In this document: positions 1 to 64,000 of the stretch, one piece after another
How the letters are laid out: the number at the start of each line of letters is the position of its first letter
Numbering within the stretch: the first letter of the stretch is position 1
Assembly (NCBI RefSeq): GCF_030013205.1
Contig: NZ_CP122648.1
Length of the DNA: 64,000 nucleotides
Reading direction: 5' to 3' (one strand)
From: Escherichia coli
GTDB taxonomy: Bacteria > Pseudomonadota > Gammaproteobacteria > Enterobacterales > Enterobacteriaceae
The notes under the pieces: generated by a model
Database searches by the model: none
Seen by the model: only the letters and a program-made list of their open reading frames with translations
Told to the model about the DNA's origin: nothing
Position numbers and translations under genes: made by a program

Positions 1-245
1 CACCGCCGGAGCAGTTCCGTGTGCCGATGATGGTCTGGATGTCAGATAAATATCTAGAAAATCCGGCCAATGCGCAGGCATTTGCGCAGCTGAAAAAAGA
101 AGCCGACATGAAAGTGCCACGCCGTCATGTAGAGCTGTACGACACCATCATGGGTTGTCTTGGCTATACTTCACCGGATGGTGGAATTAACGAAAACAAC
201 AACTGGTGCCACATCCCGCAGGCAAGAGAGGCGGCGGCTAACTAA
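1..245 (+). CDS. eptB: 3' end of a phosphoethanolamine transferase (EptB-like), truncated by window edge
   Basis: ORF 21..245 runs to a stop just upstream of proK; identity assigned from position relative to proK/dppA in the E. coli gene order, not from a search. Confidence 0.5.
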
Positions 246-295
246 GAGGCCTGCTGACTTTCTCGCCGATCAAAAGGCATTTTGCTATTAAGGGA

Positions 296-324
296 TTGAC
301 GAGGGCGTATCTGCGCAGTAAGAT
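296..324 (+). promoter_or_regulatory. sigma70 promoter of proK (-35 TTGACG, 17-bp spacer, -10 TAAGAT, GC-rich discriminator)
   Basis: TTGACG at 296-301, TAAGAT at 319-324, then GCGCCCC before the tRNA 5' end at 337. Confidence 0.6.
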
Positions 325-336
325 GCGCCCCGCATT

Positions 337-760
<424 letters not shown>

Positions 761-1348
761 GCACTCATTGTGGGATACAGCGTATCCGTCTTATCCGATC
801 TAAACGGCAACACACCACACATTTCCCTGCCAAATTTGCGCCCCATATCTCACTATCCATTAATGGATTTGTGACAGAAACCATTGTCTTTTTTTATATT
901 TGCTTAAATCTTTTTTTGCGTTACTTATGACTGGCGCTGGCATTTTCCGCTGTGCGTTTTAGCGTTCATGGTATTAATCGCTCAGATATCCACCTTTTCC
1001 TCAGATTTTTTTCACTAAATGCATAAAACTTAATCACCAAATGTTGCTAAATATTAAGCTGATTGTTCTGGTCATGTTGGAGTAGCACAAATTTCTCTGC
1101 TGCAAATAGCGGTTTGAAGTTTTTTTAATCTTTGTTTGTGGATTCTCACCGTTGGTGTAAATCCCGGTTGGCTGTATTGACGTTTTCACATTCTGTTGAC
1201 AGATTGTAGGTCACGAGGGGCATTTTATGGAGGATCCGCACTGTTACACTGATGTTAATTAGTACGGCATCCCCACCTCATAACGTTGACCCGACCGGGC
1301 AAAAAACAAAAAAGGTCAGGCGGCGACAACCCACTGCAAAGGGTTAAA

Positions 1349-1366
1349 ACAACAAACATCACAATT
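1349..1366 (+). promoter_or_regulatory. CA-rich element in the dppA 5' UTR, candidate GcvB sRNA target site
   Basis: AACAACAAACATCACAAT immediately upstream of the GGAG Shine-Dalgarno and the ATG at 1378. Confidence 0.45.
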
Positions 1367-1377
1367 GGAGCAGAATA

Positions 1378-2985
1378 ATGCGTATTTCCTTGAAAAAGTC
1401 AGGGATGCTGAAGCTTGGTCTCAGCCTGGTGGCTATGACCGTCGCAGCAAGTGTTCAGGCTAAAACTCTGGTTTATTGCTCAGAAGGATCTCCGGAAGGG
1501 TTTAACCCGCAGTTGTTTACCTCCGGTACTACCTATGACGCCTCTTCCGTGCCGCTTTATAACCGCCTGGTTGAATTTAAAATCGGCACCACCGAAGTGA
1601 TCCCGGGCCTCGCTGAAAAGTGGGAAGTCAGCGAAGACGGTAAAACCTATACCTTCCATCTGCGTAAAGGTGTGAAGTGGCACGACAATAAAGAATTCAA
1701 ACCGACGCGCGAACTGAACGCCGATGACGTGGTGTTCTCGTTCGATCGTCAGAAAAACGCGCAAAACCCGTACCATAAAGTTTCTGGCGGTAGCTACGAA
1801 TACTTTGAAGGCATGGGCTTGCCGGAGCTGATCAGCGAAGTGAAAAAGGTGGACGACAACACCGTTCAGTTTGTGCTGACTCGACCGGAAGCGCCGTTCC
1901 TCGCTGACCTGGCAATGGACTTCGCCTCTATTCTGTCAAAAGAATATGCTGACGCGATGATGAAAGCCGGTACACCGGAAAAACTGGACCTCAACCCAAT
2001 CGGCACCGGTCCGTTCCAGTTACAGCAGTACCAAAAAGATTCCCGTATCCGCTACAAAGCGTTTGATGGCTACTGGGGCACCAAACCGCAGATCGATACG
2101 CTGGTTTTCTCTATTACCCCTGATGCTTCCGTGCGTTACGCGAAATTGCAGAAGAATGAATGCCAGGTGATGCCGTACCCGAACCCGGCAGATATCGCTC
2201 GCATGAAGCAGGATAAATCCATCAATCTGATGGAAATGCCGGGGCTTAACGTCGGCTATCTTTCATATAACGTGCAGAAAAAACCACTTGATGACGTGAA
2301 AGTTCGCCAGGCTCTGACCTACGCGGTGAACAAAGACGCTATCATCAAAGCGGTTTATCAGGGCGCGGGCGTGGCAGCGAAAAACCTGATCCCGCCAACC
2401 ATGTGGGGCTATAACGACGACGTTCAGGACTACACCTACGATCCCGAAAAAGCGAAAGCCTTGCTGAAAGAAGCGGGCCTGGAAAAAGGCTTCTCCATCG
2501 ACCTGTGGGCAATGCCGGTACAACGTCCGTATAACCCGAATGCTCGACGCATGGCAGAGATGATTCAGGCAGACTGGGCGAAAGTGGGCGTGCAGGCCAA
2601 AATTGTCACCTACGAATGGGGTGAGTATCTCAAGCGTGCGAAAGATGGCGAGCATCAGACGGTAATGATGGGCTGGACTGGCGACAACGGGGATCCGGAT
2701 AACTTCTTCGCCACCCTGTTCAGCTGCGCCGCCTCTGAACAAGGCTCCAACTACTCAAAATGGTGCTACAAACCGTTTGAAGATCTGATTCAACCGGCGC
2801 GTGCTACCGACGACCATAACAAACGCGTTGAACTGTACAAGCAAGCGCAGGTGGTGATGCACGATCAGGCTCCGGCACTGATCATCGCTCACTCCACCGT
2901 GTTTGAACCGGTACGCAAAGAAGTTAAAGGCTATGTGGTTGATCCATTAGGCAAACATCACTTCGAAAACGTCTCTATCGAATAA
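1378..2985 (+). CDS. dppA: dipeptide ABC transporter periplasmic binding protein
   Basis: 535-aa ORF with signal peptide and SBP family-5 features; GGAG SD; followed by dppBCDF. Confidence 0.95.
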   Translation: MRISLKKSGMLKLGLSLVAMTVAASVQAKTLVYCSEGSPEGFNPQLFTSGTTYDASSVPLYNRLVEFKIGTTEVIPGLAEKWEVSEDGKTYTFHLRKGVKWHDNKEFKPTRELNADDVVFSFDRQKNAQNPYHKVSGGSYEYFEGMGLPELISEVKKVDDNTVQFVLTRPEAPFLADLAMDFASILSKEYADAMMKAGTPEKLDLNPIGTGPFQLQQYQKDSRIRYKAFDGYWGTKPQIDTLVFSITPDASVRYAKLQKNECQVMPYPNPADIARMKQDKSINLMEMPGLNVGYLSYNVQKKPLDDVKVRQALTYAVNKDAIIKAVYQGAGVAAKNLIPPTMWGYNDDVQDYTYDPEKAKALLKEAGLEKGFSIDLWAMPVQRPYNPNARRMAEMIQADWAKVGVQAKIVTYEWGEYLKRAKDGEHQTVMMGWTGDNGDPDNFFATLFSCAASEQGSNYSKWCYKPFEDLIQPARATDDHNKRVELYKQAQVVMHDQAPALIIAHSTVFEPVRKEVKGYVVDPLGKHHFENVSIE

Positions 2986-3003
2986 TTAAAAGCCATACCC
3001 GGT

Positions 3004-3029
3004 GGCGCTGCATCTCTGCGTGCAGCGCC
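3004..3029 (+). other. intercistronic stem-loop between dppA and dppB (no U-tract)
   Basis: GGCGCTGCA ... TGCAGCGCC inverted repeat with 8-nt loop. Confidence 0.5.
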
Positions 3030-3135
3030 ATCCGGCAGCAATACTTCATTCCCTGTCCGGCACGGGCGGGAATTGATTTGTGAGCAATACAGACACGCAG
3101 TTCCAGGCTGCGGGTCACTACAGAGAATCCGGGTT

Positions 3136-4155
3136 ATGTTGCAGTTTATTCTCCGACGTTTGGGACTCGTCATCCCCACGTTTATCGGTATTACCCTTCT
3201 CACATTTGCCTTTGTCCACATGATCCCGGGCGATCCGGTGATGATCATGGCGGGCGAACGTGGGATCTCCCCAGAGCGTCACGCGCAGCTGCTGGCTGAA
3301 CTCGGCTTAGATAAACCGATGTGGCAGCAGTATCTCAATTACATTTGGAGCGTAATGCACGGCGATTTAGGCATTTCGATGAAAAGCCGCATCCCGGTTT
3401 GGGAAGAGTTCGTGCCGCGCTTTCAGGCCACGCTGGAGCTTGGTGTCTGCGCGATGATTTTTGCGACTGCGGTCGGTATTCCAGTCGGTGTGCTGGCTGC
3501 GGTTAAACGCGGTTCCATTTTCGATCACACGGCGGTTGGTCTGGCGCTGACCGGCTACTCGATGCCGATCTTCTGGTGGGGCATGATGCTGATCATGCTG
3601 GTTTCGGTGCACTGGAACCTGACGCCCGTCTCCGGTCGCGTGAGCGACATGGTGTTCCTCGATGATTCCAATCCGTTAACCGGTTTTATGCTAATCGACA
3701 CCGCCATCTGGGGTGAAGACGGTAACTTTATCGATGCCGTCGCCCATATGATCCTGCCCGCCATTGTGCTGGGTACTATCCCGCTGGCGGTCATTGTACG
3801 TATGACACGCTCCTCGATGCTGGAAGTGCTGGGTGAAGATTACATCCGCACCGCGCGCGCCAAAGGGTTGGCCCGCATGCGGGTGATTATCGTCCATGCT
3901 CTGCGTAACGCGATGCTGCCGGTAGTGACCGTTATCGGCCTGCAGGTGGGAACATTGCTGGCGGGGGCGATTCTGACCGAAACCATCTTCTCGTGGCCCG
4001 GTCTGGGGCGCTGGTTGATTGACGCACTGCAACGCCGCGACTATCCGGTAGTGCAGGGCGGCGTATTGCTGGTGGCGACGATGATTATCCTCGTCAACTT
4101 GCTGGTCGATCTGCTGTACGGCGTGGTGAACCCGCGTATTCGTCATAAGAAGTAA
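3136..4155 (+). CDS. dppB: dipeptide ABC transporter permease
   Basis: ORF 3073..4155; start taken at the internal ATG giving a 339-aa product beginning MLQFILRRLG. Confidence 0.9.
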   Translation: MLQFILRRLGLVIPTFIGITLLTFAFVHMIPGDPVMIMAGERGISPERHAQLLAELGLDKPMWQQYLNYIWSVMHGDLGISMKSRIPVWEEFVPRFQATLELGVCAMIFATAVGIPVGVLAAVKRGSIFDHTAVGLALTGYSMPIFWWGMMLIMLVSVHWNLTPVSGRVSDMVFLDDSNPLTGFMLIDTAIWGEDGNFIDAVAHMILPAIVLGTIPLAVIVRMTRSSMLEVLGEDYIRTARAKGLARMRVIIVHALRNAMLPVVTVIGLQVGTLLAGAILTETIFSWPGLGRWLIDALQRRDYPVVQGGVLLVATMIILVNLLVDLLYGVVNPRIRHKK

Positions 4156-4164
4156 GGGGACATC

Positions 4165-5067
4165 ATGTCACAGGTTACTGAAAATAAAGTGATTAGCGCA
4201 CCGGTGCCGATGACCCCGTTACAGGAGTTCTGGCACTATTTTAAACGCAACAAAGGCGCGGTCGTCGGGCTGGTTTACGTCGTCATCGTGCTGTTTATCG
4301 CGATCTTTGCCAACTGGATTGCACCCTATAACCCGGCGGAACAGTTCCGCGATGCACTGCTCGCCCCGCCAGCCTGGCAGGAAGGCGGCAGCATGGCGCA
4401 CTTGCTGGGCACCGATGACGTAGGCCGTGATGTGCTGTCGCGTCTGATGTACGGTGCGCGATTGTCACTGCTGGTTGGCTGTCTGGTAGTTGTGTTATCG
4501 CTGATTATGGGCGTTATTCTCGGCCTGATCGCCGGTTACTTCGGCGGCCTGGTCGATAACATCATCATGCGCGTGGTCGATATCATGCTGGCGCTACCAA
4601 GTCTGCTGTTGGCACTGGTGCTGGTGGCGATTTTCGGCCCGTCGATTGGTAACGCCGCGCTGGCGCTGACCTTCGTTGCCTTGCCGCACTATGTGCGCTT
4701 AACACGCGCCGCCGTGCTGGTGGAGGTGAATCGCGATTACGTTACCGCGTCTCGCGTGGCAGGTGCCGGGGCGATGCGTCAGATGTTTATTAACATCTTC
4801 CCGAACTGCCTTGCGCCTCTGATTGTTCAGGCGTCGCTCGGTTTCTCTAACGCCATTCTCGATATGGCTGCTCTTGGTTTCCTCGGCATGGGGGCGCAGC
4901 CGCCAACGCCGGAGTGGGGCACCATGCTCTCCGACGTGTTGCAGTTCGCGCAAAGCGCCTGGTGGGTCGTGACCTTCCCGGGTCTGGCGATCCTGCTGAC
5001 GGTGCTGGCATTTAACCTGATGGGTGACGGTCTGCGTGACGCGCTCGATCCCAAACTGAAGCAGTAA
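4165..5067 (+). CDS. dppC: dipeptide ABC transporter permease
   Basis: 300-aa polytopic membrane ORF in operon position. Confidence 0.92.
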
Positions 5068-5077
5068 GAGGTTCGAG

Positions 5078-6057
<980 letters not shown>

Positions 6058-6061
<4 letters not shown>

Positions 6062-7062
6062 GTACGCATGAGGCCACCTCGCAACAACCGCTGTTGCAGG
6101 CTATCGACCTGAAAAAACATTATCCGGTGAAGAAAGGTATGTTCGCTCCGGAACGTCTGGTGAAGGCGCTGGATGGCGTTTCGTTTAACCTTGAACGTGG
6201 CAAAACGCTGGCGGTAGTAGGTGAATCCGGCTGCGGTAAATCTACCCTCGGTCGGTTGCTTACGATGATCGAAACGCCCACCGGCGGTGAGCTGTATTAC
6301 CAGGGGCAGGATCTGCTCAAGCACGATCCGCAGGCGCAGAAGCTGCGTCGGCAGAAAATCCAGATCGTCTTCCAGAATCCCTATGGTTCGCTAAATCCGC
6401 GTAAAAAAGTTGGGCAAATTCTTGAAGAGCCGCTGCTTATTAATACCAGCTTAAGCAAAGAACAGCGTCGGGAAAAAGCCCTGTCGATGATGGCGAAAGT
6501 CGGCCTGAAAACCGAGCATTACGACCGCTATCCGCATATGTTCTCCGGCGGTCAGCGTCAGCGTATCGCCATTGCCCGTGGTCTGATGCTCGACCCGGAT
6601 GTGGTGATTGCCGATGAACCGGTTTCCGCGCTGGACGTTTCAGTGCGTGCGCAGGTGCTGAATCTGATGATGGATTTGCAGCAGGAGTTGGGGCTGTCTT
6701 ATGTCTTTATCTCGCACGACCTGTCAGTGGTTGAGCACATTGCCGATGAAGTGATGGTGATGTACCTGGGCCGCTGCGTGGAGAAGGGAACGAAGGACCA
6801 AATCTTCAATAACCCGCGTCATCCGTACACTCAGGCGCTACTCTCCGCGACGCCGCGCCTGAACCCGGACGATCGCCGCGAGCGCATCAAGCTCACCGGT
6901 GAACTGCCAAGCCCGCTCAATCCACCGCCGGGCTGCGCGTTTAACGCCCGCTGTCGTCGGCGCTTCGGCCCCTGCACCCAGTTGCAGCCGCAGCTAAAAG
7001 ACTACGGCGGTCAACTGGTAGCTTGTTTTGCTGTTGATCAGGATGAAAATCCGCAGCGTTAA
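6058..7062 (+). CDS. dppF: dipeptide ABC transporter ATP-binding protein
   Basis: 334 aa; Walker [10 protein letters not shown]; 4-nt overlap with dppD. Confidence 0.93.
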
Positions 7063-7068
7063 CTCACA

Positions 7069-7093
7069 AAACCGGGGCCGTGCGCTCCGGTTT
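7069..7093. terminator. putative bidirectional stem-loop between convergent dppF and yhjV
   Basis: AAACCGG ... CCGGTTT inverted repeat. Confidence 0.4.
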
Positions 7094-8363
7094 ACTCAAT
7101 CAGCTTCAACAGTGGCGACAAGCATAGCAAAATGCCGTAAAGCAGAATCAGCCAGGCTTTAAATCCGCGAAGTTTTTCCAGTTGTGCGACTTTATAGATC
7201 AGGAAAAACGGAATGAGGCACGACACAATGCCATATAACGGGCTTCCCAACTGAAAGAACACCAGCACCGATACACGAAACGAAACCCAAATCGTCAACG
7301 TAATGACGATAAAAGCGCAGATCGCCAGAGTCAGCACGCGTGAATTAATTTTCTTGGTATCAATAATTCGGCTTAACAGATTGAGAATAATGCCTTTAAT
7401 GGCCTCGTGGAAACCGAGATAAATGCCAAAGAATGCGGTCAGTACGGCAAAGATATTCAGCACCGTAGAGGTGATATGAATGATATGCCCAGGGATCACC
7501 TGCGCGGCCAGTGCCAGTGCCGAGATATTTTGTTCAAAGGCAGAAACGGCTTCTTCGTGGCTAATTGAGAAGGTAAACGAAAAGGCAAAAAACAGGATCA
7601 CCGCAATGAGCGTGATATAACTAATTCGGTGGGTACGCAGCGCGAGCCGGGTTGCCAGTACTTTATCTGCTTCCCGTTTACGATAGGCAATATTCATTGG
7701 GTTAAGTACCTGAATAAATACTGCAGAAAAGAAGCAAAATGGAATGGTAAGCAGGACATCGCGGAAAAAGACGGAGGCTTGCGGGAAGGCGGTTATATTG
7801 GCGAAATTCCAGTGCGGGATCATCGCAAAACCGAACACGACAATAATCCCTACTTTGACCACCACCATTGGCCCGGAAATCTTAAACAGTAATCGTTCAC
7901 CACCAGACGCAATTGCCACCAGTACGGCGAAAATGGCGACTTTATAAAGTAGAGATTGTGAAAGATCGGCATCGGTTAAACCGAAGGTTTTCAGGTACGA
8001 GGCGCTGTCGAAAACCACGGAGAGAGAGTAGATAAAAATCCCGTGGATAATCATCAAAAAGTAGATAACCCCGAGGAAAATTCCCCAGTTCTTCCCCAGG
8101 TAATGACTGATAATATCGGTGTAGTCATTACAGGAATCGCTTTCAGAAAGGGTTTTTAAATAAATGTCCTGCACTACCCAGGTGGCAGGATAAGCAATGA
8201 TCGCTGCGGTAATAAATACCCAAATTCCCTTCAAGCCAATTTGTACTGGCATCAGCACGGTTCCGGCACCAATCGCCATGCCTATGCATAATAAAACCCA
8301 GCCGAAGTCGTAGCGTGTAAACGGCAATTTCTGATTGTGTTTCGGTAGTGTGTTGTGCTGCAT
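7092..8363 (-). CDS. yhjV: amino acid permease family inner-membrane transporter
   Basis: ORF 7092..8426; start taken at the internal ATG (8363) giving 423 aa beginning [10 protein letters not shown]; multi-TM. Confidence 0.85.
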
Positions 8364-8721
8364 AAAGTCCTGTCCAGAAAGAAGTCGGCCTCGCAAAAAT
8401 GAATAAACCCAGTTTCTCTTGCGCAACAGGTGGAGAAGTCGAATACGCAGTATGTAAAAAATGAGGCAACAGATTCACTGGGGAGGTCGCGAGGAGGCGC
8501 AATTCTACAAAATTGCGCATTTCACTACCAGTCTGGAGTCAGCTCGGATATGAACTGCAACTATTGCAAATAAAGAAATTAAGCTGGAAGGCATCGCGCA
8601 ATGAGGAAGATTGCCGGGTGCTGACGGTAAAAAGCAATCGTAAAATCAGCGGCAAGCCGGAAAGGTTCCGGTGAGGCGCAATGTTGCGGGGGCTTAATCC
8701 CTGGTGGCATTGGTTGCTGGA

Positions 8722-8790
8722 GAGAGAAAACCCCCGCACGTTGCAGGTATGCACCTGACAACATCACGGGGGCTAATCTTGAACCTAGAC
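8722..8790 (-). ncRNA. rdl: Rdl-type antisense sRNA (antitoxin of ldr), copy 1, approximate ends
   Basis: Antisense of the ldr leader; sequence GTCTAGGTTCAAGATTAGCCCCCG...GCGGGGGTTTTCTC recalled as Rdl-like. Confidence 0.4.
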
Positions 8791-8838
8791 CACTCAAGAA
8801 TAGCCGCGAAACGTTGTCATTACAACACAGGCGGCTAT

Positions 8839-8946
8839 ATGACGCTCGCAGAACTGGGCATGGCCTTCTGGCATGATTTAGCGGCTCCGGTCATTGCTGG
8901 CATTCTTGCCAGCATGATCGTGAACTGGCTGAATAAGCGGAAGTAA
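8839..8946 (+). CDS. ldrD: Ldr family type I toxin, 35 aa (MTLAELGMAFWHDLAAPVIAGILASMIVNWLNKRK)
   Basis: Sits at the 3' end of ORF 8704..8946; product matches the 35-aa Ldr peptide family. Confidence 0.8.
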   Translation: MTLAELGMAFWHDLAAPVIAGILASMIVNWLNKRK

Positions 8947-9205
8947 CGTGTCAGACGGGCGTCAGGCTGCCGTAATGGCAAGTTGCGTCCGGATCAGGCC
9001 GCAGGGATAAAACTCTGCGGCCTTTTTCGTAAGAAAAATGCAACGGTTGCAAGCGGATAATATTCTGCGGAATGCGCAGCACAGAGTGAAGACGTGACGG
9101 ATTCCGGAACAGAAAAACAGTCGTAGAATCAGCGGCAAGCCGGAAAGGTTCCGGTGAGGCGCAATGTTGCGGGGGCTTTATCCCTGGTGGCATTGGTTGC
9201 TGGAG

Positions 9206-9273
9206 AGAGAAAACCCCCGCACGTTGCAGGTATGCACCTGACAACACCACGGGGGCCATTCTTGCATCCAAAC
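9206..9273 (-). ncRNA. rdl: Rdl-type antisense sRNA, copy 2, approximate ends
   Basis: Paralogous position in repeat unit 2; the 5' portion diverges from copy 1. Confidence 0.35.
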
Positions 9274-9321
9274 AATACAAGAATAGCCGCGAAACGTTGT
9301 CATTACAACAGAGGCGGCTAT

Positions 9322-9429
9322 ATGACGCTCGCAGAGCTGGGCATGGCCTTCTGGCATGATTTAGCGGCTCCGGTCATTGCTGGCATTCTTGCCAGCATGA
9401 TCGTGAACTGGCTGAATAAGCGGAAGTAA
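9322..9429 (+). CDS. Ldr family type I toxin, 35 aa, copy 2
   Basis: Same peptide as copy 1, in the second repeat unit. Confidence 0.8.
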   Translation: MTLAELGMAFWHDLAAPVIAGILASMIVNWLNKRK

Positions 9430-9687
9430 CGTGTCAGACGGGCGTCAGGCTGCCGTAATGGCAATTTGCGCCCGGACCAGGCCGCAGGGATAAAACTCTG
9501 CGGCCTTTTTCGTAAGAAAAATGCAACGGTTGCAAGCGGATAATATTCTGCGGAATGCGCAGCACAGAGTGAAGAAGTGATGGATTCCGGAACAGAAAAA
9601 CAGTCGTAGAATCAGCGGCAAGCCGGAAAGGTTCCGGTGAGGCGCAATGTTGCGGGGGCTTAATCCCTGGTGGCATTGGTTGCTGGA

Positions 9688-9756
9688 GAGAGAAAACCCC
9701 CGCACGTTGCAGGTATGCACCTGACAACACCACGGGGGCCATTCTTGCATCTAGAC
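9688..9756 (-). ncRNA. rdl: Rdl-type antisense sRNA, copy 3, approximate ends
   Basis: Paralogous position in repeat unit 3. Confidence 0.35.
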
Positions 9757-9804
9757 CATTCAAGAATAGCCGCGAAATGTTGTCATTACAACACAGGCGG
9801 CTAT

Positions 9805-9912
9805 ATGACGCTCGCAGAACTGGGCATGGCCTTCTGGCATGATTTAGCGGCTCCGGTCATTGCTGGCATTCTTGCCAGTATGATCATGAACTGGCTGAAC
9901 AAGCGGAAGTAA
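9805..9912 (+). CDS. Ldr family type I toxin, 35 aa, copy 3 (variant ...ASMIMNWLNKRK)
   Basis: Third repeat unit; one substitution (I to M) relative to copies 1 and 2. Confidence 0.8.
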   Translation: MTLAELGMAFWHDLAAPVIAGILASMIMNWLNKRK

Positions 9913-9998
9913 CGTGTCATGCGGGCGTCAGGCTGCCGTAATGGCAATTTGCGCCCGGACCAGGCCGCAGGGGTGAAACTCTGCGGCCTTTTTCGTTC

Positions 9999-10907
9999 TT
10001 ATTGCGGGTAAGGCACCCAGTCGCCGCCGTTCAGGCGAACGTACGGTTTATCCTGGTATTGAATAACTACTGCATTTGAGTTCTCGGAGACCGGTGCTGT
10101 TTGTGGTAACCCACTGGTGAGTTTTTTCCAGTCAACATTGTCTTCGGAGAAAATCTTGCCATCAAGAACGCGAACCACCAGATCGGAGATAGCCAGGAAG
10201 CTGCTCGGTTGGTCGATGACAATCGGTGCCCCCTGATGTGGTGCCTTCATGCCGAAGAATTTCACCCCAACGGGGACGTCTGTGATAGACGGGCTAGGGA
10301 TATCACGTAGGCCAGATACCTGCATTCTGTCGCCCTTCAGCGCGCCACCGTGTTCCGGCACCACTACCACCATCACTTTACGACCCGACTTCTCCAGTTC
10401 AGTAAAGAAGGCGTCCAGCTCATCAAAGAATTTCTGTGCTCGCGCTTTGTAATCCGCTGTTTTGCTGACGCCCGGATAATGGTTGCCGTCATGCAGTGGA
10501 AGCGTGTTGTAGAACGTGGCACTACGGCTGTTTTTATCTTTTTCGGTAACGTCCAGCCAGCGGTTAAGCACGGCGGTATCGTCATAAACCGGCGAACCAT
10601 CAAAGCCCAGCAAAATAACCGGCAGATTTGTTTGATCCATCAATTCGGTCTGCATGCCGCCATTTTCGCGAACTTCTTTCAAAAAACCGCCGAACTGGCC
10701 GTTATGTCCCATCATCAGGTGCTGGGTAAAGCCCAGTTTCGACAGGTTATCAAACAGATAGCAGTCATTATTTGCCGGTTGATACAGATTAGTATGCGAA
10801 GTCTGCCCGCAGCTGGCGCGCAGTAAACGGATCGCCGCCGGAAGGTGACATTGCCGTCGAGTACTGGAGTACGGTGGCGAAAATTCCGGCTCGCCGTGGC
10901 GAAGCGA
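9999..10907 (-). pseudogene. bcsG: 5'-truncated remnant of cellulose phosphoethanolamine transferase gene (C-terminal about 240-300 codons only)
   Basis: Minus-strand frame is open from 10907 to the stop at 9999 and encodes ...YLFDNLSKLGFTQHLMMGHNGQFGG...NGGDWVPYPQ; no N-terminal TM region, promoter or RBS; abuts a bcsC fragment on the opposite strand. Confidence 0.7.
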
Positions 10908-23463: not shown

Positions 23464-24786
23464 TTACAACGACTGATGTCGCGTCTCATGGGTCAGCAGC
23501 AGGGCGATTAACGTCAAGCCAGCCATCGCCGCCAGATATAACCCCACCGCACCTAACCCGTAGTTAGTCTGCAACCAGGCTGCGATATACGGCGCAACGG
23601 AAGCCCCGAGAATCGACGCTACGTTGTAAGAGAACGATGCTCCGGTGTAACGCACTTCTGTCGGGAACAGCTCTGGTAACAGCGCGCCCATCGGCCCGAA
23701 GGTCAGTCCCATCAGACTTAACCCCAGCAGCAGGAAGGCAAAAACCAGAATCGGGTTGCCAGAACCGAGTAGCGGGTTAAAGGCGAACAGCGCGAACAGG
23801 ATGATCAGCGTGGTGATGATTACCATGCTTTTACGGCGACCAAAGGCATCAGCCAGTAATCCGGCGACTGGTACCATCACGCCAAAACCAATCACTGCCA
23901 TCATCAGCATCCACAACACTTCGTTACGCGGCAGGCCAAGCCCAACTGGCGCGGCGGCGGTACTAAAGGTCATAGAGTAGACCGTCATGATGTAAAACAG
24001 CGTATAGGTTGCCAGCATGATGAAGGTACCGAGCACCGTGACGCGTACGTGTTTGGTCAGCAGCGTACCCAGCGGGATCTTCACCTGCTTTTTCGCTTTA
24101 GCGACTTTCTCAAACACCGGCGACTCATGCAGCGACACGCGAACATACAGGCCGATAATGACCAGCACCGCCGAGAAGATAAACGGCACACGCCAGCCCC
24201 AGCTCATAAACTGCTCGTCGGTCAGTAGCCAGGAAAGCAGCAAGAAAGTGCCGTTGGCAAAGAAGAAGCCAATCGGTGCGCCCAGCTGCGGGAAGGAGCC
24301 ATACAGTGCACGTTTGCGCGGTGGGGCGTTTTCAGTCGCCAGCAGCGCCGCGCCGCCCCATTCACCGCCTAAGCCCAGACCCTGACCAAATCGAGCCAGC
24401 GCCAGCAGCAGCGGGGCGAAAATACCAATCGTGGCATAGCCCGGCAGCAGACCAATCACCACGGTCGAAATCCCCATCGTTAGCAACGAGGCGACCAGCG
24501 TCGCTTTACGCCCAACGCGATCGCCAAAATGACCAAAAACGGCAGAGCCAATGGGGCGCGCGACGAAGGCGATGGCGAAGGTGGCGAGCGACTGGAGCGT
24601 TGCTGCCGTAGGATCGCCCTGCGGGAAGAAGATATGCGGAAACACAATAACGGCCGCAGTGGCGTAAATGTAAAAGTCGAAAAACTCAATGGCCGTGCCA
24701 ATGAGAGAGGCGACAAGGACTTTATTACGCGAGTTGATCGGCGTGTATTCTTGCTCGTGGTCGAGTGTTGTGGCTGTTGCTTGCAT
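23464..24786 (-). CDS. yhjE: MFS metabolite:H+ symporter family transporter
   Basis: 440 aa, 12 predicted TM helices; conserved position. Confidence 0.88.
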   Translation of the reverse strand: MQATATTLDHEQEYTPINSRNKVLVASLIGTAIEFFDFYIYATAAVIVFPHIFFPQGDPTAATLQSLATFAIAFVARPIGSAVFGHFGDRVGRKATLVASLLTMGISTVVIGLLPGYATIGIFAPLLLALARFGQGLGLGGEWGGAALLATENAPPRKRALYGSFPQLGAPIGFFFANGTFLLLSWLLTDEQFMSWGWRVPFIFSAVLVIIGLYVRVSLHESPVFEKVAKAKKQVKIPLGTLLTKHVRVTVLGTFIMLATYTLFYIMTVYSMTFSTAAAPVGLGLPRNEVLWMLMMAVIGFGVMVPVAGLLADAFGRRKSMVIITTLIILFALFAFNPLLGSGNPILVFAFLLLGLSLMGLTFGPMGALLPELFPTEVRYTGASFSYNVASILGASVAPYIAAWLQTNYGLGAVGLYLAAMAGLTLIALLLTHETRHQSL

Positions 24787-25101
24787 AATCTTTTCTTATT
24801 TTTTGGCTAACGAATAGCCATATTACGCACAGCAAAAGTGATATTTCAATGTGTAACAAATCGCGGAAATGGTCAAAAACCAGGCAAAAAGGGGATAATG
24901 TTTAGGCCAGTGATTTTTCTTCTATGAAATGCTTCACATAATTTTATAAATAGTGGATAAAACTGGTTTCAGGTTAAATAAAAGTTACCAACTGGATTTA
25001 TATGCTGGGGTTATGAGTTGGCATGAAATTGTTTGCTCCTGAAGAGATGTAGTTTCAGGTGGTTATGTGCATGTCATTGCCTGGCCTCTGGCTGGCTTGT
25101 T

Positions 25102-25140
25102 CCCCCTCACCCTAACCCTCTTCCCGAAGGGGCGAGGGGA
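25102..25140. repeat. second copy of the GC-rich palindromic intergenic repeat
   Basis: CCCCCTCACCCTAACCCTCTTCCCGAAGGGGCGAGGGGA; nearly identical to 23336-23374. Confidence 0.6.
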
Positions 25141-25177
25141 TCGACCGTGCGTTTATCAGGCATTATAAACCAATGAA

Positions 25178-26191
25178 TTACCGCTGCGTTTTCCCCGGCA
25201 TTCGCGGGTCGTCTTTATATTCGGCGGTGGCAATCCACGCCGCGCAAAACAGCGTCAAACGGGCGAAGAAGTAGAAAAACGCCATCAGCCCCAGCACGGA
25301 ACCAAATGCTGCGCCAGAGGGGGATTTCATCAGCGATGGCAGGGTGTAGGTCATCACGATTTTAATCACTTCAAAACCAATCGCAGCCAGAAATGTTCCA
25401 CGAATCAGGGCTTTTTTGCGCGGACGGTGGCGCGGCAACCGCCAGAAGATCCAGAAGAAAAGCAGATAGTTGGCGAAGATGGAAATCGCCAGGCCAATCA
25501 ACCGCCAAGTCGGTTTCAGCCACTCAATGCTGTTCAGGTGCAGGGCGCTAATAATCATTTGCTGCGCCGAACCGGCAACCGAGGTGATCGAAAGCGTCAC
25601 AATCAGCGCAATCAACAAACCAATCAGCGAAATAAAATCACGCAGATATTTTACCCAGAACTTCTCCTGATCTTGCGGCGAGCGTTCCCAGACATCGCGC
25701 GACTGGGCGCGAATCGCTTCACGCAGGTTACCCATCCAGTTGATGCCGGAATAAAGCGCCACCGCCAGGCCGACAAGCCCTACAGTCGTACGCTGCTGAA
25801 CGGCGGTGTTGATGGTGTTTTTCAACGTGGCGGCTAGCGTCGGATCGCTGATGTTTTGCAGAATTTTGTCGAAGATATCCTGTAGCAACATCGGATGGGA
25901 GGCCAGCACAAAGCCCCCTGCGGCAAACGACACCATCAAAATCGGGATCATCGACAAAAATGAGAAATAGGTGATAGCCGCACCAAACTGGTTACCCAGC
26001 CGATCGTTAAAGCGCTCTGTTGCGCGAATCAGGTGCGCAATAACCGGTTGGCGTTGGACTTTTTCGGCAGTGGTGGTGACGGTTTCCAGCGCCTGGCTAA
26101 CTTTGCCGCCTTTCTCGCTATTATCCAACTGCTTAATCGGCTCGTGCTCCAGATCCTGGGTGGGACGTTTGATCTCGTTTTCCTGCGTCAT
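25178..26191 (-). CDS. yhjD: inner membrane protein of the YihY/virulence-factor BrkB family
   Basis: 337-aa polytopic ORF in conserved position. Confidence 0.85.
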   Translation of the reverse strand: MTQENEIKRPTQDLEHEPIKQLDNSEKGGKVSQALETVTTTAEKVQRQPVIAHLIRATERFNDRLGNQFGAAITYFSFLSMIPILMVSFAAGGFVLASHPMLLQDIFDKILQNISDPTLAATLKNTINTAVQQRTTVGLVGLAVALYSGINWMGNLREAIRAQSRDVWERSPQDQEKFWVKYLRDFISLIGLLIALIVTLSITSVAGSAQQMIISALHLNSIEWLKPTWRLIGLAISIFANYLLFFWIFWRLPRHRPRKKALIRGTFLAAIGFEVIKIVMTYTLPSLMKSPSGAAFGSVLGLMAFFYFFARLTLFCAAWIATAEYKDDPRMPGKTQR

Positions 26192-26239
26192 CCGCTCTTT
26201 TGTCCTTCTGTCGTGGTCATTCTTAAAAAGTATAGTCGG

Positions 26240-27139
26240 TCAGTCCAGGTGCTCTTTCATTACGCCAGCCAGCCACTGCATAAACAGGTTTACACGCCGG
26301 GAAAGCTCCCGACGCTGCGGATAAACCAGCGAAAGGGAGAGCGGCTCGGCACGGTAGCCAGGTAATACTTCAATAAGCCTCCCGGCACGCAGGGCTTCGC
26401 GCACGGCAATGCGCGGGATCTGAATAATCCCCAGACCGGCAAGACCGGCGGCGAGATAGTTTTCGCGACTGTTTACCGTCAACATGCCGCCAGACTTAAA
26501 CCACTGGACGCCATTAACGCTGGCAACCTCAAAACCTAACGGATGTACACCCAGGTGCGGTGTGTAGCGCACTATTGCGTGCGAAGTCAGATCGTCGGGG
26601 CTTTGAGGATAACCAAAGCGCGTCAGATAGTGCGGACTGGCACAGTTGACCATGGTCAGTTTGCCGAGGGGACGGGCGATAACGCCATTTTCCGGTAACG
26701 CGCCAGTGCGTATCACGCAATCAAAACCATCGTGAAGAATATCTACCGGACGGTCATGGCTACTCAGCTCCAGCTCAATTCCCGGATGCAGATAGATAAA
26801 TTCCGACAGGCGCGGCAGTAACAGGCTTTTCGCGATTCCTGGCGGGATGTCGATGCGTAATTTACCGCTGATACTGGTGGCATCCTGTTGAAACAGACCG
26901 TCCAGTTCGCTGAGATTACTCAACACATCTTTTGCCCGTTGATAATAGGTCATGCCTTCTGGCGTGAGTTTGACCCGTCGCGTAGTGCGCTGGAGAAGCT
27001 GGGTGCCAAGTTGATGTTCCAGTGCCTGTATCTGGCGCGAAACACTTCCCTTTGGCAAAGCAAAGAAATCCGCCGCGCGGGAAAAACTTTCCAGCTCCGC
27101 GACTTTGATGAACAACTGCATTGCGTGAATTTTATCCAT
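26240..27139 (-). CDS. yhjC: LysR-family transcriptional regulator
   Basis: ORF 26240..27211 trimmed to the ATG at 27139 (MDKIHAMQLFIKVAELESFSRAADFF, 299 aa) with N-terminal HTH. Confidence 0.85.
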   Translation of the reverse strand: MDKIHAMQLFIKVAELESFSRAADFFALPKGSVSRQIQALEHQLGTQLLQRTTRRVKLTPEGMTYYQRAKDVLSNLSELDGLFQQDATSISGKLRIDIPPGIAKSLLLPRLSEFIYLHPGIELELSSHDRPVDILHDGFDCVIRTGALPENGVIARPLGKLTMVNCASPHYLTRFGYPQSPDDLTSHAIVRYTPHLGVHPLGFEVASVNGVQWFKSGGMLTVNSRENYLAAGLAGLGIIQIPRIAVREALRAGRLIEVLPGYRAEPLSLSLVYPQRRELSRRVNLFMQWLAGVMKEHLD

Positions 27140-27659
27140 TTCTTTGACCGATTGTTGTTCACAGCGAAACAGTAACGCGCATATCGCATTGTTTATTGTT
27201 TTTTCTAACATCTAATGCCGGGTTTCACAATGTTGTCATGACGAATGTGGCGATTTCTCAGCAGGAAAAGGGCGGAATAGCTTTATGAGAAAGGTGAATT
27301 TCCCTAAACAGAGCGTTTTTTTTCAGCGATTCCCTTTAAAGTGAACAGAGGACGTGTTGGCTATTTGTGCTTATTTTTGTCTCATTGCCATTTGTTATTT
27401 TTGCTTGTGGTCGCGGAGTTTCATTTTTAATTGCATGCGTACTAACCATCAATATAAGGAAATCCTCAAAATTGTTTTAAATAGTGCCCTCGACATGTAA
27501 TTTTAGGCGTTTAGCTGTAACGATTTATATCGGCAACTATTTTCTACGCGTCATCTCTGTAGAATGGCCACCGCCAAATGGCGAATTCTTATTTTTTCTC
27601 GCGGGTAATACCCTTCCACTACTTAAGTCTTTTTAACGTATTCAGGTGGAGATTCAGTT

Positions 27660-28262
27660 ATGCAAATAGTCATGTTTGACAGGCAGTCAATATTTATTCA
27701 TGGAATGAAAATCAGTTTACAGCAGCGTATTCCAGGAGTGAGTATTCAGGGGGCCGGTCAGGCAGACGAGTTATGGCAGAAGCTGGAAAGTTACCCTGAA
27801 GCCTTAGTGATGCTCGATGGCGATCAGGATGGTGAGTTTTGTTACTGGTTGCTGCAAAAAACCGTGGTGCAATTTCCTGAGGTTAAGGTGTTAATTACGG
27901 CGACGGATTGCAATAAACGGTGGTTACAGGAAGTTATCCATTTTAATGTGCTGGCCATTGTGCCTCGTGGTTCAACCGTTGAGACATTTGCGTTGGCGGT
28001 AAATAGTGCGGCGATGGGGATGATGTTTCTGCCTGGAGACTGGCGAACGACGCCGGAAAAGGACATTAAAGATCTTAGATCGTTAAGCGCCCGCCAGCGG
28101 GAGATTTTAACCATGTTAGCGGCGGGCGAATCAAATAAAGAGATCGGCAGGGCGCTGAATATCAGTACCGGAACGGTAAAAGCGCATCTGGAATCACTGT
28201 ATCGCCGTCTGGAAGTGAAAAATCGCACCCAGGCGGCAATGATGTTAAATATCTCCTCCTGA
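27660..28262 (+). CDS. yhjB: LuxR/FixJ-family response-regulator-like transcription factor
   Basis: 200 aa; C-terminal LuxR HTH (ARQREILTMLAAGESNKEIGRALNIS). Confidence 0.88.
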   Translation: MQIVMFDRQSIFIHGMKISLQQRIPGVSIQGAGQADELWQKLESYPEALVMLDGDQDGEFCYWLLQKTVVQFPEVKVLITATDCNKRWLQEVIHFNVLAIVPRGSTVETFALAVNSAAMGMMFLPGDWRTTPEKDIKDLRSLSARQREILTMLAAGESNKEIGRALNISTGTVKAHLESLYRRLEVKNRTQAAMMLNISS

Positions 28263-28270
28263 AGAGGATA

Positions 28271-28311
28271 ATTTTACAGCCAGCAGGAAGTTAGCGGCTG
28301 GCTGTAAAAAT
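28271..28311. terminator. bidirectional hairpin between convergent yhjB and treF
   Basis: TTACAGCCAGC ... GCTGGCTGTAA inverted repeat flanked by T-run and A-run. Confidence 0.55.
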
Positions 28312-28312
28312 A

Positions 28313-29992
<1,680 letters not shown>

Positions 29993-30245
29993 TTATAGGG
30001 CTTTTCTTTAAGGGTAGTCATTCGCTCCGCCTGGTGGGCGACAAACCGTGCGGTGGATCACGTTTATTAACTTGTCAAAAAATATAACGCACTAATATCA
30101 ATGGAATTTATAAAAATACGGATTTCGTGTTGTTTTTCATTTTCAGAACATTCAATCCTGCTCTCGCCGCAATCATGATATGCCATTCCTGATCTGGGTA
30201 ATAGGCACAGGCTATCTTATTGATAGTTTATATTCATGTAATTGA

Positions 30246-30259
30246 TTGATTCCTATCAA
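30246..30259 (+). promoter_or_regulatory. FNR box (TTGAT-N4-ATCAA) upstream of ccp
   Basis: Perfect TTGATTCCTATCAA about 108 bp upstream of the ccp ATG; ccp is remembered as anaerobically (FNR/OxyR) activated. Confidence 0.55.
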
Positions 30260-30366
30260 AAAGCGTATTTCCCTGTTTTTTATGATGGCTTTGTCTCGCA
30301 GAGACGTTTGCAGCATTCTGGAAAATTTTCTGGGTCACAATAACTCACCACCGTGAGGGAAGAATA

Positions 30367-31764
30367 ATGAAAATGGTCTCACGTATTACCGCGATCGGCC
30401 TGGCTGGCGTCGCGATTTGCTATTTAGGGTTATCTGGTTATGTGTGGTACCACGATAATAAACGCAGTAAACAGGCTGATGTTCAGGCATCTGCTGTCAG
30501 TGAAAATAATAAGGTTTTAGGCTTTCTCCGCGAAAAAGGATGCGACTATTGCCACACGCCTTCGGCAGAATTACCCGCCTATTATTATATTCCTGGCGCG
30601 AAACAGTTGATGGATTACGACATTAAGCTTGGATATAAATCTTTTAACCTCGAGGCCGTGCGTGCGGCTCTGCTGGCTGATAAACCCGTTTCGCAAAGCG
30701 ATCTGAATAAGATTGAATGGGTGATGCAGTATGAAACCATGCCACCAACGCGTTATACCGCGCTACACTGGGCGGGTAAGGTGAGTGATGAAGAGCGGGC
30801 GGAAATACTCGCCTGGATTGCAAAACAGCGCGCGGAATATTACGCCAGCAATGACACTGCACCGGATCATCGTAATGAACCGGTGCAGCCCATCCCGCAA
30901 AAACTGCCTACCGATGCGCAAAAAGTGGCGTTGGGCTTTGCGCTGTATCACGATCCCCGTTTATCGGCGGATAGCACCATTTCATGCGCTCATTGCCATG
31001 CGTTGAATGCGGGGGGCGTCGATGGCAGAAAAACATCGATTGGTGTTGGTGGCGCAGTGGGGCCGATTAACGCGCCGACGGTATTTAACTCAGTATTTAA
31101 CGTTGAGCAGTTCTGGGATGGTCGTGCGGCAACATTGCAGGATCAGGCTGGTGGACCGCCGTTGAATCCGATTGAAATGGCGTCGAAATCCTGGGACGAA
31201 ATTATTTCTAAGCTGGAAAAAGATCCGCAGCTTAAAGCGCAGTTCCTCGAAGTCTATCCGCAAGGTTTCAGTGGCGAAAATATTACTGATGCCATTGCTG
31301 AATTTGAGAAAACATTAATTACGCCGGATTCCCCATTTGATAAATGGTTGCGTGGAGATGAGAATGCGCTGACGGCACAACAGAAAAAAGGCTATCAATT
31401 ATTTAAAGATAATAAATGTGCAACTTGTCATGGTGGTATTATTCTCGGCGGACGTTCCTTCGAACCGTTGGGGCTGAAAAAAGACTTTAACTTTGGTGAA
31501 ATTACGGCGGCGGATATTGGTCGTATGAATGTTACTAAAGAAGAGCGCGATAAATTGCGTCAGAAAGTACCCGGTTTACGTAACGTTGCACTAACGGCAC
31601 CGTACTTCCATCGCGGTGATGTGCCGACGCTGGACGGGGCGGTGAAACTGATGTTGCGCTATCAGGTAGGCAAAGAGCTGCCGCAGGAGGATGTGGATGA
31701 TATCGTAGCTTTCCTGCACAGTCTGAACGGGGTTTACACGCCGTATATGCAGGATAAACAATAA
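30367..31764 (+). CDS. ccp: di-haem cytochrome c peroxidase
   Basis: 465 aa; several CxxCH haem-binding motifs (CDYCH, CAHCH, CATCH). Confidence 0.92.
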   Translation: MKMVSRITAIGLAGVAICYLGLSGYVWYHDNKRSKQADVQASAVSENNKVLGFLREKGCDYCHTPSAELPAYYYIPGAKQLMDYDIKLGYKSFNLEAVRAALLADKPVSQSDLNKIEWVMQYETMPPTRYTALHWAGKVSDEERAEILAWIAKQRAEYYASNDTAPDHRNEPVQPIPQKLPTDAQKVALGFALYHDPRLSADSTISCAHCHALNAGGVDGRKTSIGVGGAVGPINAPTVFNSVFNVEQFWDGRAATLQDQAGGPPLNPIEMASKSWDEIISKLEKDPQLKAQFLEVYPQGFSGENITDAIAEFEKTLITPDSPFDKWLRGDENALTAQQKKGYQLFKDNKCATCHGGIILGGRSFEPLGLKKDFNFGEITAADIGRMNVTKEERDKLRQKVPGLRNVALTAPYFHRGDVPTLDGAVKLMLRYQVGKELPQEDVDDIVAFLHSLNGVYTPYMQDKQ

Positions 31765-31773
31765 TTAATTTAA

Positions 31774-31805
31774 TCGCCCGAACAGGAATGTTTGGGCGAT
31801 TTTCA
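31774..31805 (+). terminator. rho-independent terminator after ccp
   Basis: TCGCCCGAACA / loop / TGTTTGGGCGA followed by TTTTC. Confidence 0.7.
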
Positions 31806-31875
31806 TTACGATAATAAAGTCTGTTTTTAATATTATCATGTTAAATGTTTATATTATAAAAAGTCGTTTTTCTGC

Positions 31876-31895
31876 TTAGGATTTTGTTATTTAAA
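31876..31895 (+). promoter_or_regulatory. GAD box (GadE binding site) upstream of gadA
   Basis: TTAGGATTTTGTTATTTAAA, matching the 20-bp GAD-box consensus, about 80 bp upstream of the gadA ATG. Confidence 0.7.
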
Positions 31896-31974
31896 TTAAG
31901 CCTGTAATGCCTTGCTTCCATTGCGGATAAATCCTACTTTTTTATTGCCTTCAAATAAATTTAAGGAGTTCGAA

Positions 31975-33375
31975 ATGGACCAGAAGCTGTTAACGGATTT
32001 CCGCTCAGAACTACTCGATTCACGTTTTGGCGCAAAGGCCATTTCTACTATCGCGGAGTCAAAACGATTTCCGCTGCACGAAATGCGCGATGATGTCGCA
32101 TTCCAGATTATCAATGATGAATTATATCTTGATGGCAACGCTCGTCAGAACCTGGCCACTTTCTGCCAGACCTGGGACGACGAAAACGTCCATAAATTGA
32201 TGGATTTGTCGATCAATAAAAACTGGATCGACAAAGAAGAATATCCGCAATCTGCAGCCATCGACCTGCGTTGCGTAAACATGGTTGCCGATCTGTGGCA
32301 TGCGCCTGCGCCGAAAAATGGTCAGGCCGTTGGCACCAACACCATTGGTTCTTCCGAGGCCTGTATGCTCGGCGGGATGGCGATGAAATGGCGTTGGCGC
32401 AAGCGTATGGAAGCCGCAGGTAAGCCGACCAACAAACCAAACCTGGTGTGCGGTCCGGTACAAATCTGCTGGCATAAATTCGCCCGCTACTGGGATGTGG
32501 AGCTGCGTGAGATCCCTATGCGCCCCGGTCAGTTGTTTATGGACCCGAAACGCATGATTGAAGCCTGCGACGAAAATACCATCGGCGTGGTGCCGACTTT
32601 CGGCGTGACCTACACCGGTAACTATGAGTTCCCGCAACCGCTGCACGATGCGCTGGATAAACTCCAGGCCGACACCGGTATCGACATCGACATGCACATC
32701 GACGCTGCCAGCGGTGGCTTCCTGGCACCGTTCGTTGCCCCGGATATCGTCTGGGACTTCCGCCTGCCGCGTGTGAAATCGATCAGTGCTTCAGGCCATA
32801 AATTCGGTCTGGCTCCGCTGGGCTGCGGCTGGGTTATCTGGCGTGATGAAGAAGCGCTGCCGCAGGAACTGGTGTTCAACGTTGACTACCTCGGTGGTCA
32901 GATTGGGACTTTCGCCATCAACTTCTCCCGCCCGGCGGGTCAGGTAATTGCACAGTACTATGAATTCCTGCGCCTTGGTCGTGAAGGCTATACCAAAGTA
33001 CAGAACGCTTCCTACCAGGTTGCCGCTTATCTGGCGGATGAAATCGCCAAACTGGGGCCGTATGAGTTCATCTGTACCGGTCGCCCGGACGAAGGCATCC
33101 CGGCGGTTTGCTTCAAACTGAAAGATGGTGAAGATCCGGGATACACCCTCTACGACCTCTCTGAACGTCTGCGTCTGCGCGGCTGGCAGGTTCCGGCCTT
33201 CACTCTCGGCGGTGAAGCCACCGACATCGTGGTGATGCGCATTATGTGTCGTCGCGGCTTCGAAATGGACTTTGCTGAACTGTTGCTGGAAGACTACAAA
33301 GCCTCCCTGAAATATCTCAGCGACCACCCGAAACTGCAGGGTATTGCCCAGCAGAACAGCTTTAAACATACCTGA
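31975..33375 (+). CDS. gadA: glutamate decarboxylase alpha
   Basis: 466-aa product starting [16 protein letters not shown] within ORF 31912..33375; PLP-lysine region [10 protein letters not shown]. Confidence 0.93.
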
Positions 33376-33394
33376 TAACATAACGTTGTAAAAA

Positions 33395-33438
33395 CCGAAT
33401 GCCCAACTTTTAAAAAACAGCTGGGCATTCGGTTGCTT
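33395..33438 (+). terminator. putative terminator after gadA
   Basis: CCGAATGCCCA ... TGGGCATTCGG hairpin. Confidence 0.5.
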
Positions 33439-33742
33439 ATTAATCGCAATAATATATTGGCTGTCTATTCATCGTGTTGATAAGATATATGTTATATGAA
33501 TGTTTATTAAATGTGCGATTATATTTAATGTAACGGAAATGGATTATTTGCTTACTATTAATTTCCCTGCGTTCTTAAACACGTTTTTGTATTATAAATC
33601 CAGTCATCCTGCCCGTAGAACATCACACATTATCATCCTGTTCTCCCGCTTCGTTTAAATTTATTTATCAATCAATTTGACTTAAGAGAGCGGCGTGCTA
33701 CATTAATAAACAGTAATATGTTTATGTAATATTAAGTCAACT

Positions 33743-34567
33743 ATGCAATCATTACATGGGAATTGTCTAATTGCGTACGCAAGACATAAATATATTCTCA
33801 CCATGGTTAATGGTGAATATCGCTATTTTAATGGCGGTGATCTGGTTTTTGCGGATGCAAGCCAAATTCAAGTGGATAAGTGTGTTGAGAATTTCGTATT
33901 AGTTTCAAGAGACACGCTTTCATTATTTCTCCCGATGCTCAAGGAGGAGGCATTAAAACTTCATGCACATAAAAAAGTTCCTTCATTACTCGTTCATCAC
34001 TGTACCAGAGATATTCCTGTTTTTCAGGAGGTTGCGCAACTATCGCAGAATAAGAATCTTCGCTATGCAGAAATGCTACGTAAAAGGGCATTAATCTTTG
34101 CGTTGTTATCTGTTTTTCTTGAGGATACGCAGTTTATACCGTTACTTCTGAACGTGTTGCAACCGAATATGCGAACACGAGTTTGTACGGTCATCAATAA
34201 TAATATCGCCCATGAGTGGACATTAGCCCGAATCGCTAGCGAATTGTTGATGAGTCCAAGCCTGTTAAAGAAAAAATTGCGCGAAGAAGGTACGTCATAT
34301 TCACAGTTGCTTACTGAGTGTAGGATGCAGCGTGCTTTACAACTTATTGTTATATATGGGGTTTCAATTAAGAGAGTTGCAGTGTCCTGTGGATATCACA
34401 GCGTGTCGTATTTCATTTACGTCTTTCGAAATTATTATGGGATGACGCCCACAGAGTATCAGGAGCGATCGGCGCAGGGATTGTCGAACCGTGACTCGGC
34501 GGCAAGTATTGTTGCGCAAGGGAATTTTTACGGCACTGACTGTTCTGCGGAAGGAATAAGATTATAG
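33743..34567 (+). CDS. gadX: AraC-family acid-resistance regulator
   Basis: 274 aa; C-terminal AraC HTH; conserved position after gadA. Confidence 0.92.
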   Translation: MQSLHGNCLIAYARHKYILTMVNGEYRYFNGGDLVFADASQIQVDKCVENFVLVSRDTLSLFLPMLKEEALKLHAHKKVPSLLVHHCTRDIPVFQEVAQLSQNKNLRYAEMLRKRALIFALLSVFLEDTQFIPLLLNVLQPNMRTRVCTVINNNIAHEWTLARIASELLMSPSLLKKKLREEGTSYSQLLTECRMQRALQLIVIYGVSIKRVAVSCGYHSVSYFIYVFRNYYGMTPTEYQERSAQGLSNRDSAASIVAQGNFYGTDCSAEGIRL

Positions 34568-34583
34568 AGTTTTACTCTGACAT

Positions 34584-34689
34584 AAAAAAAACCCGGCATA
34601 GGGGACCGGGAAGAGGATAGTCTGCCGTCTCCAGACTAATAAACCGTTATAACACTCCCTGTTGGCACGGGAAACTTTGTGCTCTCAGT
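34584..34689 (-). ncRNA. gadY: GadY small RNA, antisense to the gadX 3' end
   Basis: Minus-strand sequence ACTGAGAGCACAAAGTTTCCCGTGCCAACAGGGAG...CCCGGTCCCCTATGCCGGGTTTTTTTT matches my recollection of GadY and ends in a hairpin plus U-run. Confidence 0.75.
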
Positions 34690-34935
34690 AAGTTAAATAT
34701 AACTTTTACTGGAAATAAGATCAGCCATTTTTTTATAAACATAAGCTATACGCTGTGCGAAAATATATTCGTGTTGCATTTACTTATTATCAATTAACTG
34801 TTATGCAAAACTACTTTGTGGATAAATTTTGGTCCTACCAAATCTGGCAGTTTTTGCGCTAAGAAACAGTCTGGCATCATTTCATTAGTATACTGAAATT
34901 GAAATAATCGCAGTAATGAAATATAAGGGATAGTC

Positions 34936-35664
34936 ATGACTCATGTCTGCTCGGTGATCCTCGTTCGTCGTTCATTCGATATTTATCATGAACAGCAAAA
35001 AATATCGTTGCACAACGAGAGTATCCTGTTACTGGATAAAAATTTGGCAGACGATTTTGCGTTTTGTTCACCGGATACGCGACGACTGGATATCGATGAG
35101 CTGACAGTTTGCCATTACTTACAAAATATTCGTCAGATACCACGCAATTTAGGGTTACATAGCAAAGACCGTCTGTTAATTAACCAGTCACCCCCCATGC
35201 CGCTGGTGACGGCGATTTTTGATAGTTTCAATGACTCCGGGGTAAATTCACCGATACTGAGCAAAATGCTCTATCTTTCCTGTTTATCGATGTTTTCTCA
35301 TAAGAAAGAACTGATCCCCTTACTTTTCAATAGTATCAGTACTGTTTCAGGAAAAGTTGAACGCCTTATTAGCTTTGATATCGCCAAACGTTGGTATCTG
35401 CGCGATATTGCGGAAAGAATGTATACCAGCGAGAGTCTAATCAAAAAAAAGTTGCAGGATGAAAATACCTGTTTCAGTAAAATATTACTCGCCTCCAGGA
35501 TGTCGATGGCCAGACGATTACTCGAGTTACGTCAAATTCCTCTGCATACTATTGCGGAAAAATGTGGCTATAGCAGTACATCGTACTTTATAAACACATT
35601 TCGACAATATTATGGTGTAACGCCACATCAGTTTGCGCAACATTCGCCAGGTACCTTTTCCTGA
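34936..35664 (+). CDS. gadW: AraC-family acid-resistance regulator
   Basis: 242 aa; AraC HTH C-terminus. Confidence 0.92.
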   Translation: MTHVCSVILVRRSFDIYHEQQKISLHNESILLLDKNLADDFAFCSPDTRRLDIDELTVCHYLQNIRQIPRNLGLHSKDRLLINQSPPMPLVTAIFDSFNDSGVNSPILSKMLYLSCLSMFSHKKELIPLLFNSISTVSGKVERLISFDIAKRWYLRDIAERMYTSESLIKKKLQDENTCFSKILLASRMSMARRLLELRQIPLHTIAEKCGYSSTSYFINTFRQYYGVTPHQFAQHSPGTFS

Positions 35665-36026
35665 CATATTTTGCATTTGAATATTGGTCAGGATCTCACA
35701 CCTGCTTCATGTGAAACTCTTCCCTGATGATTTCTGCCGGGCTACCGGCTAGTTCTCTTTCGCAGTTTGCCAGGCGGTATAGGTATTTTCAGGAGGAAAA
35801 GACTCGGCATGTTTGGGATTATTAAGCTGACAATTCATACGATTACGGGAATGTGGGTCAGTATTGTGTTGTTTAAATTGATGACGAATGGCTGGAGTGG
35901 TTTCTACTTTCAGTGCTGTGTACTAAGCCTGGTATTCCTGACGGTTAGCTGGTTGTTGAGTGGTGAATGGTTAGCGGGAAAGAGTAAGGCTGAACCCTCA
36001 CGTTCAACCTTACTCTCATTTACACG

Positions 36027-39000
36027 TTACGCTTTTTTAAAGCGGGCAAAGAGATGTTCCACTACAACGAAAAAGACCGGAACGAAGTAAATTGCCAGCA
36101 CTGTTGCGGCAAACATCCCGCCCATCACGCCGGTACCTACCGCGTTTTGCGCGCCAGAACCGGCACCATGACTGATAACCAGCGGCAGCACGCCGAGAAT
36201 AAAGGCCAGAGAGGTCATCAGGATTGGGCGTAAACGCATCCGCGCCGCTTCGATGATTGCCTCTATCGGCGTTTTCCCTTCTTTCTGCATCATCTCAACG
36301 GCAAATTCGACAATCAGGATGGCGTTCTTGGCGGAAAGCCCGATGGTGGTCAGCAAACCAACCTGGAAGTAGACGTCATTACTTAAGCCGCGTAGATCGG
36401 TGGCCAGTAATGCGCCAACGACGCCTAACGGTACAACCAACATCACCGAGAACGGAATTGACCAGCTCTCATAAAGTGCGGCGAGGGCGAGGAACACCAC
36501 GACCAGTGAAATGGCATACAGCGCGGGAGCCTGATTTGAGGATAACGCTTCCTGATACGACAGTCCGGTCCATGAGTAGCCGACGCCTGCCGGAAGTTTA
36601 GCGACCAGGTCTGCCATAAATTTCATGGCGTCACCGGTACTTTTCCCGGCCGCCGCTTCACCTAAAATCTCCATTGACGGGATGCCGTTGTAGCGTTCCA
36701 GTCGCGGTGAACCATAGGTCCATTCGGTAGACGAATAGGCAGAAAGCGGTGCCATCGTGCCAGAGGCGTTGCGTACATACCATTGGTTGATGTTATCCGG
36801 CAACATACGGAACGGCGTGCCTGCCTGGACATACACTTTTTTCACCCGCCCCTGGTTGAGGAAGTCGTTCACGTAGCTGCTGCCGAAGGCGGTGGAAATT
36901 GTCTGGTTGATATCAGACAGCGCCACGCCCATCGCTTCAGCTTTCGCGGCGTTGACGTTCACTTTGAACATCGGCGTATCTTCCAGTCCGTTCGGACGTA
37001 CCCCGGTGACTTGATTCGGTGATTGCGCTGCCAGTGATAATAGCTCGTTTCGCGCCTGGGTCAGTTTTTCGTGCCCCAGGTTGCCGTTGTCCAGCAGTTC
37101 CATATCAAAACCTGACGCGGTACCCAGTTCAGCCACCGCGGGTAAGTTGAACGGGAAGACGACGGCTTTATTGATACTGCTTAACGCAATCATTGCCCGC
37201 TGAATGATCGCGGTAACCGAGTTTTCCTCACCGACACGTTCAGACCACGGCTTGAGACTGATAAACGCCAGACCGTTGTTTTGCCCCTGGCCGCTGAAGC
37301 CAAAGCCGCCAACGGTAAACACCGACTGAACATTATCTTTCTCTTTAGTCAGATAATAATCCGTCACCTGTTGCAGCACTTTCGTGGTGTTAACCATGGT
37401 GGCACCGGAAGGTAACTGCGCGGTGGTCATAAATACCCCCTGATCCTCTTCTGGTAAGAAAGAGGTCGGCGTACGCAGGAACAGCACCGCCATCCCAGCG
37501 CAAATCAGCAGGTAGACCACCATGTAGCGACCGGTACAACGCAACAGCGAGCGGGTGCTGTCGGTATAGTGCTGAGTTGATTTTTCAAACAGCGTGTTGA
37601 AGCGTGCGAACAGGGCGTTAGGTTTATGACCGCCTTCCGGCGCGGCTTTCAGAATGGTGGCGCACAGGGCAGGGGTCAGGCTCATTGCCACAAATACTGA
37701 AAGCAGCATGGAGGAGATCAGCGTGATGGAGAACTGGCGGTAGATCTCCCCGGTTGCACCGCTCATAAAGGCCATCGGCATAAACACTGCGGAAAGAACA
37801 ACGGCAATCCCGACCAGCGCACGTTGGATCTGCCCCATCGATTTATGCGTCGCTTCCTTCGGCGGTAGCTTATCTTCCGCAATGACACGCTCGACGTTCT
37901 CCACCACCACGATGGCGTCATCCACCAGTAACCCTATCGCCAGCACCATCCCGAACATAGTTAACGTGTTGATGGTGAAACCGACCGCCGACAAGATCGC
38001 AAACGTCCCGAGAATAACCACCGGTACGGCAATCGTCGGGATGATTGTGGCACGGAAATTCTGCAAAAACAGATACATGACCAGGAAGACGAGGATGATA
38101 GCCTCAACCAGTGTTTTGAAAACTTCCTGAATAGAAATTTCGATAAACGGCGTGGTGTCGTAAGGATAAACCGTCTTCAGACTTGCCGGGAAATAGGCTG
38201 ATAAGCGGTTCAGTTCCTCTTTGACTGCCCGCGAGGTATCCAGGGCGTTTGCTCCGGCAGCCAGTTTGATGGCGATCCCGGCAGCAGGTTTGCCGTTATA
38301 GCGCGCCACGGTGGAATAATCTTCCGCCCCAAGTTCGACGCGGGCGACATCACGCAGCAGCACTTGCGAACCATCTTGCTGAACTTTCAACAGGATTTTG
38401 CCAAATTCTTCCGGCGTTTGCAGACGCGTCTGCACAATGATCGAGGCGTTTAGTTGCTGGTCTGCCGCCTGTGGCATGCCACCCAGTTGACCACCGGAAA
38501 TCTGGTTGTTTTGCACCTTAATCTGGGAAATAACATCGGAAGGTACCAGATTGTATTTATTGAGTTTTTGCGGGTCCAGCCAGATACGCATGGCGTACTC
38601 GGAACCAAAGAGCTGTACGCTACCAACGCCCGCGGTACGGCTTAGCGGGTCTTTGATATTAGACGCTACATAGTCCGCGATATCGTACTGGTTGAGGCTG
38701 CCGTTATCAGAAATAAACGCCGCTACCATCAGAATATTACTGCTCGACTTATCAACGCTAATCCCCTGCTGCTGCACCGCTTCAGGTAATGAAGGCATAG
38801 CGAGTTGCAGTTTATTTTGCACCTGAACCTGTGCGATATCAGGAGATGTCCCAGTCTCGAAGGTCAGAGTGATAGAGGCATTACCCGCCGCATCACTGGT
38901 TGAAGACATGTACATCAGGCCATCAAGCCCATTCATATTTTGCTCAATCACCTGAGTGACCGAGTCTTCTACCGTTTGCGCATCGGCACCTGGATAGGTA

Positions 39001-39140
39001 GCGCTGACGGTAATGGTCGGTGGCGCAATCTGCGGATACTGCGCAACCGGTAAGTTCATGATCGCCAGACCACCTGCAAGCATCATAATAATGGCAAGTA
39101 CCCAGGCAAAAACCGGGCGATCAATAAAATAGTTAGCCAT
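36027..39140 (-). CDS. mdtF: RND multidrug efflux pump, inner-membrane transporter
   Basis: 1037-aa AcrB-family ORF. Confidence 0.93.
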
Positions 39141-39164
39141 GAAAGTCCCCTTAAGCCTGCAACG

Positions 39165-40322
39165 TTATTGTTTCGATTCGGTGCTGGCGTTTTCCTGGCT
39201 GGAGGAAATTGCTCGTGCTTTGATACCCGGACGAATGCGTTGCAAACCGGAAACGATCACCCGATCGCCAGCCTGCAAGCCAGAGGTGACAACCCACTGG
39301 TCGCCGATGGCTTTGCTGGCTTCGATTTCGCGTAGCTGCACGACATCGTCTTTATCCAGAATGAGCGCCGTTGCTTTACCCTGGGCGTTGTGGGTGACGC
39401 CTTCCTGCGGCACCAGTAATACATTCTGGCGGCTACCTTCATCCACTAATGCCGTAACGTACATGCCAGGCAGCAAGTCACCATTTGGGTTGGGGAAAAT
39501 CGCCCGTAACGTCACGGAGCCCGTGGTTTCATCCACCGTCGGGTCGGAGAATTTCAGCGTGCCGGTCTGGCTGTAACGTTTACCATTTTCCAGATTGAGC
39601 TGTACTGGCGTACTGCCCTGAACCTGTTTGATTTGCCCACTGGCGACCTCTTCTTTCATACGCAAGAAATCCTGCACCGACTGCGTGAGATCGACATAAA
39701 TCGGGTCCAGACGTTGTACGGTAACCAGCGAATCTGCCTGATTAGCGGTAACGAGTGCGCCGACGGTCACCGACGATTTCCCGCTGACGCCCGTAATCGG
39801 CGAGGTGACATTCGCGTATTGCAAATTGATCGTCGCCTGTTCAACAGCCGCTTTGGCGACGGTGACATTGGCTTCTGCTTCATTCAGCTGGGTGCGCGCG
39901 GTGTCGTAATCCTGACGGCTAACGTAGTTGGTCTTCAGCAACGATGCCTGGCGGTTAAAGGTGATGCGGGCATTGCTGGCGGTAGAGAGCGCTTTCGCCA
40001 GCGTGCCTTTGGCGGAGTTCAGCTCGGCCTGTAAAGGTGCAGGATCAATCTGATACAGCGAATCGCCCTGGTTCACTTTATCGCCTTCGATAAAGTTGCG
40101 TTTAATGATAATACCGCCAACCTGGGGACGTATCTCGGCAACTTCATAAGGAACGGTTCTACCGGGCAATTCGCTCAATACATTGACCGAACCGGGGGAG
40201 AGTGTGACGACACCGACCTCAGGCGTCATGGCGGCGGCGTTTTCCGCCGATTTGTCATCGCAGGCGGTGAGCATCGCGCCGCAGAATAACAACGGTATTA
40301 ACAGCTTTCTTCTTCTGTTCAT
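39165..40322 (-). CDS. mdtE: RND efflux periplasmic adaptor (membrane fusion protein) lipoprotein
   Basis: 385 aa; lipobox LTAC; AcrA-like. Confidence 0.93.
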   Translation of the reverse strand: MNRRRKLLIPLLFCGAMLTACDDKSAENAAAMTPEVGVVTLSPGSVNVLSELPGRTVPYEVAEIRPQVGGIIIKRNFIEGDKVNQGDSLYQIDPAPLQAELNSAKGTLAKALSTASNARITFNRQASLLKTNYVSRQDYDTARTQLNEAEANVTVAKAAVEQATINLQYANVTSPITGVSGKSSVTVGALVTANQADSLVTVQRLDPIYVDLTQSVQDFLRMKEEVASGQIKQVQGSTPVQLNLENGKRYSQTGTLKFSDPTVDETTGSVTLRAIFPNPNGDLLPGMYVTALVDEGSRQNVLLVPQEGVTHNAQGKATALILDKDDVVQLREIEASKAIGDQWVVTSGLQAGDRVIVSGLQRIRPGIKARAISSSQENASTESKQ

Positions 40323-40660
40323 TTTAGTCCCTGAAAATTCTTGAGAAATAACGGTTCTTTAAATTGCGCGCGAGGAGAGATATGAGGGATTTACAGACCA
40401 GCGGCATAGTGGGGTTGTCAGCCAGTAAGGTGGGATACAGGCATAGTGATCGACATGGTGAGGTCAACGACAAAAAAAATGTTGCCGTTCTGCCAACAGT
40501 TCCTGCCAGCATTCGGGCAACGAAGGGTTCTACTGGTGGATACACATACCAGGGGAATAAAGTCGTTTTAACCTCTCCTTTAGTAATCACCGGGGGTAAT
40601 GAAATCAGCATCTGCATCCCTCGTCATGCCAGCCATCAATTTCAGTTGCTTATGTCCTGA

Positions 40661-41188
40661 CTAAAAATAAGATGTGATACCCAGGGTGACGATGTCGCTC
40701 ATACGTCTTAGTTTCAGCTTGTACATAATGTTGAATTTCTGAATCTTTAATGTTTGTTGCGAAATATTGAGCGTCGACGTGATATTGCTTTCATTTTTAT
40801 TTTTCAGAATCAGTTGCATAATTTTGAACTGATTATGTGAAAAACATAATTGTGAATTCTTATGGGGCAAGTGTTTACCATAAGTAATCTCAAGAAGATT
40901 TTTGATACTTTCTTTGCGGCTGACAAAATAAATAGGCGCTTTAGCTTTTAGTTTACTGATGTGATAAGGTGCCAAAACAATAATTCTCTCGGCATCTAAT
41001 TTCTCCAGAAATTTAATCGCTTCTTCATCAAGGATATGATTGTGATAGGTATCAATGATAACCTTGAAGGGTTTATTGCCTACTTTTTTGATCTCTGACA
41101 GGGAATTGATTTTTATCATTTCGTGATTATCTTTCAACTGCCAAAAGCCCTGTAAAAGAAAAGAATCTTTCGTCATGAGAAAAATCAT
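40661..41188 (-). CDS. gadE: LuxR-family acid-resistance activator
   Basis: ORF 40661..41266 trimmed to the ATG at 41188 (MIFLMTKDSF..., 175 aa); AT-rich. Confidence 0.88.
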   Translation of the reverse strand: MIFLMTKDSFLLQGFWQLKDNHEMIKINSLSEIKKVGNKPFKVIIDTYHNHILDEEAIKFLEKLDAERIIVLAPYHISKLKAKAPIYFVSRKESIKNLLEITYGKHLPHKNSQLCFSHNQFKIMQLILKNKNESNITSTLNISQQTLKIQKFNIMYKLKLRRMSDIVTLGITSYF

Positions 41189-41986
41189 AACTTGCTCCTT
41201 AGCCGTTATCGTTTCGAACATGTCATCCTTTTCATTATTTACATCCTTGTCCGAATCGTTGTTCAATATAGTAAACGCCTATAAGAACTTTGCCCTTCGT
41301 GAACTAATACGTCTATTAACACTAATCAATGCTTCAGATTTATCCATCACACACTCCATATATTGATCCTAAGTAAAATTCCTGGTTGTTATCAGTTTGC
41401 AAACGGCAAACAAAAACTTAACGTTTACGGATTACTGCCCAAGAATAAGTTATCAATAACCAGTTTGTGATCTCTGAAGAATATTACTAAAGTTAAAATG
41501 TAATCCGATTTAAATATCGAGTCTCCTTGTTTCGACTTAAGCTGGCAATTGGATTGCCAGCTTTCTTTTAACGCATTGAAATTACCTGAGTAAATAACTC
41601 ATTCATGTCTTCAGGTTTTTATATAGCGTCTGGAGACACGGATATTTATGCAATGTAATCAACGCCAGTTGCAAAAAAATGAACCCGGATTACTTATTTA
41701 ACCGCCCATAGCATCAACGCTTACGGAACTCTTTGTTCACTTTCCCACAGCACTTTTAAAACATTAAACCTGACTACGGAAAATATCAGCCATGATAATG
41801 TTTGAAATGGCTAATTTGCCATGGAATGAAAAAAATTAGATGAAATTCAGTAGGTTGAAATAATCATCAGCAGGTAATTATTTCAATGATAGTGCGCAAT
41901 TGATCTACAACGCTGTGTAGCGGAGAGAGTATTAATCGGATCATAGTCACATCAAGTGACTATGATCCGGGTGACAACAGGAATAA

Positions 41987-42559
41987 TTATTGCTGCTTAA
42001 CGAACAAACTGGCGAAGCTGAACAGGCTGGCGGCGCTAAATATCAGTTCAATACCCACCAGTGTGGAAACCAAAGTTACAGACACCATCGGCGTTGCACC
42101 AAGGAATATCCATGCAATGACGATATCCAGCACACCAATAACGAGCTGTAGCCAGCTGCCTTTCATTGAACGCTGACGATACCAACTCATCAGGCGAATA
42201 ACCCCTGCAACACAGAACAAACCGGCAATAAATGCCGCAATGGCAAAAATGCCCAGCTCCGGTGCGCGGATGAAGAAATAGCCGATCAATAAATAGGCGA
42301 CTGCGACGAGGAAACCGGATAATACCGGCCAGAAATTATGACTGCGGTTGCTGAATAATCCAACAATAAGCGCAACGCCCGAGCAGATTAATAATGCACC
42401 CACTACCGTGCTTAAAATATCGCCAGAGACGAACGGGAAACTGATACACAGCAACCCGACGATAAACAGCAACACGGCAATAAACTGGATTGCTCTGCGA
42501 TGCTTTTTCAGCATCTCCAGATCAAACTTCAAAATTGTTGCCTTATCTATATATAACAT
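41987..42559 (-). CDS. hdeD: acid-resistance membrane protein
   Basis: 190 aa, multi-TM; divergent from hdeAB. Confidence 0.9.
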   Translation of the reverse strand: MLYIDKATILKFDLEMLKKHRRAIQFIAVLLFIVGLLCISFPFVSGDILSTVVGALLICSGVALIVGLFSNRSHNFWPVLSGFLVAVAYLLIGYFFIRAPELGIFAIAAFIAGLFCVAGVIRLMSWYRQRSMKGSWLQLVIGVLDIVIAWIFLGATPMVSVTLVSTLVGIELIFSAASLFSFASLFVKQQ

Positions 42560-42813
42560 AGAACCACCCTATAAAATTAAGAAGAAAATCCCCTGCTATC
42601 AATCTATGCCAAAAACGCGTCTAAGAATGCAGTCGATTTAATAAAAATTTCCTAATTACAGTATCTGATGCATCTGTAACTCATTGTATTGAAATAAAAA
42701 TATCTGATTTTGATATTTTCCATCAACATGACATATACAGAAAACCAGGTTATAACCTCAGTGTCGAAATTGATTCGTGACGGCTCTTTCACTTTATAGT
42801 TGAGGATATTACG

Positions 42814-43146
42814 ATGAAAAAAGTATTAGGCGTTATTCTTGGTGGTCTGCTTCTTCTGCCAGTTGTGAGCAATGCAGCGGATGCGCAAAAAGCAGCTGAT
42901 AACAAAAAACCGGTCAACTCCTGGACCTGTGAAGATTTCCTGGCTGTGGACGAATCCTTCCAGCCAACTGCAGTTGGTTTTGCTGAAGCGCTGAACAACA
43001 AAGATAAACCAGAAGATGCGGTTTTAGATGTTCAGGGTATTGCAACCGTAACCCCAGCTATCGTTCAGGCTTGTACTCAGGATAAACAAGCCAACTTTAA
43101 AGATAAAGTTAAAGGCGAGTGGGACAAAATTAAGAAAGATATGTAA
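42814..43146 (+). CDS. hdeA: periplasmic acid-stress chaperone
   Basis: 110 aa with signal peptide (MKKVLGVILGGLLLLPVVSNA). Confidence 0.93.
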   Translation: MKKVLGVILGGLLLLPVVSNAADAQKAADNKKPVNSWTCEDFLAVDESFQPTAVGFAEALNNKDKPEDAVLDVQGIATVTPAIVQACTQDKQANFKDKVKGEWDKIKKDM

Positions 43147-43261
43147 TTCCGGGAATGCGTTACATCGTACTTCCTTGCATATTGAACAGGCCGGAATATC
43201 TTCTTTAAAAGCAGCTATTCCTCCTGTTCATATATAATCTCTATATTGAATGGGTTACAAA

Positions 43262-43588
43262 ATGAATATTTCATCTCTCCGTAAAGCGTTTATTTTTATG
43301 GGCGCTGTAGCGGCTTTGTCACTGGTGAACGCACAATCTGCGCTGGCAGCCAATGAATCCGCTAAAGATATGACCTGCCAGGAATTTATTGATCTGAATC
43401 CAAAAGCAATGACACCGGTTGCATGGTGGATGCTGCATGAAGAGACAGTATATAAAGGTGGCGATACCGTTACTTTAAATGAAACCGATCTCACTCAAAT
43501 TCCTAAAGTGATCGAATACTGCAAGAAAAACCCGCAGAAAAATTTGTATACCTTCAAAAATCAAGCATCTAATGACTTGCCGAATTAA
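43262..43588 (+). CDS. hdeB: periplasmic acid-stress chaperone
   Basis: 108-aa product starting MNISSLRKAF within ORF 43250..43588. Confidence 0.9.
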   Translation: MNISSLRKAFIFMGAVAALSLVNAQSALAANESAKDMTCQEFIDLNPKAMTPVAWWMLHEETVYKGGDTVTLNETDLTQIPKVIEYCKKNPQKNLYTFKNQASNDLPN

Positions 43589-43604
43589 TGAGGTACAAGT
43601 AAAA

Positions 43605-43649
43605 AGGAGTAGCAAGTTGAGCCATCTTGCTGCTCCTTTTTGCTTTTTT
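43605..43649 (+). terminator. rho-independent terminator after hdeAB
   Basis: AGGAGTAGCAAG ... CTTGCTGCTCCT stem followed by T-runs. Confidence 0.7.
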
Positions 43650-43651
43650 AT

Positions 43652-44299
43652 ATGACAGCAGAATTTATTATACGTCTTATACTCGCAGCAATTGCCTGTG
43701 GCGCTATTGGCATGGAAAGGCAAATGCGCGGCAAAGGAGCAGGGTTACGCACACATGTATTAATTGGCATGGGAAGCGCCCTGTTTATGATTGTTTCGAA
43801 ATATGGTTTTGCTGACGTGCTGTCTTTAAATCACGTCGGACTGGACCCCAGCCGTATTGCTGCTCAGGTGGTGACGGGCGTCGGGTTTATCGGCGCAGGT
43901 AACATTCTCGTTCGTAACCAAAATATTGTAGGTCTGACGACGGCAGCGGATATCTGGGTGACCGCCGCCATTGGTATGGTTATTGGTAGCGGTATGTACG
44001 AACTGGGCATTTATGGTTCAGTGATGACCTTGCTGGTGCTGGAAGTCTTCCATCAATTAACCTTCCGCCTGATGAACAAAAATTACCATTTACAGCTGAC
44101 ATTAGTGAACGGTAATACGGTATCAATGCTCGACTGGTTTAAGCAGCAAAAAATAAAAACGGATTTAGTTTCGTTGCAGGAAAGTGAAGATCATGAAGTG
44201 GTCGCCATTGATATCCAGCTTCATGCCACAACGTCGATAGAAGATCTGTTGCGATTATTAAAAGAGATGGCAGGGGTGAAAGGCGTTTCAATTAGCTAA
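43652..44299 (+). CDS. yhiD: MgtC/SapB-family inner membrane protein
   Basis: 215-aa product from the ATG at 43652 (MTAEFIIRLILAA...). Confidence 0.85.
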   Translation: MTAEFIIRLILAAIACGAIGMERQMRGKGAGLRTHVLIGMGSALFMIVSKYGFADVLSLNHVGLDPSRIAAQVVTGVGFIGAGNILVRNQNIVGLTTAADIWVTAAIGMVIGSGMYELGIYGSVMTLLVLEVFHQLTFRLMNKNYHLQLTLVNGNTVSMLDWFKQQKIKTDLVSLQESEDHEVVAIDIQLHATTSIEDLLRLLKEMAGVKGVSIS

Positions 44300-44350
44300 T
44301 CTGTATAGTTATTTATTCACAGGAGTACCAGAGCGGTACTCCTGTTGGTT

Positions 44351-45121
44351 TTAATGATCGAGGACGATCAGTGGTGAATGGTTGGCAGGATCTTTAAGTA
44401 CGGTAATATCCGCGCCGTAGAGCATTGTCAGCGCCTGCTGTGTCAATACGTCCTGCGGTTTACCATTTGCGATAACCTTTCCTTTTTGCATTAATACAAT
44501 ACGGTCTGCATAACGCGCGGCAAGATTTAGATCGTGCAATACGCAGCAAACATTGAACTGCCGTTCGTGAACTAACTGGCGTAATAAACGGAACAAGTGC
44601 TGCTGATGGTGAATATCCAGCGCCGAAGTTGGTTCATCAAGAAATAACCATTTCGGTGAGGGAGTAGGTTCCCAGAGTTGCACCAGCAGGCGCGCTAATT
44701 GTACGCGCTGTTGTTCACCACCGGATAATTGCCGATAGTCGCGGTTTGCTAACGCCTGACAGTCACATAACGCCATTATTTGTGCTGTTTCATTATCCTG
44801 ATTACCAGTACGATGCGGATGCCGACCCATCTGGATAACTTCTTGTACGCTGAATGGAAACGCCATGTGGCTATTTTGACGCATCACGGCCCGGTGTTTC
44901 GCCAGTTCAGTAATCGACCATTCATTTAATGGCTTATTAAACAACCGACATTCGCCGCTATCAGGTTGAAGATAGCCGGTTAACTGGCGAAGCAGCGTAG
45001 ATTTTCCCGCACCATTAGGGCCGAGAATGGCAACAATTTCCCCACCGGGAAAAGTCAGCGAGACATTGTCAGTCAGACGCCGCCCCTGAAGGCTATAAAC
45101 CAGATTCTGGGCGCTGATCAT
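44351..45121 (-). CDS. chuV: haem ABC transporter ATP-binding protein
   Basis: 256 aa from the internal ATG ([11 protein letters not shown]...); Walker [10 protein letters not shown]; signature LSGGEQQR; 4-nt overlap with the upstream permease gene. Confidence 0.85.
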
Positions 45122-46110
45122 GTGATCCTCCGGTTGCGCAGAATCAACCACATAAAATAAGGACCGCCAAGCAGGCTGGTTAATAATCCCACGGGCATTT
45201 CTGCTGGCTGTACCAGCGTGCGGGCAAGCGTGTCTGCCATCAGCAATAAACAGGCTCCGGCGAGGGCGGAGCAAGGGATTAGCCAGCGGTGATTTGCCCC
45301 GGTAGTCATACGAATCAGATGCGGGATCACCAGGCCAATAAAGCCGATAATGCCGCTTACCGATACGGCGGCACCAACGAGCAGTGAGCTCACTAACAGT
45401 AATTGCTGGCGTTTACGCTTAACGTTCACGCCGAGGTAGTGGGCTTCTTCATCACCGAGCTGCAGTAAATTCAGCGTTCCGGCGAGACAAGTTGTTGCGA
45501 TAATGGCCGGTAGGATGAATGAACTGGCAACCAATAACGTCGGCCATTGCGCCTTTCCAAGATTGCCCATCATCCACAATGTGAGTTGTCGTAGCTGCTG
45601 CTCATCGCCGATATAGCTCAGGATGCCGATCGCTGCGCCGCACAGGGCATTGATGGCGATACCGGCGAGTAATAATTGCATCATGCTGCCATCGCGATGG
45701 CGCTGCGTGATGAGAAAAATGATGGTGCAGACCACTAAACTTCCGGCAATGGCAAACACCATTTGCTCATAGAGCACCAGCACCACTGGGAAGGAGAAGG
45801 GCAGCACAATAGCAACGCCAACCATTAATGCAGAACCGCTACTGACGCCGAGTAATCCAGGGTCAGCCATTGGGTTGCGAAAAAGCCCCTGCATAATTAC
45901 CCCGGCGGTTGCCAACGCTGCACCTACCAGCACCGCCAGCAAAACCCGTGGTAGACGAATATTGAGCCAGATATCGCGGTATTCCTCATCAAAAAGGGCA
46001 TCAAAACTGATCTTTAACGCTCCCTGACTGGCACCGAACAGCACCAGGGCAAGCAATAATAGTGATAGCCCCATAAAGACCCTGGCGGATGAAAATGAAT
46101 CCTTGAGCAC
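45118..46110 (-). CDS. chuU: haem ABC transporter permease (FecCD family)
   Basis: 330-aa polytopic ORF, translationally coupled to chuV. Confidence 0.85.
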
Positions 46111-46160
46111 GCAAAACTCCGTTATGACGTTGCGGCGCGGAGAGTCTGCGCCGCATGGGA

Positions 46161-46784
46161 TTACGCCGGTTTCAGGTCAGGTTCAATCAGACTGTAGATC
46201 TGCTTGTTGAGTGCTGGCGCGTTTGCCAGTTCATGAATGTGTGCAGCGACATCGGCACGGTGAACAAAACCATGACACTCCTGATTTTGTATCCGTTGTG
46301 CTTTGCCCGTTGCCGCCCCATCAAGCAGACCGCCAGGGCGGAGAATGGCGTAATCAAGCTGGCTGGTTTGCAACCAGCTTTCCGCCAGCGTTTTTTCCCG
46401 TACCGCCTGACCAAACGCAGCCTTTGCCCGCTCCGATAAAAACGGCCAGCTATCGCCGCATCCCAAAGAGGTCACCAGAATCATGCGACTGATGCCGGCC
46501 TTTTCGGCCTCATCAATCACTGTTCTGTGCGCCAGATAATCCTGAGCTCCTCCCATTGTTGAGATGATAAGCGCATCCGGGCCAGCTGCGCGGCAAGCAG
46601 CCGCAACTACGCTGGCATCACAGGCGTCGCCTGTAAAAACCTGTACGCCTTGTTGCGCCAGTTTCGTGGCGGCATCGGCATGACGAACGACAGCAACGAC
46701 CGGACGTTGTTCCGCCAGCGCCAGTTCAAGCGTTCTGGCACCCACACCTTTTCCGCCTGCGCCAAAGAGTAGCCACGGCGTCAT
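46161..46784 (-). CDS. chuY: NAD(P)-binding Rossmann-fold protein of the haem-utilisation operon (anaerobilin reductase-like)
   Basis: 207 aa with N-terminal GAGGKGVG dinucleotide-binding motif; 1-nt overlap with chuX. Confidence 0.75.
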   Translation of the reverse strand: MTPWLLFGAGGKGVGARTLELALAEQRPVVAVVRHADAATKLAQQGVQVFTGDACDASVVAAACRAAGPDALIISTMGGAQDYLAHRTVIDEAEKAGISRMILVTSLGCGDSWPFLSERAKAAFGQAVREKTLAESWLQTSQLDYAILRPGGLLDGAATGKAQRIQNQECHGFVHRADVAAHIHELANAPALNKQIYSLIEPDLKPA

Positions 46785-47278
46785 CAGGCGTGTTCCTTTA
46801 ACGATGCCGCCAGAGCATGGAAAGCGTTGACCTGTTCGCTCAGGAGCTGACGATGGTCATCCCTGCCGAGGAAGATTTTCAGCATGGCGCTGCCTTCCTT
46901 ATTGAAAAAGAGAATAGAGGCGGTGTCCATGCCCATAAATTTACGTTCGATCAAGGCAATATGCGTGCAGTTTTCTGCTTTGATATGCCCGGACATGCCG
47001 TGCTTTCCGCGTAGGTTGAAATAGCCGTGGCGGTGGAAACCCGAAGGCAGTTCGCCGCTAAATTCGAGGATTACATCGGCAGTATGTACTAACGTGGTGA
47101 CGTTGCCCCATTCGCAGACGGTATCCCAGACAGTATCGAATTTATCGCCTGACACTATGGTAGAGGAGGGCAGATTTTTCACTACTTCCAGCAGTGTGGT
47201 GTTGTATTGTTCGGCTACCACCTCCAGCGTACCGTCCGGCTCCGTTTTCAAAAATTCTTGTAACGAGACATGGCTCAT
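46784..47278 (-). CDS. chuX: small cytoplasmic haem-binding protein
   Basis: 164-aa ORF between chuW and chuY in the operon. Confidence 0.75.
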   Translation of the reverse strand: MSHVSLQEFLKTEPDGTLEVVAEQYNTTLLEVVKNLPSSTIVSGDKFDTVWDTVCEWGNVTTLVHTADVILEFSGELPSGFHRHGYFNLRGKHGMSGHIKAENCTHIALIERKFMGMDTASILFFNKEGSAMLKIFLGRDDHRQLLSEQVNAFHALAASLKEHA

Positions 47279-47290
47279 AAATCACTCCTG

Positions 47291-48628
47291 TTATGGTTTT
47301 TCACGCACAATCGCTGGCGCATTAAGTACCTGAATTAGTTCATTAAGAGACTGCAAAATATTGCTTGCCCAGAAACGACCTTCATTAGTCAGCCGCAGGC
47401 AAGTTGAAGCATCGCGACTTAAGCCTTTTTGGTGCCATTGAGCCAGTAACGGCGCGAGTTTTTCGGCATGTGGCGTAAGTTCATCCAGCGGTACACGCGC
47501 TGTTTCAACACCTGACTGCAAGGTATGACGCCATTGCGCATCACGTTCGGCGTTACGCATGATCATCATCAGCGGTTTTTTGCCTGCCGCGACGGATTCA
47601 TGCCAGGTCTGAAGATTGCGTTCGTTCATCCAGGAGTAACCATTAATCGAACCGCCGGCTCCGGAACCAAAGGCCAGACAATCGGCACCTTGTTTAATCA
47701 GCAGGTTATAGAGATTGCGTTCGCGTGTGGTACGGCCCCAGTGGCTGTTACTGATGCAGCGCCAACCGGCTTCGTCCATGAAGTCACACCCTTGCAGATA
47801 AAGATCGCGACGTTCTGCCGGAGAGGGCACGGTAGTACGCCCATTTTCCACGGCTTTGCCCAGCGGTGTATTGGGCAGGACATTGAGCGCATAGAGATCG
47901 ACGCCGTCGAGACCGATATCGCGAGCAATAGCCAGATCTTCTCCCCAGGTTTGCGCATCCTGACCCGGCAGGCCAAACAGCAGGTCACAGACCACCGCTG
48001 CACGGTCGCGTTTGACCAGGCTTTCCATAAACGCAATGGCGGTTGGGCCATCCGAGGTGCGGGCCATTTTCTTGCGGATTTTGCTGTTAAACGACTGAAT
48101 ACCAATTGAGAAGCGGTTTGCTCCTGCATCAAGGCAAGCATCGATTCGCTCAGCGTCAAAATTCAGTACCCGGCCTTCGATAGTGATTTCACAATCAGGG
48201 GTCAGTGGCAGCTTTTCTCGTAATGTATTGATAATTCTGGCTAAATCGTGTGCAGAAAGCGCGGAAGGCGTGCCGCCACCGAAATAGACCGCGTGGATGG
48301 GGGCAGACTGATGCAATACGCTGTCCGCTTCCATTTCTATTTCACGAATCAGGGCGTCGGTATAATGAGCACACGCATCTTCATTAAAACGGTTCTGATA
48401 AAAACCACAAAACGTGCAGTGTGTCGCACAAAAAGGAATGTGTAGATAAACCAGTCGCTTACGTGGTGATACCGTTTGATTGATCATCTCTTGCCAGGTC
48501 TGTGCCAGTTGCTCTTTGGCAACCGGAATGGCTCCACGAAACGGCATCATGGCGCGCCTGTCTTTAAATGGCTGATCACCGTCTAAAGCAAAATGTGGCG
48601 TGAGATCCAGGGTGTTATTTGCGTTCAT
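47291..48628 (-). CDS. chuW: radical-SAM, HemN-like anaerobic haem-degrading enzyme
   Basis: 445 aa; radical-SAM cysteine motif CATHCTFC near the N-terminus. Confidence 0.8.
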   Translation of the reverse strand: MNANNTLDLTPHFALDGDQPFKDRRAMMPFRGAIPVAKEQLAQTWQEMINQTVSPRKRLVYLHIPFCATHCTFCGFYQNRFNEDACAHYTDALIREIEMEADSVLHQSAPIHAVYFGGGTPSALSAHDLARIINTLREKLPLTPDCEITIEGRVLNFDAERIDACLDAGANRFSIGIQSFNSKIRKKMARTSDGPTAIAFMESLVKRDRAAVVCDLLFGLPGQDAQTWGEDLAIARDIGLDGVDLYALNVLPNTPLGKAVENGRTTVPSPAERRDLYLQGCDFMDEAGWRCISNSHWGRTTRERNLYNLLIKQGADCLAFGSGAGGSINGYSWMNERNLQTWHESVAAGKKPLMMIMRNAERDAQWRHTLQSGVETARVPLDELTPHAEKLAPLLAQWHQKGLSRDASTCLRLTNEGRFWASNILQSLNELIQVLNAPAIVREKP

Positions 48629-48647
48629 TCGTCTGATTTAAATCCAT

Positions 48648-49562
48648 TTATTGCGGCCAAAGCTGCTGGTGTAAAGACTCAACGACATCAGCAATACGCG
48701 GACCCATTCCCAGAATCAGGTTTTGATCAACGGTGATAATGCGCTGGTTTTTCCATGCGGCAGTGTGGGTAATTCCGGCAATAGAACGTAGCCGATTAAT
48801 ATCGCCATCGACCATTTGTGAGGTTACGACAATCACTTCTGGATTGGCCGCAATCAGTGATTCTGCACTGTAGCTTTTGTACTGCTGGTGGGTTGCGACG
48901 TTTTCTGCTCCGGCAAGCGAAAGAATGGCGTCCGCGACGCTGCCTTTACCGGCAACTTGTGGCGCACTTCCGCCTGCGGAGAGAATAAACATGGCTTTAA
49001 CCGGGGCTTTTTTGGCCGCCACGTTTTGCTGTACTCGCTCCAGGCGTTGGTTGATCTGTGTCACCAGCGCCTCGCCTTGTTCAGGAACCTGTAGCGTTTT
49101 TGCCAGTTGGCGAATGTTGGCGTACATCTGCTCAAGGGTGGCAGGCACACGCGGCAGGGTAACGACGTTGACTTTCTGCGCCCGTAGTTGGTCGAGCACA
49201 ATTTGCGGTCCAGCATCCTGCCAGGTAATTACGCTATCCGGGCGAAGTGACAAAATGCCTTCGCTGCTGAGTTGTTTCCAGTAGCCAATATGCGGCAGTT
49301 TGGCGGTTTCTGGTGGATAAGATGTCGTTTCATCGACACCAACCACGCGTTCGCCAGCGCCCATCGCGTAGATTAGCTCCGTCAGCGATCCTCCTGCGAC
49401 CACGATACGTTCGGCAGCCGTTACGCTAAAAGCCCAGCTAAGAGCCAGTACTGCCGTAAACAATTTTTTTCGTTTTACCGCGGTCTTCGCGGCAGAGGCC
49501 ACGGCTGAAATACATAACGTTAGTGGGGAAAAAAGAAACGGCCTGGTGATGATCCTTGGCAT
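48648..49562 (-). CDS. chuT: periplasmic haem-binding protein of the ABC system
   Basis: ORF 48648..49640; start placed at the ATG at 49562 (304 aa) because a Fur-box-like sequence at 49587-49606 would otherwise lie inside the coding region; start uncertain. Confidence 0.75.
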   Translation of the reverse strand: MPRIITRPFLFSPLTLCISAVASAAKTAVKRKKLFTAVLALSWAFSVTAAERIVVAGGSLTELIYAMGAGERVVGVDETTSYPPETAKLPHIGYWKQLSSEGILSLRPDSVITWQDAGPQIVLDQLRAQKVNVVTLPRVPATLEQMYANIRQLAKTLQVPEQGEALVTQINQRLERVQQNVAAKKAPVKAMFILSAGGSAPQVAGKGSVADAILSLAGAENVATHQQYKSYSAESLIAANPEVIVVTSQMVDGDINRLRSIAGITHTAAWKNQRIITVDQNLILGMGPRIADVVESLHQQLWPQ

Positions 49563-49586
49563 AATATGAGAACTCTTATCAAATTG

Positions 49587-49606
49587 AGAATGATCATGAT
49601 TATCAT
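49587..49606. promoter_or_regulatory. Fur box upstream of chuT (chuTWXYUV operon)
   Basis: GAATGATCATGATTATCATT resembles the Fur consensus GATAATGATAATCATTATC. Confidence 0.6.
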
Positions 49607-49935
49607 TTGGGTTATATATGAAATACAACCGTCGATTCAATACGTAAGGCGTTACAAGCGTATTTATTTTTGATTTTTATCAAGATGCTTCGTCAGCTAA
49701 CGTTCTTGTTACCGACTAAATTTCAGCGCGGGAAAAAGCTGAGAACCCAGAGATATCAAGGCTTGCAGAGCAAAGCGAAGAGAAAATTATCACTGTTAAC
49801 GACAAAGTTTAGTGATGAGGTCATGGGGGAATAACCATAAAAACAAAGTGGTTTCCAGGGCGCAGGATAAGTTTCATAACCCCCTGTTTATTGTGTTAAT
49901 GGCGGTTAAAAAAAGCTTGATCATAAAAAATTGAT

Positions 49936-49954
49936 CGATAATAATTCTCATTAT
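49936..49954. promoter_or_regulatory. Fur box in the chuT–chuA divergent region (candidate chuA promoter operator)
   Basis: GATAATAATTCTCATTATC, about 290 bp upstream of the chuA ATG. Confidence 0.6.
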
Positions 49955-50244
49955 CACGTTTGCGCTTAACAAAACACGACCATATGGATAACAAAACCAT
50001 AGCATTTGCAAGGGATAACGCACAGCGCTCTTCACTCCTGATGGGGCATATCGTTTTGCCTGACAAAGAGGGCGTGCTTTTGCGTATTTGCCGAGATACC
50101 AGGCAATTTCATGGGATATAAACGCCTGTAAACTCACCCGGCGAATATTATCGCTCTGAATTTTAAATAAATTTATTTTTCGCCAGCCACCCCGGTATTA
50201 ACCCAGGCAGCCAGCATTTTTTATTTTCCTCATGGAGAATCGCT

Positions 50245-52227
50245 ATGTCACGTCCGCAATTTACCTCGTTGCGTTTGAGTTTGTTGGCTTTGGCTGTTTC
50301 TGCCACCTTGCCAACGTTTGCTTTTGCTACTGAAACCATGACCGTTACGGCAACGGGGAATGCCCGTAGTTCCTTCGAAGCGCCTATGATGGTCAGCGTC
50401 ATCGACACTTCCGCTCCTGAAAATCAAACGGCTACTTCAGCCACCGATCTGCTGCGTCATGTTCCTGGAATTACTCTTGATGGTACCGGACGAACCAACG
50501 GTCAGGATGTAAATATGCGTGGCTATGATCATCGCGGCGTGCTGGTTCTTGTCGATGGTGTTCGCCAGGGAACGGATACCGGACACCTGAATGGTACTTT
50601 TCTTGATCCGGCGCTGATCAAGCGTGTTGAGATTGTTCGCGGACCTTCAGCATTACTGTATGGCAGTGGCGCGCTGGGTGGAGTGATCTCCTACGATACG
50701 GTCGATGCAAAAGATTTATTGCAGGAAGGACAAAGTAGTGGTTTTCGTGTCTTTGGTACTGGCGGCACGGGGGACCATAGCCTGGGATTAGGCGCGAGCG
50801 CGTTTGGGCGAACTGAAAATCTGGATGGTATTGTGGCCTGGTCCAGTCGCGATCGGGGTGATTTACGCCAGAGCAATGGTGAAACCGCGCCGAATGACGA
50901 GTCCATTAATAACATGCTGGCGAAAGGGACCTGGCAAATTGATTCAGCCCAGTCTCTGAGCGGTTTAGTGCGTTACTACAACAACGACGCGCGTGAACCA
51001 AAAAATCCGCAGACCGTTGAAGCTTCTGATAGCAGCAACCCGATGGTTGATCGTTCTACAATTCAACGCGATGCGCAGCTTTCTTATAAACTCGCCCCGC
51101 AGGGCAACGACTGGTTAAATGCAGATGCAAAAATTTACTGGTCGGAAGTCCGTATTAATGCGCAAAACACGGGGAGTTCCGGCGAGTATCGTGAACAGAT
51201 AACAAAAGGAGCAAGGCTGGAGAACCGTTCCACTCTATTTGCCGACAGTTTCGCTTCTCACTTACTGACATATGGCGGTGAGTATTATCGTCAGGAACAA
51301 CATCCGGGCGGCGCGACGACGGGCTTCCCGCAAGCAAAAATCGATTTTAGCTCTGGCTGGCTACAGGATGAGATCACCTTACGCGATCTGCCGATTACCC
51401 TGCTTGGCGGAACCCGCTATGACAGTTATCGCGGTAGCAGCGACGGCTACAAAGATGTTGATGCTGACAAATGGTCATCTCGTGCGGGGATGACTATCAA
51501 CCCGACCAACTGGCTGATGTTATTTGGCTCATATGCCCAGGCATTCCGCGCCCCGACGATGGGCGAAATGTATAACGATTCTAAGCACTTCTCGATTGGT
51601 CGCTTCTATACCAACTATTGGGTGCCAAACCCGAACTTACGTCCGGAAACTAACGAAACTCAGGAGTACGGTTTTGGGCTGCGTTTTGATGACCTGATGT
51701 TGTCCAATGATGCCCTGGAATTTAAAGCCAGCTACTTTGATACCAAAGCGAAGGATTACATCTCCACGACCGTCGATTTCGCGGCGGCGACGACTATGTC
51801 GTATAACGTCCCGAACGCCAAAATCTGGGGCTGGGATGTGATGACGAAATATACCACTGATCTGTTTAGCCTTGATGTGGCCTATAACCGAACCCGCGGC
51901 AAAGACACCGATACCGGCGAATATATCTCCAGTATTAACCCGGATACCGTTACCAGTACCCTGAATATTCCGATCGCTCATAGTGGCTTCTCTGTTGGTT
52001 GGGTCGGTACGTTTGCCGATCGCTCAACACATATCAGCAGCAGCTACAGCAAACAACCTGGCTATGGCGTGAATGATTTCTACGTCAGTTATCAAGGACA
52101 ACAGGCGCTCAAAGGCATGACCACTACTTTGGTGTTGGGTAACGCTTTCGACAAAGAGTACTGGTCGCCACAAGGCATCCCACAGGATGGTCGTAATGGA
52201 AAAATTTTCGTGAGTTATCAATGGTAA
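50245..52227 (+). CDS. chuA: TonB-dependent outer-membrane haem/haemoglobin receptor
   Basis: 660 aa; signal peptide; TonB-dependent receptor architecture; C-terminal aromatic residue (...SYQW). Confidence 0.9.
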   Translation: MSRPQFTSLRLSLLALAVSATLPTFAFATETMTVTATGNARSSFEAPMMVSVIDTSAPENQTATSATDLLRHVPGITLDGTGRTNGQDVNMRGYDHRGVLVLVDGVRQGTDTGHLNGTFLDPALIKRVEIVRGPSALLYGSGALGGVISYDTVDAKDLLQEGQSSGFRVFGTGGTGDHSLGLGASAFGRTENLDGIVAWSSRDRGDLRQSNGETAPNDESINNMLAKGTWQIDSAQSLSGLVRYYNNDAREPKNPQTVEASDSSNPMVDRSTIQRDAQLSYKLAPQGNDWLNADAKIYWSEVRINAQNTGSSGEYREQITKGARLENRSTLFADSFASHLLTYGGEYYRQEQHPGGATTGFPQAKIDFSSGWLQDEITLRDLPITLLGGTRYDSYRGSSDGYKDVDADKWSSRAGMTINPTNWLMLFGSYAQAFRAPTMGEMYNDSKHFSIGRFYTNYWVPNPNLRPETNETQEYGFGLRFDDLMLSNDALEFKASYFDTKAKDYISTTVDFAAATTMSYNVPNAKIWGWDVMTKYTTDLFSLDVAYNRTRGKDTDTGEYISSINPDTVTSTLNIPIAHSGFSVGWVGTFADRSTHISSSYSKQPGYGVNDFYVSYQGQQALKGMTTTLVLGNAFDKEYWSPQGIPQDGRNGKIFVSYQW

Positions 52228-52275
52228 TCATCTGCCCCGATATTTCGGGGCATTTATCTGGAAGGAAGAGAGACA

Positions 52276-53304
52276 ATGAACCACTACACACGCTGGCTTG
52301 AGTTAAAAGAACAAAATCCCGGAAAGTACGCGCGTGACATCGCAGGTTTAATGAATATTAGCGAAGCAGAACTGGCATTTGCGCGCGTCACGCACGATGC
52401 GTGGCGGATGTGCGGCGATATCCGTGACATTCTGGCGGCGCTCGAAAGTGTTGGCGAGACCAAATGTATTTGTCGTAATGAATATGCAGTCCATGAGCAA
52501 GTTGGTGCGTTCACAAACCAGCATTTGAACGGACATGCCGGATTGATCCTCAATCCGCGCGCGCTGGATTTGCGTCTGTTTCTCAATCAATGGGCCAGTG
52601 TTTTTCACATTAAAGAAAATACGACTCGTGGCGAACGCCAGAGTATTCAGTTCTTTGATCATCAGGGCGATGCATTACTAAAAGTTTATGCCACCGACAA
52701 TACCGATATGGCGGCATGGAGTGAGCTTCTGGCACGGTTTATCACCGATGAGAATACGTCGCTTGAGTTAAAAGCCGTTGATGCGCCAGTTGTTCAAACG
52801 CGAGCCGATGCCAGTGTGGTCGAGCAAGAGTGGCGGGCGATGACCGACGTTCATCAGTTTTTTACGTTGCTCAAGCGCCACAACCTGACGCGCCAACAGG
52901 CGTTCAATCTGGTGGCAGATGATTTGGCCTGCAAAGTATCCAACAGTGCGTTGGCGCAAATTCTTGAATCTGCACAGCAGGATGGCAATGAAATCATGGT
53001 GTTTGTTGGCAACCGTGGCTGCGTACAGATTTTCACCGGTGTGGTAGAAAAAGTGGTGCCAATGAAAGGTTGGCTGAATATTTTTAACCCGACGTTTACT
53101 CTTCATCTATTAGAAGAGAGCATTGCTGAAACCTGGGTAACCCGTAAACCTGCTAGTGACGGTTATGTGACCAGTCTGGAATTGTTTGCCCATGATGGTA
53201 CGCAGATAGCGCAACTTTATGGTCAACGTACAGAAGGCGAACAGGAGCAAGCGCAATGGCGTAAGCAAATTGCTTCGCTGATACCGGAAGGCGTTACTGC
53301 ATAA
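52276..53304 (+). CDS. chuS: cytoplasmic haem-degrading / haem-trafficking protein
   Basis: 342-aa ORF immediately downstream of chuA. Confidence 0.85.
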   Translation: MNHYTRWLELKEQNPGKYARDIAGLMNISEAELAFARVTHDAWRMCGDIRDILAALESVGETKCICRNEYAVHEQVGAFTNQHLNGHAGLILNPRALDLRLFLNQWASVFHIKENTTRGERQSIQFFDHQGDALLKVYATDNTDMAAWSELLARFITDENTSLELKAVDAPVVQTRADASVVEQEWRAMTDVHQFFTLLKRHNLTRQQAFNLVADDLACKVSNSALAQILESAQQDGNEIMVFVGNRGCVQIFTGVVEKVVPMKGWLNIFNPTFTLHLLEESIAETWVTRKPASDGYVTSLELFAHDGTQIAQLYGQRTEGEQEQAQWRKQIASLIPEGVTA

Positions 53305-53364
53305 CGTATAATTAACGGGAGGTCTGGCTATTTATTGCTGGGCCTCTTTATATTAATCAATCGA

Positions 53365-53895
53365 TCACACCAGATAATCAATATGCTGATGGCGTACCAA
53401 CTCATTGATCCGCTTAAGATTGAGGATCATCATGATATTGTGTTTATGGCAGTAGAACGTTTTTAGCGATATTTTCAGTTTCTCCAGAATATCTTCCGTT
53501 GTCATTTGATTCGCAATGCAGCTCAGAACCTGATGCTGCTTGCGCGAAAGGGACACATCCGCTTCAGGCACAGAGCAGTAACTGCCATTGATGAGTGCGA
53601 CAAAGTCGATGATGGTGATAGTTCGCGGAACAAAGGTCACCGGTACTTTCCCCAGGCAGCGTTTAATATTAAAGGGAGAGAAAATAATCACATGGACAGG
53701 TTTTAATCGTTCAATTTGAGTGAGCAAATTAGAATGAAATACATTATTCATTAATGTATCAATAATGACGAAGGCATGCTGATGCAACATTACGTCGATC
53801 TCTTCTTCGTTCTGTATATGAACGACATTACCTTTACTCAGAATGTTTTTCATCGCAGTGAAGAACATCGTATCCCTGGTAATTATAAGAAACAT
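53365..53895 (-). CDS. dctR: LuxR-family transcriptional regulator
   Basis: 176 aa, AT-rich; conserved position next to slp. Confidence 0.85.
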   Translation of the reverse strand: MFLIITRDTMFFTAMKNILSKGNVVHIQNEEEIDVMLHQHAFVIIDTLMNNVFHSNLLTQIERLKPVHVIIFSPFNIKRCLGKVPVTFVPRTITIIDFVALINGSYCSVPEADVSLSRKQHQVLSCIANQMTTEDILEKLKISLKTFYCHKHNIMMILNLKRINELVRHQHIDYLV

Positions 53896-54047
53896 AACCG
53901 ACTCCTGGTGCGGACATTAACTTTATAATCAGTTTGCCAAAGGTAATTAACAGGACAGGGCTTATAATAATAGTTAGCTGGCTGTGTATTAATTTGATGT
54001 AATGCATGATGCAGATGCTGAGAAAGCATCTGCATCTCTCGGTGGTG

Positions 54048-54614
54048 TTATTTGACCAGCTCAGGTGTTACCTGACTCACCGCATTGGTGTAGTAAGGCG
54101 CGCCCCAGCCTGGTTCCGGCCAGAATGCACCATAGCCGTAATCCCACAGGTTATAGGTGGTATTAACCATTTCTCTCAAATGCCACACCTGAATGCCCTG
54201 CATATTCACTTCCAGGAAGTTATACGGGACTTTATTGATAAAGCCAGGTTGTTCACCCTGAATGGTACCGAGGATGGTAACAAAGTGATTACGATAGTTC
54301 ACTGGATCAAGGAAGCCGCTTTGTCTGGCGAGCAGTCGGCCCTGATAGTTGGCTTCAATATCAGGCTTCGCATAGCTATCCAACGGTAATACAGCGATTT
54401 CTAACAACGTATCCGTTTTGCCATTGATAACGTTGATAACCTTCCCACCAAAGCGCGCTTGTTGACCAACATATAACCCCGGCTGGTTATGAACAGCAAC
54501 AAAACTTTTTTGAATATCAGGTTGGTTATTGCCTTTGATATTTTGCGGAATTGAACTACATGCGGCAAGCAAAAATGAAAGGCTGAGGATGAGTGCACCT
54601 TTTGTCATGTTCAT
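54048..54614 (-). CDS. slp: starvation/acid-inducible outer-membrane lipoprotein
   Basis: 188-aa product from the internal ATG (MNMTKGALILSLSFLLAACSS, lipobox LAAC) within ORF 54048..54833. Confidence 0.88.
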   Translation of the reverse strand: MNMTKGALILSLSFLLAACSSIPQNIKGNNQPDIQKSFVAVHNQPGLYVGQQARFGGKVINVINGKTDTLLEIAVLPLDSYAKPDIEANYQGRLLARQSGFLDPVNYRNHFVTILGTIQGEQPGFINKVPYNFLEVNMQGIQVWHLREMVNTTYNLWDYGYGAFWPEPGWGAPYYTNAVSQVTPELVK

Positions 54615-54858
54615 GTTACTATCCTTATCAACAAATATTAAAACCATAATAGATATTTCTTTATAGTTTTCATCTGATTCTGAGGCGATATGCCTGATAG
54701 TAACGTAAACCTGTCTGATGTTTATATCCCTTCTGTTTAGTTTAATTCTGTTAATTTTGGGGCGTGACATGAGTATCCATCGCCCCATAAAATAGCCTTT
54801 TTTTAAAGGTACATAAAATCTATTTTTATTCAATGATTATAAAGTGCTAATGTTCATA

Positions 54859-56082
54859 TTATGGGATTATATTCTGGTAATGATTTGATAAGCGAATTCT
54901 TTTGCCAGATGGTGTTTCTATTTCCACCCCATAATTTATAGTTTTTTCATCAGGTAGCGATCTCTTTAAATAAGGTGCGTATGACATTTTTTTTGGGTTA
55001 AGCGTCTCGTATTGAAATACTTCGAATTGATATTCAGACATTTCTGCCCATGTTTGAATTTTATTGTATCGGGGTAGTGTCGTAAAGGCTTTAACTTGCT
55101 TATAACATTGTTTTTTGAATTCTTGCTGATATTTTAATATGTCATTGTATGAAATATTGGTTATCCTGGCCTCTAAGAATTTAATTATTGTCGAAGCAAT
55201 TTCCGCTTTTGCTCGTAAAAAGTTGTCATTAATGGTTAATAATGTTGAAAATAAACCTTCGATTTGTTTGTCAAGATATTGTTCGTCTTTATATAATTTT
55301 GGGGTAGGGTGTTCTTTATGTGAAAAAATAGTGTCACCTAAATTTGCGTCAGTGAAATTTATATTAAGTAGATCTTCGAAATAAAACCTTGACAAGGTTA
55401 GAACGAACCCGGACAGGTTCTGTCCTGTCATATTGAAATCAATAAAGTTGGTTCCGGCAAAGACTTTCATCCTGTTTTTATTTTCACTGTGTTCAATATA
55501 TAACTTCGTCATTTTTTGATACAGGCTTTGAATATCTTTTATATTAGTCGGTAAGTCAGCTCGTTGTTCAGCAATAAAATTAGTATCTGAAAATATGGTT
55601 TGGACACTGAATGTTATGGGTATTCCCTCTTCTACGCTAATTTTAGTTATGATTGCCTTGTCGGGTTTAGGATTAGCGACAACAATGATTCGACATTCAG
55701 CACTTTTGTTCTTTTCGTATCTAATGTTATTAATTTGATTAAGTAGTCCCTGTGCCTGCCGCGTAAGTGGTGTCGAACTTATCGATTCAATGTTAGTAAT
55801 AAGACTTACAAGTTGAGCCACAACTTTTGAGTAGTCTGCATTTGTATATGTGGTGTTCGTGTGGCACGCATTAATTTGTTGGAGTTGTTGTTGCGCTAAA
55901 TCAAATTGTTCAGCGTTATATCCTTCTTCAGACAATGAAAAATTAATGGGTTGCTGTTCTTCCTGATTATCACAAGGCCACATCGGTGTGTCTGGTGTTT
56001 TAACATTGTCGGTATCTGTTGTGCGGTTATAAATATCGCCGTGATATGTATTTATCATACCTGGGGTAAAGTCAATTGACAT
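54859..56082 (-). CDS. yhiS: hypothetical protein, YhiS-like, apparently intact
   Basis: 407-aa uninterrupted ORF in an AT-rich segment; assigned from position between slp and the ars genes; function unknown. Confidence 0.6.
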
Positions 56083-56662
56083 AACATTCCTTATTGTTCA
56101 TCTATTTCGCTAAATTTTTGTAAATCGGAGAATTAGAGCAGGAATGGATTTTCTTCTACGCGGAAATAAACACAATGCGTCATATCTTCCTGATATAATT
56201 ATCTTTAACTTCCCTTTCATTTCCACCCGGTAATATTTGTGTATAAAAAAAGGGCAGTGATAGTATCGTAAAGGAAAACGTTAACAACTATCAAAAAGCG
56301 CTCATTTTAAAAAGTTATGATGTTCACCGATAGTGTGTGAAGTGATATTTTTGTGATGTTTTAGATGTGTAATAATGAACCAGGTTAAAGTGTATTTAAA
56401 AATGTGTTGTATTGGCGACTGAAATCTGCCCTTTAAAAGGGGGGATAGCACTGAAACAAAGAGACATTGCTTCTCCGATAAAATGTCAGAGAAGCATGAT
56501 TGCGTGGTGATTGTCGATTGATGACTTACTGACGGATCCGTCATCATTCTCAAAGCATTAGTTAAGTTATTTGTGATTTTTAAGGATTATCCTATCTATG
56601 ATTTTCTACTCAGAAGGATAAGGCACTCACAATGCTCCTTATAGTTTACTGCTGGCATCTAT

Positions 56663-57676
56663 TTAAAATAGCATTTGAGTCAAATAGCCCATCAAGATAG
56701 CCATACCTAATATAACCGTCAGGAATGCAACTATCATCGGTATTCTGAACATTGATTTAAGTAATATCACTTCCGTCAGACTTGCGCCGGCACTGCCGAT
56801 GATTAATGCCATTAATGCCCCCAGACCCATGCCTTTCGTCATCAGAACTGATGCCAGAGGGATAACCGCCTCTGCCCGGATATATAGCGGAATACCGACA
56901 ACGGCGCTCAATGGGATGGCGAAGGGATTATCTGCCCCTGCATGAGCGGCAATCCACTCTGAGGGAATAAAGCCATAAATAAAAGAGCCTATTAATACCC
57001 CTAACAAAAGATATGGCAGTACATCTTTAAACTGTTGCAACGCATCTTTGGTGGCTAGTTTTATGGGATTAATACTTACCACAGCTTTGGTACTGCAACA
57101 GTTTACTACAGGTTTCTCAATGGCTTTAGCCGCTGGACTACAGCAACTCACTTTTATTGGCGTATATGTCGTCCCCGGCGAAGTTTTGGCTGGAGCACAA
57201 CAATTTGCTGATGAGCTTTTACTGGCAATGATATGACGTTCAAATCCCAGGGAATCCAGGATAATACTGGCAAGTACGGAGACGCCGGCGGCGATAATCG
57301 CGTACAACAAGGTAACTTTCCAGCCAAAGGTCACCCACATTAACCCGACGATAATGGGATTAAGTAATGGGGAAACAAATAAAAAAGTGAGGGTCGGACC
57401 GAACCCGGCTTTCGCTGACAACAATCCACGTAACATTGGGATTGTCGAGCAACTACAGAACGGGGTAACGGCTCCCAACAGAGCCGCCAGGAGATAGCCT
57501 CTCCCTTTTCTGGCCCCCATCATCTGCCGGATTTTATGGTCTGGCACCTTTTGTCTTATCAGGCTCACACCGGCACTAATCACTATAAACAGCAAAGAAA
57601 GCTCAACGGCGAGAAACACAAACATCTCTGCGGCATCTTGCAGCATCGCAAGCCAACTACTCATACGTAACCTCAT
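56663..57676 (-). CDS. ArsP/DUF318-family permease with TPFCSCS motif and cysteine-rich loop (putative organoarsenical or metal(loid) efflux permease)
   Basis: 337-aa polytopic ORF containing GAVTPFCSCSTIP, which I recall as the ArsP signature, plus a central CC-rich segment (NCCAPAK...VSCCSPAAK...VNCCSTK). Confidence 0.7.
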   Translation of the reverse strand: MRLRMSSWLAMLQDAAEMFVFLAVELSLLFIVISAGVSLIRQKVPDHKIRQMMGARKGRGYLLAALLGAVTPFCSCSTIPMLRGLLSAKAGFGPTLTFLFVSPLLNPIIVGLMWVTFGWKVTLLYAIIAAGVSVLASIILDSLGFERHIIASKSSSANCCAPAKTSPGTTYTPIKVSCCSPAAKAIEKPVVNCCSTKAVVSINPIKLATKDALQQFKDVLPYLLLGVLIGSFIYGFIPSEWIAAHAGADNPFAIPLSAVVGIPLYIRAEAVIPLASVLMTKGMGLGALMALIIGSAGASLTEVILLKSMFRIPMIVAFLTVILGMAILMGYLTQMLF

Positions 57677-57771
57677 TGAATAAATCTATATTTCCAGAAT
57701 AATCGAAATGAAATTCAGATCAAGATATTTCTGGTATTATCGAAATATCAACCAGACAAAGGGGGTGTCAT

Positions 57772-58068
57772 ATGCAGTTGGAAGAAGTTGCTAAAGCGCT
57801 GAAAGAGCTAGGTCACCCGAGCCGTTTGTTCATATTCAAACACCTGGTCAAAGCGGGGGAACAAGGTTTGCCCGTCGGTGAGTTGCAAAAGCAGCTTGGG
57901 ATACCCGGCTCTACACTCAGTCACCATATTTCAGCACTGGTATCGGTAGGGCTGGTCAAACAAAACCGTGAGAGTCGAACGCTGATGTGTGTTTCGCAAT
58001 ACGCAATGCTGGAAGCGATAATTGAATTCTTACGCGAGGAGTGCTGCGTAAATAGCAAAATTGCCTGA
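57772..58068 (+). CDS. ArsR/SmtB-family metalloregulatory transcriptional repressor
   Basis: 98 aa with winged-HTH core (GELQKQLGIPGSTLSHHISALVSVGLV) and a C-terminal cysteine pair (EECCVN); divergent from the permease gene. Confidence 0.7.
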   Translation: MQLEEVAKALKELGHPSRLFIFKHLVKAGEQGLPVGELQKQLGIPGSTLSHHISALVSVGLVKQNRESRTLMCVSQYAMLEAIIEFLREECCVNSKIA

Positions 58069-58190
58069 TGCGCTACGCGCTACAGATTTCATGCCATGCA
58101 CGGTTTTGTAGGTCGGATAAGACGCGTTAGCGTCGCATCCGACATAAACAAAGCGCACTTTACCAACTATGGGCAGTGGATATCGCCGCT

Positions 58191-58616
58191 TTATTTCAAG
58201 CGTTTACCCGCTTCATCAACCACTTTCTCGCCATCTTCCTTGGTGAACGCGCCTTGTTGCGCATCTGGCAGAATTTCCAGCACGACTTCTGAAGGGCGGC
58301 ACAGGCGAGTTCCCAACGGCGTCACCACAATCGGGCGATTAATCAGAATCGGGTGCTGAAGCATAAAGTCGATTAACCGATCGTCAGTAAATTTATCTTC
58401 TGCAAGGCCCAGTTCCTCATACGGCTCGACGTTTTTACGCAGCAGCGCGCGTACGGAAATCCCCATATCGGCAATGAGTTTGACCAGTTCATCACGCGTC
58501 GGTGGGGTTTCCAGATAATAGACGATGGTCGGTTCTGTACCGCTGTTGCGGATCATCTCCAGCGTATTACGCGACGTACCGCAGGCCGGGTTGTGATAAA
58601 TGGTAATGTTGCTCAT
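58191..58616 (-). CDS. arsC: arsenate reductase (glutaredoxin-coupled)
   Basis: 141 aa; catalytic cysteine context YHNPACGTSRN. Confidence 0.93.
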   Translation of the reverse strand: MSNITIYHNPACGTSRNTLEMIRNSGTEPTIVYYLETPPTRDELVKLIADMGISVRALLRKNVEPYEELGLAEDKFTDDRLIDFMLQHPILINRPIVVTPLGTRLCRPSEVVLEILPDAQQGAFTKEDGEKVVDEAGKRLK

Positions 58617-58628
58617 ATCAATATCTCA

Positions 58629-59918
58629 TTACAAAGTGAAAGAGAGACGTAGCGCCAGCGCAGCCAGCGTCACAAACAGCACCGGCAGGGTCATGATAAT
58701 CCCTGTACGGAAGTAATATCCCCAGCTGATAGTTATATTCTTCTGCGAAAGTACGTGCAGCCATAGTAGCGTTGCCAGGCTACCAATCGGGGTAATTTTC
58801 GGCCCCAAATCGCAGCCAATTACGTTGGCATAAACCATCGCTTCTTTGATAACGCCAGATGCCGTGCTGCCATCAATGGACAACGCGCCAACCAGTACCG
58901 TCGGCATATTGTTCATAATAGAAGAGAGGAAGGCGGTGAGGAATCCGGTGCCGAGCGTCGCGGCCCACAGGCCATTATCCGCCAGCACGTTGAGTACGCC
59001 AGAAAGATATTCCGTTAGTCCGGCATTGCGCAGGCCATAAACCACCAGATACATGCCGAGCGAGAAGATGACAATCTGCCAGGGCGCACCGCGCAGGACT
59101 TTACCCGTATTAATTGCATGACCGCGTTTAGCGACGGCAAATAATATCAGCGCGCCCACTGCCGCAATGGCGCTGACCGGAATGCCGAGCGGTTCCAGGA
59201 CGAAAAATCCCACCAGCAGAAACAGTAAAACAACCCAGCCAGTTTTGAAGGTGGCAGGATCTTTAATCGCTTCTGCGGGAGATTTCAGCAGCGCCATATC
59301 GTAGTTCTGCGGAATATCTTTGCGGAAATAGAGATGCAACATCACCAGCGTGGCAACAATCGCGGCGATATCCACCGGCACCATCACCGAGGCATATTCG
59401 CGAAAGCCGAGGCCAAAGAAATCTGCGGAAACGATATTCACCAGGTTGGAGACAATAAGCGGCAGGCTGGCGGTATCGGCAATGAACCCGGCCGCCATCA
59501 CGAACGCAAGCGTCGTGCCTTTACTGAACCCTAAAGCCAGCAGCATGGCGATGACAATCGGTGTCAAAATAAGCGCCGCGCCATCATTGGCAAACAGAGC
59601 TGCAACGGCAGCACCGAGCAGGACAATCCAGGTAAACAGCAAGCGACCGCGTCCATTGCCCCAGCGTGAGACGTGCAGCGCCGCCCATTCAAAAAAGCCG
59701 GACTCATCCAGCAGCAGGCTGATGATAATGACGGCAATAAACGCCGCCGTCGCGTTCCAGACGATATTCCACACCACCGGAATATCACCCGGATGTACCA
59801 CGCCCGTAACTAACGCCAGTACTGCGCCAAGCGTTGCACTCCAGCCGATGCCTAAACCTTTCGGCTGCCAGATAACCAATACGATGGTCAGGACAAAGAT
59901 AGCGCCTGCCAGTAACAT
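58629..59918 (-). CDS. arsB: arsenite/antimonite efflux pump
   Basis: 429-aa product from the internal ATG ([10 protein letters not shown]...) within ORF 58629..59939. Confidence 0.9.
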
Positions 59919-59972
59919 AATGCCTCCCGGAAAAAACACATGTGAAAATCCATATGTGTTTAGATAAATTTT

Positions 59973-60326
59973 TTAACTACAAGTGTTCTTACAGTCTACG
60001 GAACAATTTTGTCTGGCCAGGTTGCGGACAATCACCTGAACCTTTTCCTGTTCGCATCGCCAGGCCTGCTCAATAATTTTCGCGGCCCATGATGGAATAT
60101 GCGGTGATAAGCGGTAATGAACCCACTTACCCTGCTTGCGATCCAGCAACAAACCGCTTTCACGAAGAAGCGCCAGATGGCGGGAGATCTTGGGCTGCGA
60201 CTGGTCGAGAGCAGTGCAGAGATCACAGACGCATAACTCTCCCAGCTCGCTGAGCAGTAAAACGATGCCCAGACGGGTTTCATCAGCAAGAATTTTGAAC
60301 AGTTGGATGGGTAACAGAAATGACAT
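59973..60326 (-). CDS. arsR: arsenic-responsive repressor
   Basis: 117 aa; metal-binding site ELCVCDLC and HTH. Confidence 0.92.
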   Translation of the reverse strand: MSFLLPIQLFKILADETRLGIVLLLSELGELCVCDLCTALDQSQPKISRHLALLRESGLLLDRKQGKWVHYRLSPHIPSWAAKIIEQAWRCEQEKVQVIVRNLARQNCSVDCKNTCS

Positions 60327-60478
60327 ATTGCGCTCCTGATTGTTGCAGGTAGTGTCTCTCTTCGAAGCGGATAAGTCAAAAACATATATGGTTTAACGAA
60401 TGTGTATGTGCAGAGGAAGGTAATAGGTGTGAATTTTGAGTTGGCTATTTATTTGAAAGGAGGTCTGAATCAGGACGT

Positions 60479-60562
60479 AAAAAAACCGACTTTGCGTCGG
60501 TTTTTTACTTTCCAGCCCTGAGTTGGTGGCTCTGGCCGGAGTGAGAATGCCCACATCTAACG
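60479..60562 (-). ncRNA. agrB: AgrB-like antisense sRNA (approximate ends)
   Basis: Minus-strand unit ending in hairpin CCGAC...GTCGG plus U-run (plus-strand 60479-60506); complementary to the dinQ leader repeat at about 60940-61000. Confidence 0.45.
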
Positions 60563-60710
60563 GTTCAATACTATTAGCCAGTGGCTAACATTGCAAGCGT
60601 TAGCGATTTCTTCAGCTGGCGAAGGGACAGTTTGCTATACATGTTGGTGAAAGAGGATTTATATACTTTCATCGGGTCGCTGCCGTACCAGGCCTTGTCC
60701 GAATCCGGAC

Positions 60711-60795
60711 GTAAAAAAACCGACTTCGCGTCGGTTTTTTACTTTGCAGCCCAGAGTTGGTGGCTCTGGCTGGAGTGAGAATGCCATCATCTAAC
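60711..60795 (-). ncRNA. agrA: AgrA-like antisense sRNA (approximate ends)
   Basis: Second copy of the same repeat/terminator unit (hairpin at 60718-60738). Confidence 0.45.
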
Positions 60796-60859
60796 GCATC
60801 AATGCTAATACCATACTGAAACTATTGCAAGGACATGCTGGTTTTATAACCTGTATGTA

Positions 60860-60875
60860 CTGTATGATTATCCAG
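60860..60875 (+). promoter_or_regulatory. LexA (SOS) box upstream of dinQ
   Basis: CTGTATGATTATCCAG fits CTGT-N8-ACAG. Confidence 0.7.
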
Positions 60876-61068
60876 TTAGTTCTGAGGCATTTTCACTCTG
60901 GTAATGCGCATAAACGCTTTCAAAGTCCTGGTCAGAAGTACGGGTGGTGCCGTTAACTGATGCTCTGGCCGGAGTGAGAATGCCCACATCTAACAATGGG
61001 GCATGCGCCGTGACAGGCAGTGGATGAGTAAGCGGATGCATTCTCACTCCATCGCATGGAGAAAACGG

Positions 61069-61152
61069 GTGATTGATAAAGCAATCATCGTTCTTGGGGC
61101 GTTAATTGCGCTACTGGAACTGATCCGCTTCCTGCTTCAGCTTCTGAACTGA
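61069..61152 (+). CDS. dinQ: DinQ type I toxin peptide, 27 aa (GTG start; VIDKAIIVLGALIALLELIRFLLQLLN)
   Basis: Small hydrophobic ORF translated by hand; matches the DinQ peptide as I recall it; downstream of the LexA box. Confidence 0.7.
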   Translation: MIDKAIIVLGALIALLELIRFLLQLLN

Positions 61153-61168
61153 TAGCGGAAACGTAGCT

Positions 61169-61200
61169 AAGGGCTAAGAGCACACTACTCTTAGCCCTTT
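61169..61200. terminator. bidirectional 12-bp hairpin between convergent dinQ and gor
   Basis: AAGGGCTAAGAG / loop CACACTA / CTCTTAGCCCTT. Confidence 0.55.
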
Positions 61201-61205
61201 AACAT

Positions 61206-62558
61206 TTAACGCATGGTCACGAACTCTTCTGCCGCCGTCGGGTGAATGGCGACGGTATTGTCGAAGTCTTTTTTGGTTGCGCCCATCTTCAGCGCCACCG
61301 CGAAGCCCTGCAACATTTCATCCATACCAAAACCAATGCCGTGAATTCCGACAATCTTCTCTTCCGGTCCAACGCATACCAGTTTCATGCGGCACGGCTG
61401 GCGGTGAGTGGTGACTGCGGTATACATCGCGGTGAAAGAGGATTTATACACTTTCACCTGATCGTCGCCGTACTGCTCGCGCGCCTGCGGTTCCGTTAAA
61501 CCAACAGTCCCAATCGGCGGATGGCTGAAGACCACGGTCGGAATGTTGCTGTAATCCAGATGCTCATCCGGCTTGTTATTAAACAGGCGTTCAGAGAGAC
61601 GGCGACCCGCTGCAACTGCTACCGGTGTCAGTTCCACTGCCCCCGTGTTATCGCCCACCGCGTAAATACCTTCAACGTTGGTATTTTGATATTTATCGAC
61701 GACGATATAGCCTTTTTCGTTAGTTTTAACGCCAGCGGCTTCCAGGTTGATGTTGTTATTGGCAGGCTCGCGACCAATCGCCCAAATCAGGCAATCTACC
61801 GTTTCACTGCGACCATCTTCCAGCTCCAGCGTCAGGCTGCCGTCGGCATTTTTCACCACCGCTTTCGGGATGGCGTTGGTGTGCAGCTGCGGGCCTTCGG
61901 CGTTCATCACTTCGACCAGCGTTTCAGAGATCATCGGGTCGAAGCTGCGCAGCGGCGCATGTTTACGCACAAACAGATGCGTTTTCGCGCCGAGGCCGTT
62001 AATCACGCCCGCCAGCTCAACGGCGATGTAACCCGCGCCAACAACCGCCACGCGCTCTGGCAAAGCAGGAAGGGCGAAGAAGCCATCAGAATCAATACCG
62101 TATTCCACGCCCGGAATATCCGGGTGGCTCGGACGACCGCCGGTGGCGATCAGAATATGATCGGCCGTGATGGTTTCGCCGTTTACCTCCAGCGTTTTGG
62201 CATCAACGAAGCGGGCAAAGCCTTTGATTACATCAACGTTATTTTTACCGAGCACGTTTTCATAGGAAGTATGAATACGGTCGATATAGGCGGTACGCCT
62301 GGCGATCAACGTTTCCCAGTTGAATTTATTTATAGTGGTATCGAAACCATAATCCGGACCGTACATGTGGATCGCTTCACGGATTTGCGCCGCGTGCCAC
62401 ATCACTTTCTTCGGTACGCAGCCGACGTTCACGCAGGTGCCGCCCAGCTCTTTGGCTTCAATCAGCGCGCATTTCTGGCCGTACATAGCCGCGCGGTTGA
62501 TGGAGGCGATACCGCCGCTGCCGCCGCCGATGGCGATGTAATCATAGTGTTTAGTCAT
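61206..62558 (-). CDS. gor: glutathione-disulfide reductase
   Basis: 450 aa; FAD-binding GGGSGG near the N-terminus and redox-active CVNVGC. Confidence 0.95.
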
Positions 62559-62629
62559 GACAGAGTGTCCTTATCGTTGATTACTGCGATTGTAGCGCGA
62601 GACGTAATAGGTGCCAGCAATGGCTGCAA

Positions 62630-63472
62630 TTACTCCGGCACGATCCAGCTTACGGTGGCGTGCCCGGTGCCTGCCGGAACCAGTTTGCTGTGCAGCCACG
62701 GCAGCACGTTATTCATCTGCTGTTCCAGCTTCCACGGCGGGTTAATCACAATCATGCCGGAAGCGGTCATACCTCGGCGATCGCTGTCTGGCAGCACCGC
62801 CAGTTCAATTTGCAGAATTTTGCGAATGCCGGTCGCTTCCAGGTCGTGGATCATGCGCTTAATTTGCTGGCGCAGCACCACTGGATACCACAATGCGTAA
62901 GTGCCAGTGGCGAAACGTTTGTAGCCTTCTGCTATCCCGCTGACCACCGCCTGATAGTCGGTTTTCATTTCATACGGCGGGTCGATAAGGATTAAACCAC
63001 GGCGGGAAACCGGCGGCAGCTTGGCCTTAAGCTGCTGGAAACCGTCGGCTTTTTCCACGCGCGCACGGCTGTCTTTCTGAAATTCAGAACGCAGCAACGG
63101 GTAATCGCTCGGGTGCAGTTCGGTTAGTTGCAGGCTGTCCTGTTCACGCAGTAACTGACGGGCAATCAACGGTGAACCGGGGTAGTAACGCAACTGACCG
63201 CTACGGTTAAAGTGTTTTACCACATTGATGTACGCCTCCAGCTCTGCAGGCAAATCGTCCTGCTGCCAGATACGGGCGATACCTTCGAGATATTCGCCGG
63301 TACGCTCGGCATGTTCGCTGCCTAACTGATAACGCCCGGCCCCAGCGTGGGTATCGAGATAGAGAAACGGTTTATCTTTCTCTTTCAGCGACTCGATGAT
63401 CAGGCTCTGAACGGTATGTTTAAGGACGTCGGCGTGGTTGCCAGCGTGAAAGCTGTGGCGATAACTGAGCAT
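62630..63472 (-). CDS. rlmJ: 23S rRNA m6A2030 methyltransferase
   Basis: 280-aa product from the internal ATG (MLSYRHSFHAGNHADV...) within ORF 62630..63523. Confidence 0.85.
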   Translation of the reverse strand: MLSYRHSFHAGNHADVLKHTVQSLIIESLKEKDKPFLYLDTHAGAGRYQLGSEHAERTGEYLEGIARIWQQDDLPAELEAYINVVKHFNRSGQLRYYPGSPLIARQLLREQDSLQLTELHPSDYPLLRSEFQKDSRARVEKADGFQQLKAKLPPVSRRGLILIDPPYEMKTDYQAVVSGIAEGYKRFATGTYALWYPVVLRQQIKRMIHDLEATGIRKILQIELAVLPDSDRRGMTASGMIVINPPWKLEQQMNNVLPWLHSKLVPAGTGHATVSWIVPE

Positions 63473-63674
63473 GGGTAAAGGTGTTCCGGTAAGTAAAAAT
63501 CGGCCCGTATTCGGGGCGCACAAAAGCCTATCAGGACAGTATACCGAAAAGAGGCCGCCGCCGCGAAAGCGTAACGTTTCTCATTGAAATTCACTACACT
63601 TAACCCCATGCTACACACATTATGTAAAGCGCCTGTTGAGCGCTTCCTTAACCTCTTTAACCAGGACTGCGCTA

Positions 63675-64000
63675 ATGACGAATCCGTTACTGACTCCCTT
63701 TGAATTGCCTCCGTTTTCTAAAATTCTCCCGGAACATGTCGTTCCAGCCGTGACTAAGGCGCTGAACGACTGCCGCGAAAATGTGGAGCGCGTAGTAGCG
63801 CAAGGGGCACCGTACACCTGGGAAAATCTCTGCCAGCCGTTGGCGGAAGTGGACGATGTGCTGGGGCGTATCTTCTCCCCGGTCAGCCATCTGAACTCGG
63901 TGAAAAATAGCCCGGAACTGCGTGAAGCGTACGAACAAACCCTGCCGCTGCTGTCAGAATACAGCACCTGGGTAGGGCAACATGAAGGGCTGTATAAAGC
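63675..64000 (+). CDS. prlC: oligopeptidase A, N-terminal part (continues beyond window end)
   Basis: Open frame from the ATG at 63675 (MTNPLLTPFELPPFSKI...) running off the window. Confidence 0.85.
   Translation, partial: MTNPLLTPFELPPFSKILPEHVVPAVTKALNDCRENVERVVAQGAPYTWENLCQPLAEVDDVLGRIFSPVSHLNSVKNSPELREAYEQTLPLLSEYSTWVGQHEGLYK

Follow-up and report, generated by a model that had tools for sequence, protein, structure and literature searches.

Escherichia coli K-12 carries a single ldrD/rdlD type I toxin–antitoxin module (LDR-D; b4453/b4454) between yhjV and bcsG, and its tandem ldrABC triplet is located between kdsA and chaA. The locus described here raises the question of why an E. coli genome displays three such units where K-12 has one, and whether this arrangement is out of the ordinary. 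It belongs to a 64,000-nucleotide stretch of DNA (contig NZ_CP122648.1, referred to as the window), for which an initial annotation had proposed three tandem ldr/rdl units at a site holding one unit in K-12 and had placed the K-12 tandem triplet elsewhere. Comparison with the K-12 annotation identified the locus as yhjV–bcsG and confirmed both placements. The region is very probably the common three-unit LDR-D locus, in which yhjV and bcsG flank three presumably autonomous modules of the ldrD/rdlD type arranged head to tail.

Tandem Repeats Finder reported a single array at 8630–9996 (period 483, 2.8 copies, 95% matches, no indels, score 2531), and a repeat search retrieved in-register copies beginning at 8630, 9113, and 9596, in agreement with the three direct repeats of about 483 bp described initially. 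Units 2 (9031–9513, plus strand) and 3 (9514–9996, plus strand) each consist of an 82-bp spacer (9031–9112 and 9514–9595) followed by a core (9113–9513 and 9596–9996), with the two inter-unit spacers agreeing at 80 of 82 positions. The 82 bp to the left of copy 1 (8548–8629) are only about 50% identical to the spacer and represent a strongly diverged homologue, as global alignment yielded a score of 3 compared with −17.2 ± 4.6 for shuffled sequences (P = 0.0002). Because of this homology, the array is delimited as three full, head-to-tail units of 483 bp each, spanning 8548–9996, with unit 1 occupying 8548–9030 on the plus strand (conserved core 8630–9030; 97% identity to the K-12 yhjV–bcsG intergenic region). 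Unit 3 directly adjoins the stop codon of a bcsG remnant (9999). Every unit possesses its own ldr ORF, an antisense Rdl RNA, and terminators for both.

The ATGs at 8839, 9322, and 9805 each start a 35-codon ORF. Copies 1 (8839–8946, including the stop codon; plus strand) and 2 (9322–9429, plus strand) encode the identical peptide MTLAELGMAFWHDLAAPVIAGILASMIVNWLNKRK, an LdrD-type toxin with the L3 allele (WP_001295224.1, from the RefSeq annotation of identical sequence). Copy 3 (9805–9912, plus strand; WP_001521561.1) differs by Val28Met, a GTG-to-ATG change at 9886–9888 that falls within the transmembrane helix. A substitution in this copy had been noted before as Ile to Met; the substitution stands, while the residue is Val28, and Ile27 is intact. 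The exact V28M peptide occurs on at least 1000 contigs. Pfam PF13940 (Ldr_toxin) matches the peptide over residues 1–35 of 35 (E = 1e-26), and LdrD (PDB 5LBJ) is identical to the window toxins at 33–34 of 35 residues (33/35 for copy 3, E = 9e-19); an NCBIfam scan of the three Ldr peptides matched no family. Relative to K-12 LdrD, which contains Phe3, the window toxins contain Leu3, and among the sampled D-type units Phe3 was found in K-12 only. RefSeq annotates three "Ldr family" CDS in genomes that are 100% identical to the window. Two 109-aa minus-strand ORFs (8951–9280 and 9434–9763) were rejected as genes, as a Pfam search with a cutoff as loose as E ≤ 10 matched neither and RefSeq does not annotate them.

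The Rfam model rdlD (RF01813) retrieved one full-length minus-strand match per unit at 82–90 bits versus a gathering score of 50, corroborating the upstream antisense Rdl-like regions of the initial annotation and, together with PF13940 and 5LBJ, its assignment of 35-aa Ldr toxins and type I toxin–antitoxin units. The rdl of copy 1 (8725–8790; 90.4 bits) comprises 66 nt, of which the 5′-terminal 11 remain free, and includes a terminator stem-loop (fold of −31.7 kcal/mol, z = −4.9); copies 2 (9208–9273; 81.7 bits) and 3 (9691–9756; 81.8 bits) fold with z = −3.2 and z = −3.9, respectively. All three sites are antisense to the ldr 5′ UTR, upstream of the ORF, and end 49 nt before each ATG. Their fold, a stable stem-loop with a U-tail, is identical in the three copies, and a second terminator on the minus strand closes each Rdl. 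On the plus strand, the GC-hairpin/U-tract terminators reported for each unit were recovered as intrinsic terminators of the ldr mRNA at 8996–9028 in unit 1 (hairpin 8996–9023; 11-bp stem with 8 GC pairs, then TTTTT) and at 9479–9511 and 9962–9994 in units 2 and 3 (hairpins 9479–9506 and 9962–9989).

From sequence motifs we infer the ldr and rdl promoters and the mRNA ends. A sigma-70 consensus scan of 8364–10000 returned 0 promoter-like sites; by eye, a putative ldr −10 box is discernible on the plus strand (TAAAAT at 8641–8646; TAGAAT at 9124–9129 and 9607–9612), a motif conserved in D and ABC units. The corresponding −35 region would fall in the diverged flank or spacer and would differ between copy 1 and copies 2 and 3. 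On the minus strand, a putative rdl promoter (8797–8825; equivalents at 9280–9308 and 9763–9791), likewise assigned by eye, combines a −35 TTGTAA, a 17-nt spacer, and a −10 TATTCT located 6 nt ahead of the Rdl 5′ end, agreeing with the consensus at 8 of 12 positions, under the scan threshold.

The ldr 5′ UTR also contains a candidate leader ORF of 25 codons (8681–8758, 9164–9241, and 9647–9724, plus strand) that ends inside the Rdl target; among 41 units of the D and ABC types, 37 keep it intact and 4 have it broken. In 30 of 35 D units, but in no ABC unit, an in-frame ATG (8749 in unit 1) precedes the ldr start by 90 nt. A leader-ORF hypothesis (ldrX) and a hok-like model have been put forward (PMC4147584). 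RNAalifold analysis of 12 D and ABC mRNAs predicted, in all of them, pairing of the SD/ATG region with the 3′ UTR and of a 5′ GGCGCA with a 3′ UGCGCC, suggesting that the start region would be sequestered by the 3′ UTR. Since nearly all predicted pairs are invariant, with compensatory change in 2 of 103, this fold rests on conservation rather than covariation. The resemblance of ldr/rdl to hok/sok (plasmid R1 and chromosomal hok) has been stated in reviews (PMC4147584, PMC8594479); shared features are an antisense RNA that targets the 5′ UTR ahead of the toxin RBS, a long structured toxin mRNA with predicted 5′–3′ pairing and predicted occlusion of the start region, and a proposed leader ORF. 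The toxins, however, are unrelated, with Ldr belonging with Fst and not with Hok. Rfam "sok" matches on the ldr 5′ UTRs (26–30 bits, far below the gathering score of 59) were discarded as evidence of homology.

How common is such an array? The inter-unit spacer was found in 3304 of 5426 complete E. coli genomes at 6980 places (median 2, maximum 4 per genome), a census built on megablast matches to the 82-nt spacer and samples of 59 and 40 rows and not on a full per-genome count; loci with four copies were checked directly. In an evenly spaced sample, 1, 2, 3, and ≥4 copies were present in 23, 5, 21, and 10 genomes. By these estimates, about 61% of complete genomes contain at least two units at yhjV–bcsG and about 35% exactly three, with the number per site ranging from 1 to 5 in steps of exactly 483 bp. 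The copy-number plasticity suggested at the outset is thus borne out, and the unusualness that had been implied for the triplet is not: the three-copy ldrD/rdlD array is a common, already annotated, ordinary variant. The single ldrD of K-12 is not the species norm, as roughly six in ten complete genomes hold 2–5 units, and type I toxin counts based on K-12, or an "ldrD" deletion in a wild strain, consequently underestimate the toxin load. The region carries little weight as a discovery, considering that the literature already covers the module, its tandem occurrence, and its duplication and loss in individual lineages and that RefSeq annotates the three toxins; a literature search for ldrE, ldrF, and rdlE returned unrelated acronyms only.

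Several other origins of the triplet were weighed. Short-read assembly can wrongly expand or collapse a tandem 483-bp repeat, but the identical 3.4-kb stretch recurs in 10 or more genomes that were closed independently, the substitutions that tell the units apart keep a stable order, and arrays of 1–5 units with the exact 483-bp step recur across the 5426 closed genomes, rendering an assembly artefact the least probable of these accounts, with a negligible chance of being correct. Creation of the triplet by gene conversion or transfer from ldrABC is highly improbable as well. K-12 ldrABC/rdlABC is also a tandem triplet with the same internal layout and nearly identical 5′-UTR core and 3′-UTR elements, so that either locus can hold three tandem units of the same architecture; nevertheless, all three units of the window are of the LDR-D type, sharing 95–97% nucleotide identity with K-12 LDR-D and 79–82% with LDR-A/B/C, the toxins are LdrD-type throughout (the other locus encodes LdrA/B/C-type peptides), the period is 483 rather than 535 bp, and the spacers of the two loci are unrelated. 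Comparison with the K-12 LDR units revealed no ABC-like tract in the three window units, and gene conversion between LDR loci, which the initial annotation had entertained, is therefore unsupported. A recent, lineage-specific amplification of a K-12-like single ldrD to three copies in the pig-ETEC lineage is only slightly less improbable. It would fit the single unit seen at this site in K-12, O157:H7, and ST1193, and the confinement of the exact array (≥99% identity) to 26 records. Against it, the same three-unit architecture (96–99% identical, in register) is present in many unrelated strains, two divergent non-coli Escherichia lineages possess homologous two-unit arrays at this site, likewise repeating every 483 bp and joined by a homologous spacer, and the units differ from one another by 4–5%. 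Furthermore, the 82-bp spacer is not found at the K-12 D locus and so was not generated from the single-copy locus. The pairwise alignments advised initially, of the units with each other and with K-12 ldrA–D, thus yielded D-type units 4–5% apart, and their allele blocks are shared with other phylogroups and with Escherichia other than E. coli; both observations uphold the earlier reading of paralogue drift without a very recent duplication.

A different concern is whether all three modules are active or whether only some are, with the rest persisting in the repeat as silent or decaying relics. The sequence upstream of the −10 box is only ~50% identical between copy 1 and copies 2 and 3, copy 3 carries its substitution inside the transmembrane helix, and some units in other strains contain a frameshifted leader ORF or a toxin without the conserved Trp. 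In the window, however, no unit has lost its 35-codon ORF, its SD region, or the motifs of the rdl promoter; the ldr and rdl terminators, the Rdl stem-loop, and the 3′-UTR elements predicted to pair with the start region are likewise kept in all three, and the V28M allele is widespread, which argues against a recent defect; we thus regard relic modules as unlikely, though less so than the alternative origins above.

Under the preferred reading of three autonomous modules, each unit would produce a ~375-nt mRNA with a long structured 5′ UTR, the ORF of a 35-aa membrane toxin, and a strong intrinsic terminator. Judging from the literature, Rdl would pair with the ldr 5′ UTR, RNase III would cut the duplex, and toxin translation would be blocked, possibly indirectly through the leader ORF or through mRNA refolding as in hok/sok. 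LdrD, if made, would be expected from the K-12 literature to insert into the inner membrane and to cause growth arrest and nucleoid condensation. Toxicity of LdrD and its repression by RdlD are documented for K-12 (PMC4147584, PMC8309996). An RNase III-dependent dsRNA of ~21 nt in the rdlD/ldrD overlap (PMC7373196) and the phenotypes and structure of LdrD (PMC8309996) have also been described. For the copies in the window, toxicity, Rdl repression, and RNase III cleavage are probable by analogy with K-12 ldrD/rdlD, which occupies the same site and shares with them the Rdl stem-loop, terminators, and 3′ UTR. Besides Leu3 in place of Phe3, the differences are the number of units (one versus three), the 82-bp spacer, the V28M allele of copy 3, and the Rdl 5′ tails, which are unlike that of K-12 RdlD.

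The array is old and polymorphic, with the single copy of K-12 at one end of the range. Three non-coli Escherichia genomes were recovered and contain 1 to 2 copies, with E. whittamii displaying a single unit; the underlying scan, an exact 20-mer from the conserved UTR run against one-genome-per-species contigs, gave 5 Escherichia loci plus 4 chance matches in unrelated phyla and missed divergent homologues such as that of Salmonella. Strains with identical BcsG proteins have 3, 2, and 1 units, respectively. In O111:H8, a run of 13 informative sites in copy 2 agrees with copy 2 of a relative that has three copies, after which the last 3 sites agree with copy 3, and private differences are absent; the single unit of ST1193 shows one switch between the two EcN units. 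These junctions indicate that copy number changes by unequal crossover, i.e., homologous recombination between ~95%-identical units, and make the locus a clean natural example of this process. The K-12 unit is consistent with a copy-1/copy-3 chimera of the window array, a signal that turns noisy when further strains enter the comparison. Published work distinguishes LdrD and LdrB groups, with duplications and losses particular to individual lineages (PMC2887945). Small toxin/antisense modules are likewise duplicated within one intergenic region in ibs/sib and zor/orz, which differ in copy number from one E. coli strain to another (PMC2887945, PMC11264685) and whose toxin families and antisense geometry differ from those of ldr/rdl.

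The one mildly new point concerns the Rdl RNAs, whose single-stranded 5′ tail is a hot-spot of diversity. Compared with copy 1, the Rdl of copy 2 differs at 7 of 66 positions and that of copy 3 at 5 of 66, as anticipated by the initial annotation, which had described the Rdl regions of copies 2 and 3 as diverged from copy 1; all inter-copy differences except one lie within the first 17 nt. A 16-nt segment corresponding to the Rdl 5′ tail (8775–8790; equivalents at 9258–9273 and 9741–9756) displays a π of 0.21 versus 0.03–0.06 elsewhere in the unit (P = 0.002), making it ~5-fold more diverse than any other part, next to an almost invariant stem-loop. The segment also coincides with the loop region of an ldr 5′-UTR hairpin whose stem is invariant and whose loop is variable, and it is found as discrete multi-site alleles shuffled across copies and strains.

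On the ldr mRNA, the complement of the Rdl 5′ tail occupies the loop region of a conserved 5′-UTR hairpin. It is conceivable, if doubtful, that the tail sets which ldr mRNA is recognized first and that its diversity keeps tandem modules partly orthogonal. The variable target-recognition domains of Sib RNAs, which lie in the most variable segments of these RNAs (PMC2943612), are an analogue of the role proposed for the tail; discrimination between cognate and non-cognate partners has been shown for Sib/Ibs and is a proposal only for Rdl/ldr. The hot-spot offers a cheap, testable question on cross-talk between tandem type I modules. Only 2 nt separate the Rdl tails of copies 2 and 3, and if tail specificity holds, the array would comprise two recognition classes (copy 1, and copies 2 and 3) rather than three redundant copies.

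Tandem Repeats Finder reported a single array at 8630-9996 (period 483, 2.8 copies, 95% matches, no indels), and a repeat search placed three in-register copies at 8630, 9113 and 9596, every one enclosing a 35-codon ORF (ATGs at 8839, 9322 and 9805). Because the 82 bp immediately preceding copy 1 (8548-8629) are a strongly diverged homologue of both 82-bp inter-unit spacers (P = 0.0002 versus shuffles), the array comprises three full 483-bp units spanning 8548-9996. Each unit has a full-length minus-strand match to the Rfam rdlD family (RF01813, gathering score 50), lying 49 nt upstream of the ldr ATG, at 8725-8790 (90.4 bits), 9208-9273 (81.7 bits) and 9691-9756 (81.8 bits). A GC-rich hairpin with a T-run lies 3′ of each ldr ORF, a second terminator lies at each Rdl 3′ end, and all three Rdl RNAs share one stem-loop fold with a free 11-nt 5′ tail (z-scores −3.2 to −4.9). 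The toxin peptide matches Pfam Ldr_toxin (E = 1e-26), with 33-34 of 35 residues identical to K-12 LdrD (structure PDB 5LBJ). The three ldr/rdl units proposed in the initial annotation are therefore borne out by repeats, ORFs, RF01813, terminators and Pfam alike, while the Ile-to-Met change it assigned to copy 3 is in fact Val28 to Met (GTG to ATG, 9886-9888), in a peptide common enough to occur in at least 1000 contigs. Minus-strand 109-codon TTG-start ORFs recur at 8951-9280 and 9434-9763, covering the spacer and rdl region; with no Pfam match and no RefSeq annotation, they are most likely by-products of the repeat.

The array is flanked by two minus-strand genes, yhjV (7092-8363) and bcsG (from 9999); dppF is located further upstream. 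The corresponding K-12 intergenic region is 669 bp long and holds a single ldrD/rdlD; that of the window measures 1635 bp, or 669 + 2×483. As previously surmised, the K-12 tandem triplet ldrABC/rdlABC lies elsewhere, between kdsA and chaA, and differs in having a period of 535 bp and an unrelated spacer. All three window units are 95-97% identical to K-12 LDR-D versus 79-82% to LDR-A/B/C, and an ABC-like tract is absent from each, which gives no support to the suggested gene conversion between LDR loci. One LDR-ABC-type unit was encountered in p23AR0151A (195 kb, labelled a plasmid), where positions 1-8364 carry the chromosomal segment ychO-ychN-chaCBA-ldr-kdsA-sirB-prmC-prfA, reflecting either F-prime-like capture of chromosomal DNA or replicon mis-assignment.

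The window array is a real but ordinary feature: a known locus, LDR-D, represented by its common three-unit allele. It is also already known, as public genomes carry its annotation: in a pig ETEC genome 100% identical to the window over 3.4 kb, RefSeq lists three CDS at the array position as "type I toxin-antitoxin system toxin Ldr family protein". Of 5426 complete E. coli genomes, 3304 contain the 82-bp spacer, which occurs only at the junction of two D-type units; its occurrences total 6980 (median 2 per genome, maximum 4). When the whole locus was used as a query against 59 evenly spaced chromosomes, 23 had one unit, five had two, 21 had three and 10 had at least four; two loci of the last class were inspected and showed four annotated Ldr genes each from yhjV to bcsG. 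Both counts agree on about 39% of genomes with one unit and about 35% with three, the remainder having two, four or five. In one four-unit array (MMC-J-0091, 5226-5333), the fourth Ldr ends in ...IVNSLNKRK; the replaced Trp has been described as a signature of the Fst/Ldr superfamily, and this copy may be an inactivated toxin.

The copy-number plasticity put forward initially is upheld by this range of one to at least four units and by recombinant units. Across 15 genomes, the units consist of discrete allele blocks shuffled across positions and strains. O111:H8 strain 7-54 11A (1076-1753 of its locus) has two units. At all 26 informative sites its copy 1 agrees with copy 1 of a related array of three units; its copy 2 follows copy 2 of that array over 13 informative sites in a row and copy 3 over the final three, and has no private differences. 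A single unequal crossover in the 3′ UTR would be expected to give this product. Strain EcN has two units; the lone unit of ST1193 (1076-1270 of its locus) follows one of them as far as a point near the rdl promoter and the other beyond it. Each is a clean recombinant, formed by one crossover between neighbouring units of a related array, and as such provides direct evidence of array shrinkage by unequal homologous recombination. NU14, EcN and ST1193 encode identical BcsG proteins and have three, two and one unit, respectively. In a noisy comparison, the 5′ end of the K-12 unit resembles window copy 1 and the 3′ end resembles copy 3, which is only consistent with a longer array having collapsed.

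In a search covering one genome per species, the locus turned up in three divergent Escherichia genomes, with bcsG about 88% identical to that of K-12. Two have two units (intergenic 1152 = 669 + 483 bp) and a spacer 91-98% identical to that of the window; E. whittamii has one unit and 669 bp. The two-unit arrays imply that the array form is older than E. coli and that the genus is polymorphic for unit number. This pattern agrees with a published study in which an ancient divergence of LdrD and LdrB groups was inferred, with later duplications and losses in individual lineages and 2 to 10 Ldr genes counted per genome (PMC2887945). K-12 LdrD differs from the other sampled D-type units, non-coli Escherichia included, in carrying Phe3 where 34/34 have Leu3, so the reference peptide and structure 5LBJ represent an atypical allele.

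Among 35 D-type units from 15 genomes, variation is concentrated in the 16 nt encoding the Rdl 5′ tail (8775-8790, 9258-9273 and 9741-9756), where nucleotide diversity reaches 0.21 versus 0.03-0.06 in all other unit parts (P = 0.002); the Rdl stem-loop is nearly invariant. Within the window, Rdl of copy 1 has 7 differences from that of copy 2 and 5 from that of copy 3, nearly all in the tail; the Rdl sequences of copies 2 and 3 are distinguished by two. Relaxed constraint is the simpler explanation of this diversity. The tail variants are discrete alleles shuffled among copies and strains, and the hot-spot matches the loop region of a predicted ldr-UTR hairpin with an invariant stem. Sib RNAs carry their target-recognition domains in variable regions (PMC2943612), and by analogy the Rdl tail could set cognate specificity.

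Every window unit has the full set of K-12 ldrD/rdlD parts and, by analogy, would act as that pair does, with a toxic LdrD and a counteracting Rdl. LdrD overproduction causes growth arrest and nucleoid condensation, which RdlD counteracts; RdlD overlaps the 5′ UTR rather than the ribosome-binding site, and hok/sok-like control via a leader ORF (ldrX) has been proposed but is unproven (PMC4147584, PMC8309996). The rdlD/ldrD overlap yields an RNase III-dependent dsRNA of about 21 nt (PMC7373196). A 25-codon upstream ORF ending within the Rdl target is intact in 37/41 units, and an ATG in frame with ldr, 90 nt 5′ of its start codon, is confined to D-type units. In the consensus fold of twelve D- and ABC-type mRNAs, the SD/start region pairs with a 3′-UTR segment and the 5′ end with the 3′ end; the paired segments show higher conservation from D to ABC than the coding region does, and nearly all predicted pairs are invariant, so support from covariation is minimal (2 of 103 pairs). 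A putative ldr −10 box (TAAAAT or TAGAAT) and rdl promoter (TTGTAA, 17 nt, TATTCT) were read by eye, and a consensus promoter scan detected neither. Upstream of the ldr −10 box, copy 1 does not share the sequence of copies 2/3, so the three units may be unequally expressed. Sub-threshold Rfam "sok" matches (RF01794, 26-30 bits versus a gathering score of 59) on the toxin strand of the ldr 5′ UTRs (8688-8841, 9171-9324 and 9654-9807) are probably not meaningful; they echo a remark in the T1TAdb paper, where an Ldr locus was classed as Hok/Sok by RNA features.

Beside the array, a deletion of about 10.3 kb (K-12 3,688,757-3,699,050) has removed the 5′ part of bcsG, then bcsF, bcsE, bcsR, bcsQ, bcsA, bcsB and bcsZ, and the first ~417 nt of bcsC. 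The remnants of bcsG (9999-10841, minus strand) and bcsC (10826-13882, plus strand), both partial in RefSeq, meet in a 16-bp overlap common to both sides (10826-10841, AACGGATCGCCGCCGG). Cellulose synthesis should be lost in this strain. An identical junction occurs in 11 pig-associated strains that match the window full length, most of them named ETEC. Elsewhere, the window carries tRNA-Pro(CGG) followed by two RtT-like elements (337-413 and 448-749, plus strand), GadY (34579-34692, minus strand) and two AgrB antisense RNAs of the dinQ/agrAB type I locus (60477-60560 and 60711-60794, minus strand). A chuA/shuA 5′-UTR thermoregulator (50216-50247, plus strand) implies that the chu haem-uptake cluster, which K-12 lacks, is present.

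Follow-up and report, generated by a model that had tools for sequence, protein, structure and literature searches.

The sequence TTGATTCCTATCAA resides in the intergenic region between the divergently transcribed genes treF and ccp (yhjA) of an Escherichia coli chromosome, and was analysed within a stretch of 64,000 nucleotides of this DNA (hereafter called the window). The region between the two genes spans 404 bp and has a GC content of 39%, falling to 33% over positions 30060-30300, compared to 50% for the window as a whole. The two genes and the features predicted between them are as follows.

28313-29962, minus strand: treF, an open reading frame whose ATG lies at 29962.
30201-30237, plus strand: predicted OxyR-type site, formed by a perfect ATAG-N7-CTAT-N7-ATAG (30201-30226) and, after an interval of 7 nucleotides, a weak fourth copy, TCAT (30234-30237).
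30246-30259, no strand assigned: predicted FNR binding site, TTGATTCCTATCAA, a perfect TTGAT-N4-ATCAA palindrome centred at 30252.5.
30281-30286, plus strand: inferred -10 hexamer TATGAT, with 5 of 6 matches to TATAAT, 21 nucleotides past the end of the FNR site.
30293, plus strand: predicted transcription start, about 7 nucleotides past the -10 hexamer, from whose position it is derived.
30367-31764, plus strand: ccp (yhjA), an open reading frame of 465 amino acids with an ATG start, identified by RefSeq annotation and Pfam domains.

An earlier note on this DNA described a perfect FNR palindrome about 108 bp upstream of a cytochrome c peroxidase gene and proposed that FNR activates this gene under anaerobic conditions. 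Direct reading of the sequence bears out the palindrome, which agrees with the TTGAT-N4-ATCAA consensus at 10 of 10 positions, and also the distance: the last base of the site is at -108 relative to the ccp ATG (30367), with 107 nucleotides in between. The identity of the downstream gene is confirmed by the RefSeq annotation of identical DNA and by three Pfam domains, namely CCP_MauG (PF03150, E = 6.4e-57), Haem_bd (PF14376, E = 4.6e-30), and Cytochrom_C (PF00034, E = 1.2e-11). Ccp possesses the CCP_MauG domain with c-type haem motifs that marks bacterial di-haem cytochrome c peroxidases, and is a membrane-anchored tri-haem cytochrome c peroxidase.

Perfect matches to TTGAT-N4-ATCAA are rare. 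Only two are present in the 64-kb window, at 30246 and 49670, against a chance expectation of 0.12, and none of 100 dinucleotide-preserving shuffles carried two or more. Scaled to the 404-bp intergenic region, the expected number is approximately 0.0008. When evaluated with an FNR position weight matrix (PWM) built from 63 ChIP-seq-supported FNR sites (Myers et al. 2013, Table S6), TTGATTCCTATCAA scores 14.78 bits, which is the second-best value in the window and is near the median of the training sites (15.19).

The informative distance at this promoter is not that to the ATG, as given in the earlier note, but the 21-22 nucleotides that separate the FNR site from a -10 hexamer. With the start predicted from TATGAT, the centre of the FNR site would be located near -40.5. 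The -35 position reads AAAAAG and overlaps the edge of the FNR site, and a consensus scan of the plus strand from 29900 to 30450 returned no sigma-70 promoter and no good -35 element; a weak or absent -35 of this kind is characteristic of class II FNR promoters. Partridge et al. reportedly also placed the yhjA FNR site at -40.5, and our full-text literature search returned nothing relevant on a mapped yhjA start or on the position of the FNR site. In 19 of the 23 FNR-activated promoters with a known start, the site is found at -41.5 +/-4 (Myers et al. 2013), and the predicted geometry at ccp fits this class II arrangement.

A second regulatory element is predicted to adjoin the FNR site. Sites for OxyR comprise four ATAG-type elements at intervals of 10-11 bp, and the element upstream of ccp carries three perfect copies and the weak fourth copy TCAT. 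Its end is separated from the FNR site by 8 bp, and its centre would lie near -74 relative to the predicted start. The perfect ATAG-N7-CTAT-N7-ATAG motif occurs twice in the window compared to 0.10 expected occurrences. Its only other occurrence (42547-42572, minus strand) overlaps the start codon of a 190-amino acid, hdeD-sized open reading frame (41987-42559) and may be a chance match. An account of ccp control by FNR only, as offered in the earlier note, is incomplete, having missed the OxyR-type site, the spacing to the -10 hexamer, and the negative ChIP-seq result described below.

The FNR site of ccp and the control of this gene by FNR and OxyR are already known, and our interpretation provides no new biology on these points. 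According to later papers that cite the study, Partridge, Poole, and Green (2007, Microbiology 153:1499) reported that yhjA is under dual control by FNR and OxyR, and that its anaerobic induction is lost in an fnr mutant. A curation paper related to RegulonDB likewise states that FNR activates yhjA under anaerobiosis and that OxyR is also an activator of this gene. FNR was found bound in vivo at yhjA and treF by ChIP-qPCR (Lemmens et al. 2009), and TTGATAGGAATCAA, the reverse complement of the site, is tabulated for yhjA/treF at K-12 coordinate 3667319 with a PatSer score of 14.16 (Myers et al. 2013, Table S6). The Imlay laboratory, in its reviews, counts ccp among the genes that OxyR induces and places its expression under hypoxia, and Ccp is known from the literature to support H2O2 respiration. 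The proposal that FNR activates ccp anaerobically thus finds support in the yhjA literature and in the 14-mer of Table S6 and, independently, in the comparison of genera given below.

The ccp promoter of the window is the same locus as the K-12 yhjA promoter and shows no difference of substance. The window strain and K-12 diverge by approximately 1.7% over the 600 bp surrounding the FNR site. The segment running from the OxyR element through the FNR site to the -10 hexamer is identical in a K-12 derivative save for one base at 30270, the 14-mer is identical, and the flanking genes are the same. The 600-bp region has a match in 5422 of 5426 complete E. coli genomes, with 95-100% identity and always between treF and ccp.

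When species-representative genomes were scanned with Ccp as the query, 41 loci were obtained, including 36 from Enterobacterales for which upstream DNA is present. An FNR-type site with a score of 11.9 bits or more is found upstream of the ccp start in 34 of these 36 loci, at a distance to the ATG of about 87-122 nucleotides in most loci and of 227 nucleotides in Providencia heimbachae. The 34 loci represent 10 groups, consisting of nine named genera (Escherichia, Citrobacter, Pluralibacter, Trabulsiella, Entomohabitans, Hafnia, Enterobacillus, Providencia, and Yersinia) and one MAG. Equally good matches occur elsewhere in the same loci at a frequency of 0.015 per 400 bp, and within each 400-bp region the runner-up nearly always scores much lower. 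One of the two exceptions is Buttiauxella, where the right half-site is degraded (TTGATAGCCCGCAA) at the same position. The other is a second ccp locus of Entomohabitans teleogrylli, which carries no FNR-type site within 400 bp upstream. Beyond the Enterobacterales, no FNR site was found upstream of ccp in Saezia.

The two Entomohabitans teleogrylli loci (L024 and L023) derive from two assemblies, and the protein of each is 75% identical to the query. They may represent a single gene that was assembled twice, or else two copies; the OxyR-FNR module (TTGACGGTGGTCAA) is present at one of the loci.

Information content was computed on 16 representatives anchored on the FNR site. The left half-site TTGAT retains 1.89 bits and the right half-site ATCAA retains 1.62 bits, compared to 0.47 bits for the four-base spacer and 0.29 bits for the downstream flank. 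The spacer differs by species (TCCT, ACTT, AAAA, AAGG, AGTG, and others), and in these orthologous promoters it is evidently free to vary while the half-sites are conserved. Half-sites that are kept amid drifting spacer and flanks are the pattern expected of a protein-binding palindrome.

The neighbouring elements are conserved in sequence and in register. Across genera, the three OxyR tetrads retain 1.74-1.86 bits. The distance from the start of the OxyR element to the start of the FNR site is exactly 45 nucleotides in 16 of 17 representatives and 56 nucleotides in Providencia burhodogranariea (L017, about 2820-2890). The 11-bp insertion in the latter is equivalent to one helical turn and would leave both proteins facing the same side of the helix. 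A -10-like hexamer with at least 4 of 6 matches to TATAAT is present 21-22 nucleotides past the FNR site in 13 of 17 representative promoters. The exceptions are E. albertii (23 nucleotides) and Entomohabitans (26 nucleotides), together with the MAG and Hafnia, in which no hexamer exceeds 3 of 6 matches.

Only in Escherichia and Citrobacter does treF adjoin ccp on the upstream side. In Pluralibacter, Trabulsiella, Hafnia, Enterobacillus, Providencia, and Yersinia, the module is found at the same distance from ccp without an adjacent treF gene. Because the module persists at ccp in the absence of treF, it belongs to ccp. The comparative addition to what has been published is modest, in that the arrangement of OxyR site, FNR site, and -10 hexamer holds its register, base for base, between Escherichia and the genera Yersinia and Providencia, and travels with ccp. 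This cross-genus conservation of the OxyR-FNR layout is mildly new, as is the suggestion, developed below, that OxyR gates the access of FNR.

Two alternative assignments of the palindrome can be weighed against these comparative data. CRP and FNR palindromes are related, and AT-rich intergenic DNA makes matches likelier, so the sequence might be bound by CRP or another regulator, or might have arisen by chance. We consider this extremely improbable. The half-sites are TTGAT and ATCAA rather than TGTGA and TCACA, and no genus departs from the TTGA core. A CRP site specifically was rejected, as the sequence departs from TGTGA-N6-TCACA, reading ATTGA/TCAAA in the CRP register, and the T of TTGA that distinguishes FNR sites is invariant. 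With only 0.12 perfect matches expected per 64 kb, conservation over 10 groups excludes a chance occurrence. The location of the site within the shared treF/ccp intergenic region also raises the question of whether it serves the divergent treF gene, or both genes, rather than ccp alone. DISTILLER predicts treF to be a high-confidence FNR target, in agreement with the positive ChIP-qPCR result for this gene (Lemmens et al. 2009), and anaerobic treF expression is approximately 2-fold higher only in an hns/stpA mutant (Myers et al. 2013). However, the centre of the site is approximately 290 bp from the treF ATG (29962) and approximately 260 bp from the one sequence on the treF strand that resembles a promoter (30021-29992), which are distances far outside the positions known for FNR activation. 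Moreover, ChIP-qPCR is unable to separate two genes that share 404 bp, and the module keeps its fixed distance from ccp in genera that lack an adjacent treF gene. A function at treF is therefore very unlikely, and treF was rejected as the main target because of this distance and the loss of synteny.

A third alternative is that TTGATTCCTATCAA is a high-quality but silent FNR motif, closed by H-NS and IHF, and that ccp is driven mainly by OxyR. An argument for this view is that no FNR ChIP-seq peak was reported at the ccp site in anaerobic glucose minimal medium (Myers et al. 2013). We searched Tables S5 and S7 of that study for an FNR peak near K-12 3667xxx and found none, with the region appearing only in the H-NS, IHF, and predicted-site tables. 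The hns/stpA mutant is likewise devoid of an FNR peak near the ccp site in these tables. The site falls inside an extended anaerobic H-NS region (K-12 3661953-3667384) and inside an IHF region (K-12 3667035-3667586), and the intergenic DNA is AT rich. Even so, we find a silent motif very unlikely. The half-sites have been kept in 10 groups while the spacer and flanks have randomised, and their spacing to the OxyR element and to the -10 hexamer is fixed. ChIP-qPCR detected FNR at yhjA, and FNR-dependent expression is described in the literature. In addition, the ChIP-seq cultures were grown without H2O2, and OxyR would therefore have been inactive in them. The wild-type array in the same study shows yhjA expression to be approximately 2-fold higher anaerobically (Myers et al. 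2013; 0.4997 in Table S12, in which entries <0.5 denote more anaerobic expression).

From the combined evidence, TTGATTCCTATCAA is very probably a functional FNR activator site for ccp. In the mechanism we propose, dimeric [4Fe-4S] FNR would bind the palindrome when oxygen is absent, approximately 40.5 bp upstream of the predicted start and over the missing -35 element, and would probably recruit sigma-70 RNA polymerase through class II contacts. Oxidised OxyR would bind the four-element site that ends 8 bp upstream of the FNR site, centred near -74, from where it may serve as a co-activator and possibly as an anti-silencer against H-NS and IHF. If both activators are needed, the ccp promoter would operate as an AND gate that opens when oxygen is absent and H2O2 is present. 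The site sequence, its rarity, the three-part layout, and the linkage to ccp rather than treF are findings of the present analysis, whereas the dependence of expression on FNR and OxyR and the binding of FNR in vivo are taken from published work. Such an AND gate matches the role of Ccp, which permits H2O2 to be used as a respiratory electron acceptor in anoxic habitats. The site would then show E. coli limiting its cytochrome c peroxidase to a narrow condition, namely peroxide without oxygen.

Occupancy of the ccp site by FNR looks conditional, plausibly on OxyR. The simplest way to reconcile the published observations would be that stable FNR occupancy and strong activation both need OxyR bound alongside, and the fixed spacing between the OxyR and FNR sites is consistent with this dependence. 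A stricter version, which we advance tentatively as a possibility somewhat short of an even chance, is that the two sites form a rigid composite operator retained throughout Enterobacterales at a fixed spacing of 45 bp (45 + 11 bp in one species), and that FNR is barred from its perfect site in vivo unless oxidised OxyR adjoins it and opens DNA that is otherwise covered by H-NS and IHF. If true, this would explain how a consensus site with published FNR dependence can yield no ChIP-seq peak. More generally, the ccp promoter offers a clean test case for perfect FNR sites that seem unoccupied in genome-wide ChIP experiments.

Like the class II promoters of narG, nirB, dmsA, yfiD, and focA, the ccp promoter has a TTGAT-N4-ATCAA site that is predicted to be centred approximately 41 bp upstream of the start, over a poor -35 element, and its spacing to the putative -10 hexamer fits the -40.5/-41.5 class to which these promoters belong. 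In contrast to ccp, all five exhibit FNR ChIP-seq peaks in plain anaerobic culture, and ccp also differs from them in its reported need for OxyR as a second activator. The pnir and pnrf promoters provide another parallel. There, FNR plus NarL/NarP counteract IHF and Fis (PMC5434802). As in those promoters, ccp has FNR at what is predicted to be a class II position, a second, signal-specific activator upstream, and nucleoid proteins over the region, although at ccp the second activator is the peroxide sensor OxyR and not a nitrate/nitrite response regulator. OxyR may act at ccp by displacing H-NS or IHF.

The OxyR portion of the ccp promoter resembles the control regions of katG, ahpC, and oxyS in having a four-element site of the ATAG-N7-CTAT-N7-ATAG type upstream of the core promoter. 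At katG, ahpC, and oxyS, the OxyR site abuts the -35 element. At ccp, that place would be taken by FNR, and the OxyR site is shifted one position further upstream, to near -74.

Variation among E. coli strains includes at least one natural disruption of the module. The exact 30-mer centred on the FNR site is present in 3964 of 5426 E. coli genomes. Two genomes that lack the 30-mer were inspected and were found to carry G>A at 30265, in the flank, with the 14-mer intact. We therefore rejected the reading that 27% of E. coli genomes vary at the site itself, as both inspected genomes differ in the flank rather than in the site. In strain fS54a (L045, 1303-2500), the FNR palindrome is interrupted by an IS5-like element, at a place equivalent to window positions 30252-30256. 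The element belongs to the ISKpn26 family, its transposase gene is frameshifted, and CTAT is duplicated at both junctions. The insertion displaces the left half-site, together with the OxyR site, by approximately 1.2 kb from the ccp promoter, and is thus a natural disruption of the FNR operator. In E. coli TUM17668 (hit H15), the treF-ccp match begins only at window position 30170 and the record has two places, which is suggestive of a further insertion or rearrangement immediately before the OxyR element.

Between the predicted start and the coding region of ccp, a hairpin of the form CTCAC-N4-GTGAG (30344-30360) extends its 3' arm into the ribosome-binding site (GAGGGAAG), and among Escherichia, Citrobacter, and Pluralibacter the arms are kept and the loop varies. 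A structured 5' leader for ccp was considered and rejected, as folding of 30293-30390 gives z = -0.46, which is no better than shuffles. The minimum-energy fold of the leader pairs GUGAGGG with downstream coding sequence and not within the 30344-30360 hairpin.

The other perfect FNR consensus in the window, TTGATTTTTATCAA at 49670-49683, has the top PWM score (18.16 bits). It is located between a chuT-like gene (48648-49640, minus strand) and a gene for a chuA-like TonB-dependent haem receptor (50245-52227), where both names were assigned from translations. Fur-box-like sequences are present nearby at 49584-49607 and at about 49937-49955, and no obvious -10 hexamer at class II spacing from TTGATTTTTATCAA was seen by eye. 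The window strain carries these chu haem-uptake genes further along the window from ccp, unlike K-12, which is not known to have them; the chu locus would therefore fall outside the K-12 FNR ChIP coverage. A further FNR-type site, TTGATTTTTATCAT at 41106-41119, scores 14.72 bits with the same PWM. By coordinate offset, it corresponds to the ChIP-seq-positive sequence ATGATAAAAATCAA at K-12 3656458, upstream of gadE (Myers et al. 2013, Table S6).

Follow-up and report, generated by a model that had tools for sequence, protein, structure and literature searches.

The GAD box is a cis element needed for the expression of gadA and gadBC, and GadE acts as its activator (cited within PMC2887963 and PMC4918353). 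The locus studied here raises the question of whether a 20-bp element in front of a gadA gene of Escherichia coli represents this box and whether the regulatory wiring of acid resistance that goes with it is conserved in the strain. We analyzed a contiguous stretch of 64 kb, which is called the window throughout (positions are counted from its first letter and + denotes the strand given). A preliminary description had placed the box at positions 31876-31895, about 80 bp upstream of gadA. When the window was searched for the pattern, the exact 20-mer was recovered at this position on the + strand and the distance between its last base and the ATG of gadA (31975) was 79 bp. Coordinates, sequence and approximate distance had thus been given correctly. 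The box and its gene are the following:

31876-31895, + strand: GAD box TTAGGATTTTGTTATTTAAA, exact match; RcsB/GadE heterodimer site according to the K-12 literature
31975-33375, + strand: gadA coding sequence (glutamate decarboxylase A, 466 amino acids plus stop), assigned by TIGR01788, K-12 identity and synteny

On the + strand, the 20-mer is embedded in the sequence context ...ttctgcTTAGGATTTTGTTATTTAAAttaagcc... and it agrees with the published GAD box/GadE site TTAGGAttTTgTTATTTAAa (PMC4918353) at 20/20 positions. The conserved G residues of its TTAGGA half are present, and a pattern search over both strands of the window identified it as the sole match to TTAGGATTTTGTTATTTAAA at up to three mismatches. 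In the work of Castanie-Cornet and Foster from 2001, the published box sequence is reportedly the one common to the gadA and gadBC promoters of K-12. A complete match at the orthologous gadA locus therefore reflects ordinary conservation and should not be read as an independent motif match.

The 20-mer consists of 80% A+T and lies within an AT-rich intergenic region, which would be in line with a chance match. When we screened 100,044 bacterial and archaeal species representatives (one genome each) for the exact 20-mer, we obtained 11 matches, and three of them were located on Lentisphaeria and Bacteroidales contigs (L014, L015, L017) that did not show a glutamate decarboxylase neighbor. These copies from unrelated metagenome-assembled genomes indicate that the 20-mer can arise by chance in 298 billion bases. 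A uniform base composition would predict about 0.5 copies in a data set of this size, and for an AT-rich word the expectation is higher. We judged the three copies to be chance occurrences; the G+C fraction was about 0.3 in two of the three contigs. The other eight matches belonged to Escherichia (E. coli-type species, E. albertii, E. whittamii and Escherichia sp. E1V33) and each was followed by a gad coding sequence at a distance of 79-80 bp. Among the species representatives, no genus other than Escherichia showed the exact 20-mer upstream of a gad gene. For the copy in the window, a chance origin is ruled out, since 100 dinucleotide-preserving shuffles of the window gave no match to the box even at three mismatches and the locus is base-for-base orthologous to the K-12 gadA promoter.

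The same orthology argues against the possibility that the gene was mis-assigned and that the promoter is that of gadB. The gene is flanked by ccp and gadX, gadC is not found downstream, and its product shares 464/466 residues with K-12 GadA vs 459/466 with K-12 GadB, so that gadB is ruled out as well. The product matched TIGR01788, the glutamate decarboxylase equivalog, with an E-value of 2.4e-208 (692 bits). Translation confirmed the reading frame with the start codon at 31975-31977. An in-frame TTG is present upstream at 31912 in the open reading frame list; the ATG at 31975 corresponds to the K-12 start.

The gene order in this part of the window is treF (-), ccp/yhjA (+), gadA, gadX, gadY (antisense), gadW, mdtF, mdtE, gadE, hdeD, hdeA, hdeB and yhiD, and this acid fitness island is presented in the reverse of its K-12 orientation. 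Several porcine ETEC chromosomes matched 25 kb of the window at 100% identity. Compared with ETEC4067 (NZ_CP122685.1, 197659-261658; pig feces, Belgium), only two differences were observed in 64 kb, which are located at positions 8925 and 56140. From these comparisons, the window can be assigned to a porcine-ETEC-type E. coli chromosome.

Outside the gad genes, the window differs from K-12 at several loci. In the bcs locus for cellulose synthesis (9999-13882), about 10.3 kb are deleted. At the junction (10826-10841), bcsG (-) retains its 3' half and is joined to a bcsC (+) from which the first ~417 bp are missing, and a 16-bp stretch is common to both sides. The genes bcsZ, bcsB, bcsA, bcsQ, bcsR, bcsE and bcsF are absent compared with K-12, and a strain with this deletion should be cellulose-negative. 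Ldr type I toxin genes occur in three tandem copies at 8839-9912 (8839, 9322 and 9805; period of about 483 bp), where K-12 carries a single ldrD/rdlD unit. Between yhiD and dctR/slp, the acid fitness island also contains a chu/shu cluster for heme uptake and degradation (44351-53304; chuA, chuS, chuT/shuT, hutW, hutX, chuY, shuU and an ATPase), which is missing in K-12. According to the ETEC4067 annotation, a frameshifted hypothetical gene is located on the - strand at 54966-56082 between slp and a permease/ars cluster, and arsR, arsB and arsC are found at 58191-60326.

Between ccp and gadA, the following elements were assigned:

31772-31801, + strand: terminator-like hairpin of ccp followed by a T run, between ccp and the gadA promoter
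31817-31836, + strand: GadX/GadW-like box AAGTCTGTTTTTAATATTAT, 5' of the GAD box, from motif similarity; identical in K-12
31896-31911, + strand: 16-bp spacer between GAD box and -35, gadA-type TTAAGCCTGTAATGCC, according to the 16-bp rule of PMC2887963
31912-31917, + strand: putative -35 hexamer TTGCTT of the gadA promoter, from the 16-bp rule (PMC2887963) and K-12 identity
31925-31934, + strand: RcsB box core GGATAAATCC abutting the -10, with approximate edges; repression by activated RcsB according to the literature
31935-31940, + strand: putative -10 hexamer TACTTT, 17 bp after the -35; identical in K-12 gadA and gadB
31948, + strand: inferred +1, uncertain by a few bases; K-12 mapping carried over via sequence identity
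31963-31968, + strand: Shine-Dalgarno sequence AAGGAG of gadA

The gadA promoter was missed by a strict sigma-70 consensus scan, whose calls were confined to AT-rich look-alikes upstream. Given this outcome, the promoter elements were mapped via the published spacing (PMC2887963). The missed call fits a weak, activator-dependent promoter and adds no independent support for it. In K-12, the GAD box is situated 16 bp upstream of the -35 and is centered 63 bp upstream of +1 (PMC2887963). In the window, TTGCTT follows the box after 16 bp, and the box center (31885.5) is 62.5 bp away from the putative start, which matches the published value of about 63 bp. In K-12, a companion RcsB box lies immediately 5' of the -10, and the gadB copy of this box is conserved except that the G at the left end is replaced by a C (PMC2887963). 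Here, we found GGATAAATCC directly 5' of TACTTT, identical to K-12 gadA, and alignment of the gadA sequence with that of gadB (CGATAAATCC) revealed exactly the published G/C difference.

Further upstream, AAGTCTGTTTTTAATATTAT deviates by three mismatches from the published GadX/GadW motif AtGtcTGATtTttatattat (PMC4918353), for which two matches were obtained in the window vs 0.01 expected. From this motif similarity, the sequence may be considered a candidate GadX/GadW box. Folding of the sequence after ccp gave a 13-bp stem (-20.3 kcal/mol, z = -5.85) that starts 8 bp past the ccp stop codon. An intrinsic-terminator scan made no call after ccp, though the folded hairpin is strong, and together with the T residues that follow it the hairpin probably terminates ccp.

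The preliminary description had suggested an alignment with the gadA and gadB promoters of K-12. From this alignment it can be seen that the 20-mer is identical in both promoters and that its distance to the ATG is 79 bp in each of them. From the GAD box to the ATG of gadA, every base of the window equals that of K-12, including the 16 bp to the -35, the -35 itself, the RcsB box, the -10, the 5' untranslated region and the Shine-Dalgarno sequence, and the flanking genes are also the same. Within the ccp-gadA intergenic region, three single bases differ from K-12; they fall within the ccp terminator or next to it, at distances of 71-103 bp upstream of the box. The promoter as such does not differ from that of K-12; what differs is the host, which is a chu-positive porcine-ETEC-type strain. 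The K-12 gadBC box belongs to another locus (pqqL-gadB-gadC), which is outside the window. It shares with gadA the 20-mer, its distance to the ATG, the -35 and the -10, and the RcsB box except for the single G/C exchange. In contrast, gadA and gadB are unrelated upstream of the box and differ in the 16-bp spacer (TTAAGCCTGTAATGCC vs CACGAGTCCTTTGCAC), and similarity returns at the -35. Because the flanks have diverged, it is notable that the box agrees at 20/20 positions in the two paralogous promoters. Such an island of identity is what would be expected for a functional site.

Gene conversion between the two paralogs, and not per-base selection for protein binding, could also be the main cause of this identity. 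The coding regions of gadA and gadB are about 98% identical, and conversion tracts do cross the gadA promoter: in E. coli EC26 (L005, 2397-2625), the sequence from the GAD box to the RcsB box is of the gadB type, which is a gadB-to-gadA gene-conversion tract. However, in K-12 and in the window the spacer and the upstream sequences of gadA and gadB differ while the box is identical, unlike an uninterrupted conversion tract. Moreover, a G-to-C change of a conserved G in the box abolishes both formation of the protein-DNA complex and the stimulation of a gadA-lacZ fusion by GadE (PMC2887963). We consider gene conversion as the main reason for the identity extremely unlikely. It concerns the maintenance of the sequence and is compatible with our main explanation, according to which the element is the orthologous GAD box of gadA.

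We next turn to the distribution of this GAD box among complete E. coli genomes. The 214-bp ccp-gadA intergenic region was found in 5412 of the 5426 genomes, where it was always chromosomal and adjoined gadA. A 40-bp sequence centered on the box was detected in 5400 of them (about 99.5%), and 5118 of these copies were 100% identical. In E. coli KR2009 (L004, 2498-2662), the gadA promoter has lost 64 bp by deletion, and with them the GAD box and the -35.

The element had been described beforehand as a site for GadE binding. The sequence is indeed that of the known GadE site, but in published in vitro experiments GadE by itself does not bind to it. MBP-GadE alone protected neither box, and both binding and activation required the RcsB/GadE heterodimer (PMC2887963). 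RcsB and GadE together protect the region from -50 to -76 of the gadA promoter, and the activation of K-12 gadA via the box has been worked out with DNase I footprinting, electrophoretic mobility shift assays, point mutants and lacZ fusions (PMC2887963). The TTAGGA left half of the GAD box resembles an RcsB half-site (PMC2887963). Heterodimer sites of RcsB also include the RcsA/RcsB box; RcsA is not the partner at the GAD box. The description therefore requires a refinement: the box is a composite RcsB/GadE site and not a GadE-only site. At high concentrations, RcsB alone binds to the RcsB box near the -10 and contributes to repression (PMC2887963). ChIP-exo data indicated that gadA and gadB are both activated by GadE and GadX.

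If the K-12 mechanism applies to the gadA gene of the window, GadE would build up in stationary phase and under acid conditions and would pair with RcsB at its basal activity. Binding of the heterodimer to the GAD box centered near -63 would then activate gadA transcription, and the GadA formed would decarboxylate glutamate, a reaction in which a proton is consumed. Highly activated RcsB might occupy the RcsB box abutting the -10 and repress the promoter, and GadX/GadW sites further upstream together with H-NS may provide additional control. For binding, activation and the transcription start at this gadA gene, we infer from the literature that they should follow the K-12 pattern.

Several of the regulators are encoded in the window, which also contains a further GAD-box-like site:

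33743-34567, + strand: gadX (AraC-family co-activator), NF007432 GadX equivalog with 598 bits (cut-off 500), 262/274 residues identical to K-12
34584-34689, - strand: gadY small RNA, 106/106 nucleotides identical to K-12 gadY
34936-35664, + strand: gadW (AraC-family regulator), 237/242 residues identical to K-12 GadW; gadW in the ETEC4067 annotation
40661-41188, - strand: gadE (LuxR-family activator and heterodimer partner), 175/175 residues identical to K-12 GadE; gadE in the ETEC4067 annotation
42641-42655, - strand: putative second GAD-box-like site TTAGGAAATTTTTAT, degenerate, between hdeA and hdeD (hdeD strand), from a motif match

In addition to GadE, the proteins MdtF, HdeA, HdeB and TreF were 100% identical to their K-12 counterparts, and arrS (70/70) and gadF (91/91) were also identical. 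GadX was the most diverged island protein (95.6% identity to K-12, 12 substitutions). The search pattern TTARGAWWWWNWWAT gave two matches in the window vs 0.07 expected, and TTAGGAAATTTTTAT was the only one besides the GAD box. It fits the start (TTARGAWWWW) of the GadE motif determined by ChIP-exo, the full form of which is TTARGAWWWWAAATA (PMC4918353). In the hdeD, hdeAB and gadE promoters, the GadE sites of the acid fitness island are degenerate, whereas the boxes of gadA and gadB represent the full 20-bp form. The divergent hdeA-hdeD intergenic region also contains a GadX/GadW-like box, ATATCTGATTTTGATATTTT, at 42700-42719 (+), close to TTAGGAAATTTTTAT.

At the sequence level, the trans factors encoded in the window (GadE, GadX, GadW and gadY) are intact. 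The earlier proposal that the regulatory wiring appears to be conserved is upheld to this extent: the segment from the box to the ATG equals that of K-12, GadE and gadY are identical to their K-12 counterparts, and GadX and GadW are of full length, so that a conserved wiring may be deduced from the conserved sequence. Since the box is an RcsB/GadE site, this wiring also depends on RcsB, which is encoded outside the window.

The cis element might therefore be intact but idle, if a trans partner outside the window were defective (RcsB, or RpoS or the EvgAS-YdeO cascade for gadE). The genes rcsB and gadBC and the upstream regulators of gadE (evgAS, ydeO, rpoS) are located outside the window, and natural variants of rpoS and of other regulatory genes are common in E. 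coli. A box without RcsB remains unbound (PMC2887963). On the other hand, all visible components are intact and most of them are identical to K-12, and sequenced fecal ETEC isolates are nearly the same over the window, with two differences in 64 kb. RcsB is also encoded by a core gene of E. coli. On balance, an idle site appears highly improbable. We assign a similarly small probability to a subtle rewiring of acid-resistance control in porcine ETEC that acts in trans and leaves the cis element unchanged, either via the diverged GadX or via regulators outside the window; recurrent gene conversion of the promoter would be a related scenario. If such a rewiring were true, a perfectly conserved GAD box would work under a different input logic.

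Taken together, the element at 31876-31895 is very probably the orthologous and already characterized GAD box of the E. coli gadA promoter within the acid fitness island, and no feature of the sequence speaks against this assignment. Its identification is correct but ordinary, since the element is already known and the same box occurs in nearly every E. coli genome. Element, position and mechanism were described in K-12 between 2001 and 2010, and the presence of the box in this strain is the expected default and not a discovery, with little importance beyond annotation. Glutamate-dependent acid resistance helps E. coli to survive the passage through the stomach. Judged from its DNA, the strain carries an intact cis-regulatory module for this system together with intact gadE, gadX, gadW and gadY.

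Follow-up and report, generated by a model that had tools for sequence, protein, structure and literature searches.

What does the minus strand encode in the interval between the AraC-family regulator genes gadX and gadW of this Escherichia coli strain, and what constrains its sequence? For this interval of the window analyzed here (the whole stretch of 64,000 nucleotides from contig NZ_CP122648.1), the initial annotation had proposed an RNA gene of about 106 nt, identified it as the antisense RNA GadY and named an alignment to gadY of K-12 as a suitable check. The reverse complement of positions 34584-34689 is a 106-nt sequence running from ACTGAGAGCAC to GCCGGGTTTTTTTT; on the plus strand, positions 34560-34700 include TAGAGTTTTACTCTGACATAAAAAAAACCCGGCATAGGGGACCGGGAAGAGG, and the 106-nt stretch of the minus strand opens with ACUGAGAGCAC and closes with GCCGGGUUUUUUUU. 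In an exact string search this sequence matched gadY (b4452) of K-12 MG1655 at 106 of 106 positions with zero mismatches, and blastn of the 106-mer gave an E-value of 1e-47, so a chance match can be dismissed. The coordinates proposed for the gene, with the +1 position at 34689 and the 3' end at 34584, are therefore exact. Further, the K-12 counterpart, a RefSeq ncRNA of 106 nt at NC_000913.3 3664864-3664969, likewise occupies the gadW-gadX interval on the opposite strand, 16 nt off gadX, such that the alignment bears out the proposal, with the same strand, neighbours and spacing in addition to the same sequence.

Further evidence comes from Rfam (release 15), in which the GadY family RF00122 matches positions 34579-34692 (minus strand) with 150 bits against a gathering score of 45, i.e., more than three times that threshold, and an E-value of 1.3e-32. 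The match covers model positions 1-114 of 114, with the consensus matched at every position, and it is the sole Rfam match within 30000-40000. Extending the K-12 alignment to 201 nt, with flanks of 71 nt on the upstream side of gadY and 24 nt on the downstream side, brings in one mismatch, at 34578, which lies outside the RNA; the upstream 71 nt, inclusive of a TATATT box, are the same as in K-12. As both the RNA and these upstream 71 nt are identical to those of K-12, we infer that gadY would be transcribed in this strain too. Taken together, 34584-34689 on the minus strand can be read as the gadY gene of E. coli, acting as it does in K-12, with a probability of roughly 0.96.

The gene is accordingly an ordinary, already known feature; GadY was described in 2004. 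Its recovery matters little as a discovery and is useful mainly for annotation, because the RefSeq/PGAP annotation carries no feature there: nothing is annotated under the gadY match in 15 of 15 E. coli genomes among the matches listed. The K-12 MG1655 record does carry a gadY ncRNA feature. A scan in which the gene is recovered can thus be taken to work properly.

The neighbours are those named in the initial annotation. On the plus strand, gadA (31975-33375; glutamate decarboxylase, TIGR01788, 692 bits) is followed by gadX (33743-34567), which encodes an AraC-family acid-resistance activator and is supported by the NF007432 GadX equivalog model (598 bits against a cut-off of 500) and by the RefSeq annotation of an identical strain. 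The RefSeq annotation further places gadW, an AraC-family regulator forming the downstream half of the gadX-gadW transcript, at 34936-35664 (plus strand) and mdtF at 36027-39140 (minus strand); these RefSeq gene names were taken from strains with 100% identity to window positions 34400-34950. The resulting order from NCBIfam and RefSeq annotation is gadA-gadX-(gadY)-gadW-mdtF, in which gadX, gadY and gadW follow one another as in K-12, the window being in the orientation that is the reverse complement of K-12's. Both gadX and gadW are intact open reading frames. Relative to K-12, gadX differs at 43 of 825 nucleotides (94.8% identity) and gadW at 17 of 729 (97.7%), as against 0 of 106 (100% identity) for gadY; at the protein level 263 of the 274 amino acids of GadX are identical (11 differ), as are 237 of the 242 of GadW.

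The geometry of this arrangement bears on the proposal that the RNA overlaps the 3' end of gadX. The TAG stop codon of gadX occupies 34565-34567, and the 3' end of gadY is located 16 nt past this stop, the same spacing as in K-12. Hence, the overlap does not extend to the open reading frame and concerns only the untranslated part of the gadX or gadX-gadW transcript; the proposal holds for the mRNA, i.e., the 3' UTR or intergenic transcript, and fails for the coding sequence. A terminator scan of 34400-35000 found no terminator-like site on the plus strand. As gadX is thus not followed by such a site ahead of gadW, its transcripts are expected to continue across the entire complement of gadY, and the overlap would then span all 106 nt rather than the 3' end of the RNA alone, which fits the published gadX-gadW co-transcript. 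The target of GadY would accordingly be the perfectly complementary plus-strand segment of the gadX 3' UTR or gadX-gadW intergenic region at 34584-34689, i.e., the same DNA read on the opposite strand.

In the same scan, the minus strand carried the single terminator-like site of the region, at 34584-34610, which is also recovered in the minimum free energy (MFE) fold and in the Rfam structure. It comprises a hairpin at 34610-34592 (CCCGGT-CCCCTAT-GCCGGG, nt 80-98 of the RNA), with a 6-bp stem containing five G-C pairs and a 7-nt loop, followed by eight U residues at 34591-34584. This is the GC hairpin plus U8 that had been anticipated for the 3' end. A bidirectional terminator that would also serve gadX was considered and rejected, as on the plus strand the hairpin is preceded by an A8 run and lacks a following T-run. 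Upstream of the terminator, a second hairpin (34618-34638, minus strand; nt 52-72) has a 7-bp stem UAGUCUG/CAGACUA in both the MFE and centroid folds and in the Rfam structure line, and a 5' hairpin domain (34643-34689, minus strand; nt 1-47) is seen in the MFE fold and the Rfam structure line; altogether, three elements are common to both folds and the Rfam structure line. A U-rich 3' tail and an AU-rich linker, UUUAUUA at nt 47-53, are also visible in the sequence.

Comparison across six Escherichia sequences shows the terminator hairpin to be invariant, as are all seven pairs of the second hairpin, such that covariation is uninformative there. The substitutions among the species amount to just G31U and U47C, both in the 5' hairpin domain, each of which disrupts a pair with no compensatory change. 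Over 28 pairs in these six sequences 97.6% are paired and compensatory changes number zero, 26 pairs never varying and two being broken in two sequences, a result that follows from the near invariance of the RNA and says nothing on its structure. Similarly, the predicted stability (MFE of -28.6 kcal/mol as against -26.2 +/- 3.3 for shuffled sequences, z = -0.73) is not distinctive. A peptide gene at this position was likewise considered and rejected: the intergenic open reading frames are of chance size (23-47 aa), and the one that extends over the greater part of gadY (a 31-aa frame at 34647-34742, minus strand) begins ahead of the +1 position of the RNA.

On the minus strand upstream of gadY, a putative -10 box, TATATT, was read by eye at 34696-34701 (positions -12 to -7); it is invariant in the six-sequence alignment and the same as in K-12. 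Separated from it by a 17-nt spacer is a candidate weak -35 element, CTGATC, at 34719-34724 (minus strand), also read by eye and invariant in the six sequences. A scan with the sigma-70 consensus made no call for a gadY promoter, which can be attributed to this element, as it matches TTGACA at only three of six positions. TATATT probably serves as the -10 element of the gadY promoter, and the poor -35 would fit a promoter of the sigma-S type.

The mechanism by which the RNA would act in this strain is taken from published work on the identical K-12 sequence, by way of secondary citations; the primary studies are reportedly those of Opdyke, Kang and Storz in 2004 and of Opdyke, Fozo, Hemm and Storz in 2011. 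Under this model, sigma-S RNA polymerase would transcribe gadY from the minus strand in stationary phase or mild acid, in line with the stationary-phase, rpoS/sigma-S-dependent accumulation of GadY (PMC3333887). The product would be a primary RNA of about 105 nt along with two shorter forms of about 90 and 59 nt, all in keeping with the three forms of 105, 90 and 59 nt described for GadY (PMC4574537), and it would be bound by Hfq, as in K-12 (PMC11300174; PMC10783499). Being encoded opposite the intergenic region, GadY is perfectly complementary to the gadX-gadW transcript, with which it would form a duplex. This duplex would then undergo endonucleolytic cleavage between the two open reading frames, with RNase III among the enzymes involved; in K-12, pairing of GadY between the gadXW open reading frames leads to cleavage and stabilization of the gadX mRNA (PMC2887942; PMC5415839), and RNase III-cleaved double-stranded RNA fragments have been captured at gadY (PMC7373196). 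The processed gadX mRNA would accumulate and yield more GadX protein, which would in turn switch on gadA, gadBC and other genes of the acid-fitness island and thereby raise glutamate-dependent acid resistance. GadY supplied from a plasmid in trans has been reported to restore gadX mRNA in a gadY-promoter mutant of K-12. Additionally, blocking GadY with dCas13a lowered gadX mRNA by 73-81% and sensitized cells to acid (PMC10783499).

The conservation of the RNA raises the further question of what holds its sequence in place. Of 5426 complete E. coli genomes, 5412 carry the gadY 106-mer at an identity of 99% or more, in every case on the chromosome, and over the surrounding 551 nt most genomes show 95-99% identity. 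Beyond E. coli, species-representative genomes were scanned with one 27-nt gadY pattern in which the stem positions were left free; it detected five loci, all from Escherichia, with E. whittamii among them, and each has a full-length Rfam GadY match of 123-150 bits. In these five loci gadY is 98.1-100% identical to the window (98.1% in both E. whittamii and Escherichia sp. E1V33), figures subject to ascertainment bias inasmuch as the pattern itself fixed 21 of the 106 positions and would miss species with a diverged gadY; as this was one pattern scan only, it does not establish that E. albertii, E. fergusonii or other species lack the gene. The flanking coding sequences are far less similar to those of the window: identity for gadX is 74.5-91.3% in the four loci in which it is not truncated (76.1% in E. 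whittamii and 74.5% in E1V33), and that for gadW is 75.6-94.8% in all five (75.6% and 77.2%, respectively). In the 16 nt that separate the gadX stop from the 3' end of gadY it drops to 19-75% (37.5% and 18.8%, respectively). In the six-sequence alignment the conserved block extends from about -36, thus including the invariant -10 box and the candidate -35, to the first base past the U-tract, beyond which conservation collapses. With these limits, the conserved block coincides with the minus-strand transcription unit.

A side observation concerns Escherichia sp. MOD1-EC7003, in which a 627-bp deletion (L007:1530-1550, corresponding to window 33700-34326) has removed the gadX promoter and approximately the first 191 codons of gadX. 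Its gadY is 100% intact despite this truncation; the locus is a single draft contig of 5.7 kb, so an assembly artefact is possible. An intact gadY beside a truncated gadX is no more than suggestive of some other constraint.

In a cis-antisense gene any mutation alters both partners at once, and complementarity therefore cannot be what fixes the sequence of gadY. Its near invariance beside the fast-evolving gadX and gadW argues for another constraint, and the contrast with the approximately 75% identity of these genes is a modest hint of a constraint beyond antisense pairing. Candidate sources include recognition by Hfq or by an RNase, trans targets such as sdiA, and a signal on the plus strand. 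It is conceivable, though on balance somewhat doubtful, that the constraint is strong and sequence-specific and that GadY is a core trans-regulator of Escherichia, beyond a local helper of gadX; conserved trans targets, Hfq or RNase recognition and a gadX-independent role would then be its likely sources.

A stronger form of this position, which we regard as unlikely, holds that GadY is mainly a trans-acting, Hfq-dependent small RNA that recognizes distant mRNAs by short imperfect seeds, its cis effect on gadX-gadW being secondary. It differs from the preferred reading in emphasis and not in the identity of the gene. It would account for the conservation of gadY at 98-100% where gadX and gadW are at approximately 75%, given that pairing is kept whatever the sequence. 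It also gains from the Hfq binding of GadY and from sdiA, which has been reported as a trans target (PMC11300174), and from the classification of gadY as 'trans-acting' (PMC7373196). However, the effect on gadX mRNA has been reproduced independently (PMC10783499), and the conservation could equally stem from Hfq or RNase recognition in the service of the cis reaction, or from plus-strand signals, even before allowing that the figures come from genomes picked by a pattern of 21 fixed gadY bases.

It is far less probable that the 106 nt matter mainly on the plus strand, where they would serve the gadX mRNA as a signal for processing or stability or as a 3'-end structure, with the minus-strand RNA being incidental. 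The same hairpins do form in the plus-strand transcript, and conservation as such does not distinguish the strands. Nevertheless, the U8 of the terminator is found on the minus strand only (the plus strand having the above-noted A8 before the hairpin), the conservation reaches the minus-strand -10 box and ends at the end of the minus-strand transcript, and in K-12 GadY has been detected as an RNA bound to Hfq. That an intact gadY might be silent or of no relevance in this strain, e.g., on account of an rpoS defect or altered gadX regulation, is just as improbable, for although gadX differs from K-12 at 5.2% of its nucleotides and at 11 amino acids and rpoS sits outside the window, K-12 has the very same promoter region (71 nt upstream), RNA and terminator, and gadX and gadW are intact open reading frames.

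Several further features were recorded elsewhere in the window. Relative to the otherwise 99.9%-identical strain CFSAN018748 (locus L008), approximately 10.3 kb of the bcs cellulose operon are missing from the region now at 9999-13882. The junction lies at 10826-10841: window positions 10312-10841 correspond to L008 1-530 and positions 10826-50000 to L008 10824-50000, the 16-nt overlap being a direct repeat or microhomology. The deletion leaves a C-terminal remnant of bcsG and a bcsC short of approximately 139 codons, bcsF, E, R, Q, A, B and Z having been lost altogether. Just 17 of 5426 complete E. coli genomes have a contiguous match across the junction, and these, among the matches listed, are all porcine isolates (O139:H1 and ETEC). 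Three tandem matches to the RdlD antitoxin RNA (82-90 bits) occupy 8725-9756 (minus strand), flanked by yhjV and the bcsG remnant; the K-12 locus is annotated with a single ldrD/rdlD pair. A chu/shu heme-uptake cluster at 44351-50247 follows yhiD and adjoins the acid-resistance genes gadE, hdeD, hdeA, hdeB and yhiD, with a match to the shuA/chuA 5' UTR thermoregulator (RF02597, 60.1 bits against a gathering score of 58) at 50216-50247; K-12 is not known to carry this cluster.

Among the other RNA genes of the window, tRNA-Pro(CGG), i.e., proK, is located at 337-413 (plus strand) and is followed in the proK-dppA spacer by two plus-strand matches to the RtT family (448-581 with 101 bits and 614-749 with 96 bits); nothing is annotated in this spacer in the K-12 record. 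A match to the small RNA ES205 (40472-40543, minus strand, 105 bits) lies between mdtE and gadE and overlaps an open reading frame on the opposite strand that RefSeq labels a 'hypothetical protein'. Two matches to the antisense RNA AgrB (106 and 98 bits) fall within 60477-60794 (minus strand).

In comparison with known systems, the closest counterpart is GadY itself (also IS183; b4452, RF00122) of K-12, with which the present locus shares all 106 of 106 nucleotides, the strand, the 16-nt spacing to the gadX stop, the location within the gadX-gadW interval, the terminator and 71 nt of upstream sequence. The RNA is thus without differences, whereas its partner gadX is here a diverged allele, with 94.8% nucleotide identity and 263 of 274 amino acids in common, and the 16 nt that separate its stop from the 3' end of gadY contain one substitution. 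A parallel of mechanism is offered by the OOP RNA of phage lambda and its target, the cII mRNA: as with GadY, a short cis-encoded antisense RNA overlaps the 3' end of the target and the duplex is cleaved by RNase III (PMC5415839). The two have no sequence relationship, and the outcomes are opposite, as cleavage directed by OOP destabilizes the cII mRNA and that directed by GadY leads to a more abundant gadX mRNA. Within the same window, the Rfam matches to RdlD (antisense to ldrD) and AgrB (antisense to dinQ) represent, like GadY, short cis-encoded antisense RNAs of E. coli. RdlD and AgrB repress small toxin genes, following the logic of type I toxin-antitoxin systems. GadY, in contrast to these toxin-repressing RNAs, is a positive regulator of the mRNA of a transcription factor.

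What the first reader, a model, noticed from the sequence alone, without database searches (positions are those of the whole stretch)
35809..36090. Possible small membrane-protein ORF between gadW and mdtF with a strong Shine-Dalgarno
An ATG at 35809 is preceded by AGGAGG (35791-35796) and opens a frame encoding two hydrophobic helix-like stretches (IIKLTIHTITGMWVSIVLFKL and FYFQCCVLSLVFLTVSWLL). The frame runs into the convergent mdtF 3' end and its terminator hairpin, so the true extent, if it is translated at all, is unclear.
Basis: inference. Interest (0 to 1): 0.3.

Follow-up and report, generated by a model that had tools for sequence, protein, structure and literature searches.

The report
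Unannotated acid-induced small membrane protein gene
The open reading frame between gadW and mdtF in E. coli is a real, evolutionarily conserved gene for a small two-helix membrane protein, already published in 2023 as acid-induced "sORF15" but still missing from reference annotation and with no known function.

Summary
ATG 35809, AGGAGG 35791-35796, a 93-codon frame ending at TAA 36088-36090, two hydrophobic stretches, and a 64-nt overlap with the convergent mdtF 3' end are all present.

It is not new. It is the same ORF as sORF15 of Schumacher et al. 2023 (mSystems, PMC10746267), at K-12 complement 3663464..3663745. That paper reports:
- a 16-fold rise in ribosome footprints and RNA at pH 4.4;
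- two predicted transmembrane helices;
- a FLAG-tagged product detected from a plasmid.

RefSeq does not annotate it.

My analysis adds evolutionary evidence:
- The ORF is intact and free of indels in eight Escherichia lineages, including E. albertii and E. whittamii, and in 17 of 17 evenly sampled complete E. coli genomes.
- In-frame dN/dS for codons 1-59 is 0.03-0.17, against 0.36-3.5 in the other two frames.
- E. fergusonii has a syntenic 54-aa orthologue (49% identical) that keeps only the two-helix core.

Whether the basic C-terminal tail (about residues 57-93) is functional is unresolved. It is read through the complement of the mdtF terminator hairpin and antisense to mdtF.

No homologue was found outside Escherichia, and there is no similarity to any known family.

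Verdict: a real gene, already known, function unknown. The most likely role is modulating another membrane protein during acid stress.

The parts
35791..35796 (+). [quoted passage not shown]
   Evidence: Read directly from the sequence. The block TATTTTCAGGAGGAAAAGAC is invariant in all eight Escherichia lineages, while the flanking intergenic DNA varies and carries indels.
35809..36090 (+). Coding sequence of the 93-aa small protein (published sORF15), stop codon included
   Evidence: ORF list. It maps to K-12 complement 3663464..3663745, the coordinates of sORF15 in Table S7 of PMC10746267, and the protein is 92/93 identical (R65 here, C65 in K-12). It is intact in eight Escherichia lineages and in 17/17 sampled complete E. 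coli genomes.
35809..35976 (+). Conserved core, residues 1-56. TM1 is about residues 2-24 (35812-35880). The loop and start of TM2 carry the invariant motif GWSGF.F.CC (about 35890-35919). TM2 is about residues 31-52 (35899-35964).
   Evidence: dN/dS is 0.03-0.17 in frame and 0.36-3.5 out of frame. Residues 1-59 are identical in all sampled E. coli. The AF2 model has helices 2-26 and 31-56. Kyte-Doolittle 19-residue windows reach 1.5-1.95. Columns invariant with the E. fergusonii orthologue are listed.
35977..36087 (+). Basic C-terminal tail, about residues 57-93 (10 K/R and 1 D/E in the last 35 residues). Predicted third helix at residues 62-89. Functional status unresolved.
   Evidence: Charge count and AF2 helix 62-89 at low confidence. 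dN/dS for codons 60-72 ranges from 0 to 1.06 on very few sites. Codons 73-93 are fixed by mdtF, where the third positions of both genes coincide and variation is 0/0/5. The E. fergusonii orthologue has no tail.
35980..36017 (-). mdtF 3' hairpin (16-bp stem, 6-nt loop, weak U-tract). The small-protein frame (codons 58-70) reads through its complement.
   Evidence: Folding energy is -27.1 kcal/mol on the minus strand and -21.1 on the plus strand. Escherichia sp. E1V33 (L006) has a compensatory pair change. E. albertii (L008) has a change that pairs (G-U) only on the minus strand. The consensus terminator scan did not call it, because neither strand has a canonical T-run.
36027..36090 (-). 3' end of mdtF (stop codon 36027-36029), overlapped antisense by the last 21 codons and the stop of the small ORF
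   Evidence: ORF list; RefSeq annotation of mdtF in an identical genome and in K-12.
34936..35664 (+). gadW, the upstream same-strand gene with which the small ORF is most likely co-transcribed
   Evidence: Annotation. No sigma-70-like promoter was found on the plus strand between gadW and the ORF. The paper places sORF15 in the gadW 3' UTR, with RNA log2FC +4.0 at pH 4.4. In E. fergusonii the orthologue starts 19 nt after the gadW-like stop codon.
35736..35759 (+). Short GC hairpin (GCCGG-GCTA-CCGGC) followed by a T-rich run, between gadW and the small ORF. Possibly a partial terminator or attenuator.
   Evidence: It is the only plus-strand terminator-like site in the scan, and that count is no higher than in shuffles. 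The stem is partly conserved across species, and L004 has an 11-nt deletion removing its 3' half. Its function was not tested.

Best explanation
This is a genuine protein-coding gene of the Escherichia acid-fitness island. It encodes a small inner-membrane protein with two transmembrane helices. Both termini are predicted to face the cytoplasm, and a short periplasmic loop carries the invariant motif GWSGF(Y/F)F(Q/H)CC.

It lies downstream of gadW on the same strand and is most likely made from read-through gadX-gadW mRNA. It therefore appears when the Gad regulon is induced by severe acid.

Shown:
- the ORF and its Shine-Dalgarno sequence;
- identity with published sORF15, which has acid-induced ribosome footprints and a tagged product expressed from a plasmid;
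- purifying selection on the two-helix core;
- a syntenic orthologue in E. fergusonii.

Inferred:
- Co-transcription with gadW.
- Topology, from the positive-inside rule.
- Mode of action. As with other bacterial small membrane proteins, it most likely binds and modulates a larger inner-membrane protein that is co-expressed under acid stress. I rate the neighbouring RND pump MdtF (an AcrZ-like role) at about 0.2, GadC or a sensor kinase (a SafA-like role) at about 0.15 together, and the rest as unknown.

The basic tail of about 37 residues in E. coli is a lineage-specific extension. It arises because the frame runs through the complement of the mdtF terminator and into antisense mdtF. The core is the conserved functional unit.
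For: - Identity with sORF15: same K-12 coordinates and 92/93 identical residues.
- Published data for sORF15: Ribo-seq log2FC +4.2 (padj 1e-38) and RNA log2FC +4.0 at pH 4.4; two transmembrane helices by DeepTMHMM; positive FLAG Western blot.
- The ORF is intact with no indel in 282 nt across eight Escherichia lineages, while the upstream spacer has several indels.
- dN/dS is 0.03-0.17 in frame, 0.36-3.5 in the other frames, and 0-0.14 for the end of gadW.
- Third-position excess has p = 1.5e-4. Fisher's test on synonymous versus nonsynonymous changes, window versus E. albertii, gives p = 1e-11.
- 17/17 evenly spread complete E. coli genomes have 93 aa, with residues 1-59 identical.
- 5408 of 5426 genomes carry the region essentially complete.
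- E. fergusonii has a 54-aa orthologue in the same position between a gadW-like gene (62% identical) and mdtF. It shares 49% identity, with pN 0.30 against pS 0.97, similar to gadW at 0.23 and 0.80.
- The AF2 model has helices 2-26, 31-56 and 62-89. Hydropathy and charge counts agree.
Against: - No protein has been detected from the native locus. The Western blot used an arabinose promoter on a plasmid.
- No phenotype is known.
- The Shine-Dalgarno spacing of 12 nt is long, and the E. fergusonii orthologue has a GTG start with no obvious Shine-Dalgarno sequence.
- The 3' end of the plus-strand transcript is unknown. If it ends at the hairpin, the E. coli frame would lack a stop codon.
- RefSeq/PGAP does not call the gene.
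- There is no similarity to AcrZ, SafA, or any Pfam, NCBIfam or PDB entry, so the proposed mode of action rests on analogy and gene neighbourhood alone.
- The AF2 model has only moderate confidence (mean pLDDT 64).
Confidence: 0.82

Rival explanations
1. The ORF is translated but functionless. It would be pervasive or noisy translation of a chance ORF in the long gadW 3' UTR, with a hydrophobic product simply because the sequence is T-rich.
For: ORF length alone is not significant, as 8% of shuffles match it. The ORF is not annotated by RefSeq. No family membership was found. The neighbouring published candidate sORF14 does look like noise, being frameshifted or stopped in other species.
Against: In-frame dN/dS is 0.03-0.17, while the other frames are near or above 1. 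There are no indels in eight lineages despite indels immediately upstream. All six variable sites in codons 1-59 within sampled E. coli leave the protein unchanged. An orthologue persists in E. fergusonii at saturated synonymous divergence.
Confidence: 0.05
2. What matters is the act of translation or the RNA, not the peptide. For example, ribosomes running through the complement of the mdtF terminator and into antisense mdtF could modulate convergent transcription, stabilise gadXW mRNA, or control an antisense interaction with gadE-mdtEF mRNA.
For: The frame crosses a conserved hairpin and overlaps mdtF by 64 nt. Both operons belong to the acid response. The Shine-Dalgarno block is invariant.
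Against: A purely cis-acting ORF should not show amino-acid-level constraint, yet the core does. The E. fergusonii orthologue stops before the terminator and does not overlap mdtF, but keeps the peptide motif. Rfam finds no RNA family here; GadY is the only hit, further upstream.
Confidence: 0.06
3. A refinement concerning extent. Only the two-helix core of about 55 residues is functional. The 37-residue basic tail of the E. coli/E. albertii lineage would be an incidental read-through product, kept open only because the hairpin and mdtF constrain that DNA.
For: The E. fergusonii orthologue is 54 aa and ends just before its terminator hairpin. The only amino-acid polymorphisms in sampled E. coli (A61V, R65C) lie in the tail. 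dN/dS for codons 60-72 scatters from 0 to 1.06. Codons 73-93 vary only where mdtF's third positions vary. Frameshifted 76-aa variants exist in some draft and read-archive (Logan) assemblies.
Against: The tail frame is open in all eight lineages. The 1-nt deletion allele that produces the 76-aa form is found in 0 of 5426 complete genomes. The wild-type 39-mer is exact in 4908 + 203 genomes. A C-terminal FLAG fusion after residue 93 was detected, so full-length translation occurs, at least from a plasmid. A basic amphipathic tail is a plausible cytoplasmic anchor.
Confidence: 0.45

Closest known systems
sORF15 of Schumacher et al. 2023 (mSystems 8:e01037-23, PMC10746267)
   Same: It is the same ORF. 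The K-12 coordinates are complement 3663464..3663745, the length is 93 aa, and 92/93 residues are identical. It has the same Shine-Dalgarno sequence and the same reading as a two-transmembrane-helix inner-membrane protein in the gadW 3' region.
   Different: Nothing differs in substance. The window strain has R65 where K-12 has C65. The paper gave no selection analysis and reported BLAST homologues in Vibrio, Klebsiella, Salmonella and Enterococcus. My searches of 5.8 and 1.8 billion proteins found only Escherichia/Shigella-type sequences and the E. fergusonii orthologue.
AcrZ (49 aa), accessory subunit of the AcrB RND permease
   Same: Both are small hydrophobic inner-membrane proteins. The candidate's neighbour MdtF is an AcrB paralogue. 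A 2024 study reports that AcrZ itself co-purified MdtF (PMC11539335), so RND pumps of this type do accept small-protein partners.
   Different: There is no sequence similarity (BLASTP found no alignment; no Pfam hit). The candidate has two predicted helices rather than one. It is convergent to mdtF and in the gadW transcription unit rather than co-regulated by MarA/Rob/SoxS. No binding data exist.
SafA (B1500, 65 aa), a membrane connector encoded next to the AraC-family acid regulator YdeO
   Same: Both are small membrane proteins encoded on the same strand immediately beside an AraC-family regulator of the acid-resistance network (safA-ydeO adjacency confirmed in the K-12 annotation). From general knowledge, SafA is induced by acid through EvgA and works by binding a larger membrane protein, PhoQ.
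   Different: There is no sequence similarity. SafA has a single transmembrane helix and lies upstream of its regulator, whereas this gene lies downstream. No partner is known for the present protein.
Automatically called 'hypothetical protein' entries in GenBank and UniRef (for example UniRef A0A0D6GAG9_ECOLX; E. fergusonii 'putative exported protein')
   Same: The exact 93-aa sequence occurs on at least 1000 contigs. Some submitters' pipelines have called it in E. coli and Shigella, and the 54-aa form has been called in E. fergusonii ATCC 35469.
   Different: These entries carry no name, family or function, and RefSeq/PGAP drops the gene.

Membership tests
sORF15 (Schumacher et al. 2023) | Same genomic position: gadW 3' region, K-12 complement 3663464..3663745 | tested here: met
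   The window-to-K-12 alignment maps ATG 35809 to 3663745 and the stop to 3663464. Table S7 gives the same coordinates.
sORF15 (Schumacher et al. 2023) | Same protein sequence | tested here: met
   92/93 residues identical, R65 versus C65.
sORF15 (Schumacher et al. 2023) | Acid-induced ribosome occupancy and a detectable protein product | not testable with these tools
   Taken from the paper: Ribo-seq log2FC +4.2 at pH 4.4, and a FLAG Western blot from pBAD24.
Protein-coding gene under selection | ORF intact in orthologous loci across species | tested here: met
   Eight Escherichia lineages all have 93 aa and no indels. 17/17 sampled E. coli are intact. E. fergusonii has a 54-aa orthologue.
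Protein-coding gene under selection | dN/dS well below 1 in the proposed frame only | tested here: met
   0.03-0.17 in frame against 0.36-3.5 out of frame for codons 1-59. Third-position excess p = 1.5e-4. Inconclusive for codons 60-93.
Protein-coding gene under selection | Protein detected from the native chromosomal locus | not testable with these tools
   Only plasmid expression has been published.
AcrZ-type RND pump accessory protein | Sequence membership of the AcrZ family | tested here: not met
   No Pfam family at E <= 10. BLASTP against K-12 AcrZ gave no alignment at E <= 100.
AcrZ-type RND pump accessory protein | Single transmembrane helix of about 50 aa | tested here: not met
   Two hydrophobic helices plus a tail, 93 aa.
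AcrZ-type RND pump accessory protein | Physical binding to the RND permease | not testable with these tools
   No interaction data exist. The structure tool returns no coordinates or interface scores for complexes.
SafA-type connector (small membrane protein paired with an AraC-family acid regulator) | Sequence similarity to SafA | tested here: not met
   BLASTP against K-12 SafA gave no alignment. No Pfam hit.
SafA-type connector (small membrane protein paired with an AraC-family acid regulator) | Same-strand adjacency and co-transcription with the regulator | tested here: inconclusive
   Same-strand adjacency is shown: 144 nt after gadW here and 19 nt in E. fergusonii. No plus-strand promoter was found in between. 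RNA co-induction is published. No transcript mapping was obtained.
SafA-type connector (small membrane protein paired with an AraC-family acid regulator) | Binds and modulates a sensor kinase or other membrane protein | not testable with these tools
   No data.

The most novel reading that the evidence does not exclude
The protein may be a dedicated acid-stress partner of a large membrane protein of the acid-fitness island. The most attractive candidate is an AcrZ-like accessory subunit that tunes MdtEF-TolC. A connector acting on GadC or a sensor kinase is the alternative. Its E. coli-lineage tail would then be a C-terminal extension born by overprinting on the antisense strand of the mdtF terminator and coding end. 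That would make it a documented case of recent de novo sequence gain in a conserved small protein.
Probability: 0.2. Interest if true: 0.55.

Novelty: already known. Interest (0 to 1): 0.3.

Why it matters
The acid-fitness island of E. coli is one of the most studied stress loci in bacteriology, yet reference annotation still shows an empty 362-bp gap between gadW and mdtF. This analysis shows that the published candidate sORF15 has evolved under purifying selection across the genus. That supports adding it to the annotation and testing it genetically. It would also add a membrane component to the Gad/MdtEF system. The contrast between the 54-aa E. fergusonii form and the 93-aa E. coli form gives a natural experiment on whether a tail read from the antisense of a neighbouring gene has acquired function.

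Tried and rejected
- **RNA families.** An Rfam scan of 34500-36300 at E <= 1 found only GadY at 34579-34692 on the minus strand. Nothing overlapped the ORF.
- **Protein families and structures.** Pfam and NCBIfam at E <= 10 gave no family. A PDB sequence-profile search gave no hit. BLASTP against AcrZ and SafA gave no alignment.
- **Remote homologues.** A profile search of 1.84 billion representative proteins and two searches of 5.8 billion proteins found only Escherichia/Shigella copies, fragments or frameshifted versions of them, and one real distant homologue, the E. fergusonii 54-aa protein.
- **Alternative start at TTG 35767 (107 aa).** Rejected. The extension changes non-conservatively, and the TTG is TCG in one lineage.
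- **Internal ATG at codon 15.** Rejected. It is Ile in two lineages.
- **Own promoter between gadW and the ORF.** None was found on the plus strand.
- **Frameshifted 76-aa variants.** They are caused by a 1-nt deletion in an AAA run. One source assembly also has broken gadW and mdtF, which points to sequencing error. The allele is absent from all 5426 complete genomes.
- **Transcript 3' ends.** The supplements of the E. coli Term-seq paper PMC7815308 contain no gadW or mdtF entries.
- **Structure searches and complex prediction.** I did not run fold searches because the AF2 model is only moderately confident (pLDDT 64) and a two-helix hairpin gives meaningless matches. I did not attempt a fused MdtF-sORF15 prediction because the tool returns no coordinates or interface scores.
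Full report
**Context.** The window carries the E. coli acid-fitness island in the order gadX (33743-34567, +), gadW (34936-35664, +) and convergent mdtF (36027-39140, -). GadY lies between gadX and gadW on the minus strand (Rfam). The 426 nt examined are identical to strain CFSAN061763 and 99% identical to K-12.

**Checking the observation.** The sequence shows AGGAGG at 35791-35796 and ATG at 35809. A 93-codon frame ends at TAA 36088-36090. The last 64 nt are antisense to the end of mdtF, and codons 58-70 read through a 16-bp hairpin at 35980-36017.

Two caveats apply:
- The Shine-Dalgarno core is 12 nt from the ATG, which is long.
- An ATG ORF of this length arises in 8% of dinucleotide-preserving shuffles of the intergenic region.

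The single sequence is therefore suggestive rather than conclusive.

**It is already published.** A full-text search found Schumacher et al. 2023 (mSystems, PMC10746267). Their Table S7 lists sORF15 at NC_000913.3:3663464-3663745 (-), 93 aa. These are exactly the coordinates to which my alignment maps the window ORF, and the protein is 92/93 identical.

The authors found it by inspecting the gadW 3' UTR in Ribo-seq data. They report:
- Ribo-seq log2FC +4.2 (padj 1e-38) at pH 4.4 versus 7.6, RNA log2FC +4.0, and unchanged translation efficiency;
- two transmembrane helices by DeepTMHMM, and a possible third helix by ColabFold;
- a FLAG signal from pBAD24-sORF15:3xFLAG.

No later paper in the library mentions it. 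RefSeq annotates nothing between gadW and mdtF, either in K-12 or in the 40 listed genomes. Some GenBank and UniRef pipelines do call the exact sequence a hypothetical protein.

**Evolutionary test (new here).** A scan of GTDB species representatives with GadW returned six further Escherichia loci:
- two E. coli-like genomes;
- strain E69;
- Escherichia sp. E1V33;
- E. whittamii;
- E. albertii.

Regional DNA identity to the window ranged from 95% down to 83%.

All eight sequences keep a 93-codon ORF with no indel in 282 nt. The 144 nt upstream contain several indels, except for the invariant block TATTTTCAGGAGGAAAAGAC.

Variable columns in codons 1-59 fall 17/10/35 on codon positions 1/2/3 (chi-square p = 3e-4; third-position excess p = 1.5e-4). 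The upstream spacer gives 24/22/22.

| Region or frame | Nei-Gojobori dN/dS | Source |
|---|---|---|
| Codons 1-59, proposed frame (dS 0.23-1.07) | 0.03-0.17 | |
| Same region, the two shifted frames | 0.36-3.5 | |
| Last 20 codons of gadW | 0-0.14 | |

Within E. coli, 17 genomes taken at even steps down the ranking of 5415 hits all encode 93 aa with residues 1-59 identical. All six variable sites in that part leave the protein unchanged. Gross disruption is rare: 5408 of 5426 genomes carry at least 80% of the region in one piece. One O121 strain has an IS66 element inserted near codon 14.

**The E. fergusonii orthologue.** The profile search of 1.84 billion representative proteins produced one truly divergent relative, a 54-aa protein. 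It is encoded in E. fergusonii ATCC 35469 in the same position. It begins 19 nt after a gadW-like gene (62% identical to GadW) and ends 42 nt before convergent mdtF, with mdtE, gadE and hdeD beyond.

It is 49% identical to the E. coli protein over 41 residues. Both hydrophobic helices and the motif GWSGF(Y/F)F(Q/H)CC are retained. Against E. coli, nucleotide differences fall 21/9/37 by codon position. pN is 0.30 and pS is 0.97, comparable to gadW at 0.23 and 0.80.

It stops immediately before its own terminator hairpin and has no tail. No homologue outside Escherichia/Shigella was found in any search. This does not reproduce the paper's BLAST report of homologues in Vibrio, Klebsiella, Salmonella and Enterococcus. 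Those may be mislabelled or contaminated records, but I could not check that directly.

**Extent of the protein.** Selection is demonstrable only for the core.

- *Codons 60-72.* These overlap the hairpin. The hairpin is stronger on the minus strand (-27 versus -21 kcal/mol). It shows a compensatory change in one species and a substitution that pairs only on the minus strand in E. albertii, so it serves mdtF. dN/dS in this stretch scatters from 0 to 1.06 on very few sites.
- *Codons 73-93.* These are antisense to mdtF in the register where both genes' third positions coincide. Variation is 0/0/5, so the sequence and its open frame are dictated by MdtF.

Evidence that the tail is dispensable:
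- the tail-less E. fergusonii form;
- the only E. coli amino-acid polymorphisms (A61V, R65C) lie in the tail;
- 76-aa frameshift variants occur in some draft assemblies.

Evidence that the full length is maintained:
- the frameshift allele is absent from all 5426 complete genomes;
- the wild-type 39-mer is exact in 4908 + 203 of them;
- a C-terminal FLAG fusion was detected.

I leave this open, at about 0.45 that the tail is incidental.

**Start codon and transcription.** ATG 35809 is the start. The in-frame TTG at 35767 is lost in one lineage, and its extension changes non-conservatively. Met15 is Ile in two lineages.

No plus-strand promoter-like site lies between gadW and the ORF. A small GC hairpin with a T-rich run at 35736-35759 could attenuate read-through. 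Co-transcription with gadW is therefore inferred from three things: this layout, the parallel RNA and footprint induction in the paper, and the 19-nt spacing in E. fergusonii. I found no 3'-end mapping data.

**Likely mechanism.** The AF2 model (mean pLDDT 64) gives helices 2-26, 31-56 and 62-89. The last 35 residues have 10 K/R and 1 D/E. By the positive-inside rule, both termini are therefore cytoplasmic. The most conserved residues then lie in the short periplasmic loop and the outer end of TM2.

The protein has no similarity to any known family or solved structure:

| Compared against | Result |
|---|---|
| AcrZ | no alignment |
| SafA | no alignment |
| Pfam | no family |
| NCBIfam | no family |
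| PDB | no hit |

Bacterial small membrane proteins generally act by binding larger membrane proteins. By that analogy I propose it modulates a co-expressed partner. MdtF is the leading candidate, for three reasons:
- conserved neighbourhood in all Escherichia, including E. fergusonii, where gadX and gadA are not adjacent;
- the AcrZ-AcrB precedent;
- AcrZ has been reported to pull down MdtF.

The safA-ydeO pair is a second precedent from the same acid network: a small membrane connector encoded beside an AraC-family acid regulator. These are analogies, not tests.

**Verdict.** The novelty class is "already known". Interest is modest (0.3): an unannotated, genus-restricted, selected small membrane protein gene of unknown function in a classic locus, with an open question about its antisense-derived tail.

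Noticed in passing
window 35711-35752 (+): The second published candidate in this spacer, sORF14 (13 aa, GTG start), is not conserved as a protein. Its frame is shifted by indels in E. albertii and two other lineages, stopped early in E. whittamii, and starts with GTA in one lineage. It overlaps the small GC hairpin at 35736-35749, so its ribosome signal may not reflect a selected peptide.
   Followed up: partly
window 35980-36017 (-): The mdtF 3' hairpin lacks a canonical U-tract on either strand and was not called by the terminator scan. It nevertheless shows a compensatory pair change in Escherichia sp. E1V33 and a minus-strand-only G-U pair in E. albertii. It may act as a non-canonical or bidirectional terminator for the convergent gadW and mdtF units.
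   Followed up: partly
L031 (NZ_CP119441.1, E. coli O121) 1-2500, junction near window 35849: An IS66-family element (tnpA/tnpB/tnpC) is inserted inside the small ORF near codon 14 in this strain. It is a natural knockout that could be used for phenotyping.
   Followed up: no
L032 (E. fergusonii CU928158.2) 3710-12165: E. fergusonii has hdeD-gadE-mdtE-mdtF, the small ORF and a gadW-like gene. Upstream of the gadW-like gene lie a second AraC-family gene and a histidine-phosphatase gene instead of gadX-gadA. The small ORF therefore travels with gadW and mdtF rather than with the decarboxylase.
   Followed up: partly
window 35979-35981 (AAA run): A 1-nt deletion here produces a 76-aa variant in several read-archive (Logan) assemblies and one error-rich GenBank assembly. 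It is absent from all 5426 complete genomes. I did not resolve whether the read-archive cases are real rare alleles or assembly errors.
   Followed up: partly
E. coli genome search: One of the 5433 matching places lies on a record classed as a plasmid, and it carries the same G-haplotype 39-mer as the window. It could be a misassigned replicon or a chromosomal fragment on a plasmid.
   Followed up: no
window 34579-34692 (-): A full-length GadY sRNA lies between gadX and gadW (Rfam RF00122, 150 bits), as expected for this locus.
   Followed up: yes
PMC10746267, Fig. S9C claim: The paper lists sORF15 homologues with more than 80% identity in Vibrio, Klebsiella, Salmonella and Enterococcus. My database searches returned only Escherichia/Shigella-labelled sequences. 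UniRef labels such as 'n=4 Gammaproteobacteria' hint at mislabelled entries.
   Followed up: partly

Follow-up and report, generated by a model that had tools for sequence, protein, structure and literature searches.

In Escherichia coli K-12, the closest described system, gadE is preceded by a 798-bp hdeD-gadE intergenic region, known as the gadE "sensory integration" region, with transcript starts at -21, -124, -324/-317, and -566 from the gadE ATG, on which more than 10 regulators act (PMC3708157). The AT-rich gadE locus is covered by H-NS and StpA, with occupancy over hdeD-arrS-gadEF (PMC3708157, PMC11230228), and activators work at the nested gadE promoters (PMC3708157, PMC4222967). The gadE leader is moreover bound by CsrA, with an apparent KD of 138 nM (PMC11210196).

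Small RNAs are part of the same system. The induction of ArrS depends on sigma-S and GadE, and ArrS activates cfa in trans (PMC6755755), while its pairing with the T3 leader and the RNase III-dependent processing of gadE mRNA lead to more GadE output (PMC6755755, PMC6212723, PMC8708148). GadF is a gadE 3' UTR sRNA that is processed from the gadE transcript and bound by Hfq (PMC5145812). Each has a described counterpart with unrelated sequence and targets, and the analogy is one of mechanism only: GadY, antisense in the gadX-gadW region, is like ArrS a cis-antisense RNA acting also in trans, and CpxQ, from the cpxP 3' UTR, resembles GadF in that one transcript supplies both a regulator mRNA and an sRNA (PMC5145812).

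Here, we analyze the gadE locus in a stretch of 64,000 nucleotides from the E. coli contig NZ_CP122648.1 (assembly GCF_030013205.1), hereafter the window, which also contains GadY itself at 34579-34692. We conclude, with a probability of roughly 95%, that this is the gadE locus of the acid fitness island in its standard E. coli form, with the published control region and sRNAs.

Organization of the locus

The sequence, its open reading frames, and the alignment to K-12 place hdeD at 42559..41987, gadE at 41188..40661, with its ATG at 41188, and mdtE at 40322..39165, all three genes being on the minus strand. The gadE coding sequence (40661..41188) encodes 175 amino acids, and the protein is identical to that of K-12. 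The gene order of the island, supported by the open reading frames and by the annotation of K-12 and of a genome 100% identical over this segment, is gadA, gadX, gadW, mdtFE, gadE, hdeD, hdeAB, yhiD; hdeD and gadE run in the same direction with the control region between them, as expected for the acid fitness island. The initial annotation had described 41189-41986 as an AT-rich region of about 800 bp upstream of gadE, in keeping with the multi-promoter, multi-regulator control known for this gene, and had given a 338-bp gadE-mdtE spacer at 40323-40660. Both sets of coordinates prove exact: the hdeD-gadE control region (41189..41986, minus strand) measures 798 bp with 35.8% GC, as supported by the open reading frames, the K-12 alignment, and the published description (PMC3708157), and the spacer (40323..40660, minus strand) corresponds to the gadE 3' UTR within the gadE-mdtEF operon. 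The multi-promoter, multi-regulator character agrees with the same publication, and the sequences at the transcript starts are kept as in K-12.

The control region is unusually long, since the median gap between open reading frames in the window is, by a crude estimate, only about 150 bp. It is also unusually AT-rich: the window as a whole has 50.0% GC, and only 3.6% of all 798-bp windows of the stretch are equally AT-rich. The AT-rich tract reaches beyond the intergenic DNA, extending from about 40485 to 42084 and taking in the gadE coding sequence (about 33% GC). This is expected of island DNA and would fit a view of the AT-rich spacer as a passive, horizontally acquired remnant, in which only the promoter-proximal 150 bp or so matter for gadE.

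Two further observations concern the neighborhood of the locus. In a genome that is 100% identical over this segment, the PGAP annotation starts mdtE 48 nt downstream, giving a gene of 1110 nt compared to 1158 nt in K-12; the discrepancy between the two annotations covers window positions 40275-40322. Between yhiD and dctR, the acid fitness island of the window also contains the chu/shu heme-uptake locus, from 44351 to about 53400, an insertion absent from K-12, and the Rfam shuA/chuA thermoregulator model matches at 50216-50247 within it.

Comparison with K-12 and other E. coli

We aligned the hdeD-gadE-mdtE segment globally to positions 3656995-3660389 of E. coli K-12 MG1655. The two are collinear with no indels, and the flanking genes, the orientation, and the 798-bp length of the control region are all the same. 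The control region differs from K-12 by 21 substitutions (97.4% identity), gadE by one, the gadE-mdtE spacer by two (40571 and 40444, which flank GadF and lie outside it), hdeD by 12, and mdtE by 14. In the control region, nine of the substitutions crowd between -798 and -635, and nine more between -239 and -143. The 23 substitutions in the control region and the spacer all spare ArrS and GadF, and none comes within 9 nt of a mapped start, the nearest to the starts being those at -31 and -143. Divergence that removes the known promoters or sRNA elements, which would have spoken against the initial annotation, is thus not what we find.

Part of these differences is particular to one of the two strains. 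At -104 and -31, K-12 is the odd one out compared to the rest of the genus. Conversely, position 41331 (-143) is C in the window and T in K-12 and in all six other Escherichia loci; this site lies 19 nt upstream of the T1 start, within the P1 promoter spacer.

A megablast search finds the segment 40323-41986 in 5415 of 5426 complete E. coli genomes, with 100% identity in swine and wild-boar O139:H1 and ETEC strains. The 798-bp control region itself is found in 5413 of the 5426 genomes and is missing entirely from 13. Over its whole length, it is at least 99% identical in only 194 of the 5413 genomes, and 90-95% identical in 663. E. coli strain 3059 (NZ_CP103559.1) matches over no more than the first 232 bp of the region, at a place annotated as a Tn3-family transposase; in this strain, the gadE control region is naturally disrupted.

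Conservation across Escherichia

A scan of species representatives for GadE gave six usable loci, from the E. coli representative, Escherichia sp. MOD1-EC7003, strain E69, E. whittamii, E. albertii, and Escherichia sp. E1V33. Two further contigs, assigned to Flavobacterium paronense (NZ_JAUFQN010000010.1) and Streptomyces sp. DH24 (NZ_JARVKW010000110.1), carry E. coli hdeD-gadE-mdtE sequence, which in the former is K-12-like with single-base indel errors. Both are almost certainly contamination of public assemblies and, being judged as such, are left out of the conservation statistics. The order hdeD-gadE-mdtE is kept in all six loci, with an upstream region of 720-794 bp (33-36% GC) and a spacer of 338-363 bp.

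As a near-neutral yardstick, we used the third codon positions of hdeD, gadE, and mdtE, which in the four non-coli species show 68-76% identity to the window. Segment identities to the window, measured in four non-coli Escherichia, reach 96.8% for ArrS, 95.8% for the P1 leader (-124..-1), 93.3% for the P3 block (-630..-545), 87.1% for GadF, and 83.9% for the promoter side of ArrS. Other segments are at 77.7% (the spacer downstream of GadF), 72.8% (-249..-171), and 28.7% (-544..-384, where deletions of 50-75 bp occur). The comparison with the six loci shows four blocks under constraint: the P3 block, ArrS and its promoter side, the P1 leader of 124 nt, and GadF. Between these blocks, the sequence has drifted or been lost by deletion.

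This pattern bears directly on the passive-remnant view introduced above. The segments -544..-384 and -249..-171, at or below neutral conservation, with the first largely deleted elsewhere, are what such a remnant would look like. Nevertheless, the distal P3 block (93%) and ArrS (97%) are conserved far above synonymous sites, ArrS together with its promoter is nearly invariant within the species (5402 of 5411 E. coli genomes reach 99% identity or more), and published deletions show that the P3 region is needed for activation (PMC3708157). We therefore regard it as very improbable that only the promoter-proximal DNA matters, and favor the reading of the whole 798 bp as the standard gadE control region.

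Transcript starts and regulator sites

Numbered from the gadE ATG, the published starts fall at 41754 (-566), 41512/41505 (-324/-317), 41312 (-124), and 41209 (-21). The P3 promoter block (41733..41818, minus strand) contains the T3 start and is followed by the variable middle part of the T3 leader (41572..41732, minus strand), largely deleted in non-coli Escherichia. The 124-nt leader of T1, from P1, covers 41189..41312 on the minus strand and includes the -21 start. We observe three GGA motifs in this leader, one of them in the Shine-Dalgarno sequence AAGGAG at 41200-41195.

Of the regulator sites, a pattern search recovers one that resembles a YdeO box, the strand-neutral inverted repeat TGAAAT-N18-ATTTCA at 41856..41885. 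It lies at -131..-102 from the T3 start, inside the interval of -131 to -1 in which YdeO boxes have been reported (PMC4222967), and both of its differences from K-12 (41867 and 41868) are confined to its spacer. The other searches in the gadE control region are less informative. The best match to the GAD box (TTAGGATTTTGTTATTTAAA) is 13/20, which is at background level and leaves the GadE site unplaced, and the EvgA half-site patterns have no exact match there. The high-affinity H-NS motif TCGATAAATT gives four matches with two mismatches, at a density that tracks AT content and is uninformative, and a generic sigma-70 scan, with eight matches against 8.2 expected, does not help in placing P1-P3. 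Elsewhere in the window, a perfect 20/20 GAD box occurs at 31876-31895 (plus strand), about 80 bp upstream of the gadA start codon.

An in-frame ATG is present on the minus strand at 41219-41221 (-33), 11 codons upstream of the annotated gadE start. It occurs in the window and in all other Escherichia compared, and is ATA in K-12 alone. As far as the sequence goes, an extended GadE isoform starting there could be a possibility; the annotated start has a much better Shine-Dalgarno.

ArrS and the T2 ends

ArrS, which the initial annotation mentioned as described in the gadE leader without being able to place it, is present at 41500..41569 on the plus strand. Mapping of the RefSeq K-12 annotation (b4704) gives 70 of 70 nt identical to K-12 arrS, with its position relative to gadE unchanged. 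A terminator hairpin at 41539-41563, followed by TCTTTT, is found independently of the K-12 annotation; it has an 11-bp stem, invariant in five distinct sequences, before the UCUUUU tail. The fold of the whole RNA, at -20.2 kcal/mol (z -3.84), ends in this hairpin. Rfam 15 shows no match at the position of ArrS even at E <= 1. On the conserved promoter side (41438..41499, plus strand; identity measured across the genus), CTAAAGT at 41487-41493 ends 7 nt upstream of the annotated ArrS 5' end, and we infer from these letters only that it might be a sigma-S-like -10 element.

The stretch of the gadE T3 leader to which ArrS is complementary, -381..-312, includes the T2 5' ends at -324/-317 (41512/41505). 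This raises an alternative that concerns T2 only, namely that these ends are not starts from P2 but are generated when RNase III cuts the ArrS:T3 duplex. Both ends being inside the 70-nt segment is consistent with such an origin, as are the reports that RNase III cuts within ArrS and that gadE regulation depends on RNase III (PMC6212723, PMC8708148), and a fusion carrying only P2/P4 is almost inactive anaerobically (PMC3708157). However, published work regards T2 as a start site, and a "gadEp2p3" probe is bound by YdeO (PMC4222967); a primary and a processed 5' end look the same in sequence. We consider cleavage a serious alternative, about half as probable as its opposite, and list T2 with the published starts in what follows.

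GadF and the gadE-mdtE spacer

The guess of the initial annotation that the gadE-mdtE spacer could carry a 3'-UTR-derived sRNA is borne out by GadF, a 91-nt RNA at 40562..40472 on the minus strand. It maps from the RefSeq K-12 annotation (b4718) with no differences and is recovered independently by the Rfam family ES205 (RF02754), which matches 40543-40472 over model positions 1-72 of 72 with 105 bits, compared to a gathering score of 86. GadF shares its strand with gadE, starts 98 nt past the gadE stop codon, and reaches 99% identity or more in 5143 of 5413 E. coli genomes. Fold and alignment place its terminator stem at 40521-40481 and its U8 tail at 40479-40472. Across species, the positions of the ArrS and GadF terminator stems are either invariant or show one-sided changes that preserve the pairs.

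The GadF terminator varies in the length of its T-tract. The window (40472-40479) and K-12 both have T8, whereas two loci of natural E. coli, L012 and L014, have T6 and T9, respectively, at about positions 1330-1340 of those loci. This variation might alter GadF termination or Hfq binding as well as read-through into mdtEF, and the three lengths may thereby tune the balance between stopping at GadF and reading on into the mdtEF efflux genes.

Candidate protein-coding frames

Long non-coding stretches may also conceal unannotated protein genes, and we examined four candidates for this. The first is a sense frame of 97 codons (40617..40324, minus strand), which runs across GadF and has its stop 1 nt ahead of the mdtE ATG. 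The second, antisense to it on the plus strand and overlapping GadF, is an open reading frame of 92-98 aa at 40364-40660 that corresponds to the PGAP hypothetical protein WP_001551801.1 (92 aa). The third is a 63-aa open reading frame antisense to the P1 leader (41175-41366, plus strand), and the fourth a TTG-started N-terminal extension of GadE.

The sense frame is the most suggestive at first sight: it stays open in each of the seven other Escherichia sequences compared, even across an in-frame insertion of 9 or 12 nt, and this openness is seldom matched when alignment columns are shuffled (P = 0.006). Nevertheless, its substitutions are distributed about equally over codon positions 1, 2, and 3, and its dN/dS of about 0.5 is close to that of two control frames. 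The spacer downstream of GadF moreover evolves at a neutral rate when set against the 73-76% identity at third codon positions, and the T6 and T9 variants of natural E. coli shift the frame to 63 or 64 aa. A homologue search with the sense frame finds no relative outside Escherichia, and Pfam has no match for either the sense or the antisense frame. On codon positions, dN/dS, Pfam and homologue searches, and frameshifts, we reject the 97-codon frame as a gene.

The antisense frame over GadF is annotated by PGAP in most RefSeq E. coli genomes, which could be taken in its favor, but it is broken in E69 and E. albertii, and the hypothetical protein is probably a spurious annotation artifact. The 63-aa frame and the TTG extension are rejected as well, because indels of 1-2 nt at about -63 break both frames in non-coli species. 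A list of acid-stress Ribo-seq candidates contains none flanked by gadE and mdtE, which weighs little since that list was filtered for 10-70 aa. Taken together, it is very unlikely that the long non-coding stretches hide protein genes, and we retain their reading as the control region and 3' UTR of gadE.

A hairpin downstream of hdeD

At the other end of the control region, a perfect 14-bp hairpin occurs at 41937..41969 on the minus strand (-781..-749 from the gadE ATG), supported by fold and covariation. It starts 17 nt past the hdeD stop codon and folds at -25 kcal/mol (z -6.55). Among eight Escherichia sequences, 93.8% of the cells are paired and three pairs show compensatory changes, a covariation score reached by none of 500 shuffles; these changes amount essentially to one split between coli and non-coli, and thus to few independent events. 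The hairpin has no U-tract, a terminator scan gave no flag there, and a literature search on an hdeD terminator or hairpin found nothing specific. It may be an hdeD 3'-end structure, which may define the 3' end of the hdeD mRNA and shield the gadE control region from read-through. That this hairpin and the T-tract variation of GadF are both functional, neither being described as far as we found, is a tentative and rather doubtful proposal.

Discussion

For the elements of the gadE locus, our analysis shows sequence identity, position, fold, and conservation, and these agree readily with the published model. That the elements are transcribed, bound by regulators, and processed in this strain as well is what we infer from published K-12 work. 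By analogy with K-12, H-NS and StpA would silence the AT-rich hdeD-gadE DNA, and this silencing would be relieved at the nested promoters by activators including EvgA, YdeO, GadE, GadX/GadW, and ArcA. The nested promoters would give rise to transcripts from -566 (T3), -324/-317 (T2), -124 (T1), and -21.

ArrS, from the opposite strand, would then pair perfectly with the T3 leader at -381..-312, leading to RNase III-dependent processing and increased GadE, and would presumably act in trans as well, for instance on cfa. The 124-nt leader would supply the ribosome-binding site and the GGA motifs bound by CsrA. Downstream, the gadE 3' UTR would yield the Hfq-binding GadF, ending at an intrinsic terminator, and read-through past this terminator would extend the transcript into mdtEF.

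Everything central about the gadE control region, ArrS, and GadF is already published, and the locus reveals no new biology in this respect. Our additions are modest: a footprint of constraint over the 798 bp at the level of the genus, a PGAP open reading frame that is probably spurious, and a conserved hairpin after hdeD. Glutamate-dependent acid resistance, which allows E. coli to come through the stomach alive, has GadE as its master switch. The known control apparatus of GadE is intact and essentially K-12-like in this strain, so that the regulatory knowledge gained in K-12 is transferable to it.

Follow-up and report, generated by a model that had tools for sequence, protein, structure and literature searches.

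The window analysed here is a 64,000-nucleotide stretch of Escherichia coli DNA (contig NZ_CP122648.1) in which eight genes that have no K-12 counterpart lie between yhiD and dctR. The locus raises the question of which system these genes encode, whether that system is intact, and whether the segment carrying it is mobile. The best explanation, with a probability of about 97%, is an intact copy of the canonical chu locus of E. coli (shu in Shigella) for haem uptake and utilisation, located at its usual place in the acid-fitness island. Nothing in the sequence was found that counts against this reading.

Segment borders and gene layout

Alignment with MG1655 shows that the chu segment is 9,060 bp in length and spans window positions 44305-53364. 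It is absent from K-12, where the yhiD-dctR spacer is 41 bp, and about 36 bp of that spacer is replaced by the segment. The first-pass annotation had placed the island at 44300-53360, which the aligned borders show to be accurate to a few bases. The features of the segment and its flanks are as follows.

43652-44299, + strand: yhiD, left flank, an acid-fitness island gene common to K-12 (NF007431, 399 bits)
44319-44345, + strand: GC-rich hairpin with an 11-bp stem, between the converging yhiD and chuV
44351-45121, - strand: chuV, haem ABC transporter ATPase, 256 aa
45118-46110, - strand: chuU, haem ABC transporter permease, 330 aa, GTG start
46161-46784, - strand: chuY, NAD(P)H-dependent anaerobilin reductase, 207 aa
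46784-47278, - strand: chuX, cytosolic haem carrier, 164 aa
47291-48628, - strand: chuW, radical-SAM methyltransferase that opens the haem ring anaerobically, 445 aa
48648-49562, - strand: chuT, periplasmic haem-binding protein, 304 aa as annotated
50245-52227, + strand: chuA, TonB-dependent outer-membrane haem/haemoglobin receptor, 660 aa
52233-52252, + strand: GC-rich hairpin with an 8-bp stem and a trailing T-run, within the 48 bp between chuA and chuS
52276-53304, + strand: chuS, HemS-family protein of the cytoplasm that degrades/binds haem, 342 aa
53365-53895, - strand: dctR, right flank; K-12 homology restarts precisely at its stop codon

All eight chu open reading frames are intact: they begin and end normally and have no internal stop codons. 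The gene calls match the RefSeq annotation of a near-identical genome. The chuV-U-Y-X-W-T genes are on the minus strand and chuA-chuS diverge from them, which is the layout of the chu/shu locus, and the position is the chromosomal yhiD-dctR site within the acid-fitness island. The eight genes that had been reported here without K-12 counterparts are therefore all present.

The start of chuV overlaps the stop of chuU by four bases (ATGA); the first-pass annotation had described the permease/ATPase pair as translationally coupled. The stop of chuX likewise overlaps the start of chuY, by one base (TGATG), and the coupling predicted from these overlaps is real at both junctions. At the remaining minus-strand junctions the genes are 12, 19 and 50 bp apart. 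The hairpin at 44319-44345 scores in a terminator scan as a plus-strand terminator after yhiD, and it may also act after chuV on the opposite strand. The hairpin at 52233-52252 may serve as a partial terminator or as an element of the mRNA.

Divergent control region

The control region between chuT and chuA is 682 bp in length and, with the start of chuA, displays three regulatory features.

49586-49604, no strand assigned: Fur-box match upstream of chuT, three mismatches to the 19-bp consensus
49937-49955, no strand assigned: Fur-box match at the chuA promoter, two mismatches
50216-50247, + strand: shuA/chuA FourU RNA thermometer

Fur boxes are found at both divergent promoters as sequence matches; the scan gives four strand-matches in the window where 0.01 are expected by chance. 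The chuT box overlaps promoter-like hexamers at 49590-49561 on the minus strand and the chuA box overlaps hexamers at 49917-49945 on the plus strand. A generic promoter-hexamer scan of the sequence is not enriched relative to shuffles (9 found, 12.7 expected); what gives the hexamers weight is solely their coincidence with the Fur boxes. The hexamers at 49917-49945 would give chuA a 5′ UTR of about 290 nt, and a long regulated chuA 5′ UTR has been described (PMC9002310).

The thermometer matches Rfam model RF02597 at 60.1 bits (gathering score 58) and is located directly over the chuA ribosome-binding site and start codon. In the centroid fold its U-run is paired with the GGAGAA ribosome-binding site. 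The folding energy is not more stable than that of shuffled sequences (z = -1.09), thus the evidence for the thermometer is the covariance-model match.

Only one promoter-like site overlaps the chuT Fur box, and the RefSeq start of chuT (49562) falls inside its -10-like hexamer. For this reason the real chuT start may be downstream of the annotated one, e.g. at the GTG at 49502, which if used would give a typical signal peptide.

The integrity of the frames and of the control region bears on whether a missense or regulatory change specific to this porcine lineage could have silenced the locus or made it defective. Alleles at least 99% identical to that of the window are found in only 30 of 5,426 complete E. 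coli genomes, the allele carries a few private substitutions, and ChuX and ChuS differ from their O157:H7 counterparts at about 3% of residues. However the eight frames are intact, key motifs and regulatory elements are conserved, and the control region has the O157:H7 length with 96.8% identity. A loss of function is accordingly quite improbable.

Composition, mobility and distribution

The chu island has a GC content of 50.3%, the window mean is 50.0% and the flanking acid-fitness genes are at 39.0%. The island is GC-richer than its AT-rich flanks, as first described, but since its value equals the window mean the flanks are the compositional outliers and the island is not compositionally foreign.

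No integrase, transposase, IS or tRNA is present at either border, in the annotation or among the open reading frames, which agrees with the earlier observation on integrase and IS. A search for direct and inverted repeats at the borders gave an 8-mer as the best shared word; it is not located at the borders and 19% of shuffles equal or exceed it, thus the flanking direct repeats of a classical mobile island are absent. Nucleotide divergence of the island from O157:H7 is 1.3-3.4% per gene and that of the flanks is similar, 1.4-2.6%.

Of 5,426 complete E. coli genomes, 2,238 (41%) carry the island, always on the chromosome and never on a plasmid. Almost all carriers have a single copy, and no more than one genome has it at a second place. 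The empty site as in K-12 is found in 3,179 of the genomes, and the island is absent from 59%. The sampled chu-positive genomes have identical break points (query positions 110 and 146), while chu-negative genomes share one 36-bp filler that has no similarity to either island end. Nearly all complete genomes thus carry one of two alleles at the yhiD-dctR site. The two alleles, together with the shared break points, suggest a single ancient replacement event after which both states have persisted.

Absence from K-12 and from the majority of genomes, the discrete block with sharp borders and a contribution of chu to virulence in other pathotypes (PMC9002310) would be compatible with a recently acquired and potentially mobile pathogenicity island. 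Set against this are borders lacking mobility genes and significant repeats, an average base composition, confinement to one chromosomal place, common junctions with one shared empty-site allele, and an island divergence that tracks flank divergence. Recent acquisition is thus very improbable. The behaviour of the chu segment is that of a stable, vertically inherited presence/absence polymorphism and not that of a mobile element.

The chuA gene is a lineage marker used in Clermont typing. Both Clermont chuA primers match perfectly and predict an amplicon of 288 bp at 50480-50767, inside chuA. The other markers, yjaA, TspE4.C2 and arpA, are outside the window, thus the phylogroup is assignable only as chuA-positive. 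A porcine ETEC genome differs from the window at one base over 43 kb, and the source E. coli is virtually identical to genomes of porcine ETEC and O139:H1. The genome comparison agrees with the earlier proposal of a non-K-12 E. coli source; its description as a pathogen-associated lineage is loose, however, as the island is in 41% of complete genomes. Among the carriers are strains isolated from a laboratory mouse and from a wild marsupial. The chu locus marks a lineage and not pathogenicity as such.

Transporter and haem-handling proteins

ChuA scores 588 bits against TIGR01785 (cut-off 317) and matches the PDB structures of ChuA (9dhe) and ShuA (3fhh) over its whole length. It is a TonB-dependent receptor orthologous to ChuA/ShuA, with 99.7% amino acid identity to the O157:H7 protein. 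It displays an N-terminal signal peptide and a C-terminal end in ...YQW, and the motif ETMTVTA is read as a putative TonB box. ChuT is annotated by RefSeq as the periplasmic binding protein, and the ShuT structure (2r7a) aligns with its residues 49-304. ChuU, annotated as ShuU/ChuU, has 99.4% aa identity to O157:H7 and matches BtuC/FecCD-type permease models, every one under its own cut-off. ChuV, whose RefSeq annotation agrees, scores 397 bits against NF010068 (cut-off 261) and displays a Walker A motif (GPNGAGKS) and an LSGG signature.

ChuS matches PDB 1u9t and 4cdp at 754 bits and has His193, which is named as the ChuS haem ligand (PMC6018153); it is thus a HemS-family ChuS. ChuW scores 570 bits against the rSAM_HutW model TIGR04107 (cut-off 400) and has the cluster motif CxxxCxxC (C67-x3-C-x2-C). 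The PDB sequence search shows no close solved structure for ChuW, only HemN at 96 bits, thus its identification rests on TIGR04107. ChuX scores 210 bits against the HutX model TIGR04108 (cut-off 110) and also matches PDB 2ovi. ChuY has full-length matches to PDB 5guy (ChuY) and 5ffq and weaker ones to NmrA/NAD-dependent epimerase folds, which are consistent with a Rossmann fold. In the NCBIfam search no model matches ChuY, and ChuS has only a sub-threshold HutX match, thus the identity of both is settled by the PDB matches. The radical-SAM ChuW is accordingly accompanied by its ChuX and ChuY partners.

An unrelated TonB-dependent/ABC uptake system, e.g. for a siderophore or vitamin B12, is refuted by the family-model scores and PDB matches and has next to no probability, for although the permease and binding protein also match BtuC, BtuF and Fec/Fhu models through a common fold and superfamily, the non-haem matches are far under their curated cut-offs (BtuC 284 against 334, BtuF 107 against 234), whereas the scores for the haem-specific models exceed theirs and haem proteins with crystal structures are near-identical to those encoded here. 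The protein searches called for by the first-pass annotation therefore gave curated haem families and solved haem proteins, and its assignments of receptor, binding protein, permease/ATPase pair, ChuS, ChuW, ChuX and a Rossmann-fold ChuY all hold.

Proposed mechanism and significance

The gene identities are from this analysis and the biochemistry is from work on the near-identical O157:H7 and S. dysenteriae proteins. By analogy with these, ChuA, energised by TonB, would move haem from host haemoproteins across the outer membrane, and ChuT would ferry it over the periplasm to the ABC importer ChuUV. In the presence of air, ChuS would bind and degrade haem in the cytoplasm with release of iron; its in vivo role, as a degrading enzyme or as a haem carrier/protectant, is debated (PMC6018153). 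Without oxygen, the ChuW methyltransferase would open the haem ring to give anaerobilin and iron, ChuX may serve as a haem buffer or carrier, and ChuY would carry out an NADPH-dependent reduction of anaerobilin. Each of the divergent promoters has its own Fur-box match and is predicted to be repressed by Fur loaded with iron. Translation of chuA would additionally be gated at 37 °C, with the FourU thermometer masking the ribosome-binding site.

The strain is thus genetically equipped to obtain iron from host haem with and without oxygen. For a strain positive for chuA the locus is unremarkable. The chu locus is already known: its mechanism and regulation are published (PMC9002310; PMC6018153), as are its genes, structures and chemistry, with layered regulation. 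The relevance of the present locus is in annotation and typing only. Novelty is rather doubtful and if present would be evolutionary, i.e. the single ancient replacement with both states kept, plus the minor point of the chuT start.

Comparison with known systems

In Vibrio cholerae the operon is named hutWXZ (PMC6775658), and its genes serve haem utilisation under anaerobic conditions. ChuW and ChuX are within the HutW and HutX equivalog families, however the third gene in V. cholerae is HutZ, whereas here it is the ChuY reductase.

The Yersinia hem/hmu and Pseudomonas phu systems follow a like logic, which combines a TonB-dependent receptor with a HemS-family protein and an ABC importer that depends on a binding protein. 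Homologues detected are HemS (504 bits), PhuS (257), HmuT (150) and PhuR (129). Compared as single proteins, they show a much lower similarity.

The shu locus of Shigella dysenteriae is homologous (PMC9002310). ChuA matches the whole of ShuA (3fhh) at 1430 bits and ChuT matches ShuT (2r7a) at 542 bits, and the FourU thermometer family is common to both; the comparison here is by single structures and Rfam, and the species label is different.

The closest comparison is with the chu locus of E. coli O157:H7 (chuS-chuA / chuTWXYUV), against which alone the per-gene identities were computed. The layout is annotated identically in O157:H7 and IHE3034. In O157:H7, EHEC-specific sRNAs, Esr41 and the phage-borne AsxR, regulate chu and are encoded outside the island. 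The two loci have the identical eight genes, order, strands and insertion site, and control regions of equal length. All eight proteins are 97.0-99.7% identical, and the island, at 97.6% nucleotide identity, differs from that of O157:H7 only by allelic point differences.

Gene content and borders

The interval between yhiD and dctR contains eight intact genes of the chu haem-uptake locus, as the first-pass annotation had proposed. The open reading frame listing is concordant with how RefSeq annotates E. coli ETEC4067 (NZ_CP122685.1), a near-identical genome that differs from the window by 1 base in 43,000. The listed genes show no internal stops in their reading frames. A 12-kb query spanning the region matches a group of porcine ETEC and O139:H1 genomes at 100% identity.

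Genes of the yhiD–dctR interval (window coordinates, strand)
43652–44299, +, yhiD (flank)
44351–45121, −, chuV
45118–46110, −, chuU
46161–46784, −, chuY
46784–47278, −, chuX
47291–48628, −, chuW
48648–49562, −, chuT
50245–52227, +, chuA
52276–53304, +, chuS
53365–53895, −, dctR (flank)

In K-12 strain MG1655, a 41-bp spacer separates the converging yhiD and dctR. By alignment, K-12 homology ends at 44304, five bases past the yhiD stop codon, and restarts at 53365, the dctR stop codon. Thus 9,060 bp (44305–53364) replace approximately 36 bp at the K-12 site, and the borders proposed from the sequence (44300–53360) were right to within five bases. The ~36-bp K-12 filler has no resemblance to either block end.

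Protein identities

Four proteins pass curated NCBIfam models, each with its own cut-off: ChuV (haem ABC ATPase, 397 bits vs 261), ChuW (rSAM_HutW, 570 vs 400), ChuX (HutX, 210 vs 110) and ChuA (TonB-dependent haem/haemoglobin receptor, 588 vs 317). For ChuU and ChuT the matches are confined to sister families (BtuC, BtuF, Fec, Fhu) and fall below cut-off, the pattern expected for a haem member of the superfamily. A PDB sequence search matched five proteins full-length: ChuA (9dhe and ShuA, 3fhh), ChuS (1u9t, 4cdp), ChuX (2ovi), ChuY (5guy, 5ffq, with weaker NmrA/epimerase-type matches) and ChuT (ShuT, 2r7a, residues 49–304). ChuW has no close solved structure in this search, only HemN.

All eight proteins are 97.0–99.7% identical to those of O157:H7, the strain behind most chu biochemistry. 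ChuW displays CATHCTFC, and ChuV has the Walker A sequence GPNGAGKS and an LSGG signature. ChuA has a signal peptide, a terminal aromatic residue and the sequence ETMTVTA, read as a putative TonB box. ChuS contains His193, a haem ligand (PMC6018153). The models, structures, identities and motifs all support the gene assignments.

Distribution, stability and composition

An island-only query matched 2,238 of 5,426 complete E. coli genomes, always on the chromosome, almost always in single copy and at 96.5–100% identity (≥99% in only 30 genomes). The K-12 empty-site sequence is uninterrupted in 3,179 of the 5,426 and is interrupted at the same two positions in sampled chu-positive genomes; the two alleles cover essentially all genomes. 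Nucleotide divergence from O157:H7 per gene is 1.3–3.4% in the island vs 1.4–2.6% for yhiD, dctR and slp, thus the island has diverged together with its flanks.

The island is GC-richer than the flanking acid-fitness genes, as described earlier (50.3% vs 39.0%), however it is close to the window mean (50.0%), and the compositional oddity is a property of the flanks. The annotation contains no mobility genes, which bears out the reported lack of an integrase or IS at the borders, and the island has no significant terminal repeats. Together with its flank-like divergence and average GC, this argues against a mobile island; the block behaves as a stable lineage polymorphism.

The two primers for the Clermont chuA marker have perfect matches and enclose the expected 288-bp product at 50480–50767. 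The proposed link to a pathogen-associated lineage holds in part: the chu locus is a marker of particular E. coli lineages, non-pathogens among them, and not of pathogens as such. The original observation is confirmed and its interpretation supported, with corrections of emphasis only; the chu locus was already known in full.

Other features of the window

The cellulose-synthesis locus (9999–13882) carries a deletion. A bcsG fragment adjoins a bcsC fragment near 10826–10892, each without its N-terminus, and bcsF, bcsE and bcsRQABZ are therefore missing. The approximately 50 bp between the fragments match neither gene in typical genomes sampled. This junction is uninterrupted in only 17 of the 5,426 genomes, the one listed being a swine isolate. 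At 8839–9912, Ldr-family type I toxin genes form a tandem array of three, spaced 483 bp apart.

Between a yhiS-like gene and arsC (56663–58068) are a gene labelled "permease" and, divergent from it, an ArsR/SmtB-family regulator; K-12 has yhiS directly after arsC. The yhiS-like frame (54859–56082) is an unbroken 407 codons, the length of the two joined K-12 fragments, yhiS being split by IS5 in K-12; RefSeq calls the matching gene "frameshifted" over a shorter span (54966–56082). A RefSeq "hypothetical protein" CDS (40382–40660, +) is antisense to an Rfam ES205 sRNA match (40472–40543, minus strand, 105 bits) in the gadE–mdtE spacer, where K-12 annotation has the sRNA GadF. The CDS call looks doubtful.

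Regulation and transcription units

A scan of the 64-kb window with the 19-bp Fur consensus (≤3 mismatches; 0.01 matches expected by chance) found only 49586–49604 and 49937–49955, both in the 682-bp chuT–chuA spacer. They overlap promoter-like hexamer pairs directed at chuT and chuA, respectively. A transcript from the predicted chuA promoter would have a leader of about 290 nt, in agreement with the long 5′ UTR, regulated in multiple ways, described for chuA (PMC9002310). The Rfam shuA/chuA thermoregulator matches at 50216–50247, over its gathering score, and the centroid fold has the GGAGAA ribosome-binding site paired to a U-run.

The promoter-like site overlapping the chuT Fur box has the annotated chuT ATG (49562) inside its −10-like hexamer. 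ShuT as crystallised starts at residue 49, and translation from a GTG at 49502 would produce a signal peptide of conventional form (KRKK, hydrophobic core, SVTA). The true chuT start may lie further downstream than annotated.

By analogy with near-identical proteins in the literature (PMC9002310, PMC6018153), low iron would release Fur repression, and at 37 °C the FourU element would melt to allow ChuA translation. Haem would enter through ChuA with TonB energy and reach the cytoplasm via ChuT and ChuUV. In air it would be degraded or handled by ChuS, whose role in vivo is still under discussion (PMC6018153); anaerobically, ring opening by ChuW would yield anaerobilin and iron, ChuY would reduce anaerobilin, and ChuX would carry or buffer haem.

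A strong hairpin (44319–44345) lies between the converging yhiD and chuV, and a hairpin with a T-run (52233–52252) is in the chuA–chuS spacer. The 50-bp chuY–chuU spacer (46111–46160) has a GC-rich inverted repeat, GCGGCGC...GCGCCGC, without a T-run, which may serve in processing or stabilising the mRNA between chuTWXY and chuUV. Translational coupling, suggested earlier for the permease/ATPase pair, is plausible there and at chuX/chuY because these genes overlap (ATGA at chuU/chuV, TGATG at chuX/chuY); the other three junctions are gaps (chuT–chuW 19 bp, chuW–chuX 12 bp, chuY–chuU 50 bp). This pattern is consistent with the published units, a chuAS operon plus chuTWXY and chuUV (PMC9002310).

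What the first reader, a model, noticed from the sequence alone, without database searches (positions are those of the whole stretch)
49587..49954. Two Fur-box-like operators in the chuT–chuA divergent region; one argues for a shorter chuT start
GAATGATCATGATTATCATT (49587-49606) and GATAATAATTCTCATTATC (49936-49954) both resemble the Fur consensus. The first lies inside the longest chuT ORF (start 49640) but just upstream of the ATG at 49562, which supports the shorter 304-aa ChuT and a Fur-repressed promoter overlapping that site. The second sits about 290 bp upstream of chuA, implying a long 5' UTR.
Basis: partly seen in the sequence, partly recalled or inferred. Interest (0 to 1): 0.45.

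Follow-up and report, generated by a model that had tools for sequence, protein, structure and literature searches.

The report
Known Fur operators of chuT and chuA
The two iron-repressor (Fur) binding sites between the haem-uptake genes chuT and chuA of pathogenic E. coli are real, but they, the short chuT start and the long chuA leader are already published and annotated, so the finding is correct and ordinary.

Summary
As 19-mers they are 49586-49604 (3 mismatches to the consensus) and 49937-49955 (2 mismatches). Apart from an overlapping second register of box 1, nothing else in the 64 kb has 4 or fewer mismatches (0.01 sites with 3 or fewer expected by chance). Both boxes are essentially invariant across six diverged Escherichia alleles, while the spacer between them is only 36% invariant.

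All three interpretations are already published. The window's 45 nt are identical to the S. dysenteriae shuT leader, for which 5'-RACE put the start site 42 nt before the ATG. That makes the Fur box +1 to +19, the start site 49604 and the ATG 49562. RefSeq annotates the 304-aa protein. The TTG at 49640 lies upstream of the transcript, in the likely -35 hexamer. EHEC dRNA-seq gives chuA a 291-nt leader starting at about 49954, inside box 2.

Two things may be new:
- The chuT promoter, Fur box, leader, ATG and first 25 codons descend from a different TonB receptor gene that precedes chuT in other genera. ChuT therefore carries two signal peptides in tandem.
- A perfect FNR-type box at 49670-49683 (-72.5) is conserved in 32 of 33 loci.

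The parts
49586..49604 (-). Fur box 1 (GATAATCATGATCATTCTC on the minus strand), spanning +1 to +19 of the chuT transcript
   Evidence: It has 3 mismatches to the consensus. It is identical to the experimentally tested shuT box. It is 95% invariant in six Escherichia alleles. It is homologous to the Fur box in front of the receptor gene in other genera.
49592..49610 (.). Second Fur register overlapping box 1 with a 6-bp shift (4 mismatches), extending the operator to about 25 bp
   Evidence: That it binds a second Fur dimer is inferred.
49604..49604 (-). chuT transcription start site
   Evidence: Transferred from S. dysenteriae 5'-RACE, which placed it 42 nt upstream of the ATG. The transfer rests on an identical 45-nt sequence.
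49611..49640 (-). chuT promoter: -35 TTGAAT (49640-49635), 18-bp spacer, -10 TATAAC (49616-49611). The TTG of the 330-aa ORF is the first three bases of the -35.
   Evidence: The hexamers were read from the sequence relative to the published start site, so their assignment is inferred. A 62-nt fragment ending at -1 has promoter activity. The -10 TATATAA is conserved across genera.
49563..49604 (-). 42-nt chuT 5' UTR, published as a single-hairpin RNA thermometer that hides the Shine-Dalgarno sequence
   Evidence: It is identical to the shuT UTR and its function is published. The predicted fold is one hairpin pairing UUCUC with AAGAG. The fold energy is not distinguishable from shuffles (z 0.14).
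48648..49562 (-). chuT/shuT coding sequence, 304-aa form (periplasmic haem-binding protein)
   Evidence: RefSeq annotation. The ShuT crystal construct 2R7A matches residues 75-330 of the long ORF, which are residues 49-304 of this form.
49488..49562 (-). chuT codons 1-25 (MPRIITRPFLFSPLTLCISAVASAA): the retained signal peptide of a receptor gene that is no longer there
   Evidence: It is homologous to the N-terminus of the roughly 710-aa TonB receptor that precedes chuT in Citrobacter and other genera (MLPRINNRPFFLSALTLCVSGAVSAA). BLASTN gives E values from 9e-16 to 1e-7, and the homology ends at 49489. pN/pS is 0.5-0.9, against 0.02-0.07 for mature ChuT.
49413..49469 (-). ChuT's own ancestral signal peptide (KKLFTAVLALSWAFSVTAA). 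Its ATG was lost through a 9-bp deletion.
   Evidence: Homologues in other genera start MKK(L/I). E. albertii, E69 and SCPM alleles keep ..MKKLF.. while the window, O157 and B2 alleles lack those 9 bp. The presequence has a second hydrophobic peak.
49670..49683 (.). Perfect FNR-type box TTGATTTTTATCAA, centred at -72.5 from the chuT start site (candidate, not tested)
   Evidence: There are 2 perfect matches in the window against 0.12 expected. It is 100% invariant in six alleles. Exactly one TTGAY-N4-ATCAA occurs per locus in 32 of 33 loci, always 63.5-73.5 bp upstream of the Fur-like site.
49917..49945 (+). chuA promoter: -35 TTGATC (49917-49922), 17-bp spacer, -10 AATAAT (49940-49945)
   Evidence: Consensus scan. 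It fits the published start site. It is 85-100% invariant. The hexamer assignment is inferred.
49937..49955 (+). Fur box 2 (GATAATAATTCTCATTATC), covering the -10 hexamer to +2 of the chuA promoter
   Evidence: It has 2 mismatches. It is 100% invariant in six alleles, within a 22-bp invariant run at 49935-49956. Fur control of chuA/shuA is published.
49954..50244 (+). chuA 5' UTR, 291 nt (start site about 49954, give or take 1-2 nt)
   Evidence: EHEC dRNA-seq gives a 291-nt UTR. There are no indels between the window and O157 in this stretch. RT-PCR brackets the shuA UTR at 278-342 nt.
50216..50247 (+). FourU RNA thermometer of chuA/shuA
   Evidence: Rfam RF02597 shuA_thermo, 60.1 bits against a gathering score of 58, E 1.3e-08. 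It lies within a 52-bp invariant run.
50245..52227 (+). chuA coding sequence (TonB-dependent haem receptor)
   Evidence: ORF, RefSeq annotation, and TIGR01785 at 588 bits.

Best explanation
The window holds the chu/shu haem-uptake locus of E. coli. The 682-bp region between chuT and chuA contains two separate Fur-repressed sigma-70 promoters facing outward. Their start sites lie about 350 bp apart.

On the chuT side, transcription starts at 49604 (minus strand). Fur box 1 occupies +1 to +19, and an overlapping second register reaches -6. Iron-loaded Fur bound there blocks initiation or promoter escape. The 42-nt leader folds into a hairpin that hides the ribosome-binding site at low temperature. 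Translation starts at the ATG at 49562 and gives the 304-aa ChuT. The TTG at 49640 is not in the mRNA and appears to be part of the -35 hexamer.

On the chuA side, Fur box 2 covers the -10 hexamer and the start site (about 49954), which is classic promoter occlusion. The mRNA carries a 291-nt leader that ends in the FourU thermometer at 50216-50247.

Shown by published experiments on identical or near-identical sequence: both start sites, Fur dependence, Fur binding to box 1, and both thermometers. Inferred here: the exact promoter hexamers and the second Fur register. Also inferred here is the origin of the whole chuT 5' end. Its FNR-type box, promoter, Fur box, leader, ATG and 25 codons appear to descend from a different receptor gene that heads the operon in other Enterobacterales.
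For: - Fur consensus matches are the only ones in 64 kb with 4 or fewer mismatches, against 0.01 (3 or fewer mismatches) expected by chance.
- The window sequence 49604->49560 is identical to the shuT 5'-UTR oligonucleotide of Wei et al. 2017.
- For that sequence, 5'-RACE, RT-PCR walking, promoter fusion, EMSA and a 5-nt deletion of the box are all reported.
- RefSeq starts chuT/shuT at window 49562 in three allele groups.
- The chuA leader is 291 nt by dRNA-seq and 278-342 nt by RT-PCR.
- Rfam shuA_thermo scores above its gathering score.
- Fur ChIP-seq in CFT073 lists both operons as direct targets.
- In six alleles, Fur box 1 is 95% invariant and Fur box 2 is 100% invariant, against 36% for the spacer.
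- Cross-genus homology of the chuT 5' end to the receptor gene's 5' end has BLASTN E values down to 9e-16.
Against: - None of the experiments was done on this strain. Transfer rests on sequence identity (chuT side) or 97% identity (chuA side, O157).
- The 5'-RACE was not reported as discriminating primary from processed 5' ends. The promoter-fragment activity supports a true start.
- The chuA start site falls on a T (49954), which is unusual and may be off by 1-2 nt.
- The N-terminal 28 codons of the 304-aa ChuT evolve almost neutrally.
- Homologues in other genera start about 30 codons further in. Translation from 49562 in the native gene has therefore not been proven at the protein level.
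- The predicted leader hairpin is no more stable than shuffled sequence.
Confidence: 0.93

Rival explanations
1. ChuT translation really begins downstream of 49562, for example at the GTG at 49502 or the TTG at 49463, or in B2 strains at the new ATG before VKRKK. Codons 1-28 would then be mostly untranslated leader.
For: - Codons 2-28 have pN/pS of 0.5-0.9, against 0.02-0.07 in the mature protein.
- All homologues outside Escherichia start at MKK(L/I) with a 20-22-aa signal peptide.
- E. albertii, E69 and SCPM alleles still carry that ATG, and the B2 allele has gained an ATG at nearly the same place.
- A 50-aa presequence with two hydrophobic peaks is unusual.
Against: - In the window allele the ancestral ATG has been deleted. 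The remaining GTG and TTG have no purine-rich ribosome-binding site.
- The ATG at 49562, its ribosome-binding site and the first four codons are conserved in all six alleles. They descend from a genuine start codon of the receptor gene.
- The 42-nt leader placed before gfp gives temperature-dependent translation.
- The frame stays open with no frameshifting indel in all alleles.
- RefSeq uses 49562.
Confidence: 0.1
2. The 330-aa ORF from the TTG at 49640 is the real chuT. Box 1 would then be an intragenic Fur site or a chance match.
For: It is the longest ORF.
Against: - The mapped start site is 36 nt downstream of that TTG, and RT-PCR primers further upstream gave no product.
- Both substitutions seen between the TTG and the ATG in three alleles change the amino acid in that frame.
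- Fur boxes and promoter elements homologous to this stretch lie in non-coding DNA in other genera.
- RefSeq does not use it.
Confidence: 0.02
3. The two matches are chance AT-rich palindromes in an AT-rich intergenic region and have no regulatory role.
For: Intergenic DNA is AT-rich, and a consensus match alone does not prove function.
Against: - 0.01 sites are expected by chance.
- The boxes are invariant while the neighbouring spacer is 36% invariant.
- Published EMSA, deletion analysis and ChIP-seq all show function.
Confidence: 0.01

Closest known systems
shuT promoter, Fur box and RNA thermometer of Shigella dysenteriae (Wei, Kouse and Murphy 2017, PMC5458455)
   Same: The 42-nt leader plus ATG is identical base for base. 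The Fur box has 3 mismatches at +1 to +19, and the geometry to the start codon is the same.
   Different: The host is an E. coli strain. The window's 951-bp query spanning the intergenic region is 100% identical to swine isolate K_EC180. Nothing differs in the element itself.
chuA/shuA Fur-repressed promoter with a 291-nt leader and FourU thermometer (Kouse 2013, PMC3660397; Sy and Tree 2022, PMC9002310; Rfam RF02597)
   Same: The Fur box sits over the -10 hexamer and start site. The leader is about 291 nt. The FourU element matches Rfam above its threshold.
   Different: The window allele is about 97% identical to O157:H7 across the region. The differences lie in the middle of the leader, not in the box or the thermometer.
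Receptor-chuT-chuW-chuX-chuY operons of Citrobacter, Kluyvera, Enterobacter, Intestinirhabdus, Providencia and Proteus (loci L009-L037)
   Same: The 5' control region has the same parts in the same order: FNR-type box, -10 TATATAA, Fur box, ribosome-binding site, ATG and signal-peptide codons.
   Different: There, the region drives a roughly 710-aa TonB receptor that is only about 30% identical to ChuA over the plug domain. In Escherichia that receptor's body is gone, its first 25 codons are fused to chuT, and chuA-chuS sits on the opposite strand with its own Fur box.
FNR-dependent promoters with an upstream (class I type) site
   Same: The site is a perfect TTGAT-N4-ATCAA consensus. The only other perfect match in the window lies in front of ccp/yhjA, which from my own knowledge is an FNR-activated gene.
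   Different: The centre is at -72.5 rather than the canonical -71.5 (positions recalled from my own knowledge). No binding or expression data exist for this site. The one FNR study of chuA names a different, weak site.

Membership tests
E. coli Fur operator (Fur box) | Close match to the 19-bp inverted-repeat consensus GATAATGATAATCATTATC | tested here: met
   16 of 19 and 17 of 19 positions match. These are the only such sites in 64 kb, with 0.01 expected by chance.
E. coli Fur operator (Fur box) | Overlaps the promoter or transcription start of an iron-acquisition gene | tested here: met
   Box 1 spans +1 to +19 of chuT. Box 2 spans about -17 to +2 of chuA. Both positions use published start sites mapped onto the window.
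E. coli Fur operator (Fur box) | Binds Fur and confers iron-dependent repression | not testable with these tools
   For box 1, EMSA and deletion analysis on identical sequence are published. For both operons, ChIP-seq in CFT073 is published.
E. coli Fur operator (Fur box) | Conserved relative to flanking non-coding DNA | tested here: met
   The boxes are 95% and 100% invariant, against 36% in the spacer. Box 1 is also conserved across genera.
shuA_thermo FourU thermometer (Rfam RF02597) | Covariance-model score at or above the gathering score, located at the ribosome-binding site of chuA/shuA | tested here: met
   60.1 bits against a gathering score of 58, at 50216-50247, ending in the ATG.
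shuT RNA thermometer | Single hairpin in the 42-nt leader that pairs with the Shine-Dalgarno sequence | tested here: met
   The sequence is identical to the characterised element. The minimum-free-energy fold is one hairpin pairing UUCUC with AAGAG. The energy is not better than shuffles, so the fold alone would not have identified it.
FNR binding site | TTGAT-N4-ATCAA inverted repeat | tested here: met
   A perfect match at 49670-49683, conserved in 32 of 33 loci.
FNR binding site | Position compatible with activation (near -41.5, or upstream at -61.5, -71.5 and so on) | tested here: inconclusive
   The centre is at -72.5 from the transferred start site, one base off. No -10-like hexamer fits a -41.5 arrangement (read).
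FNR binding site | FNR binding and oxygen-dependent expression | not testable with these tools
   The only indirect evidence is that an fnr mutant of APEC O1 lowers chuA-lacZ and FNR shifts a chuA promoter fragment of unstated extent.
Sec signal peptide (ChuT presequence) | Basic n-region, hydrophobic core and small residues at -3/-1 just before the mature protein | tested here: met
   KRKK-LFTAVLALSWAF-SVTAA lies directly before ERIV. The crystal construct starts at AAERIV. The unusual point is a second, upstream signal-like segment.

The most novel reading that the evidence does not exclude
The chuT control region is the surviving 5' end of a different haem-receptor gene that heads this operon in other Enterobacterales. 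In Escherichia the receptor body was lost and its promoter, Fur box, leader, ATG and signal peptide were fused in frame to chuT. E. coli proper then deleted chuT's own ATG. ChuT is therefore made with two signal peptides in tandem.

The same inherited module carries a perfect FNR site at -72.5. That would make chuTWXYUV, which includes the oxygen-sensitive anaerobic haem-degrading ChuW, depend on both low iron and low oxygen. chuAS would depend on iron only.
Probability: 0.5. Interest if true: 0.4.

Novelty: already known. Interest (0 to 1): 0.15.

Why it matters
As stated, the finding adds nothing new. Both Fur boxes, the chuT start and the long chuA leader are published and already reflected in RefSeq. 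Its value is as a check that a reader working from sequence alone recovered real regulatory sites and the correct start codon.

The by-products are modestly useful. They explain why ChuT/ShuT carries an odd 50-residue presequence. They show that its Fur box and thermometer were inherited from another gene. They also point to a testable oxygen input through FNR for the operon that encodes anaerobic haem degradation in pathogenic E. coli and Shigella.

Tried and rejected
- The simple promoter scan proposed TTCTCA-18-TATTAT (49590->49561) for chuT. I rejected it because it would start transcription downstream of the ATG and conflicts with the published 5'-RACE.
- The 328-nt chuA leader predicted in 1998 is superseded by the 291 nt from dRNA-seq.
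- I looked for an RfaH ops element (GGCGGTAGnnTG), prompted by my recollection that the Nagy et al. 2001 paper cited links chuA expression to RfaH. The best match from 49600 to 52300 has 3 mismatches and lies inside the CDS. The GGCGGTT at 49902 is upstream of the start site, so there is no support.
- An Rfam hit to hammerhead HH9 inside chuT scored 20 bits against 52 needed and is chance.
- Fold z-scores for the chuT leader are not significant, so structure prediction alone is uninformative here.
- An FNR class II (-41.5) reading of the 49670 box was rejected because no -10-like hexamer sits at the required place in any genus.
- Literature searches for a described FNR site on the chuT side found none.
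- I looked for alleles that retain the ancestral chuT ATG among complete RefSeq E. coli genomes. None is more than 95% identical to the E69 allele, and the best full-length matches (89.7% identical) span about 10 nt less than the query, consistent with the deletion.
- The 54-aa ORF at 49670-49834 lies in the least conserved stretch and was judged spurious.

Full report
**What is in the window.** The region is the chu/shu haem-uptake locus of E. coli.
- chuW lies at 47291-48628 (minus strand).
- The longest chuT ORF lies at 48648-49640 (minus strand).
- chuA lies at 50245-52227 (plus strand) and chuS at 52276-53304 (plus strand).
- A 951-bp query across the intergenic region (49350-50300) is 100% identical to swine isolate K_EC180. 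The locus is present in 2236 of 5426 complete E. coli genomes.
- The annotated gene order is chuV-chuU-chuY-chuX-chuW-chuT, then chuA-chuS on the opposite strand.

**Checking the observation.** Both quoted strings exist but sit one base to the right of the stated coordinates, at 49588-49607 and 49937-49955.
- Against the 19-bp Fur consensus, the best registers are 49586-49604 (3 mismatches) and 49937-49955 (2 mismatches).
- A second register at 49592-49610 (4 mismatches) overlaps box 1.
- Nothing else in the 64 kb has 4 or fewer mismatches. Shuffles predict 0.01 sites with 3 or fewer.
- I aligned six diverged Escherichia alleles: the window, O157:H7, a B2 strain, E. coli E69, E. albertii and E. 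coli SCPM-O-B-8794.
- In that alignment box 1 is 95% invariant and box 2 is 100% invariant. The spacer at 49704-49877 is 36% invariant.

**The chuT side.** Wei, Kouse and Murphy 2017 (PMC5458455) studied S. dysenteriae shuT.
- They mapped the transcription start by RT-PCR walking and 5'-RACE to 42 nt upstream of the ATG.
- They showed promoter activity in the 62 nt ending at -1.
- They found a Fur box with 3 mismatches at +1 to +19. Fur bound it specifically in EMSA, and deleting its first 5 nt abolished iron regulation.
- They showed that the 42-nt leader is an RNA thermometer.
- Their oligonucleotide for the full leader, GATAATCATGATCATTCTCAATTTGATAAGAGTTCTCATATTATG, is identical to window 49604->49560.
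- In window coordinates, the start site is therefore 49604, box 1 is +1 to +19, and the start codon is the ATG at 49562.
- The TTG at 49640 lies 36 nt upstream of the transcript. Read from the sequence, it forms the first three bases of a TTGAAT -35 hexamer, followed by an 18-bp spacer and a TATAAC -10 hexamer. That hexamer assignment is my inference.
- RefSeq annotates the 304-aa protein starting at 49562 in all three allele groups I checked.
- The 45-nt leader folds into one hairpin pairing UUCUC with the AAGAG Shine-Dalgarno sequence. Its energy is no better than shuffled sequence.

**The chuA side.**
- A consensus scan finds TTGATC-17-AATAAT at 49917-49945.
- Sy and Tree 2022 (PMC9002310) report a 291-nt chuA 5' UTR from dRNA-seq in EHEC Sakai.
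- The window and O157 have no indels in that stretch, so the start site is at about 49954. That lies inside the 3' end of box 2, which therefore covers the -10 hexamer and the start.
- Kouse et al. 2013 bracketed the shuA leader at 278-342 nt and characterised the FourU thermometer. Rfam finds it at 50216-50247 above the gathering score.
- Fur ChIP-seq in CFT073 lists chuAS and chuTWXYU as direct targets.

**Origin of the chuT 5' end.** I fetched 33 loci encoding ChuT relatives from other genomes.
- Outside Escherichia, the homologue always starts MKK(L/I) with a 20-22-residue signal peptide.
- It is directly preceded, on the same strand, by a roughly 710-aa TonB receptor gene with a Fur-like box in front of it.
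- That receptor is only about 30% identical to ChuA over the plug domain. Its best NCBIfam match is the haem-receptor subfamily, but below the curated cut-off.
- The Escherichia chuT upstream region aligns with the 5' region of that receptor gene. The aligned parts are the FNR-type box, the -10 TATATAA, the Fur box, the ribosome-binding site, the ATG and the signal-peptide codons.
- The Citrobacter receptor begins MLPRINNRPFFLSALTLCVSGAVSAA. ChuT begins MPRIITRPFLFSPLTLCISAVASAA.
- BLASTN of window 49700->49470 against these loci hits only that place, with E values from 9e-16 to 1e-7. The homology ends at 49489, the end of codon 25.
- I conclude that the receptor body was lost in the Escherichia lineage and its 5' end became fused in frame to chuT. 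chuA-chuS sits on the other strand with its own promoter and Fur box.

**The lost ancestral start codon.**
- E. albertii, E69 and SCPM alleles still carry chuT's ancestral ATG (..MKKLF..).
- The window, O157 and B2 alleles lack 9 bp that included it. The B2 allele has a new ATG two codons upstream of the gap.
- Codons 2-28 evolve with pN/pS of about 0.5-0.9, against 0.02-0.07 for the mature protein.
- The presequence shows two equal hydrophobic peaks separated by KTAVKRKK.
- This supports 49562 as the start in this allele, because no other ATG is left. It also explains the odd 50-residue presequence.
- It leaves a small chance (about 0.1) that initiation occurs further in.

**A candidate FNR site.**
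- TTGATTTTTATCAA at 49670-49683 is a perfect FNR consensus.
- Only two perfect matches occur in the window, against 0.12 expected.
- The other lies between treF and ccp/yhjA. From my own knowledge, ccp/yhjA is an FNR-activated gene.
- The site is invariant in the six alleles.
- A single TTGAY-N4-ATCAA occurs per locus in 32 of 33 loci, from Proteus to Escherichia, always 63.5-73.5 bp upstream of the Fur-like site.
- Its centre is at -72.5 from the chuT start site.
- The operon encodes ChuW, annotated as the radical-SAM enzyme of anaerobic haem degradation, so an oxygen input would make sense.
- I found no paper describing this site. One APEC study reports FNR-dependent chuA expression but names a different, weak site.
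- This is a lead, not a result.

**Verdict.** The novelty class is "already known". Interest in the finding as given is low. The inherited signal peptide and the conserved FNR-plus-Fur module are the only parts that may be new.

Noticed in passing
window 49670-49683: A perfect FNR consensus, TTGATTTTTATCAA, lies 72.5 bp upstream of the chuT start site. It is invariant in six Escherichia alleles. A TTGAY-N4-ATCAA box occurs once per locus in 32 of 33 related loci, always just upstream of the Fur box. I found no paper that describes it.
   Followed up: partly
window 49488-49562 (minus strand): ChuT residues 1-25 are homologous to the signal peptide of a different TonB receptor that precedes chuT in Citrobacter, Kluyvera, Enterobacter and other genera. 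The promoter, Fur box, leader and ATG came with it. ChuT therefore has two signal-peptide-like segments in tandem.
   Followed up: yes
window about 49469-49470 (minus strand); L006-L008 about 3094-3102: A 9-bp deletion in the window, O157 and B2 alleles removed chuT's ancestral ATG (..MKKLF..). E. albertii, E. coli E69 and SCPM-O-B-8794 still have it. The B2 allele carries a new in-frame ATG (TMVKRKK) two codons upstream of the gap.
   Followed up: partly
window 49877-49916: A conserved block, TAACCCCCTGTTTATTGTGTTAATGGCGGTTAAAAAAAG, is 82% invariant and lies just upstream of the chuA -35 hexamer, at about -77 to -38. It could be an UP element or an activator site. It remains unexplained.
   Followed up: no
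window 49684-49703: A second conserved stretch (GATGCTTCGTCAGCTAAC, 70% invariant with a 12-bp invariant run) adjoins the FNR-type box on the chuA side. It is Escherichia-specific and has no assigned function.
   Followed up: no
window 30246-30259: The only other perfect FNR consensus in the window, TTGATTCCTATCAA, lies between treF and ccp/yhjA, about 110 bp before ccp.
   Followed up: partly
window 4077-4095: The next-best Fur-like 19-mer in the window is GACGATGATTATCCTCGTC, with 5 mismatches. Its context was not examined.
   Followed up: no
L004 3626-4920 (E. coli WP4-S17-ESBL-03): In this strain an IS26 follows the chuT-side half of the intergenic region. chuA and the genes up to a truncated rlmJ are missing, so the strain keeps chuT-W-X-Y without the receptor.
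   Followed up: no
L005 (contig JAIJJM010000641.1): A 1.9-kb contig binned as a Collinsella MAG encodes a ChuT 100% identical to the window's. This is most likely a mis-binned E. coli contig.
   Followed up: no
window 49670-49834 (plus strand): A 54-aa ORF starts at the TTG of the FNR-type box and lies in the least conserved part of the spacer. It is probably not a gene.
   Followed up: partly
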